This document shows, in pieces, positions 1-43,863 of a stretch of 43,863 nucleotides of DNA (position 1 is the first letter of the stretch; every line of letters begins with the position of its first letter). The notes under the pieces were generated by a model, which made no database searches, was not told the DNA's origin, and was given only the letters and a program-made list of their open reading frames with translations. Source of the DNA: Nemertoderma westbladi (taxonomy: Eukaryota; Animalia; Xenacoelomorpha). Location of the stretch: contig JAUCBJ010006931.1 in assembly GCA_032718475.1 (NCBI GenBank), positions 1-43,863 of the forward strand, read 5' to 3'. Position numbers and translations under genes: made by a program.

Positions 1-1391
1 ATTAATAAACTCAGATAGCAGATATGACGGAATTAATAGAAGATGACCTTGGTATTAGAGAGCGATATACTCTACCTTTACAAGCGTTTGTGGATAGCTT
101 GATACGCGGTGAAGCCGATCCGACTATTACGGAGGACGATGGTCGTTATATCGAACCGCCGATGTCCCAAGAGCAACTTACGCGTGAATTGGACTATCGA
201 AAATTAACCGCTCGCTATACGCATCGTAATGGTACGTGTATGGACTTCTTAACTACCGGCCATCCTATCGATTTACATGATACGGACGATGTAGACACCC
301 TAAAGGGAAATGGTTCTATTTAAATATCATACCCAGCGGAGTCGTAACGATAAACCGAGAATAGATCACGAAAATTCTATTCGTAACAGACTGGGAAGAC
401 GAACCAATATGCCTAGAATCTGAGGAGATTCAGCCTATCGCGCTCGGAACAGCGACAACGATTACATCCCAGAATGGTATCAAGGTCCACAGTGTCTCAC
501 TGCGTACGATTATCGCCATGCCAACTATGTTTCTCGGCAACGTTGTCGGTTATGCGCATCGAGAGACCATGTTACGCCCATGGACACAAACGTCCGCTGT
601 TCCTATTTCCACGAACAACCGGCGATGGAAATTTATTGAGCGTATTGCAGATTTAATAATTTGCATATTTTTGCGGTTTGCCCTCAATTTATGACTCAAT
701 GTCACCACTGTCCACTAAAGGGACACGCCAGTTTCGATTGCCCTTTTAATCGCGATTTGGAAAGCGTAGATGAAATGATCACACTACGTTACATTAGAGC
801 TTGGGAAGCGAACGCTGATTTACATCGTGATTCGCGCCATCGCTATTATCCTGGACGCGCTTACGAAGGAATTTATGCGTTCCATCCTTATCTATTCGCT
901 TCTGTCGAACAGAAATCACGCATATCGAGTTACAGGAAGTATATCGACGGCCTTACGAGTACCGAGCCCGCGAACGCGAGTTGGAAAGAACCATTAAACC
1001 AAGGAAGTTTCTAACTGCCTATGGTCCACCCACGGCCCTCATTCAGACCACTCGTAAAGGACCCGTAAGAGCGGCTGTCTTGAAACGAGCTCTCAAAGCC
1101 GTTAGACCCCTCTCCCCCGACGTTGATGTCAATCAACTCGGCACTTCGACTGGCGGATACACCGACCATAATCCTATACCCTCTGATGCAATCATGTTGC
1201 ACCCTTCACCCAGGAGTTATAGCCCTCCTTGTAAAGTGGCTCGCCCCAAAGAGAAAAAGACTCTGGCTAGCTTTAAAAAACTGCGTAAACGCCATCCGCG
1301 CATGAAAGACTAACTGTTTAGAGTATTTTCGTATTTGAGAAACTGTGATTTTGTATATTTTATAGACTTAAATCCCATTTTCTGGGAGCGG
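1..1391 (+). pseudogene. Degenerate 3' internal region of an LTR retrotransposon, with three CCHC-like zinc knuckles and a purine-rich tract before the 3' LTR
   Basis: One frame (424-1014) reads CRLCASRDH..C / [TGA at 637]AYCRFNNLHIFAVC / CHHCPLKGHASFDC. The region ends TTTCTGGGAGCGG immediately before TGTAAAAG (LTR start). Confidence 0.55.
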
Positions 1392-2625
1392 TGTAAAAGC
1401 TTCTGTGGGATATAACTGGCCCCTTTTGCTTCGCAATCCAGTTTCCCCCCAGGCGCTGGAATACTCTAAAAAGGTTCTCTAACTGTATATATATTCCCCT
1501 CGCCCGCAAGGTACCGTTACAGGTGTTTTAACGGACATAAAAGTCATTCTGTTATATACGTGTTTTGGCGGACATGGTAAGGCAAAAAACCTGTAATGCA
1601 CCAACTACCTTTCACAGCTTAGCCGTGATGATTCATATTACGACATCTAACAGCTGGTTGCTGACATGGAAACAGCCATTGGATGCATGGTTCTTTGTTT
1701 GGCTTGAGCCAATCAGAGCGATTTTTCCTGTCGACGTGTAGCTTTTCAGCCGATCATAAGGAGAGTGTTCAGTCTTACTGCTCTTACTTGATACTTTGTT
1801 GTTATTGCTGTCTAAGCCAGAAACACCGGCTTTTTGGGAAGAACTCTAGTAAACTGCTTAGATTATAGAAAGTATAACTGTTACCGGCGGTGTTACCTCA
1901 CTTAATTTAACTGCACTAATCATATTGTTTGTACTGCTATTTACCGTCAGTTATTAATTGTATCTATTTGTTGATGGAAATATTGCTCTTTGGAGAATAC
2001 GGATAAATCACCCAAAATTCCCAATTTTCTTGATACACTACAGGTTAGAGAGGCGGGCTATATATAACAATTGCGATTTATATCAATGTGGTGTGTATTG
2101 AATCTAATGTTATTTAGTAGACACTACCTGAGTCAATTGCTGTTCTCTTTATGTGTGATCAAATATACTGACGGTCGGCAGAATAGTGTGCATGATTGTG
2201 AGTGTGATGTGACTGGTAACAAAGCATTTCCTAAAGAATGCGACTTATACTTTAATCATAAGCCTTATCGTTGCGTTTAGTATAAGTCCTAGCTCTGTTT
2301 AAATAGATAGAGCGCCACGTCCTAAAGGAACTGTTAATATTTCCCGAAAGTTAATAATATCTGTCAGAATTTACATATTAGCGATCAATCGAATAATACA
2401 GTAGGCTTACACTGCAACCTTACACTGCAATAATAAAATCTAAGCATCCGAATTCAGCCTCCCGGGTGTAGATCCATCGGGTGAATGATCGCGCATGGGC
2501 TGGCTTCGGCTAATGTTTTGTTTATTAGCATAAAATATTGTCGTATGCTAAAGGTGTGTTAATTAACTAAAAGACATATAAATTTTGGCAGGTTAAACTG
2601 CTAAAGGTCTTCAAAAGCGCGAACA
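1392..2625 (+). mobile_element. LTR (3' LTR of an element extending left of the window), probably Gypsy-type
   Basis: TGT...ACA termini. Homologous end to end with 38508-39669 (shared start TGTAAAAGCTT, shared end GCGCGAACA). Preceded by a PPT-like tract. Confidence 0.8.
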
Positions 2626-2984
2626 AAAGGCTCCAGTGTAGTAACGGCTGGACTCGCCACTGTAGTAAACATGCTTGTAAGAGTGCAGTGTGAGGCACCC
2701 TAACTTATTATTTTCTACATATTTTTTACTAATCTAATAATTTACACACCTTTACCTCTGTCACGTGTCACTTAGGTTATAAGCAGTGTGCTACTGTGCT
2801 AGCACTTGCAGCGTAATAAATAATTATTTACTTTAATTATATTCGATTGGTAATAAAAATAACAAGTTCATATATTTATTTAATTTGTAAAAATTATTTA
2901 AAACATGAGAAAAGTATTTACATAGATTTTCTTTATTTAGCAGTTTAATACGCTATAATATAAATGCTCTCATAAATACAGTTA

Positions 2985-3223
2985 GGGGGGGACTGGACGC
3001 AATAAAAATTCATCACTCTCCAGGGGAAATTTGACGCAAATAACAGATGATTACTCTCAAAAATAAAACTGTAATGTTCATTTATGTTTAATATATTATT
3101 TTGGTTAAAATATCGTGCCACTGTAACCTGCTCCTTTCCCTAAATTGAGAATTTAACATTGAGGCGGGATATTAATTCGCCAAGGCGAGTTTTGCGTCCA
3201 GGTCCCCCCCCCCCCCCCCCCCC
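2985..3223. mobile_element. Small MITE-like element
   Basis: Inverted ends GGGGGGACTGGACGCAA / TTGCGTCCAGGTCCCCCC. Internal motifs (CTCTCCAGG.GAAA, CGCAAATAAC, AAAATAAAACTG) recur near 37140-37205. Confidence 0.4.
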
Positions 3224-3948
3224 TGTCTCGATAAATAATAATTTCATCATCATAAATTCACCCAAATATGCCGACTCTGTTGACTGTTAGCACAGAGCCA
3301 GAGCCTGATATTATAATGTTTTCAGTTACTATCGCCCTCGAATTCAGACCCAGCTACTAGAAATAGGCCGCGCCGCTTAATCTGAATTTCATCAGTATAC
3401 CGAACTCGTTCGAGACTGAGTGTCGCTATTTAATAGCTACCTCTCGCCCTGTCACAGACCCAGCTTCTAACTATAAAACTATAATTAGGACGCCTTCATA
3501 CAGAACACGTTGCCATTTCATAATGACTCTAAACTGAAGCTACACAAAGGAAAAGGTGAGAAGTGATTATCTAATAATAACACACAAAATCCGATTATTA
3601 TACATACTCATCCTTTTAACAAAGCCGCATCCAACTAACTCCCTTATTACGTATTAGCCTGTGTTGTATCAATGCCTCAGTGGGTGGTCTCTACTACAAC
3701 TGAAAGGCCCGACTCAGCTCCAGGTAAGTTAACAATCTGTCAATAATAAAAATGAAAGCGAGCCGACATTTAGTCAGAGCAACCAAATGGATGTCCAAGG
3801 AGACGTGCTGTCTGGACTTGACTGAGTCGAGTTAAATCGCTTCGCCAAAACGACCAAGTAGCCCATAGGAATACACTACATTTTTTTGGCCATTTTGGTC
3901 GTTTTGGCCGCCAAAATGACCAAGTTAATGTTTATTGGGATTGGGACT

Positions 3949-4519
3949 GTAGTAGATATCCGGCAACTACAGTCACAGACACCGACTTTGCGGATGGCAT
4001 CGCCCTGCTCTCTAATACCCTAGCAGATGCACAGCTTCTACTAAATAAAGTGGAGAGGGCTGCTTAGGAGGTTGGATTGGATATAAATGCTACAAAGACC
4101 GAATTCATGACCTTTAATGTTGATGGAAATTTGACAACCATTGATAATAATCAACTAAGGAAGGTCGATGACTTCCAGTACCTTGGATCATGGATAGAGA
4201 GTAGCAAAAAGGAAATAGAAGTTAGGAAAGCAAAGGCTTGGGTAGCTCTATCAAAAATAGATACCATCTGGAAATCAGATCTCTCCAGGCACCTGAAGAC
4301 TAAGTTCTTTCGAGCCATAGTGGAAAGTGTATTTTTATATGGGGGTGAGACCTGGACACTGACTAAATCACTTGAACAACGAATTGATGGTTGCTACACA
4401 AGACTACTAAGTGCAGCGCTAAACATCAGCTGGAGACAACACATGACAAACGCCGAGCTTTATGGTACAATACCACATGTATCAACCACCCTCCGTGAAC
4501 GCAGATTAAGATTCAGTGG
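3949..4519 (+). pseudogene. 5'-truncated RTE-clade LINE, RT C-terminal part (left half, interrupted by the Polinton)
   Basis: SRYPATTVTDTDFADGIALL (FADD changed to FADG), stop at 4065, then INATKTEFM, FQYLGS, ESVFLYGGETW, RERRLRFSG. Confidence 0.85.
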
Positions 4520-5617
4520 AGTAGTAAGATGAACCCCTCTTTGGCGACAGTTTAGTCCAACTTCACACCTTGGGTGTTAAGTAGGTCATTAATTAATTAA
4601 ACAATTAATTAATTGGTCGATTAAACAATTAATTAATTGTTTAATCAATCGATTTGTATCAAATAATGTTGCCAAAGGCAATTTAATTTGATACAAATCA
4701 ATCAGATAGGGACGCGAAATGAATAAATTGTACTATAACAAATGAAATATACAACACAATAGGCACTGTACATTACAATATAATATACAATACATTTGTA
4801 TTATTTTTGCCATACAGTAGGTAAAGATAGAATTAAATATAAAGACACGAGCGGGGCCCAAAACATAAATTACCCTCACACAAAAATAAAGTGGACCAGT
4901 TTGGTCCTGAGTCATCCCTCAATAATCTGCGGCTGCTCGGGCTCTTATTAACCGTAGCATGACTAATCCAAACATCGAATCCTATACTGTATGTCAACGC
5001 GTGAATGGAGCCTGCTACAGAGTTTAAATTATTCAAACCTATAGCTTCGTTATTACATCAATTCGTCCAAGAAATTAGAATAAACATCTGCTCTTGCAAT
5101 AGTTTGCATTCTTTCATATTGTACTTTATGAAGCAGTCCACGCGCATATTAGCTCAACAACAAAGCCCTACCCAAACGCCATGTGTCAAATTAATTCCCA
5201 ACCATCTCTTTACTACAGTAGATACTGCAGTTTTTTTTTTGTTTGAAGTAATTTCAGATGCTCTAGTATAACATTAATTAACATACCCATTCATTCATTA
5301 CACGCAATTTTCTCCAACGCACCCCCCCGCTTCTCAATTCATCCCATTTCCCTTCGTAACTAATGTTTTACATTTAATTAACCCAATGAAATGTGTTTAT
5401 TATTCCCTCAATCCAATAGCGCGTCTCTCTCTCTCTCTTTTTTATTTCTATTGGTTCCCACAAGCTTCACTTTTATTTTCATTGGTTAGCCTTTCCCTTA
5501 TAAACCCCCATCCAACGCTTTGAACTTTACTTACAAAAATATTATTGACCATTTTACGTTTTATTTAAAGTTATAATACATTTATTGTTATACATAATAT
5601 TATATTTTCTTCAAGAT
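4520..5617 (+). repeat. Left terminal inverted repeat (~1.1 kb)
   Basis: Reverse complement of 19606-20679, with scattered substitutions and small indels. Homology stops at TTCTTCAAGAT. Confidence 0.95.
5383..5504 (+). promoter_or_regulatory. TIR-embedded Pol II promoter: four CCAAT/ATTGG boxes plus TATAAA
   Basis: CCAAT at 5383 and 5413, ATTGG at 5450 and 5481, TATAAA at 5499-5504. Mirrored in the right TIR (TTTATA at 19719-19724). Confidence 0.6.
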
Positions 5618-5744
5618 TGTTATACGTAATACATTTATTGTTATACATAATATATTGTTGCAAACATCAACGTGATTTGATTTTCCTTCTTATTATTCCT
5701 AATCGAGCAATTTTCTTTTTCCAATACCACGAATCAATCTGCAG

Positions 5745-5868
5745 GTAAGAACAATAAATTTGTGTTTTTATGAATTCGTTTAGTTTTAACATTATTACCT
5801 CAAAATAAATATCAACCCCGCGAAACCTTCCCAAACTTATTATTATTATTTAGTTTTTTATTTTATAG
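5745..5868 (+). other. Putative 5'-UTR intron of the pPolB gene
   Basis: CAG|GTAAGA donor and T-rich tract ending TTTTATAG|, 5 nt before the ATG at 5874. Confidence 0.55.
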
Positions 5869-5873
5869 CAAAC

Positions 5874-8800
5874 ATGCCTATGGCACCAAAATTCGTAGAC
5901 TGTCCTGTCTGCAATAAGAACATGCGCAGTGATAGTCTCAACAAACATCTCGGAACTCATTTTAAACAATATTCATGCGATTGTTGTGGCACCTGGTCCT
6001 CCGATAAGAAAACTATGGTTAGCCATCTAGCGCTATGTACGCAAGGTGGGACTGGGTTCAGATTTATCAACGAAGAAAACACTTGCAAGTGTGGCGAATC
6101 ATTCACTCTATCAGCCTTTAAAGAACACGATTGCTATACGCGACTCTTCTCTCGGAAACGCAAACAATCTCAAGCGCTTTTGTCACCACCACCTCCACCA
6201 AACATTCAATCTCCTAGGGTTGGCCCTTCTACTTCAAGACAACAGATTGGAGGTTCGAGCAACAACCCATTTTTATCATCCGTGAATAGCTCATCCCACA
6301 ACCGCTTATTTACATATACAAACACGTTACTTACACCACAATTAGATGTAGAGTTAACACTTAGAGAAAATGAAAGTTATATTTGGGATAGAGTGAGTCA
6401 ACATTTTAATAATGAATTTAATTTTATAAAAGTTTGGTTAACTATTTCTATCTTAATGGAAAGGGAGACATCTGAGGGTACTCAATTAGAAACCTTCAGT
6501 TTCAAATCAAACGCTTCAAATAATCAAATAACTTCTAATTTAGATTTTGAAAACTGGTTTTCGCAAACTATCGAACGAATAGATGAATTAATAGCAGTCT
6601 TTGTTTGCATGGGCAGTGGTTGGAATATTGTTTCAATTAAAGAAATCAATTTACAAATTTCTACCTTCAACCGCAACCCCTATTTCAAAGGACGTGGTGG
6701 TGGTTATATTTCTAAAATTTTAGCAAAGAAGCGGTGCATTATTAACTTAGATTGTCCCATTGGGGAATGTTTTAAGTACGCAGTAGTTGCTGCCGCTTGT
6801 TATAAAAAAATTGAAAGAAAGAAACAAAACATTAGTCGATTGTCAACATATACTCCATACATGTCCATGTTTGATTTCAGTACGATGAGTTTCCCAGTAG
6901 ATAGAGTAGTAGGCATCCCACGTTTTTTAGAAAGCAACCCTTTGTACTGCATTAATTTATTATTTTGGAGTACTGATAACATATTGAGCATTCTATCACA
7001 ACCAGATTCAGAACATTGCTTCCAAAAAACTGTTTTAAATTTATTGTTTATAGAAGGAAATCAAAAAAATTCAGGACATTACTGCGCAATTGTCAACCTA
7101 AATAGACTTATTAATAAACAAGGACAAGGGGACAAAAAAATTTGTGAGCGTTGTCTGAGAGCTTTTTATACTATCAACTCATTGCAAACTCATCGGGAAC
7201 TATGTTATACGAGCAAACGACAATTGGAACAAATGCCCACACCTGACAAATTAAAAATTAAATTCAATCGATTAGATAAGACTTTATCCCCTCCCTTTTG
7301 CATATATGCCGATATTGAAAGTGTTTTAGAACCTACATCAAACCCTAAATTAGTTCAAAAGCACATTGCTAGCGCCGCCGCATTTTATACAGTACCCAAT
7401 CGCGAGCTAATAAATCCCCCGCAAACATCATTACAAATGTTTAGAGACACTGGAACAAACCATGTTATAGACGATTTTCTCACTGCTCTCGAATCACACT
7501 GTAGGGAATTATACGAGTGGACTATTTCTGGTACAAACACCAATGTTCCTAAACATTTGACTCGGGCACAGCAACAAAATTTTGATAATGCTACAAACTG
7601 TTACACTTGTAACTGTTCTCTAACCCCTGATTCACACGGACTGAATCTAGCAGAAAATCTCAATACTAAAGTTTGTGACCACAACCATCTAACGGGAGCC
7701 TATCGCGGGGCGGCATGTGTTAGTTGTAACCGCAAACTTTCTCTTAAACGCAATAAATTTTATGTGGTGCTACACAACCTGAGGCATTACGATTCCCATT
7801 TAATCTTAAAAGAAGGTCTGAAAAACAGTTCTAGAACTCATTGGAAGATAAATGTAATTCCAAAGAACACTGAGACTTATATCAATATAGAAATATCATT
7901 TCCCATAGACAAAACCACGCACACAGCAAATGCAAAAGAATGTATTGTCATCAATCTTCTAGACTCTCTACAGTTCATGACAGCTAGTCTAGATAAGCTC
8001 AGTAGTTATCTTACTGCAAACAATTCTGATCTAACAAAAGCTATCCCACACACTTTGAAACAAATGAAAAATCTTTATCCCAATATTAGCGATTCCACTA
8101 TTAAAAATAAAGGTATATTTCCTTATAGCTATATACAATCCATAACAAACTTATACGAAACTCAATTACCACCAATCGAGAGTTTCTATAATGATTTACA
8201 GCTTGAAGACTGTAGCGAGCATAACTATCAGCGTGCCCAAACTAGTTGGGTTGAGCTTCAATGTCAAAACATATTTGATTATATGATGGGGTACTTGGCT
8301 CTAGATGTCACACTTCTCGCAGATACTTTCCAACAGTTTAGGGAACTATGTTTCTCCAATTATGGGTTAGATCCTCTGCATTATTATACTTCACCGGGGT
8401 TAACGTACGATGCAGCATTGAAATTTACAAACAGTGAAATTGAACTACTATCCGATGGAACTATTATAGCAGATTTTGAAAATAATATTCGCAGAGGGCT
8501 TGTATTTCTGAATACACACTTAGAGGAAGCTAATATACCTGGCAAACCAGAATACAACCCCTGTAAACCAGAAAAATACCTAATTCCTCTCGATGCGAAT
8601 AACCTTTATGGTTCTGCTCTCTCTCAGAAGCTCCCCTGCAGTAATATGAAAATCGTAGATACGCCAATAGATCTGGCTACAGTTGATGCCACTGGGTCAG
8701 TGGGATATTACTGTATCGTTGACCTTGAATACCCCCGAGAGATCCACGACGAAACTGCTGACCTACCACTAGGAGCGGAAAAAATGTCCATTCCCAAGAG

Positions 8801-9927
8801 CTTCCTCAGTACATACATGCAAGACCTCTGGCAACATTATAATCTCAATGATCAAGGGACCTATAAGCAATATAATGAGAAATATAGTAAACTGATTCTT
8901 CATCAATTCAAAAAAACTAATTATGGTATTCACATAAAATTACTCCAATTATACTTAAAATTAGGACTTCAAATAACACAGGTGCATAAAGTATACTCCT
9001 TCACTCAAAAATACATAATCAGAGACTATATCTCGTTTAATACATCCAAACGACAATCCGCTAAAAATGCATTCGAAGTTTTATTTTATAAACTACTCAA
9101 CAACTCACTCTATGGGAAAAGTCTTCAGAAGGTACGAGACCGGCTATCATTCCGACTCTGTACATCTCCAGAACAGTGCGACCTGCTATTATCAAAACCA
9201 AATCATGAGCGCTTCATCTCATTCTCCCCCTATCTCAGTGGTCACACTTTTACTAAAGAAGTAGCAGTACTCAATCAAGCTGTATTTATTGGAGCAACCA
9301 TCTTAGATCTTTCAAAGCTAGAGATGTATGATTACTATTACTGTAAACTGAAACCGCTCGAAGAAAAGCTGAGATGTGAAATTCGAGCCTTAGCCGGGGA
9401 CACGGACAGTTTCTTTCTTTCGGTTACCGGTGTTGAGCACAAAATATTCCTAGAAGCCATGTTTAACTCCGGCTTTCTAGACACTTCAAATTACGACCCC
9501 TCACACCCACTCTTTACAAATCAAAACAAGGCTTCCTTAGGTTTTTTGAAAGATGAAAGTAGAGGTCTATTATACAAATCATTTGTATTTTTGAAACCGA
9601 AAATGTATTCATTCGAGGCATACGACGCGCAGCCAAAGCGGACTTGCAAAGGAATTTCAAAAAATATTGTAGCCAAGCAATTAACACATAAACACTATTT
9701 AGACTGTTTTATCAACGAATCAACAGATTACACAAACAATACAATATTTACTTCTAGGGAGCATCAAATGTTTACAGGGAGAATAAAAAAAAAAAACATT
9801 AAGTCTCTGGGATACAAAATCATTCTGGATGACGAAATATTACAGTAGACCATATGGCCACTATATTACAGGATTAACTAAACCAACAAAAAAAACTGTA
9901 ATACCACCTTATTTAGTTGCAGAATAA
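5874..9927 (+). CDS. polB: Protein-primed family B DNA polymerase (pPolB) with N-terminal Zn fingers and an EndoVII/HNH-like insertion; frameshift in the A12 run at 9785-9796
   Basis: Exonuclease motifs YADIES, HNLRHYD, YLALDV; polymerase motifs DANNLYG, KLLNNSLYGK, GDTDS, KPKMY, KGI. The conserved tail KTLSLWDTK...PYGHY lies in the +1 frame and ends TAA at 9925-9927. Confidence 0.95.
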
Positions 9928-9928
9928 A

Positions 9929-10453
9929 ATGCCATACAAAGCAAGCAGCGGATCAACACCAATTCAAATAATCAATCGTCAATATACAGCTCAAACTGAA
10001 TTTCCAATTGATATAATCAAAGTTTCTCAACAACTAAAAGGTCAGATGCGGCAAAAACCAAAAATGTTTGTGTATAAGACTGGATCTGCGACAATTATGC
10101 TATTCCCAACTGGTTCAATAACAATAGTGGGTCCATGTAAAAATATTTGTAATGATTTACTTTATCTGAAACAATGTACCAACATACTAATTAAGAAAAT
10201 TAAATTAAATACAGTGACCAGACTAATTAAGTTACCATCTCTTAATTTTAAATCATTAAGTAAAAAGTGTGGACATCATTTTGTAAACAATGTAAAGGTA
10301 TATATTGATTTTACGCCGGAGCTCTTTTGTGGAATTCGATTGTATATTGGGCGATGTTATTTCAGTGTCTTTCACTCAATGAAAGTTATAAGTATGTGTC
10401 CTGTTGGTGATTTTGAAGAAGCTCTCATTATATTATTTAGTTTATTGAATTAA
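9929..10453 (+). CDS. TATA-box-binding protein (TBP)-like protein, 174 aa
   Basis: Two TBP-type repeats: PIQIINRQYTAQTEFPIDI..KPKMF..ATIMLFPTGSITIVG and KIKLNTV..FTPELFCGIRL..SVFHSMKV..FEEALIILFSLL. Compare TBP PQLQNIVST..NPKRF..TALIFSSGKMVCTG and KIQNMV..YEPELFPGL..LIFVSGKV..YEAFENIYPIL. Confidence 0.75.
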   Translation: MPYKASSGSTPIQIINRQYTAQTEFPIDIIKVSQQLKGQMRQKPKMFVYKTGSATIMLFPTGSITIVGPCKNICNDLLYLKQCTNILIKKIKLNTVTRLIKLPSLNFKSLSKKCGHHFVNNVKVYIDFTPELFCGIRLYIGRCYFSVFHSMKVISMCPVGDFEEALIILFSLLN

Positions 10454-10461
10454 TAAGTAAA

Positions 10462-10822
10462 ATTATCTCTCAATATACTACATGTCATTATACTGTATGT
10501 GCGGTTTTATATATATTTATGTGATTATATTATCTCTCAATATACTACATGTCATTATACTGTATGTGCGGTTTTATATATATTTATGTGATTATATTAT
10601 CTCTCAATATACTACATGTCATTATACTGTATGTGCGGTTTTATATATATTTATGTGATTATATTATCTCTCAATATACTACGTCATTATACTGTTTGTG
10701 CGGTTTTATATATTTATGTGATTATACTGTCTCTCAATATACTATATGTGATTATATTATCTCTCAATATACTACATCATTATACTGTATGTGCGGTTTT
10801 ATATATTTATGTGATTATACTG
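10462..10822. repeat. 67-bp tandem repeat (~5 copies) inside the Polinton
   Basis: ATTATCTCTCAATATACTAC... starts at 10462, 10529, 10596 and 10663, followed by degenerate copies. Confidence 0.95.
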
Positions 10823-11208
10823 CGTGTGGTTCTATATAATCATGTAACATATATACTAATTATAGTTTTATTAAATTTATGTAAAAAATATATTGATTTA
10901 TATTATTAATAACATCTTACCTTGAGAACAATTCTACCAATCTTTACAAGTAATGGGGACCCACCTCTCCTCACCAAACCCTTCCCAAAAAAAAAAGTCC
11001 ATAAGACCAAGGTTTACTGCACTTGTTCTCCATTGAGTGATTAGTTGTTAAACTGGTGAATTCATTATATAAATTTAAATATTTACTAAAGCCGCTAGAT
11101 GGCATACATTTGTGACGCGAACATTAGTTTCATATTATACTGTATAAACGTTAAAAGTCAACTATTATTTTAATAGATATAATAATAATTGTGTTATAAA
11201 AGGAAAAC

Positions 11209-11838
11209 ATGATGGATATAGTAGATATGCGGTTTCGTTTTGGAAGTACAATATTAATAGCCGGTCCTAGTGGTAGTGGAAAAACTTCTTTCTTGGAGAA
11301 AATGTTATTAAATAGGAAATTGATCTTTAACGAAACCCCAAACAGTATTACTTGGTTTTATGGACAGACGAAACCAATAATTAAAGGGGTTAATATTACC
11401 GCTTTAAATGAAATTCCAGAACACTTTAATGAAAATGTGAAAAACCATTCTATCATTATAATCGACGATTTGATGACAGAACTACAAAATTCCAAACAAG
11501 CGACTACGCTATTTACTAAAGTAGCTCGACATACAAATTCATTGGTAATTTTTCTCACTCAAAACCTTTATCAAAAAGGAGGAGAATCTAGGACCCGTTC
11601 CATTAATTCCACATATTTCTTATTGTTCAAAAATCCGAGGGATCAGACACAGATAAGAACTTTAGCCTATCAGATGAAACCAAATACCCCCAAATTCTTA
11701 ATCGCGGCATTTCAAGACGCAACAAAGGTTCCCTTTAACCCACTTCTTATTGATTTTCATCAATTAACGGATGATAGTCTTCGTATACGTGGGTATTTAT
11801 TTACAAATGAACATTGTGTTTATCAACCCGTGTCGTAA
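11209..11838 (+). CDS. A32/FtsK-like genome packaging ATPase
   Basis: Walker A GPSGSGKT, Walker B IIIIDD, ARH, LTQN, FKNPRD. Confidence 0.95.
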   Translation: MMDIVDMRFRFGSTILIAGPSGSGKTSFLEKMLLNRKLIFNETPNSITWFYGQTKPIIKGVNITALNEIPEHFNENVKNHSIIIIDDLMTELQNSKQATTLFTKVARHTNSLVIFLTQNLYQKGGESRTRSINSTYFLLFKNPRDQTQIRTLAYQMKPNTPKFLIAAFQDATKVPFNPLLIDFHQLTDDSLRIRGYLFTNEHCVYQPVS

Positions 11839-11851
11839 TATACGTAGAAGA

Positions 11852-11989
11852 ATGCTTCTATTAGCAATTGTCTGTTATTTAGTTATATTATACTTATTTG
11901 TGGTTTATCATCGACAAAGGTTTCTTAAATTTCTTAATATTATAGAACAAGTATGGAACTTAATATACGAAAGTATAGGAAAGAACTAG
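11852..11989 (+). CDS. Putative 45-aa single-pass membrane protein
   Basis: MLLLAIVCYLVILYLFVVY followed by HRQR. Fills the gap between the ATPase and the next gene. Confidence 0.45.
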   Translation: MLLLAIVCYLVILYLFVVYHRQRFLKFLNIIEQVWNLIYESIGKN

Positions 11990-12294
11990 AATTTTTGAAA
12001 AATAGCAACGCATTAGCGCGAGGAGCATTTATTCGAAAAAAAGCTAGTAGCGAATTAATACGACTTCTCGTTAATATTACACTGAATACACTCTATGGGA
12101 ATATAAATATTGATGGAAAGATTGTTAAAAAATTGAAGCCATATAAGAAATATATGAGGCGATTGAAATCGAAAAATTCAGTTTCACTTCAAAGACGTTC
12201 TCTCTCTCAGGCTGGGGGGTTCCTTCCACTTATTTTGCCACTGTTGATAGGCGCCACAAACATTGCCACAACTGTTGCCACAGCGTTAACATAA
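11953..12294 (+). CDS. Basic virion core protein with adenovirus pX-like C-terminus
   Basis: K/R-rich. Ends QAGG|FLPLILPLLIGA, an adenain-type cleavage site followed by a hydrophobic tail. Confidence 0.8.
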   Translation: MELNIRKYRKELEFLKNSNALARGAFIRKKASSELIRLLVNITLNTLYGNINIDGKIVKKLKPYKKYMRRLKSKNSVSLQRRSLSQAGGFLPLILPLLIGATNIATTVATALT

Positions 12295-12296
12295 CC

Positions 12297-12479
12297 ATGT
12301 CATTCAAGAAACTATATTTAATAACCCCCGAACAACATGCTAGGTTGCAGCCATCACATTTGAAAACTAAACCTTTAATTAAAGAAACAAAGAAAAAAGA
12401 TCAAAATAAACGGACAATAAACGATAGAAGAAAAGTGTTGAAACTGTTTGATTATACACGTCGCAAATCGCGAAAATAA
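12297..12479 (+). CDS. Small basic hypothetical protein (60 aa)
   Basis: Starts 2 nt after the previous stop. MSFKKLYLITPEQ start, K/R-rich. Its stop overlaps the next ATG. Confidence 0.55.
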   Translation: MSFKKLYLITPEQHARLQPSHLKTKPLIKETKKKDQNKRTINDRRKVLKLFDYTRRKSRK

Positions 12480-12766
12480 TGTCTTGGTTAAAAAAACTTT
12501 CAGTAACTTGCAATTTTCGTTGTCTGTGCAATTCTAGCAGTGTTACCTATGGCTATGATCAACAAGATGGTAGAAAAACGCTTAGCCAAAGCTTACTACA
12601 ATCCTTCAAGTGTTGCAGGGTTTTCCACTATAGGAAAGCTAGCAAAAGAGACGGGAGTCAATCCAAAACTCGTGAAAAGATGGCTTCAAAGTCAGCAAAC
12701 CTACACATTGCATACCCCAGCGAGGCGTCTGTTTCCCACAAGCCGAATGTATTTTTATGGAATTAG
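12479..12766 (+). CDS. Candidate Cys-rich ORF overprinted on the integrase 5' end
   Basis: TAATG stop/start overlap, CxxxCxC motif; in a different frame from the integrase. Confidence 0.35.
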   Translation: MSWLKKLSVTCNFRCLCNSSSVTYGYDQQDGRKTLSQSLLQSFKCCRVFHYRKASKRDGSQSKTREKMASKSANLHIAYPSEASVSHKPNVFLWN

Positions 12767-13620
12767 TGACACCATTCAGGCAGATTTAATAGATATGCAA
12801 AAATATCGCGCAACAAACTCAGGTTATGGATATATTCTAACCGCAATCAACTGTTTTAGTAAGAAGGGATGGGCATTACCATTGAAACGGAAGACTGGTA
12901 TTGAAATTAAACATGCACTACAGTCTATTTTTACTGAAGAAGTACCACGTAATTTATGTACAGATCAAGGGTTGGAATTCGACAATAAAGTTGTACTCAA
13001 TTACTTGAAAATGAAAAAAGTTAAATATTATACAACACGATCGCAGTTCAAAGCAGCCATTTGCGAAAGGTATAATAGAACGATAAAGACAAAGATGTAT
13101 AAAATTTTTAGTAGAAGAGGTAACCATAAGTGGCTTGCTATTCTACCAAAAATTGTATACTCTTATAATAATTCTATACATAGATCTATTGGAATGCCCC
13201 CAATTCAAGTCAATAAGTCGAATGAAGATAACGTGAGAAGAAACCTCTATGGAAATTTAGCTAAAATCATTGTAACAAAACCCAAATTGAGAATAGGTGA
13301 CAATGTGCGACTTAATATAGCTAAAACGGCGTTTGAAAAAGGTTATACAAAAAATTGGACCGGTGAGGTGTTTACTGTAAAACGTATAAGACTAGATCGT
13401 TTTCCTCAGCCTATGTATCATATAATAGATTCAGTTGATAGAGAAATAGAAGGAACATTTTACCCTCACGAATTGCAAAAGGTTACACAAACAACTGATA
13501 TTCAGCCAATCGAGTCCATTTTGAAGTCTCGAATAAAAAACGGTCGGAAGGAATTCCTTGTAAAATTTAAAAAACTATAAACGGAACTCTTGTTTGAACG
13601 AGTCCCAACTACGTAAATAA
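12567..13620 (+). CDS. int: Retroviral-like (rve) DDE integrase with C-terminal chromodomain-like region; probable frameshift at the A6 run 13569-13574
   Basis: QADLIDM, TDQGLEF, ERYNRTIK, YNNSIHRSIGMPP, FEKGY..NWT.EVF, IESILK..EFLVKF. The ORF as written stops at 13580. Confidence 0.92.
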
Positions 13621-13630
13621 ATCAACAAAA

Positions 13631-14458
13631 ATGAATAACTATATAACTTTATTCTCAAATGGACCTACAAACAAATTTCCTGATAACACCCTTTCGAAAT
13701 TTACGGTTGATCTACCCTATACAATCAATCTCAGTGGTGATGTAGAAGTGGGACTATCTGAAATTCAATACTGTTCCTCATTCTATAATATACGTCAACA
13801 ATCTCTGTTTACAATTTATTATGGAGATAGGACATCGCAAGTTGTTATATTTGAACCAGGACTATATACGAGTGTAGAAGCCATTATTAATAAAATCAAT
13901 CAACAAATTGATCACCCGAAGTGGCCCCAAATTCAATATTTCAAATACTCAAATAAAATCGAGCTCGCTACTTCGCAACACTTTTCTTTTGAAATTACTG
14001 GAGATTTGATTACAATACTCGGTTTTGAGGAGTTTACGCAGGATTATGATCCGAGGGATGTACCTTATCTAGCTAATTGGTATGATTATTGGAGTGTAAA
14101 TGTTAGTGAATTTGGTTCTTTAACATTCAAACAGCAACCGGGACAGCGTGCTCAATTTAGGGGGATTTGTCCCTTTTCTTGCGATTTAGTCTTAGGGCGA
14201 CATAATTTGTTTATCTATAGTGACATTACTTCTCATGTGACTGTAGGAAATACGACGGCACCGTTATTACGCACGGTACCTCTCGAACTTGAGCATAATA
14301 AAGTTATAACACGCGAATTTAAAAAAATTTATTACAGACCGGTTGCTAGAACAGTTGTTAATCAGATAAATATTGAATTACGCAACGAAAAAGGAGAACT
14401 AATATTATTTAAAGGAGGTGCAACAATAATTACCCTACACTTAAAAAGTAAGTCATAA
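13631..14458 (+). CDS. Minor capsid protein (penton, single jelly-roll), copy 1
   Basis: SN..FPDNTLSKFTVDLP..L.G.VEVGLSEI and FIYSDI..VG..APLLR..Y.PV..I.I.L.N..G..I.F.GG..ITLH. Confidence 0.85.
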   Translation: MNNYITLFSNGPTNKFPDNTLSKFTVDLPYTINLSGDVEVGLSEIQYCSSFYNIRQQSLFTIYYGDRTSQVVIFEPGLYTSVEAIINKINQQIDHPKWPQIQYFKYSNKIELATSQHFSFEITGDLITILGFEEFTQDYDPRDVPYLANWYDYWSVNVSEFGSLTFKQQPGQRAQFRGICPFSCDLVLGRHNLFIYSDITSHVTVGNTTAPLLRTVPLELEHNKVITREFKKIYYRPVARTVVNQINIELRNEKGELILFKGGATIITLHLKSKS

Positions 14459-15252
14459 TGGAGAAAATATTATATTTACCCTCGAATTCTTCACCTAAAC
14501 GATTTCCATTAAATCAACCTTCTAACTTTAATGTGGAACTATCTGAACCATTGCGTTTTAGTGGAAAGTGGATGGTGGGTTTGTCAGAATTTGTTTACCT
14601 CTCCTCGGTTCATAATTTAGAAGATACATTCATTTATATTCGGAGTTTACAAGGAACTAAAAGAAAATATATAATACCATCTGGTTGCTATACTAATGTG
14701 GAGGCGTTGCTTACACAGCTAAATATAGATGGTCTCAATTCCCATTTAGAAATAAGACAAAATGAGCTTTATGACAACATTAGTATTCAGTTTATCGACG
14801 AAAGTAAAGTTGTTCGTTTTTATGGAAATAAGTTGATTGAGTTACTTGGATTGCGGGGATTAGAAAATGAGTATTATGTTAATAAAAATAAATTTCTTGT
14901 TAGCCTAAAAAATGATTATCTACAAATAACGCGAAGGGGGGAAATAGAGGGTGATTCTGATATATTACATATTCAAAAAGCAGCAAATGTTTTTATGGGA
15001 AACATTAGTATATTTTCAAATATTTGCGGAAATGAGATTGTTGGAAATCAACTGAAACCCCTCTTAAGATCTATTCCTTATCAAGGAGATTATGGTAAGC
15101 TTGTTCATCATGAATTCACAAATATTAATTATAAATCCATTGATATGCAAAATATAGAAACAATAAATATACAGTTAAAAAATGATCGAGATGAATTCAT
15201 AAAGTTTAATAATGGTACTGTAATTGCGACATTAATTTTGAAACACCAATAA
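14458..15252 (+). CDS. Minor capsid protein (penton), copy 2
   Basis: Same N- and C-terminal motifs (PSNSS..FP.N..SNF.V.L..W.VGLSE; IFSNI..VG..PLLR..F..I.Y). TAATG-coupled to copy 1. Confidence 0.82.
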   Translation: MEKILYLPSNSSPKRFPLNQPSNFNVELSEPLRFSGKWMVGLSEFVYLSSVHNLEDTFIYIRSLQGTKRKYIIPSGCYTNVEALLTQLNIDGLNSHLEIRQNELYDNISIQFIDESKVVRFYGNKLIELLGLRGLENEYYVNKNKFLVSLKNDYLQITRRGEIEGDSDILHIQKAANVFMGNISIFSNICGNEIVGNQLKPLLRSIPYQGDYGKLVHHEFTNINYKSIDMQNIETINIQLKNDRDEFIKFNNGTVIATLILKHQ

Positions 15253-15385
15253 ACGATAAATAAGGAAATATATTTAGGAAGCAATGAGTTATAAAGATTA
15301 TTATCAAAGGAGTTTGTAGAAAACATTACAGAGAACACTTTATAAGGTTATTCGCGGCGGTGTTAAAAATAAACAGACTGGGACG

Positions 15386-15892
15386 ATGAAGGGTCTCAGC
15401 TCAGAAATGGTTACACCTCCTTCCATAATGAGGCAACGATTACAATTATTAGAATGGAAACGAAAGGCGGGGGGAGGACTACCTTATTTTGAGGGGGGAT
15501 ATAGACATCGACACATGAACAGTCGCACAGTTTTTGTGAGACACGGTCAACGAGGTAAAGGTATCCTTGGAAATATTATTCGGATTGCAACTAAAGTAGT
15601 GCCCAAAGTTATTAAGCCCGTCGCGCGAGCAGCAATTCGCAAAAGTGCTCCTTTTGTAAAAAAGACAGGGAGAAAAATTGTCAAACGAGTAATTCGTCGG
15701 GGAATTCCACAACTTAAAAAGATTGGAAAGAAATTAGCAGAACAGGCTCTCGCCAGCTCAAAACCTTCCACTAAACGAGTAGCTCATAAAATTATTGAAG
15801 AAGTTTTAAATGCTGCTGATGGGAGGTCAATAAACGAAACTCGCAAAAAACGCAAATCAAAAAAGCATCACTGTCCAGATATTTTTGGTTAA
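15386..15892 (+). CDS. Basic core/membrane-active protein (Polinton PW-like; pVI/pVII analogue)
   Basis: AGGG|LPYFEG and QRGKG|ILGNIIRIATKVVPK amphipathic helix. An in-frame upstream ATG at 15284 (MSYKDYYQ) is cut off by TAG at 15317. Confidence 0.75.
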   Translation: MKGLSSEMVTPPSIMRQRLQLLEWKRKAGGGLPYFEGGYRHRHMNSRTVFVRHGQRGKGILGNIIRIATKVVPKVIKPVARAAIRKSAPFVKKTGRKIVKRVIRRGIPQLKKIGKKLAEQALASSKPSTKRVAHKIIEEVLNAADGRSINETRKKRKSKKHHCPDIFG

Positions 15893-15918
15893 ACTAAATA
15901 ATAACACTGGAAGAAACC

Positions 15919-17157
15919 ATGGAAGAACTAAATTTATTTAATCACAGTGATGTTCAGAGTGTAATTGAAGAAAGTTTTGAGCAGGAAATATACCCTGTGA
16001 CTACATTGGGAGAGGGCACATCAGTTATAGATTTCATGATTGAAAAGTCAGAAGATTACTATACGATAGGAAGTGAAACAACACTACAATTAGTATATCG
16101 TATTGTAACAACAATACGACCTGACAATGGCGCAGTTTATCAAACACCACTAAGCCTCTCTACTCTATTTTCAAAAATTAGTGTTTTGATTAATGAGCGG
16201 GAGGTAGAGTCTAATACTGCCAACTATCCCTATAAAGCTTTCCTAAAAGCGGTCTTACTTAATGATCAGAGTACAAAAGAAACGATTTTAGCCGCCGAAG
16301 GGTTTGCAGAACAAGAAGCGTTTGGTGTTCCTGTAGACTTTGCTGCAGCTGCTCATTTGGAAAGTAGACCATATTATGTTCAGGGGTCTCTATTTGTTGA
16401 CCTTTTTGAACAGGTTAAATTTATCCCACCCAAAACTAGTATAAGAATTAGATTAACAAGAGCTACAAATGCATTTAACTTAGTATGTATTGCAGCCGTA
16501 CAAGAGCCTCGAATCAATATATCTAATGCTTTGCTGAAAATTAAACGAGTAAAATTGGATCCATATATACGTCAACAACATATAGAACAATTAAAAATAG
16601 GAGATTATATTTATCCAATTATGCAGAATGAGGTGACAACCTTTACTATAGCAAATGGTCAACAATCTCATGTGAGGGAAAATTTGTTTACAAGCAAGAA
16701 TGTACCTCGCTTTGTTAATATTGTCATGGTTCGAAATGATTCTTACAATGGAAACTTAAGATCTAATTCACTATTGTTTGATCACTTTAATGTGAATTAC
16801 TTACAACTTACGTTGGATGGTAAGGTAATTGGAGGTGTGACATATAAACCAAATTTTGCTAATGGACAATATATTAATGAGTATTGCGCCAGTCAAAAAA
16901 ACCTTCTATCTATAACCAGAGGTACAAACAACGGCATTACTCCCACTAGATTTCGTGATTTATATCCAATATTTTCTTGGAATTTATCCCCCACGGGATT
17001 TATTGATGAAGACGAACGAAACCCACATCAAATAGGCAATGCTAGATTAGAGATTGCTTTCTCAGCTCCTTTACAAAATACAATTAACGTAATTATGTGG
17101 GTGGGATATGATAGAACTGTGAATATCAGCAATGTTGGATCAGTAACTATTTTCTAG
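15919..17157 (+). CDS. Double jelly-roll major capsid protein
   Basis: EELNLF..Q..I....EIYP..IDF.I, LFSKISVLIN, YPYKAFLK, DLFEQ.K.IP, P..V.I.MV.N..YNG, G..RLEI.F..PL; 412 aa. Confidence 0.92.
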   Translation: MEELNLFNHSDVQSVIEESFEQEIYPVTTLGEGTSVIDFMIEKSEDYYTIGSETTLQLVYRIVTTIRPDNGAVYQTPLSLSTLFSKISVLINEREVESNTANYPYKAFLKAVLLNDQSTKETILAAEGFAEQEAFGVPVDFAAAAHLESRPYYVQGSLFVDLFEQVKFIPPKTSIRIRLTRATNAFNLVCIAAVQEPRINISNALLKIKRVKLDPYIRQQHIEQLKIGDYIYPIMQNEVTTFTIANGQQSHVRENLFTSKNVPRFVNIVMVRNDSYNGNLRSNSLLFDHFNVNYLQLTLDGKVIGGVTYKPNFANGQYINEYCASQKNLLSITRGTNNGITPTRFRDLYPIFSWNLSPTGFIDEDERNPHQIGNARLEIAFSAPLQNTINVIMWVGYDRTVNISNVGSVTIF

Positions 17158-17167
17158 AAAGAAAAAC

Positions 17168-17596
17168 ATGTTGAACTCATATGATTTGAATAATTTCCCA
17201 ATAGGAGAACATTATCGTGGTTCTTTCGCCATTGATCAATTACCAGCGAAGGATGGCTCTAAAATGAGCTTCATTTCAAATACTCAAGCCGCTCATTTAC
17301 CTGGTATGCACTGGGTCGCTGTTTTTATGAATGAAAATATAGGTGAATACTTTGATTCATTTGGAGTGTTCCCCCCGGCTCGTATAGAAGACTGGCTGTT
17401 GCGTAATACAATAAAATGGTCAAGGACACGAAAAGTGGTTCAACACCCTCTAAGGACGAGTTGTGGGGGATACTGTTTATATTACTTATCTGAACGATCA
17501 AAAACTGACACGCCTCTACGCAAGTTTGGAACAGACTTGAAACAAAATGAAAAGATACTTGCATGTTGGTTGCGGAACAAAGCCATAATGAATTGA
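17168..17596 (+). CDS. Adenain-like cysteine maturation protease
   Basis: NT...G.HWVA, EYFDSFG..P, Q.....SCGGYCLYYL (His/Asp/Gln/Cys catalytic set). Confidence 0.93.
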   Translation: MLNSYDLNNFPIGEHYRGSFAIDQLPAKDGSKMSFISNTQAAHLPGMHWVAVFMNENIGEYFDSFGVFPPARIEDWLLRNTIKWSRTRKVVQHPLRTSCGGYCLYYLSERSKTDTPLRKFGTDLKQNEKILACWLRNKAIMN

Positions 17597-17893
17597 TATT
17601 ATTAATTGTGTTACAATGTGTTATATCTTATGTGTTACAATGTGTCATATCTTAAATGTTACTCTGCTATATGTATATGTGTTATGTTATAAATATATAT
17701 TTCAATGTTGCTATATTAAAAATATGAAAATAGTCGACTATATTTCATTTTTCTTTTTTCATCTTTGGATAAATAATATAGGGGTTAAACAAAGAACATC
17801 AAAGCAGTTAAACAGTTACATTTAACATTTAGACAGTAAACAGTAACAGTAAACATTTACATGACCAGTTACAATAGACAAGTAACATAAAGT

Positions 17894-19607
17894 TTAGTTT
17901 ATATCCACAGCATCTAGCTTTATCTTTTTCTGTTCTAATGGAGGATAGTGAGCTAATTTTCGTTTTACAATTTCCATCGAATATCTTTTAGAGATGTTGG
18001 GGGAATCATTAGGGTGAAATAGATTGAGGTGGATCTGCTTGGGGAGGAAAACTGCGTCTTTTAGTGTGTGTTTGAGAAAGTTGATGCAACACTCAACAGC
18101 ATAGTTTGAAGGTAGGGTTAATTTGTTTGTTGTCTTCAGGCTGACAATAATTGTTTCTGATGGTGTATGTTGAATGTGTATAAGGGGGGTGAGATAGTAA
18201 TGGGAGGAAGTGGATTGTTGAATGGGATGAAAGTTGGAGAAATCACTCGCTTTTATATTTAAACCATCGGTAAACTGAAACGTGGTTGATTTCAAATCTT
18301 TTTTGATGACGGGCCATATGCCAACATAAGCTTCGCCTTTGAATGAATAAATGAAAGCCGCTACTGATTCGTATAAATTAAGACACTGGTGATTAGGTAG
18401 TTGTAGTTGCTTTGGTTCATAATCACTATTGTTGGCCAATGACTTTAGTTCAGAGAGTGCTTCTCGGGCGCGATCTGTATTGTCAATAGAGAACATGTAG
18501 TCATAGCGTCTGTCAGAAATTTCAAGGGTTTCGCAGTTGTAAGCGGTATAAATTTTTATTCGATCTGAAATTAATTCTTCGTGGTTGACTTCATCGTAGC
18601 ATTCGTATCCTTCGACCGCAGAATCGAACCATGAAATTTTAAGAAGTTCATTTCTCGTGAGTAAAAGTGCATCTCTTGTGGAAACAATAACTTTGTTTGA
18701 ATCAACCTCAACGCCGCTCGCGATTGCAATGTTTCTTTTATTATTAATATTTGTGATATAACCAAAAGTAGAACTATCGAAAGAAACATAGTTCTCTGGC
18801 TCTAAGACAATGTGCGAGATTGGATTGATGTAAGGACGACAAATGTTTATATAATGTTGTAGTAAAGCAGCCGCGGTGTCTGAAATGGTTAACCAACCCC
18901 CATCTACTGTATCTTCTAGTTGTATTAAATCAAATAGGTTTTAGTGGGGATGTTTTCGAATAACGAACAACTTTAAAATTAAAACCAAAATAATGTGCTT
19001 TGCTGTTGTTGTAGAAACAGGTTATTTCATTCAATTGTTCAATAAAAGTTAGTACATCATATCCAAACAGTTTGAAGAAACGAGATTCATCTTTGAGGGG
19101 ATGAATCGAGGCGTTCCAAATAATTAAAAGAATTGAGTTTGAAATATTATGAAAATCAAACAGACACTCATCAACAAAAAAGGAAGCTTTGAGTGTTGAC
19201 ATACCAAGGAGCTTGTTTGCAGATTCTTGTGTTACATTGCTGTGGATATATTCAACAACCGGTTGAGGTATTACAAATGTTTCTAACGAGGTTGTCAGAT
19301 TGAACGTTATATTCGATTCTGATTTGTGCAGTTTGAAACCATGGTTTGCGGAATGAAATTTGTCATTATTTAGAGTTTGATATTGACCATCCTTCAACTC
19401 AAAGCAGGATCGTAGAATGAAATGTGCATAATTTGCTGGAATGAGATGGGGTTGGTTAGATGAAGTGGTAACCGTCATTGGAAAGCGTTTGTTCGAAGGA
19501 TCAAAATATAAACCGAAAGAGTTGTCTGAGAGAGATATTTGATTTACGTTGGAAACAATTTTTACTTGAGGGAAGTTGAACTTTTGAAGGAGTTGAGCTT
19601 GAGCCAT
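17894..19607 (-). CDS. ~570-aa hypothetical protein split by one frameshift near 18941 (joins ORFs 18930-19607 and 17894-18496)
   Basis: The frame of 17894-18496 stays open without Met up to 18940, overlapping the end of the upstream ORF. Removing one A gives ...TSPLNLFDLIQ.... NLS-like C-terminus PPLEQKKIKL. Confidence 0.7.
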
Positions 19608-20679
19608 CTTGAAGAAAATATAATATTATGTATAACAATAAATGTATTATAACTTTAAATAAAAAGTAAAATTGTCAATAATATTTTTGTAAGTAAAGTT
19701 CGAAGCGAAGGGTGGGGGTTTATAAGGGAAAGGATAACCAATGAAAATAAAAGTGAAGCTTGTGGGAACCAATAGAAATAAAAAGAGAGAGAGAGAGATG
19801 CGCTATTGGATTGAGGGAATAATAAACACATTTCATTGGGTTAATTAAATGTAAAACATTAGTTAGGTTGGGAAATGGGATGAATTGAGAAGCGGGGGGG
19901 TGTGTTGGAGAAAAGTGTGTGTAATGAATGAATGGGTATGTTAATTAATGTTACGCTAGAGCATCTCTGAAATTACTTAAAAAAAAAAAAACTGCAGTAT
20001 CCACTGTAGTAAAGAGATGGTTGGGAATTAATTTGACACATGGCGTTTGGGTAGGGCTTTGTTGTTGAGCTAATATGCGCGTGGATTGCTTCATAAAGTA
20101 CAATATGAAAGAATGCAAACTATTGCAAGAGCAGATGTTTATTCTAATTTCTTGGATGACTTGATGTAATAGCGAGGCTGTGGGTTTGAATAATTTAAGC
20201 TCTGTAGCAGGCCCCATTCACGCAGGTCCCATTCACGCATTGATGTTTGGGTTAGTCATGCTACGGTTAATAAGAGCCCGAGCAGCCGTAGATTATTGAT
20301 GGATGACTCAGGGTCAAACTGGTCCACTTTATTTTTGGGTGAGGGTAATTTATGTTTTGGGCCTCGCTCGTGTCTTTATATTTAATTCTACCTTTACCTA
20401 CTGTATGGAATAAATAATACAAATGTATTGTATATTATATTGCACAGTGCCTATTGTGTTGTATATTTCATTTGTTATAGTACAATTTATTCATTTCGCG
20501 TCCCTATCTGATTGATTTGTATCAAATTAACATTATTTGATACAAATCGATTGATTAAACAATTAATTAATTGTTTAATCGACCAATTAATTAATTGATT
20601 AATTAATTAATGACCTACTTAACACCCAAGGTGTGAAGTTGGACTAAACTGTCGCCAAAGAGGGGTTCATCTTACTACT
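19606..20679 (-). repeat. Right terminal inverted repeat
   Basis: Reverse complement of 4520-5617. Confidence 0.95.
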
Positions 20680-20685
20680 CAGTGG

Positions 20686-20904
20686 GCACTGCTGGCGAAG
20701 TAAAGACGAGGTCATACCAGATCTACTTTTCTGGCAACCAACTCATGGAAAGCATAGTCGTGGACGACCGGCCATAACATATATAGATCAACTTGAAAGG
20801 GATACTGAACTTAGGAGAAACGAAATTGCGACAACTATGGAGAATCGGGAAGCCTGGAAGGATCTCATTTCCACTGTCCGAGTTCGCTCGACCTAGTAGT
20901 AGTA
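20686..20904 (+). pseudogene. 3' end of the interrupted RTE LINE with (TAG)n tail
   Basis: Removing the Polinton and one TSD restores RRLRFSGHCWRSKDE..LLFWQPTHG..RGRPAITYIDQL..DT..M.NRE.W..VRST*, followed by TAGTAGTAGTA. Confidence 0.9.
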
Positions 20905-20986
20905 CCCTTACATACACATACGTTATGTGAACGCACCTATATTCAATACCGCAAATGAAAGCTAATCGCTAGAATCGCATTTTAAG

Positions 20987-21645
20987 TCTCGGTAAGTGTT
21001 GATGGACACTGACTAAATCTCGGTAAGTTGTGGCTGGACACTGACTAACTCTCGGTAAGTTGTGGTTGGACATTGAATAACTCTTGGTAAGTATGGATAC
21101 TGACTAACTCTCTGTAGGTGTGGACACTGACTAACTCTCGGTATGTGTGGACACTGACTAACTCTCGGTAAGTGTGGATACTGACTAACTCTCTGTAGGT
21201 GTGGACACTGACTAACTCTCGGTAAGTGTGGACACTGACTAACTCTCGGTAAGTGTGGACACTGACTAACTTTCGGTTAGTATGGACACTGACTAACTCT
21301 CGGTAAGTGTGGACACTGACTAACTCTCGGTAAGTTGTGGATGGACACTTAACTAACTCTCGGTAAGTTGTGGATGGACATTAACTAACTCTCGGTAAGT
21401 CTGGACACTGACTAATTTTCGGTAAGTGTGGAGACTGACTAACTTTAGGTTAGTATGGACACTGACTAACTCTCGGTAAGTGTGGACACTGACTAACTCT
21501 CGGTAAGTTGTGGATGGACACTTAACTAACTCTCGGTAAGTTGTGGATGGACATTAACTAACTCTCGGTAAGTCTGGACACTGACTAATTTTCGGTAAGT
21601 GTGGAGACTGACTAACTCTCGGTATTGGCGAGCACTGCCTAATTA
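20987..21645. repeat. ~27-bp minisatellite GGACACTGACTAACTCTCGGTAAGTGT (>20 copies, with 27-33-bp variants)
   Basis: Head-to-tail copies without unique spacers. Confidence 0.95.
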
Positions 21646-21737
21646 ACTTGTATATAAATGATGTGAGAGCGATAATATCTAAATGGTCAAAGTTTTACGG
21701 TGGAAGGTTAAGGGGTATTGGATAGTTTAACAGTCAG

Positions 21738-22508
21738 TTATTTTAGTTCCACTGAGTATTTGCAAATGAACGAACAATTAAAATCAATGAAATCGTTGAG
21801 TGATGAAAATGACGGATGAAATACCAGAACGTGTTGTTTATGGTTATAGTTGTCCAGGCCATGATTACCACCGGTTAAACCATTACGATTCGAGAATGTC
21901 AGTTGTCCAAACCTTGCAAACATTTGCTCCACTGTTAGTTGCAACCCATTGCTCCATTTCCACACACCTTCATGATCTCTGTCAGTGGCTCCTACAAAGT
22001 ATGCAGATACTCCATACGGCTCAACCATCTCTTTTAACCATCGCATTTCCGCTTTGAAGTTCTCCTCCGGGTTCAAGTACAGCAGTTTGGCTCTCTTATC
22101 TTCACATTCGGCCTTGGCATTGTCCCAAGTTGTTGACGTTGGATCCAGCCAATAGCAGCTCCCCTGTCTGTATTTCCAGCCAACTTTACATGTCGGAGAC
22201 CGGGAGAAGTACCCCCCTTTTACATGTTGAACCAGACCGGTTGTATCAACATCACTAGCCTCGATATCTTTTAGCTGACAGAGCTTCTCAACCTGCTTGT
22301 AGTTAAACGATAAGCATCCATGGGTGGACGAACAAGTTATTGCGCACTGAGCGACGCTGTCTTTAAAGCTTTTGTTGCCAAGGTTACTTCCTTCTAGAAC
22401 GTGGTTGTTACCAGCTACACTTCTGTATATTGTGGTGGTTCTTATACCAAATATAGGATGTAAGTAAAGTACTGAGAGTATTAAATATATATATAAGAAT
22501 CGAAACAT
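21738..22508 (-). CDS. Secreted PAN/Apple plus C-type lectin domain protein (single exon, host gene)
   Basis: Signal peptide; QCAITC..GCLSFNY..CQL (PAN); C..GW....SCY..TWDNAKAEC, FVGATDRDHEGVWKWSNG, FICK (CTLD). Confidence 0.85.
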   Translation of the reverse strand: MFRFLYIYLILSVLYLHPIFGIRTTTIYRSVAGNNHVLEGSNLGNKSFKDSVAQCAITCSSTHGCLSFNYKQVEKLCQLKDIEASDVDTTGLVQHVKGGYFSRSPTCKVGWKYRQGSCYWLDPTSTTWDNAKAECEDKRAKLLYLNPEENFKAEMRWLKEMVEPYGVSAYFVGATDRDHEGVWKWSNGLQLTVEQMFARFGQLTFSNRNGLTGGNHGLDNYNHKQHVLVFHPSFSSLNDFIDFNCSFICKYSVELK

Positions 22509-22646
22509 GGTTCCCACACTCGGATTTATTCAATAGCAATAATTAATTCGTATTTATGATTTATTAATAGGCCTAGTAATTAATATTTGTATTTTTGTTG
22601 GACTGGAGCTAATATAAGTTTTCATTCAGTTACAATCCATTTCAAA

Positions 22647-24552
22647 TCAACCCAACCCGTTCCACCACAGCCCCAACCCGATCCACATCAGCCCCAACCC
22701 GTTCCACATCAGCCCCAACCCGTTCCACATCAGCCCAACCCGTTCCACATCAGCCCCAACCCGTTCCACATCAGCCCCAACCCGTTCCACATCAGCCCCA
22801 ACCCATTCCACCACAGCCCCAACCCGTTTCACCTCAGCCCCAACCCGTTCCACATCAGTCCCAACCCGTTCCACATCAGCCCCAACGCGTTCCACCTCAG
22901 CCCCAACCCCTTTCCACATCAGTCCCAACCCGTTCCACACAAGCCCCAAGCCGTTCCACATCAGCCCCAACCCATTCCACAACAGCCCCAACCCGTTCCA
23001 CATCACTCCCAACCCGTTCCACCTCAGCCCCAACCCGTTCCACATCAGCCCCAACCCGTTCCACATCAGCCCCAACCCGTCGCACATCAGCCCCATCCGT
23101 TACACATCAGTCCCAACCCGTTCCACCACAGCCCCAACCCGTTTCACATCAGTACCAACCCGTTCCACATCAGCCCCAACCCATTCCACCACAGCCCCAA
23201 CCCGTTTCACCTCAGCCCCAACGCGTTCCACCTCAGCCCCAACCCCTTTCCACATCAGTCCCAACCCGTTCCACATCAGCCCCAACTCATTCCACAACAG
23301 CCCCAACCCGTTCCACATCATTCCCAACCTGTTCCACCTCAGCCCCAACCCGTTCCACATCAGCCCCAACCCGTTCCACATCAGCCCCAACCCGCTCCAC
23401 ATCAGCCCCAACCCGTTGCACATCAGCCCCATCCGTTACACATCAATCCCAACCCGTTCCACCACAGCCCCAACCCGTTCCACATCAGTCCCAACCGGTT
23501 CCACATCAGCCCCAACCCGTTCCACATCAGCCCAACCCGTACCACCACAGCCCCAACCCATTCCCCACAGCCCCAACCCGTTCCACATCAGCCCCAACAT
23601 GTTCCACATCAGCCCCAACCCGTTCCACATCAGCCCCAACCCGTTCCACATCAGGCCCAACCCGTTCCACATCAGCCCCAACCCGTTCCACATCAGCCCC
23701 AACCCGTTCCACATCAGCCCCAACCCGTTCCACCTCAGCCCCAACCCGTTCCACATCAGCCCCAACCCGTTCCACCACAGCCCCAACCCGTTCCTCCACA
23801 ACCCCAACCAGTTCTACCACAACCCCAACCCGTTCCACTTCAGCCCAACCCGTTCCACATCAGCCCCAACCCGTTCCACCTCAGCCCCAGCCCGTTCCAC
23901 ATCAGCCCCAACCCGTTCCACCACAGCCCCAACCCGTTCCACCACAACCCCAACCAGTTCTACCACAACCCCAACCCGTTCCACTTCAGCCCAACCCGTT
24001 CCACATCAGCCCCAACCCGTTCCACATCAGCCCCAACTGATTCCACCACAGCCCCAACCCGTTCCACATCAGTCCCAACCCGTTCCACATCACTCCCAAC
24101 CCGTTCCACCTCAGCCCCAACCCGTTCCACATCAGTCCCAACCCGTTCCACATAATAATCTAATAATAATAATATTTATTTATAACGCGCACTATCAGTT
24201 AGTAAAAGTTGTACAGGGCGCAATGATAAAAACCAACTATAGTATCTTAAAAATATATATATAGTTAGTACAGTAAAAATAAGTTTTGAGTAAACTTAAT
24301 TGTGGAAAATGAAATAAAAAATTAAAATAAAGATTAGTCTGTAGAATACTCCAATCGAAACAGGTGGGTTTTTAGACGAGAGTTAAACGTTTCGACCGTC
24401 ACATCAGCCCCAACCCGTTCCACATCAGCCCCAACTGATTCCACCACAGCCCCAACCCGTTCCACATCAGCCCCAACCCGTTCCACATCCAACCCCAACC
24501 CGTTCCACATCAGCCCAAACCCGTTCCACATCCAGCCCCAACCCGTTCCACA
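22647..24552. repeat. 21-bp minisatellite CCCAACCCGTTCCACATCAGC (~75-80 copies), interrupted at 24154-24399
   Basis: Tandem copies with extreme C/G strand asymmetry. Confidence 0.97.
24154..24399 (-). mobile_element. 5'-truncated L2/CR1-group LINE 3' end inserted into the minisatellite
   Basis: TFNSRLKTHLF ORF end, GCGC...GCGCGTTATAAAT and (TAT)n tail. CACAT on both flanks (24149-24153, 24400-24404). Confidence 0.7.
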
Positions 24553-25584
24553 CTCTTTACAATACTTTACATTCCCCTCCCTTCTGACGGTTTCTAGTTG
24601 TGATTTTACTTCATATATAAACTTTATAAATTGATTGAAACAGAGATAAATAAAGCGAATGAATGACTGTAATAAATTAAAGTTGGTTTGTTAAGTACCG
24701 TAGAAGCACCAACAGCCAGCAGGTGTGTTGGCTTAAATAGTTTAAATTATTAATATCTGAAAGCGTTGTGGAAATGGATGAGTTAATTAAACTACTTATA
24801 AATCAAAAATAATTTGCGAAACGTCGAATGGCTTATAAAGGCGGTCGTATAGGTTAATAGGGATAATTGAAATATTTATTACTTGAGAAGTTTGATTACT
24901 TACGTTTATTTTCCGTATTATCGATGTATTAAATATACCGACGACCAGAGAGGTTGCTTGTGTCAAGGCAGATATAGCGATATCAAATCAAATCCCGTGT
25001 ATTTATTTTTAATCATATGATGGAGAAGGAATAATGGGAGCCCTATATTATCCCAATCACACTGCTACTGTATATTACTGATGTTCTTATTGGTTCACGG
25101 TCCTATTGACATAAGTGACCATTATTACCGTAATGAATGTGTTTGTGTGTGTCCAGAGCAATATCTCAGTTATTTACGAAACAATTGAAACGAAATTTGG
25201 ACAAGCGTTAGATATAGGCATAACGACGGTTCATACAGAAAATTAGGTTTGAGATGATATTATGTGCAATGCGAGCGCTATTATTAGGGTAAACGGCGGG
25301 AAATTTGAATTTTGTAGAAGTAGTCGTTACCGGTCTGCTGGTCAGCCGGTAGGCCAATACTATAACTGTACTACAGTATTGCTGTTCTGATGTACTGTGT
25401 GTATTGTTCTGATATAAGTAGGACCGTGAACCCGCCAGCTTGTGTTACTTTATTGTGTTATCAATTCATTAAAACGGGCTAAGCCCGATCAATTGGAGCT
25501 CTGATATTTTTTCCCCTAGCGGCAGTAAGAGGAACTGTAAAGTCTGTCTGTGTGTAGAATTTCTAATTAAGCAATGCTCGTAGG

Positions 25585-27790
25585 GGTGTTGTCGCGTTTC
25601 GGCAACTGATACTAGCGTTATAGCCACGTTTCGGCAACTCATAGTCGCGTTTCGGCAACATGGTAACAAGGTTGCGTTTCCGCAACTAAGTGATTCATTT
25701 CGGCAACTCATAGTTTCATTTCGGTAACTCATAGTTGCATTTCGGCAACTATTAACAGGATGCGCTTAGGCAAACTGATGGATGCGTTTCGGCAACTGAT
25801 AGATGCGTTTCGTCAACTCGTAAACAAAGGCCAACTGGATACTGTATAGAGCCTACAGTATAGAGATAGGTGGAATCTCAACGTCACCACACCATCGCGT
25901 TGCATCGACATTTAGGGCAGAGCAAATCAGTATTATTTATTACCTTTGCCTCATTACGTTTCCCATTATTCATTTTTCATTCTACATTAGTTTTACCCAC
26001 GCCTACTCCAACACTACTTCGTGTTATGTAGAACTGATGTTATTAATACCATATATTGTTTACATATTATTCGATATATTATAAGTCTATTAATTCAACC
26101 TGATATTATAATTCAATCTGATATTAACATACAGTATTAACATGTATTAACATACAACATACATATTAACATACAGTACTGTCTTAGTAACAGCTGCCCA
26201 GCGCCACGGTGGAAAAAATTCCACATTTATCAATCAGACCACAAAATCATATTTTATCACTGCCATATGTGCAAACCGGCAATGTACACATATAAATGAC
26301 CAATTAACAATTCTGCCGTCAATAACTATAACTAACTTTTAAACTTGTCATCATTTATAATTTACTTACGTTACATAATGAATATAGTCACAGTTACATT
26401 ACACGTTCGTGGGGCCTTCGCGCAGCACGAGGCCCAGTTATGAGATACAAATTAATATCGAGCGACTGTATCACAAAATCAGTATTTAACTTTATAAATT
26501 AGTAAAATTTAGAAATTTAACCACACCGCCAATCAATCAAAAAAAGAGGGACAGTACGTGTTCAGCCCTTTAAATCTGCACCCCCACCCCACCCCTACCC
26601 CCCCCCCCCCCCCCGCCCCTTCCCACCCACCAATACATAACCGCGACATCTACCACCCACGGAAGGTAGCACAAACTTATTTCCAATCGCACGTTCAATA
26701 TGCGAAGCCAGGTGGTTTATAGGAATATAATCAACGCAGTACTAAATACAGTCGATGCAGTAATGAATGATATTCAAATAATTTATTTAATATACTGTTA
26801 ATGCCTCTGAAAACTTAGACAATTATAATACACAGAAATCCCATCAAAAAATAATAAGCATAATATTTTGAGAAATAAACAATTTTGGATATAAGCCTTC
26901 TGCAGTGGTAATCTTATTGACTGACAATCATTAAATGAGATCTGTCTATTACCTGAGACTAAAGAACACAGACTCTATAGTGTAATAGGAGGTAGGGAAT
27001 GCAGGTTTCAATCTCGTTAGGTCTAGCTGGCAGCCGTGTGGCTAGTTACATACAACCCCCCTCCACTGGCATTCCCAGCAACTGGCTCCCTTACACACAC
27101 ATCCCCCCCCCCCCCATCTATGTACCAGCCAACTTGCAAGTTGGCCAATAAATGATCAGAATTTAATGAGAATCAATTTTTTATGCCGTTTTAATTACTT
27201 TAGATCAATTAAAGACACAATTATTAAAGCAAATCACTTGAACTAATTAAAAACTATAATAGAATGGCGTATGTGGATTACATCTGTATAATTTTTAATT
27301 ATAATTATTTAAATCTTATACTGTAAAACAATTAATTTCCTTTAAAAGGCAGGTTGAAAATGGTGTTTTCACCGTAATCAACTTAATTAACTAATTAACT
27401 GCTATTATCTTAGCTTCTCGAAGGCCACACGGAAATTCTACTTGGAAAATTTCTAAACTTTTGCCAAACAACATGTGTACCAAGTTTGGATAGATTTCAT
27501 CAAAGATTGGCCGAGTTATTAACGTTTAAAATTGAACACGACAGAACGACAGAACGACAGAACGACAGGTTGATTAATGGTACCACTACGCTAAGGCTCA
27601 CTCACTTCGTGGCTCGCCCCACATACGAGGGTTTGTGACCTAGGTGCCTGAAACGCAACTTCAGTTAGCCGAAATGCAACTACGAGTTGCCGAAACACAA
27701 CATAGCAGTTTGTGAAACGTAATTGTTCAGTTTCCGAATTCGCGAATTTGAGTTGCCTAAACGTGACAGTTGCCGAAACGCGACGTAACC
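25585..27790. mobile_element. Non-autonomous MULE/foldback-like DNA transposon
   Basis: 9-bp TSD GCTCGTAGG (25576-25584, 27791-27799). TIR GGT...GTCGCGTTTCGGCAACTG. Inverted subterminal arrays of TTTCGGCAAC. Confidence 0.8.
27410..27620 (+). repeat. Helentron/DINE-1-like non-autonomous repeat fragment (related pieces at ~25140-25230, 25500-25570, 27800-28020, 37270-37330)
   Basis: Recurrent TGTGTACCAAGTTTGG motif, (GACAGAAC)n microsatellite and a terminal GCTCGCCCC hairpin-like motif. Confidence 0.4.
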
Positions 27791-30479
27791 GCTCGTAGGC
27801 TACTACTACCAAATTTCAGATGAATCTGATGGTTGGTTCTATAATTACAGGATAGCTGCTTTTGCGGTTCAGTTGATTGTCCCCCTAGCGGCAGACACAG
27901 GAACTATAGAAGTCTGTCTGTTTGTAGAATTTCCAAACTTTTGATAGACTATATGTGTACCAAGTTTGGTTCCATTTCATCCGCGATTGACTGACTTATT
28001 AGCGTTCAAACATTCCTGCTACAAACATAGCCAGCCAGCATCACATTATTCCTGTTCGTTATTAATTTATTTTGTTGTTACTATGTGGTTATTAAGTTAT
28101 AAATTATTATTTATTAATTATTTCCTTAGGCAGTGTTGGATTGAATCTTGCAGTGTTGCAAGTTGCAACCCCACCCCCCAATACAACATGTGGAGTGAGT
28201 TGAATAATTAGGCACGTGTGGATAAATCCCCATAAAGATAAAACTTCGAATGGGTTTGTGTCACCATCAATGGTAGACACAAATGTTGTCGAACTAACGT
28301 ATAGTGATCTGATTGGCTGCAATAATTTCTTCAGGCATCCCATATAATGCAACTATATATATATATATGCTGAACATATATGTTGTCGGGAGACTGAATC
28401 GAAGGACTTAAAGAAGTCCACAAAGACAACCAAGGTAACTAGCACAGGTAGCCACAATCAAATGACTACAAAATATAGATTGAAATATGAAATATTACAC
28501 AATATTGTATATTTATATTGGTTTTATACATAACTCTTAGACAATTGTTTTTAGGCAATTTGAAATATTTATTATATACACAAACATTATGCAAGTTAGC
28601 GAAATAAGTTGAAGATAAGTAAAGTAATAACCAACACTACCCCTGCACCAAGTAAATACCAGTGGGGCCTTCGTGCAGCAAAAGCTGCAAGCCGTCTTAG
28701 CGAACAATTATAATTATAGGCCTACTATGGCTAGTTATATATTGGCTTCCGACAATTATGGTTCTCCACGCACACACTGACACACAGACTTTTAGAAAAC
28801 GGCCATAGTATAAAAATAACAGTTCGCTGATGGCTCGCAGTTTTGACTCGCCCCACAAGTGTTAATTCGAAATAAACATTTGAGATCCAAAAACATACCA
28901 ATAAATATTGTTACAAATAAATGAATGAAAATTAAATAAAAAAAGAAACATGCACCCAAATCATTCACCAGTTATTGTGGGTCATTTTTCAATAAGCAAA
29001 AATACCCAATTCCAATTGGGTATTTTTAAGCACATTAAGCTACTCAATACCAAATCCAGACAATTTGACTCAAAATTTGTAATTTTGGCTGCATGTTAAA
29101 TAAATAAACACCAATGAATAAATAAATCATGTTGGCTTATTATTTACACGTCGAAATGTTTTAACTCCTGGGATGTTTAATGGATAATTTTACATCACTA
29201 AAACCGATTCAGTATGCGGTAAATAATCTTTAAAGTGTAGCTAAATCTAACTAACTAACTGTAGGAGGTTCTATATCCCCTGCAGTTTCATCTAGGAGGA
29301 CATTTGCTTTGAAAATTTTGTTTTAAATTTGTTCTAATCTAGCGGTAAAGGAAGTGAGTTATTCAAAACAATGATGGGAAAAGGTGATAACAATTATATA
29401 ATATTATATTACATAAAATTACTAGTTAATAACATTACATAACTAATTAGTGCGGATGAATATCACTAATTAATATGTAGTACAAACGTAGTTTCAGATA
29501 TCAGTTGGGTAACGTTTAATTACATTTCACTACATAAGCGTAGGTAAAATAATTAAAACAAAACAAATAAATGGGTTCGAAACACTGTAATTATTATCGG
29601 AATTAACTGGCAGACATACAGTTAGTTTCAGTTTCAAAAAGTTTATAATCCAACTATATTATTTGCTTATTTGAGCATCTGGGTGGTATAGGGGGACGAC
29701 AAATAATTCAGTAACTAACCCATTAGTTAAATAATTCATAATTAATTAGTTAATATAATTCACATCTTTATGGTATTTTTTTTAAGGATATTATTAATCT
29801 TTACCATTTTGCTGTTGGTTTTATAAAATTAGTTAAATACAATTAGTAATATAAAGTGTTTAAGTTGGAAATATTTATATATCGGTATTAGAATACCGGT
29901 ATTCGTTTCTCGCGAGTAAATATATACCGGTAGAGGAAGATAAATGTAATTTTTATTCGACAATAAACTTGTTACAATTACAGTTGGATACAAAAGAACT
30001 CCCGACACCAGAGTAAAATAATATAATATTATTAAATAAAACCGATAACCGGTCCGTGAATGTACTGAATATATTACCGGTATCATTATAAACTGAGAAA
30101 TTTTAATATACCGGTATATATATATATATATAATCGTTTAATATATAATTAATAATCCTACTACTTATATAGATAAAATAAGTATCGAGTGAGAATGTGG
30201 TGACAAAATCCGATGTCAATAGATTTGAAAGTGTAGGTTGTGTGGGTGGATTTCGGTAGGGGTATAATGAAATAGGCCTATATAAGTAAATATAAATTAA
30301 AATAATCTTTTAACTACTTAATGACAGCAAATATACAGTTTAGGCGCAGGAAAAATAATTAGAACAAAATGGTTTAATATCTTACAGCTGAATCACTGGG
30401 GACTCACCAGAGCAGAGTAGAAAGCTTGGTAGAATGTAGAAGTTAGGTCTAGTCAACAGCTAGGTCGGTCTGGAGTTAC

Positions 30480-30929
30480 TTACAGGTAGAACAGAGACTG
30501 TCTGGCGGAATTACCCCCATCCCTATAGATCTGCTTCATACGGAGATAGAGGGTGACGCCCCTAACGAATATCATCATACCCAGAGCGAGAATGAGCCAC
30601 CAGACCCAGATGTGGTCCCCCACGATGGCCCCAATACTCTCCGAATGTCGCATTATAATGGACCACTTCACTAGCGACAACCCGAACCCGCTGATCGCCC
30701 CACAGCGGCCGGCAACCGAACTGCTAACGCAGAAGGAGATGACAAAACCAACCCAATTGAACACCAAGGATATAAGGAAGGTGCACATGAATACCGTGTC
30801 TGTCCCAATATCCGAGGAGCTTCCAGACGAGGTGTTGAAGAAACTGCCGAGGATTCGGTTTCTCTCATCTTCAATCGATTCCGGCTCCGGTTCCGGATCA
30901 GTCCCGGCCTCTTTGTTTCGCGCCGCTTC
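30480..30929 (-). CDS. Ndfip: NEDD4 family-interacting protein, coding exon 2 (three TM helices)
   Basis: TTTCAG| acceptor, phase 0. GTD..F..TF....FNW.GF...FC....AGR.GAISGFGLSLVKW. Confidence 0.92.
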   Translation of the reverse strand, partial: EAARNKEAGTDPEPEPESIEDERNRILGSFFNTSSGSSSDIGTDTVFMCTFLISLVFNWVGFVISFCVSSSVAGRCGAISGFGLSLVKWSIIMRHSESIGAIVGDHIWVWWLILALGMMIFVRGVTLYLRMKQIYRDGGNSARQSLFYL

Positions 30930-31099
30930 CTGAAACATTAATAGATTAATTGCAGGCCAATTTACAAATTATAAGCAAATGTAAAATGAATAAGGCGAAA
31001 AAGAATAAGCCCTAGCTAGCTGCCTAGAGATATCCGCTGATACGCTGAAGGCCATTTATTCCATCTAAAAAATGCACAACATTCTACTGTTCTCAAACA

Positions 31100-32353
31100 A
31101 CAAGTCCCTAAAAGGTGCTACCCTGCTCCATAGCGCGGGAAATTCAAATGATTGAAAGACATGTAATTTTGTACTGGAAAGGGTGGCAGCAGATCAGATC
31201 TGCTACCTATATTTTGGCGGTTAATTCAAATCTGTTTTAACATTGAATACATGAATAGAGTAAGACTAAATGTAATTCATTGAATCAGAATAAATTATTT
31301 CTTATCGGTTTAACTCACTCATCCGTTATTGTTGTTGTTTTATCTATGCTGGTAGTCTGGGACTTCGAGCAGCACGTGAACAACTAAACCTGACGTTAAC
31401 TAGTCTGGGGCATAGAGCAGCACGTGAACAAATAAACTGGCTGGATACCTAGTCTGGGACTTCGAGCAGCACGTGAACAACTAAAACTAAACCAGCACGT
31501 TAACTAGTTTGGGGCTTCGAGCAGCACGTGAGCAACTAAGCTGACTGGTTAACTATAGTCTGGGACTTCCAGTAGCACGTGAACAACTAAGCTGACTGGT
31601 TTACTAGTCTGGGACTTCGAGCAAACTTGCAAATTGAGAAGGGGGTGGATCGATGTATTTGGCTTAACTTCTATCAGTAAAATGTTAAGAACATTTGTTA
31701 TTTGCTTGTATCAGTTATAATTACATCAGAACAATATAATTATAACAATATAGCAGGGAACTGATAGTAAAATATATCGCAGGTAGGCCTACTGTAATAA
31801 CAATAGGTGTATAATGCTTATTCTGCCTATACTGCTATATCTGTCCCAGACTGGTTAACCAGTCAGCTTTAGTTGTTTACGTGCTGCTCGAAGTCCCAGA
31901 CTTGTTAACCAGGCAGCTTAGTTGTACACGTGCTGCTCGAAGTCCCAGACTAGTTAACGTGCTGGTTTAGTTGTTCACGTGCTGCTCGAAGTCCCAGACT
32001 AGGTAACCAGCCAGTTTAGTTGTTCACGTGGTGCTCGAAGCCCCAGACTACCGGTAGTTAGCGTGCTGGTTTAGCTGTTCACGTACTGCTCGAAGTCCCA
32101 GAATAGATAAATCAACATCATTAACGGATGAGTGAGTTAAACCGATAATAAATAATTTATTCTGATTCAATGAATTACATTGGAAGATTGGTCTTACTCT
32201 ATTCATGTATTCAATGTTAAAACAGATTTGAATTTACCGCCAATATATAGGTGGTAGATCTGATCTGCCACCCTTTCCAGCACAAATAACATGTCTTTCA
32301 ATCATTTGAATTTCCCGCGCTATGGAGCAGGGTGGCACCTTTTAGGGACTTGT
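31100..32353. mobile_element. Foldback MITE (MULE-like) in the Ndfip intron, with ~500-bp inverted arms
   Basis: ACAAGTCCCTAAAAGGTG...CACCTTTTAGGGACTTGT ends. 9-bp TSD TCTCAAACA (31091-31099, 32354-32362). Tandem ~45-50-bp subterminal repeats containing CACGTG. Confidence 0.88.
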
Positions 32354-32525
32354 TCTCAAACACGTAGGCCTATTATTTATTGGTACCGGTATCCTGTACA
32401 TAAGTAATATATATATTGCTTATATGCAAATGCAATAGAGGCATATTGCAGTATTGCATAGCAGCATAGCTAGGCCTACATTAAATGTTCCAGAACGTAG
32501 AGCGTAGACCGCTGGACCGACCTAC

Positions 32526-32780
32526 CTCGTAGCTGGGCAGCTCCGTAGCAACTGTGTACTGCGGCGGGTTAACCGGTCCCAAATCGTCATAATCCGGAGG
32601 TTTCTCAGCGTATTCCGGGTTCGGGGTTCCAGGTTGGGTGTCCTCCGGGGTCGGGGGTGGGACTACCAGATGGCAGCTGTCGGTGGCTGCAGCCGCCCCC
32701 GCGGGTGGTGCCGTGTCCAGATCGTCAGAGGGGTCCGTAGCCAATCGCGTGTAGCGATGGCCAGCAGATTTACCCGCCAT
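32526..32780 (-). CDS. Ndfip: NEDD4 family-interacting protein, coding exon 1 (PY motifs)
   Basis: PPDY, PPQY, LPSY. GAG|GTAGGT donor, phase 0. Joins exon 2 to give 234 aa. Confidence 0.9.
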
Positions 32781-34229
32781 TCTGGTGACCAGACCAGTTT
32801 ACTCTGTTACTGTCAGTTCAGTTTACTTTTCTCAGTTCAGTACCGGTAGCCTAGTTCTGTAACGTTGCCTTTTTACTCCCTACAGGCAGACAGGCCCTAG
32901 GTCTAGTTAATTTAATGGTTATTTATTATATTAACTGATTAAAGCGTAAGCAGTCAGGCAGTAGGCCTAAACCTTAAGGTTGGTCTGTATGTACAGTGTA
33001 CAGAAGTAGGCCTACGTCTGTCTACTGTCTGTACGTCAATACCGGTAGCGGTACCTACCTGGCACCTGGCTGACCTGGCTACAGGTTCTGAGGTTGTATT
33101 GTACCGGTCGGTACGCCTAGTCAGGAAGTCAGGCATTACAGCATTTCAGGCGGTACAGATCTGCAGATGTAGGCCCTACCTGAGAATACAATAAATTGAA
33201 ATTAATGAATGAAATTACGGTACCGCGCGGTGACCGGGACTTGAAATTGAAATTACCGGTAATTGCTTTCAGACATTGTGTTATGAAATTGGTCAGTTGG
33301 TCTTCCCGCAGACAGGTACGGTAGCAGCATATTCATATCGTATCATAGTGTTAAAAAGTACAGAATTAGGACTTTTAAGTGTTAATGTTTAATAATTTAG
33401 GGTACCTATAAGAAAGCTAATGCTTATGGAACCCGTACACACCAAAAGAAAGACCAAACTGAAACTAATTAAATAATTATAGTTGTACCGGTCAGTAATT
33501 AAGTATTAATTGCGACCATGACCGACCTTATTTAAAAACAATGACAAAAACACATATAAATTAATTGTAACATATAAAAAAAACAACTCGGCGTCTGGGC
33601 GTCTTAATTAAATAGTTAAAATAAATTATAGTGTTATTTAATAAAAAAAGGTTTCTAATAAAATTACTAGAATAAAGTGACAGTCTAGGCCTATAAAATC
33701 ACGACTTATACACAGAAAATGACACAAACAGTCAATAAAATTAAGTATATACTGTACACTAAAAATTTCAAATGTAATATTATGCTTTTGTTCAGAAATG
33801 GAAAAAATGAGAAAGGCGTCACCGGGGGTTCAACAACACCAGACAACCAACAACAAACCGTTCCACAACAAACAGCTTAACACCAATTCATTTAAAAATT
33901 ACAAATGTACACTAATATTACAAATATACAGTAAAAATTACAAATATACACTAAAAATTACAAATATACAGTAAACGGAAATGTGTAAACTGTACTTTAG
34001 GTCGAGTTTTGCGTTCGCTCAACATGTATGACTCGTTCAATCGTGTAATTAAATTACATACAGTAACATCGCTCCTTAAAAATATGTGCCATAAAAAGAA
34101 AAAAATTTAAACATAAAAAATAAATAATTATAAATAAGTTGACTGAGGGTTGGTGAGAGGTGAGGGGGGGGGGGGGGGGGGGGGTGGTTAGGCTGGGCGG
34201 TATACTTGCACGAGGACCGTGCGATGTCG

Positions 34230-34460
34230 TCTGTCAGTCTGTTTTCCAGATCTCGTAGCATCATTGGGTACGGGTTTGATGAGTCTAATCTCGCAAATTT
34301 TAAATTTATTATAGGTGACCATATTGTGGATGCATATTCCTGTATTCAAAACTGGGCGGACCAATGATTTAAAGTGAGAAATCAAATTATCTGAGTCCAA
34401 GCGCTTAAAAGATCTATATATTAAATCAAGAGTACGGTTACGCTGAATGATAAATTGCAG
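34230..34460 (-). pseudogene. Degenerate CR1-group LINE RT C-terminal fragment
   Basis: NRTLDLIYRSFKRLD..LISHFKSLVRPVL. Confidence 0.6.
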
Positions 34461-35149
34461 CAGGGCTATACACGACCTTTTTATGGTGAAAAGGCAATTT
34501 TTTTTTGCAGTGTACCAGTACCATGACTCACCCATGCGAGCCACGTCAATAGGCGCCTTGGCTCGCATGTACAGTGTACCAGTATGATAGAGACGGATGG
34601 GACCTACCAGACTGTCTGACAATTACAAACTGCATCCACCATATTGTAGCCAATATACAGTACAGTAGTACATTTCTGATTCTGCATATTACACAAAGGA
34701 TTGGTACTGCTATGTACATACGTTTTACAGTACGACCAGTTGAGCACATTATGAAATACATAGGCCTAGAGATGTCTGGCTCCCTCTTTATGGTACCGTA
34801 ACAGTCAGAACTTAATTGATTAGTTTAACTTATTCGTTTAGTGTTTTGGCTACATTTAGTGGCCAAAGCGACATGAACTGAAACTAGGTGGTTCTTTTTG
34901 TTGATTAAGGTTTTTTTTAACCATTTATGTACTTTATCAATTAGAGAGGTCTGGCTCGCTGAATGGTACCGTCGCATTCAGAACTTATTTCACTTTTCAT
35001 GGCTGTTCAGTGTTTTGGTTTAGTTGCTCATTCATCATTACTTATCACCAAATCAATTTTGCATCTGTCACTAAACACTACTGTCATAACGTAACTCTAA
35101 AAACTACGGGCCATATGCTCGTACTGTAGTTTTAGATACATCAGATACA

Positions 35150-35990
35150 TGCGACAAGGTAAGCTGACTGCCTTGGCAGATAAGCTTTCTCTTAGCGCAG
35201 TGGGTGTTCAAGAGCACCGAATGCAGACTGGACAGACTAATGAGGTTCTAATGAGGTACTGAAGGACATGGGGGGCGGTTGGCGACCCCCTCGCCCTCGC
35301 GTCAGCAGATGATAGTAGTGGCAATGGTGGAATTGGTCTATTGATGAATCCAACTGCACATGCAGCATTGGACAAAATAGATCAAATCTCTAACCGCATC
35401 ATCCGTTGCCACTTCTCATGTTCTGGAAGACTGGCTAAGAAGTTTCCTAAGGTGGTTCTGATTGTGTGCTACTCTCCAACTAGTGTTGCCCCTGTAGAGG
35501 AGGTGGAAAATTTCTACCACAATCTACAAGCAGCTACTGATGGAGTGGTTCAGCATGCATTCTTAACATTCCTGGGAGACTTTAATGCAAGTCTGCATCA
35601 ATCACCTACATCGCCCTGGGTCTATAGCCATAGTGTTAACCGAAATTCTGTCCATCTTCAGGATTTTATCTCTGGAAATGGATTGTTTTCGGCTGGAACC
35701 CAGTTCAAGAAGCGAACTGGAAAGCTATGGACTCATAGTGGACCCAGTGGTCACAAGTCCCAGATAGACCATATTCTGTTTCGTAGGAAATACAGGAGCT
35801 CTCATACAAGACTGTAATGCATTTACACTTCGACCCTTCTCCAGTGATCACCGCCTTATTGTGGCCAAGGTAAGACTTAGTCTGCGTGCTAGCAGAACAA
35901 CGAAATCTGCCTTGCCGCAGCATGACTGGTCCTCTCTGTTGCAACAGCCAAGTGTGAGATCCAGCTTCACACTACAACTGAGCAACAGGT
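35150..35990 (+). pseudogene. LINE (RTE-like) apurinic endonuclease fragment
   Basis: VGVQEHR, GGIGLLM, RII, YSPT, LGDFNA, QIDHIL, SDH. Contains stops and frameshifts. Confidence 0.8.
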
Positions 35991-36402
35991 ATCTATAGGG
36001 GCTGTTGCGCTGTCAGTCAGAGAGGTAACAGCCCATGGGGTAAGGATTTACCCATGGGGCGCTAACTATCAGATAGTCTGATACCAACTGTCAGACAGTC
36101 TTTTTCAACTATCAGATAGATGATCGCCCAGTTACAAGTTACCCGATAGTTGTATTTTTTAAACCCCGAGTGTTGTTGACGGAGTCTGTTACTTCCGAAA
36201 TCGTTGATCGTGGTGCCGGTGCCGGAATTCTGGCTTTGATTAAAAATACTGAACTGCTGAACGATGGCGGAATCTACGAAACCTGGCCGGATTCCTAATC
36301 CGAGGAGGCAACGGAGTCAATTAAACGTAACAATGAAACGATCGCGATGGACAATGGACTGATGGAGTCTATTCATTGTATCCAGAACGATACGATGGCG
36401 GC

Positions 36403-36705
36403 GGAGTCTATTACAGTATTAAACACGCAACCAAAGCGATCAGATGATGGCGAAGTAATCTACAAAACAGAGAACGACAGGAAGGCGATGGAGTTTCTGA
36501 GTTTATTAAACCCAGTAAGATGTGCATAGCAAAGCGATCGAGACGGATAACGGAGTCTATTACAGTATTAAACACGCAACCAAAGCGATCAGATGATGGC
36601 GAAGTAATCTACAAAACTGAGAACGACAGGAAGGCGATGGAGTTTATTAAACCCAGTAAGATGGTGCATAGCGAAGAGATCGAGACGGATAACGGAGTCT
36701 ATTAC
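36403..36705. repeat. ~149-bp direct duplication within a region of recurring GGAGTCTATT motifs
   Basis: GGAGTCTATTACAGTATTAAACACGCAACC... at 36403 and 36552. Confidence 0.85.
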
Positions 36706-37869
36706 AGAATTAAACCTGGAACGAAGACGGTGGAATCTATAGGCGTAAACCTGGAACAATGCGAACAAGGCTACTCCAAAGTTAGACTAGACTGGTTTGT
36801 GAGATTAACTTGCCAATACTAACTCAATAGGCCTACAATTTGCTTTCTTCGAATTCCTAATAATATATTTTAATCTTAATAATAAATTATTCAACATCAA
36901 TTATTTTATAAGTCTTGTCAATGTATAAGATTGCTAAAGACTAAAGAGCTAACTTTAGAAAGATCTGCCTTATATTTTTAGAATTATTATAATTAATTTT
37001 GTTATGTTTATAATGAATTGTATCTTTTGACAGACTACTTGATGTGCGACCGTGATAATAAAATTAAATGGTGCCGAAATATTTTCACTTACTTAACTGC
37101 AGGGGGGGGGGGGGGGGGGGGGGGGGCAATCAATATTCTTCCCTCTCCAGGTGAAAATCGCAAATAACGAAAATAACAGCTTGTTTACTACTAAAATAAA
37201 ACTGCATCCTGTTCTATAGGAAAAAACATTATAGGGAAAACTTTAGCAAGTTGTGTTTATTTTAGCCGATAGACAAGATTACATGTTTACCAAGTTTGGT
37301 ATAATTTAGTCAAAGATTGAATAAGTTACGATTTTAAATTATCAGTGGAGGGTGAAGGTGCCGGGGGCCAGGATTCAATTATACTTGAATAAAGAATAGT
37401 GATTAAACCAAGCAGCCAAGGGATACGCGATATATGACACTGCTGTATAAGTTCATTGAATGACTGTTGATTTCGAAACATTTAATTCAAAACTATATAA
37501 ATGTTAATATAATGTTGGATTTTTTTTTGTAATAATTAACAGATGAATTATATTTCATTAATTTATTTTTTTTATCTAATCACATTATTAAATAACGAAG
37601 CACAGAAATAATACTAAGATTGAATATTTAATTGAAGGTACAGTACCGAATTGAATATTTGAATGGGCGAATCTTTTAGGCTCGTTAAGCCAAGGAATGC
37701 CTGTTCACCACCATGGGTGATCTTTCACAGTAAACCCTTCCACTCTGTTTCCCAAGTTGCCTTGGTTCCCAATCGACCACTGAAGGATGAAAGCCGGGGT
37801 TGGGCTAGGCTGCAGCATTTAAAGCACTGTGCCCAAACAGTACTGCCCATCTAGGGATCGAACATTGAA

Positions 37870-38175
37870 TATTTGAGATTGAATAAGATAGAGTATTGAA
37901 TATCTTCGGACATCATCCCGTTGGTGACTCCATTGGCAACCATTTCGACAGTTTCGATTGGTTTCGGCTCTTCAGTCCCCGAATAGACCGATGGTCGGCG
38001 TGGTTGCTGTCCCCATGACTGAGGCTGCATTACCAACCAAAATTGCCATCTCCAGGCGTTGGAGCAGAAACTGGTGTGACCGCGGTTCGTGGGTGGCACT
38101 GTGGAGACGAGCCCCGATCTCCCAGAGGAAGGTGGATGACTCTGGACCAGGGCGGCCAAAGGTCTCAAAGGCCAC
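37870..38175 (-). pseudogene. 3' end of a CRE-like (REL-endonuclease) non-LTR retrotransposon
   Basis: AFETFG..G.....FL..IG.RL......R...FL.QRL..A...GNAASV.G, followed by an ATTCAAT-type tail. Confidence 0.7.
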
Positions 38176-38507
38176 GGGGTGAAATAAAAGGCCACGGGGT
38201 GAAATAAATGGCCCCGGTCCATTAGGTTGCGATAGTTAGAGTTTTTAATGTGCTCCGCCCCCTTAGGCAATGATGGTTTGTTGAAGGTGGCTGGGGGCCA
38301 GTGGATCTAGTAATAATTAACACAAAGATATGATTAGGTAGGCCTACGTGATATTACTGTATTAATTTCTCAAACCAAACCTCCATTGACGTCAAATATA
38401 TCCAATTTCTCAATCCATACTAATCCGTGTGTAGTAATGCAGTAATGTACACTGTAATGCAATACCGGTAATGTCAATGTCCAACCAAACAATGCGTTTA
38501 GTGTTAT

Positions 38508-39669
38508 TGTAAAAGCTTTTGTGGGATAACTGATTCGTTTGCCTTGCTAACCAGTTCCCCCCCAGTCGCTAGAATACTCTAAAAAGGGATCTATAACTCG
38601 AATAGCGCAAGCTACCGGCTGATTGGCTGATTCGCTGTGCGAAGGGATCTGGGCTACGTTTGATTGTCCAACCAGCTTGGGAAAGTATCTGCCTATAGGA
38701 TTTGAGTTGATTTTGATTTCGACCTATCACAGATCTACTGAACTGAATTTTCCTATCTTTATGCTCTTTCTCTGTGTTGGGTGGAAGCCTTTGTAAATAA
38801 GGTTATTCTTATCAGTTTTCAGTGTTGTTGGTCTTTCTTTCCTAAGCCAGGAGAGAACGGCTTGTAAATATTTTGTGCTTTTCTGTTTTAGTCTAACACT
38901 AGTAGGCTTAATTATAAAGGGCATATATCCGTTATCACAACACTTAATATCAAACTAATGAACTTAACGCACACTGAATTACTGTGCATACTTTTATATT
39001 GTTATACTGCTATTTACTGTCAGTTCTTCATAATATGGTTGATGAATTATTATATTTGGAATAACGATAAATAACCCCGAAACCCAATATTCTTGATATA
39101 CCGAAGGTAAGAGAGAAAGGTTACATATAACGATTGTGACTTATGTTAAAGTGGTTTGAAGTGAATCTAATGTTATTTGATAGACCCTACATGAGTCAGT
39201 CCGTGTTCCTTTTATATATAACTAAAATCAGTGAAGATCGGCAGATCAGTGTGCAGTATTGTGCAGCATTGTGTATGAGTGATACTGATAACGAAGCATT
39301 TCCTAAAGAATGCGCCATATATGTGAATTATAACTAAGCCATGTCGTTGTGAGTAGTTTAAGTCATAACTCTGTTTGTATAAATAGAGCGCCACGTCCTA
39401 AAGGAACTGTTAATATTCCCCGAAGGTGAATAATATTGTCAGAGATTATATAATACTGTCAGTCGAATAATACATTAGGCTTACATAGCAATAAGATTAA
39501 GCCGTCGAACCCAATCTCCCGGGTATATCCAGCGGGTGAATGATCGCGCACAGATTGGTTTCGACTAGTGTAGTGAATTAAATACTTGTCATAGACTAAA
39601 AGTGATTTATTATCTAGAAGACATCATAATTTGGCGGGTTAAACTGCCAAAGGTCTGAAAGCGCGAACA
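38508..39669 (+). mobile_element. 5' LTR of an LTR retrotransposon running off the right edge
   Basis: TGT...ACA termini, homologous to 1392-2625. No direct TSD (so not a solo LTR). Followed by a long leader and a large ORF. Confidence 0.8.
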
Positions 39670-40036
39670 ATAACGGATATAGCTTCTTTATTGCAGTAAG
39701 CAATAAAGTTGAAGTACCGGTCAACCGGTAAACCTGAACGGTGTATCTGTAGGTCAGTAGGCCCAACTGCCAGAACCGGTACTGCCGTAGGCCCGTAGGT
39801 CCAACTGCCAGAACCGGTACTTCTGTAGGTCCGTAGGCCTAACTGTCCTAACCGGTACTTCCCGTATAAGTACAGCAGTATTATTCGATTTGATTATATA
39901 TGCCGGTAGGTCTTAATAATTAATCGGGGACGCCTGGTTTTTATTGGGATTTTACTTAGGCCTATTTCTGTCAGTTTTATTTATTTGTAGGCCAGTATTG
40001 AGCAGAAGGCGTGTAAGCCTGATCAGATTGTGCAGA

Positions 40037-40610
40037 CAATTTGTAGGTTGAACTGTTGTCTGATTGCTGTTAGGTCTGAACGGATTGCAGTGTGTGTAGA
40101 TCACCTGTCCGATAAAGAACGGTTAGGAAGTAGGGGCAGCGAATGCTGTAAGGTAAACCCCCAACTAAAGAATAAGTCGTACTACTGGGTTAGAACGCAT
40201 ACTACCTAATTATTTCGGAGTCTGCATGTCCTGTAGTTTATTTAGGCTTGAGAGTAGTCTGCCATCGTTGAGTCTGTACTTTGTTTGTGTAAGTCTGTAC
40301 GGGTAGCGTATAATATTTATTTAGATAATTTGTAGGCTGGATAGTTGTCTGGCTGTTATTAGGTCTGAACGGATTGCAGCGTGTGTAGATCACTTGTCCG
40401 ATAAAGAACGGTTAGGAAGTAGGGGCAGCGAATGCTGTAAGGTAAACCCCCAACTAAAGAATAAGTCGTACTACTGGGTTAGAACGCATACTACCTAATT
40501 ATTTCGGAGTCTGCATATACCGTAGTTTGTTTAGGCTTGATAGTAGTCTGTCAGTGTTCGGTCTGCATTTTGTTTGAGTAGTTTGTACGCGTAGCGTAAT
40601 ATTTATTATT
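40037..40610. repeat. 289-bp tandem duplication in the retrotransposon leader
   Basis: GGTCTGAACGGATTGCAG at 40073 and 40362; the central ~130 bp is near-identical. Confidence 0.9.
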
Positions 40611-41923
40611 CAGAGTTTATGCGATTATTCGCAACATTCATTCCCCAAGTTTGTTCCTACAATAATTGTGTTTGTTATACATACCGCTATAGTTAAATTA
40701 ACCCCGGTACTACACGGGCTGCTTGGCGTAGGTAAAGACTGGTGATTTTGTGCATCGGTCACTCCAGCAGATGCCGTGGTTCTTTTAGCTGTTCAAGTAT
40801 ATTTAACTACAGATTATATGTTATACAAGTACTCGTACCTAATTTAGGGTTTAGTGTACAGTGCTTTCCGAAAGTAATTAGTGTAGGCATTACATTCGTG
40901 TTGTAAAGTGGTTGATAGGCACTTTCGATTAGCTCTATTAACTTCTAGGTGGGAACACTCCGTGATACATAACGTAGTACCTGTAGCGATACGGCTATAG
41001 GTCGTCAGGCGGTGGTATTTTCCTATCTGGACAACGCAGTGTACTTACTACTACGTATTATTTTCAAATACCGCAGTACCCTGTCAGTTGTAATAACCAG
41101 ATTTCTAACCCTTTGTTAGGCTGGTTTGTAGACTTCTTGTAAAATTACCCTAAAAATTAGTATTTTGTGTTTTTTGTAAATTTTTGTGTTTATTTAGAGA
41201 TTGTAATCTCACCCGAATTGTACGTAATTTGTAGTATTAAGTAACTTAGGTAAATTAGTAATTATTTGTTTTAGTGTCCTATAAGTAACACTTCACTGAA
41301 AGCGCACCGCTTTGTGTAGTGATTACTCCCCAGAAATAATAACATTTATTTCAAACATTGACAAAACCCATTAAAACGGGTATATATATATTATAAATCA
41401 AATCTAACGATTTATAAATAGTAGGCCTACCATACAACCATTAGGTCTCCATATCAGTTGGTCTACTGCTCAAATAGCGGTAATAAAGTAAGTAAAGTAA
41501 CCAAGTAACCCTAAAATTCAGAAATTCAATTATTTAAAATAATTGATATACCGGTATTTACGATAGGCCTATTATCTTTATTTCTATAAATTTAGGCTGA
41601 AATTATACCGGTACTTGTAATTAATTCTAGTCCAGAATTATATATACTACAAACTGTAAGCTGTATACCGGTATTCCCGATAGGCCTATTATATATTTAT
41701 ATATATTTGTGCTAAAATTATACCGGTATTCTGTGATAAACCTAGTCTGTAATAATACTTGTTATATATACTATAAGCATACCGGTATTCTAATATATTA
41801 TATATATCACGCTACACTGAGTAGCAGTACCGGTAATTAATTACTAGGCTAGCAGTTAATACTGAGTTACTAGACTTGCTCAGACTGTAATACAGCAGTA
41901 GACATTCAACTGTATACATAAAC

Positions 41924-43863
41924 ATGTCTGATACTAAGCAGAACCTGTCAGACAGTTTATTAGATGTAACTATCTGCGACTCAGATAGAGGCTTAGAACC
42001 GTCTAGTCGTAAGTTCAGTTCACCTCCCACTGTGAGGAAAGTCATCCCTCCAGTAGTAATAAAAGAACCTAGGCTGGTCCAACATCGTAGGTCTGTCATA
42101 GGCACTCGAGCTCAGGTCAAGCGGAACCAAGAAGCAGCGGAACAGCAACAACCCGCGAGCCAAGAACTTATTTCTCAGCGGCCCAACAGCTCCAGTAGTG
42201 AAGATACTGTAGAGCTGACACCCGAACGCGGAGCAAGGATGACGGATGAGGCTTATTCAGATCCCCTTCTCATCCTTCCTGCAGCCGTACTCACTAGGTT
42301 ATTGATCGCTGTGGAAGAACACCAGATCGATTGGGCGAGAAGCCAGCGTTCAACTAGAGATAGTTATGCTGGATACACAAGGGAAGAACTGAAGTCCATG
42401 GTCGAGTCGCAATGGAACTTTCCCGGACCCGGACTCCCGTTTGATTTATCCGAAGCTGCCTGGGAAGACATACACCGGATGGGAGTAGCCGAGGAAACCA
42501 TCGATCCAGCTGTGTGGAAGAGGTCCGCAGCCGGATACGCACAGGGATTCTTCAGCTCTATGGAGCGAGTAGAAAAACAACTGTTACAACAACCTCAAGG
42601 ACCTCAAGAGCAGGGACAGCTGCTTTATCAAGTAAGAGAAAGAATTCTACGAATCAGGTTAATATTATCGGCCTTTGAGGAGGCTTCTAAACGAAGACAA
42701 GACACGTCGTTGCAAGTTGCCGTAAAAACTTGGTTTCAACGGGTGAGTCGCCAGGTTCAAGGAACAGCTCAGTGGAAAGCTCAGCTGGAGGAGCGCTCAA
42801 CCCATGGAGAATCAACAGACGCTACTTATTCCCAAGTGGAAAGTGAAGCGACGGCAGAGAAACCGCATAAGAGGGATGCCATTGACATCTATCTGTCGGA
42901 CTATCAACGTTTTTTAGGTAATGACGAGTTGAGGAGAAGGTTAGAGGGACTTAGCCCTAATAGTGAAGGAACCAAGCTTGTGTTGGATGCCATCGATGTG
43001 GAAATGAGGGCAGCGAATCAGGCTAAATTCGATGAACAACTCCGCATCACACGAGTCCAAGAAGAGCAAGTAAAGAAAAAACGTATAGAAGACAGAAAGA
43101 AAGCGGCAGTGGTAGCTGCAGAAGCAGAAAGAAAAGCGGCAGCGGCAGAGGCAGCAGCAGAGGCAAAAGCGGCAGCGGCAGAAGCAAAAGCGGCAGCGGC
43201 AGAGGCAAAGGCGGCAGAGGCAGCGGCAGAGGCAAAAGCGGCAGAGGCAGCAGCAGAGGCAAAAGCGGCAGCGGCAGCGGCAGAGGCAAAAGCGGCAGCG
43301 GCAGCGGCAGCGGCAGCGGCAGAAGCAAAGGCGGCTGAGGCTGAGAGAAAGGCCGCAGAGGCAGTGGCAGAAGCCGAACGGAGAGCGACTGAAGAAACCA
43401 CCCAATTAGAATTGGAAAACATTCAGGAGAATCAAGACTGCATAAATAAACAGTTAACAGCTAGTAATATGTAGATGATGAATCGATCTACTCCCAAAAG
43501 ACAGGGATATACATCATCTGAGGAAGGCGATACCACCGATACTGAAGGCAAGGGAAATAGATCTCGTCTAAGTAGACGTAAAAGAACATTCCACCATCAG
43601 AAATTGCCTGATTTGCCTCCAGCTGTTAGAAGGCAACTAAATAACACCAACTTAGGTAGTACAGAGCCCACAGACCAAATAATTAAAATAGAAAGACTCC
43701 CTACCATAGTAGATGAGCCTGAAATAATTAGGCCTGTTCTTGAAATCACCCCTTCGGTGATAGACACACCTGTGCTCCCTGAAACTACCTCTAAATTCCC
43801 TCTGCATAGCACTAAGCTACCTGTGCCCCGTAGAACTGCCCAGGAGACAGTTCAGGTCCTAGA
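41924..43863 (+). CDS. Gag-like first ORF of the LTR element, with AEAKAAA helical repeat and an in-frame TAG at 43472-43474 (frame stays open to the window end)
   Basis: Position downstream of the 5' LTR; coiled-coil and Ala/Glu/Lys repeat. No capsid motif is recognisable within the window. Confidence 0.55.

What the first reader, a model, noticed from the sequence alone, without database searches (positions are those of the whole stretch)
9929..10453. Polinton encodes its own divergent TBP-like protein, packed directly behind pPolB
Seen: a 174-aa ORF starts 1 nt after the repaired pPolB stop. It has the two-repeat TBP core pattern, with Asn in each first strand (IIN, KLN) and candidates for all four DNA-kinking Phe (KPKMF, MLFPTG, PELFCG, SVFHS). 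It has no N-terminal extension or introns. Known: TBP homologues occur in large nucleocytoviruses, and herpesviruses use a TBP-like late-gene factor (ORF24/UL87/BcRF1). TBP is not part of the standard Polinton gene set as I know it. Inference: a small integrating virus that makes an early viral TBP to redirect host Pol II to its late capsid block, or to act as a TBP decoy. I cannot verify novelty without a search.
Basis: partly seen in the sequence, partly recalled or inferred. Interest (0 to 1): 0.92.

Follow-up and report, generated by a model that had tools for sequence, protein, structure and literature searches.

The report
Maverick TBP with matching late-gene box
A virus-like Maverick/Polinton element in an animal genome carries its own strongly altered TATA-binding-protein gene, and most of its putative capsid, packaging and integration genes sit behind one shared variant TATA box, which this protein likely reads as a one-protein switch for late viral genes.

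Summary
The ORF at 9929-10453 is real and encodes a two-lobed TBP homologue: AlphaFold/VIA Z 14.9 against 7.8 for the next fold; 35 of 35 PDB profile hits are TBP. It lies in a full-length Maverick (4520-20679, 6-bp TSD). Other copies keep the frame, and 5 of 6 variants are synonymous.

Only 3 of 4 kinking Phe remain (F99 lost), and the second Asn slot holds Thr. The basic N-lobe patch and one TFIIB glutamate are also gone.

New here: the box (A/T)ATAAACG occurs 6 times in the element. All six lie 55-144 nt upstream of ATPase, integrase, penton-like, core and MCP genes; none precedes pPolB, TBP or the minus-strand genes. Permutation support is 3/400 at k=7 but absent at k=6 and k=8, and polyA or stop-codon overlap is a caveat.

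Best reading (about 0.6): a viral late-promoter TBP that uses host Pol II. No expression or binding data exist.

TBP is already named, without description, in a MELD-virus figure legend (Starrett 2021). This scan has noted Polinton TBPs with similar boxes in other genomes.

The parts
9929..10453 (+). Divergent TBP homologue, 174 aa (P0001), two-lobed saddle
   Evidence: intact in other copies, 5 of 6 variants synonymous
4520..20679 (.). Whole Maverick/Polinton element, AGTAGT termini, perfect 6-bp target-site duplication, inserted in a multi-copy repeat (LINE-like, recalled)
   Evidence: contigs join across the empty site
4520..5617 (+). Left terminal inverted repeat (about 1.1 kb, 95-99% complementary to the right one); holds TATAAACC at 5499
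19606..20679 (-). Right terminal inverted repeat; holds TATAAACC at 19724 (-), 117 nt before the 225-aa ORF
5874..9927 (+). Protein-primed family B DNA polymerase; 3' end frameshifted in this copy (ORF stops at 9848, other-frame tail stops at 9927)
   Evidence: family B motifs read from the translation (motifs recalled; no pPolB profile hit); Endonuclease_7 E 8e-4
10462..10822 (.). 67-bp tandem array (4.5 copies plus degenerate tail) directly after the TBP stop; carries TATAAAA five times on the minus strand
11143..11150 (+). Box TATAAACG, 66 nt before the ATPase ATG
11209..11838 (+). A32-like packaging ATPase
   Evidence: Pfam Pox_A32 23.6 bits, above cut-off 22.8
11837..11844 (+). One-mismatch box AATATACG, 116 nt before the 113-aa ORF
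11953..12294 (+). Basic core protein with adenovirus pX-like motif (weak)
   Evidence: Pfam Adeno_PX E 0.036
12405..12423 (+). Two boxes AATAAACG, 144 and 133 nt before the integrase ATG
12549..13580 (+). Retroviral-like integrase with partial chromodomain
   Evidence: Pfam rve E 4.8e-6, Chromo E 0.067
13576..13583 (+). Box TATAAACG, 55 nt before the 275-aa ORF; overlaps the integrase stop in this copy
13631..15252 (+). Two tandem ORFs (275 and 264 aa, joined by a TAATG overlap), putative minor capsid/penton-like
   Evidence: position and mutual resemblance; identity inferred, no convincing profile hit
15248..15255 (+). Box AATAAACG, overlapping the 264-aa ORF stop; 138 nt before the 168-aa ORF ATG and 36 nt before an upstream in-frame ATG
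15386..15892 (+). Basic core-like protein (putative)
   Evidence: identity inferred
15829..15836 (+). Box AATAAACG, 90 nt before the putative MCP ATG
15919..17157 (+). Putative major capsid protein, 412 aa
   Evidence: size and position between core protein and protease; inferred, no profile hit
17082..17089 (+). One-mismatch box AATTAACG, 86 nt before the protease ATG
17168..17596 (+). Adenain-like cysteine protease
   Evidence: Pfam Peptidase_C5 E 0.0056
17894..19607 (-). Two unassigned minus-strand ORFs (200 and 225 aa; a 72-aa ORF lies between them); no exact box

Best explanation
The ORF encodes a divergent TBP homologue inside a full-length Maverick, and it likely acts as a virus-specific TATA-binding factor that would bind the (A/T)ATAAACG box and bring host RNA polymerase II to the capsid, packaging and integrase genes.

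Shown: the fold; an intact frame across copies; the residue pattern; six exact boxes, all before late-block genes and none before pPolB or TBP.

Inferred steps: (1) TBP is made early together with pPolB, probably by stop-restart translation. It starts 1 nt after the pPolB tail stop, and the two other box-less plus-strand genes (12297, 14458) also start within 3 nt of the upstream stop. (2) The C-lobe keeps both Phe but has lost P191, which would relax the first base (A or T in the box). (3) The N-lobe, which faces the 3' end of a TATA box (orientation recalled), has lost F99 and shortened its stirrup, which would suit the non-canonical C at position 7. (4) The family's FEPE stirrup would still recruit host TFIIB; this copy keeps only the second Glu. 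(5) Loss of the basic N-lobe helix would free it from TFIIA, TAF1 and Mot1 control.
For: Fold: VIA Z 14.9, rmsd 2.4-2.5 A over 158-159 residues to yeast and human TBP; next non-TBP Z 7.8. Foldseek 1vol E 1.5e-8, TM 0.72, and every listed row to rank 44 is TBP. The only hit among 1.84 billion representatives (P0003, E 2.4e-4) is itself Pfam TBP at 1.5e-17 with two stretches. The family profile hits 35 of 35 TBP entries in the PDB; HH probability 97.7.

Selection: no indels, and 5 of 6 listed variants synonymous in 4 runs (at most 3 samples), P 0.002-0.018.

Box: ATAAACG occurs 6 times on the element's plus strand, 0 on the minus strand, and once in 27.7 kb outside. All 6 lie within 150 nt of five late-block ATGs; 3 of 400 random window sets did as well at k=7. 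Of 42 (A/T)ATAAA words, CG follows 6 of 16 in upstream windows and 0 of 26 elsewhere (Fisher p 0.0015). With one mismatch, 7 of 9 late-block genes score against 18.6% background, and 0 of 2 for pPolB/TBP.

Literature: C at position 7 inactivates the yeast HIS3 TR element (PMC4457894, passage). P191 favours T at position 1, and KSHV ORF24 is a TBP mimic with a more polar face that reads TATT late promoters (PMC12529657).
Against: No RNA, start-site or binding data. The motif was found post hoc, after earlier scan notes suggested looking. It is not significant at k=6 (154/400) or k=8 (240/400), and the p-values are uncorrected. 4 of 6 sites contain AATAAA (a polyA signal) and 2 of 6 overlap a stop codon, so gene-end position may inflate the signal. 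Spacing to the ATG is loose (55-144 nt). The TIRs carry TATAAACC, which also has C7, before pPolB (375 nt) and the 225-aa ORF (117 nt), so C7 is not strictly late. Cellular TBP can bind a C7 box through a Hoogsteen pair (PDB 1QN3), so host TBP might read it.

P0001 is the most diverged member (branch 3.56 against <=0.46). It has E186->T, R105->V, G210->M and G216->C, which could mean a weakened or altered function. Ravarani 2020 (PMC7221094) argue that most viral TBPs pair with a viral TFIIB and are unlikely to recruit the host's. The gene context of the relatives could not be seen.
Confidence: 0.6

Rival explanations
1. The protein is a general TBP substitute for all C7-type promoters of the element, including the TATAAACC in both TIRs. 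It would give a positive-feedback boost rather than an early-to-late switch.
For: TATAAAC also occurs in both TIRs upstream of pPolB and the 225-aa ORF. The lost F99 would suit position 7 regardless of position 8.
Against: The exact 8-mer ending in CG occurs only before late-block genes (6 of 6), and the TIR sites end in CC.
Confidence: 0.15
2. The protein is a dominant-negative decoy. It would occupy host TATA boxes or titrate TFIIB to damp host (for example immune) transcription, and host TBP would read the viral boxes.
For: Loss of the N-lobe basic patch and of one TFIIB Glu in this copy. Host TBP can bind a C7 box through a Hoogsteen pair. Net charge is strongly basic (22 K+R against 8 D+E).
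Against: Four relatives keep both stirrup Glu. A decoy gives no reason for a shared non-consensus box before the late genes.
Confidence: 0.12
3. The protein is a non-transcriptional DNA-bending factor, binding A/T tracts in the TIRs or the adjacent 67-bp array to help protein-primed replication, integration or packaging.
For: It is packed against pPolB, and a TATA-rich tandem array follows the stop directly.
Against: The conserved PE(L/I)F stirrup (5 of 5) is a TFIIB-contact feature (PMC7221094). The boxes sit before genes.
Confidence: 0.08
4. The gene is a decaying captured passenger, and the boxes are polyA signals or stop-codon context.
For: Very long branch, changed conserved Gly residues, AATAAA in 4 of 6 boxes.
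Against: The frame is intact in all 4 runs laid and 5 of 6 variants are synonymous. The trailing CG is not part of a polyA signal (Fisher p 0.0015).
Confidence: 0.05

Closest known systems
Cellular TBP (Pfam PF00352; yeast 1ytb/7o4i_O, human 1cdw/5fur_A)
   Same: Two-lobed saddle (Z 14.9); N69, T112, F116, G119, G125, P187, E188, F190, G192, F207 and K211 kept.
   Different: 13-17% identity. F99 lost, N159->T, P191->C, R105->V, E186->T. N-lobe stirrup and helix H2 shortened, without the basic patch. 8-residue insert before the C-lobe stirrup. No N-terminal extension.
Beta/gamma-herpesvirus TBP mimics: KSHV ORF24, EBV BcRF1, HCMV UL87 (PMC12529657: passages and section 15 read)
   Same: A virus-encoded TBP fold in a nuclear DNA virus, a more polar DNA face (L205->S in both; V122 polar), and a variant TATA box before late genes (inferred here).
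   Different: ORF24 is a 752-aa multidomain protein that keeps all four Phe and P191, binds Pol II directly, needs five partner proteins and reads TATTWAA. This is a bare 174-aa core with no recognisable partner. No homology beyond the fold was shown.
NCLDV TBPs (BFVD hits, e.g. Heterosigma akashiwo virus 01 A0A1C9C511, EsV-1-53; PMC7221094 sections 9 and 12 and passages read)
   Same: Viral TBP with L5.1 Phe kept and N-lobe signature lost.
   Different: Nearly all of those viruses also encode a TFIIB-like protein (PMC7221094) and most an RNA polymerase (recalled). This 16-kb element encodes no recognisable RNA polymerase or TFIIB.
TBP-labelled gene in MELD viruses with adintovirus-like PolB (Starrett et al. 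2021, PMC8502044, Fig. 5 legend; section 3.4 read)
   Same: A TBP-like gene in a Polinton-related mid-size dsDNA virus.
   Different: There it is only a label in a figure whose section concerns non-animal hosts, with no description, residues or promoter. I could not see the figure, so identity with this family is unknown.
Mavericks/Polintons (Barreat and Katzourakis 2021, PMC8097293, passages read)
   Same: TIRs with (AGT)2 ends, 6-bp TSD, pPolB, INT, ATPase, protease, putative major and minor capsid genes.
   Different: TBP is not among their eight core genes; the words TBP and TATA do not occur in that paper's main text.

Membership tests
TBP superfamily (PF00352) | Two-repeat saddle fold | tested here: met
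   pLDDT 78.8; Z 14.9 over 158-159 residues
TBP superfamily (PF00352) | Pfam gathering score | tested here: inconclusive
   P0001 18.8 bits < 22.9; relative P0003 63.7 bits
TBP superfamily (PF00352) | L5.1 Phe in both lobes (F116, F207) | tested here: met
   F59 and F148, invariant in 5 of 5
Canonical cellular TBP | Four intercalating Phe | tested here: not met
   F99 slot is Gln/Cys or deleted in the 4 members that cover it
Canonical cellular TBP | N69 and N159 | tested here: not met
   N69 kept (N16); the N159 slot is Thr in 5 of 5
Canonical cellular TBP | Two acidic TFIIB-contact residues in the C-lobe stirrup | tested here: not met
   P0001 has T129 and E131; the four relatives have both Glu
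Eukaryotic TBP | Basic patch on N-lobe helix H2 (TFIIA/TAF1/Mot1/Brf1) | tested here: not met
   H2 is 12 residues with one Lys; shortened and acidic in relatives
TBP superfamily (PF00352) | Binds and bends TATA-like DNA | not testable with these tools
   needs EMSA, SELEX or a structure
Herpesvirus vTBP (ORF24/BcRF1/UL87) | Large multidomain protein with Pol II-binding N-terminal domain and C-terminal DNA-binding domain | tested here: not met
   174-aa bare core against 752 aa
NCLDV TBP-TFIIB pair | Viral TFIIB in the same genome | tested here: inconclusive
   no TFIIB profile hit; the two unassigned ORFs remain unidentified
Maverick/Polinton | TIRs with AGTAGT ends and 6-bp TSD | tested here: met
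Maverick/Polinton | Integrase, A32-like ATPase, adenain-like protease | tested here: met
   (ATPase above cut-off; rve and Peptidase_C5 below cut-off, E 4.8e-6 and 0.0056)
Maverick/Polinton | Protein-primed PolB and double jelly-roll capsid | tested here: inconclusive
   PolB motifs visible (recalled); no profile hit for PolB or MCP; not folded

The most novel reading that the evidence does not exclude
A lineage of animal Mavericks runs the smallest known viral late-transcription switch. One 174-aa rewired TBP has traded F99, N159 and P191 for recognition of a C7 TATA variant that host TBP uses poorly, escapes TFIIA/TAF1/Mot1 control, and plugs into host TFIIB-Pol II with no other viral factor. 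That would be an orthogonal TBP-promoter pair and direct evidence of an early/late programme in Polintons.
Probability: 0.45. Interest if true: 0.85.

Novelty: new variant of a known kind. Interest (0 to 1): 0.66.

Why it matters
Whether animal Mavericks are working viruses, and how they time capsid production, is open. A dedicated TBP plus a matching box before the structural genes makes this testable with one small protein and an 8-base sequence. It would be a minimal, apparently independent parallel to the six-protein herpesvirus late complex. It would also be a natural TBP of altered specificity, informative on how TBP reads positions 1 and 7, and possibly useful as an orthogonal transcription part.

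Tried and rejected
No whole genome is held for this window, so copies could be seen only through sequencing-run contigs.

Searches that gave nothing:
- Word-index search with P0001 alone: 0 of 21 candidates.
- No related loci in viral or metagenome contigs for P0001, the family alignment, P0003, the putative MCP or the ATPase. The gene context of P0003-P0006 is therefore unknown; two lie on 15.7- and 12.3-kb contigs, and none carries a name.
- No RNA holder on record was listed; one run guessed as RNA had a share of 0.07. This is no evidence either way.
- The two unassigned minus-strand ORFs stayed unidentified (Atlas best 0.81; model pLDDT 50.7 with no Foldseek hit at E<=0.001).
- Paper search for Hoogsteen + TBP + TATAAAC: 0 papers.
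- No tRNA genes in the window.

Tree of 11 proteins: the family is one side of a 100/99 branch, but P0001 is a very long branch. The donor (host or virus) is unresolved, and no true host TBP was available.

No complex prediction was run, because only an archaeal stand-in for TFIIB was available.

Full report
THE OBSERVATION. The ORF 9929-10453 (+) encodes 174 aa; 0 of 2000 shuffles of the same bases stayed open. It lies in a 16.2-kb element (4520-20679) with TIRs of about 1.1 kb at 95-99% complementarity, AGTAGT ends and a perfect 6-bp TSD. These match the Maverick criteria in PMC8097293 (passages). Pfam shows an A32-like ATPase (above cut-off), an rve integrase, an adenain-like protease and a weak pX motif. 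pPolB, the penton-like pair, the core protein and MCP are assigned from motifs and position (recalled or inferred; no profile hit). Contigs of three DNA runs cover most or all of the element (30, 30 and 25 of 30 bins), show mixed alleles, and join across the empty site of the target repeat. The element is thus present in several samples and probably in many copies; depth is not a copy number. Flanking C-type lectin/PAN and NEDD4/Bsd2 matches point to an animal host (inferred).

IT IS A TBP HOMOLOGUE. Alone, the protein gives Pfam TBP E 0.0014, below the cut-off, and no PDB sequence hit. The full HMMER scan of 1.84 billion representatives returned one protein, P0003 (E 2.4e-4, 28% identity), which is Pfam TBP at E 1.5e-17 in two stretches. 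P0004-P0006 extend the family. The family profile matches 35 PDB sequences at E<=1, all TBP; HH-align against four ordinary TBPs gives probability 97.7. An AlphaFold2 model on the 4-sequence alignment (pLDDT 78.8) matches TBP by Foldseek (1vol, E 1.5e-8, TM 0.72; first non-TBP at rank 45, TM 0.36). VIA-align over 48,161 chains puts five TBP entries at Z 13.0-14.9 and the next fold at 7.8. The top BFVD hits include NCLDV TBPs. The Atlas lists 30 of 30 hits with the TBP family, top score 0.95, though its recognition value (1838) is below the 2300 that marks strong evidence. The profile and model results lean partly on the relatives.

ANATOMY. Numbering is yeast TBP, as in Table 1 of PMC12529657, with other positions counted along the alignments and tabulated. 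Kept: N69, T112, F116, G119, G125, P187, E188, F190, G192, F207, K211. Lost in the whole family: F99 (Gln/Cys, or deleted in the MAFFT register), N159 (Thr in 5 of 5), P191 (Cys/Ile), L205 (Ser/Asn), V122 (Thr/Arg), I194 (Arg/His). Lost only in P0001: E186 (Thr; relatives keep FEPE), R105, G210 and G216. N-lobe helix H2 is short with one Lys, so the basic patch that PMC7221094 (section 12) ties to TFIIA, TAF1, Mot1 and Brf1 is gone. The N159 register lies in a low-confidence part of the alignment, but two methods agree and N94 is not conserved.

SELECTION. Four runs (at most three samples) laid on the ORF show no indels and six substitutions, five synonymous (P 0.002 against all changes, 0.018 against transitions only). 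The number is small and contigs drop rare variants.

A MATCHING BOX. Earlier scan notes on other genomes suggested looking for a shared promoter motif. Enumerating 7-9-mers upstream of 14 ORFs gave ATAAACG. It occurs six times on the element's plus strand, never on the minus strand, and once in the other 27.7 kb. As (A/T)ATAAACG it sits 66 nt before the ATPase, 144 and 133 before the integrase, 55 before the first penton-like gene, 138 before the core ORF (36 before an upstream in-frame ATG) and 90 before MCP. One-mismatch versions precede the pX-like gene and the protease. pPolB, TBP and the two minus-strand genes have no exact box. In a permutation over 11 plus-strand starts, 3 of 400 random window sets matched the best 7-mer; at k=6 and k=8 the result was not significant (154 and 240 of 400). 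CG follows (A/T)ATAAA in 6 of 16 upstream cases and 0 of 26 others (p 0.0015). Against the reading: four sites contain AATAAA, two overlap stop codons, spacing is loose, and both TIRs hold TATAAACC. TBP and the two late-block genes without any box (12297, 14458) all start within 3 nt of the preceding stop, which would fit coupled translation from the upstream mRNA (inferred).

MECHANISM. TBP's P191 favours T at box position 1 (PMC12529657); its loss fits A/T there. C at position 7 inactivates the yeast HIS3 TR element and forces a Hoogsteen pair on cellular TBP (PMC4457894 passage; PMC8643651 passages; PDB 1QN3 title). The lobe facing that end (orientation recalled) is the one that lost F99. 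I therefore favour a viral TBP that reads a box the host factor uses poorly, made early with pPolB, and recruiting host TFIIB-Pol II (0.6). Rivals: general booster of all C7 promoters (0.15), decoy (0.12), replication or packaging DNA-bending factor (0.08), passenger (0.05). None of the functional steps is shown.

ORIGIN. An 11-protein tree separates the family (100/99) but cannot place it; P0001's branch is 3.56. The stirrup PE(L/I)F resembles eukaryotic rather than archaeal-type PEQF sequences, which is a hint only.

WHAT IS KNOWN. Searches: polinton + TATA-binding protein (5 papers), maverick + polinton + TBP (2), polinto + TBP (8), adintovir + TATA (4), and Maverick/Polinton/promoter/late gene/capsid since 2021 (33, 20 listed). 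Among the papers I opened, only Starrett et al. name TBP in Polinton-related viruses, as a figure-legend label (preprint 10.1101/697771 passages; PMC8502044 passages and section 3.4). The figure itself is not held. The supplement is cut at 4 million characters, its slides are unreadable, and no TBP or TATA was found in the part held, so more may lie there. PMC8097293, 10.64898/2026.06.19.733378 and PMC12220804 have no relevant TBP or TATA passage in the main text. The other listed papers were seen as listings only, and subscription journals and Repbase were not searched. PMC7221094 was read as outline, passages and sections 9 and 12; PMC12529657 as passages and section 15. This scan has 30 unchecked notes on Polinton TBPs in at least four other genomes, some naming a TATAAAC box. 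They agree with my reading but are not independent evidence; none matched this protein by sequence.

VERDICT. A real, strongly rewired TBP in an animal Maverick, with a plausible cognate late box. It is a new variant of a known kind (virus-encoded TBP for late promoters), barely mentioned in print for this group. Interest 0.66.

Noticed in passing
window 10462-10822: A 67-bp tandem array (4.5 copies, 95% matches) right after the TBP stop carries TATAAAA five times on the minus strand, pointing back into the TBP gene. It could be an antisense promoter, a TBP-binding array or an origin/enhancer.
   Followed up: partly
window 5499-5506 (+) and 19717-19724 (-): Both TIRs carry TATAAACC about 1 kb from the ends, facing inward toward pPolB and the 225-aa ORF; a candidate early promoter.
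   Followed up: partly
window 17894-19607 (-): Two unassigned ORFs (200 and 225 aa) with no convincing hit in Pfam, PHROGs or NCBIfam. The Atlas (225 aa) and Foldseek (200 aa) also gave nothing; the 200-aa ORF ends in a basic, NLS-like tail.
   Followed up: partly
window 15284-15892: The basic core-like ORF has an upstream in-frame ATG at 15284 that is interrupted by a stop in this copy.
   Followed up: no
window 12479-12766: A 95-codon ORF overlaps the integrase start in another frame and begins at a TAATG overlap, 63-74 nt after the two boxes; it may be the gene those boxes serve.
   Followed up: no
window 4107-4532 and from 20680: The Maverick interrupts a very high-depth repeat whose translation resembles the 3' part of a LINE ORF (recalled); contigs join across the empty site.
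   Followed up: partly
window 5874-6100: The pPolB ORF begins with zinc-finger-like motifs and has an Endonuclease VII-like zinc domain at residues 575-622.
   Followed up: no
window 31099-32354: A separate palindromic element with nested inverted repeats built from 49-bp units (MITE/foldback-like).
   Followed up: no
window 21738-22508 (-): Intronless 256-aa ORF with PAN and C-type lectin domains about 1 kb right of the element, next to a 21-bp array of about 72 copies (22651-24153).
   Followed up: no
L001 5517-6071: A near-canonical eukaryote-type TBP on a 14-kb giant-virus MAG contig, used here only as an outgroup.
   Followed up: partly
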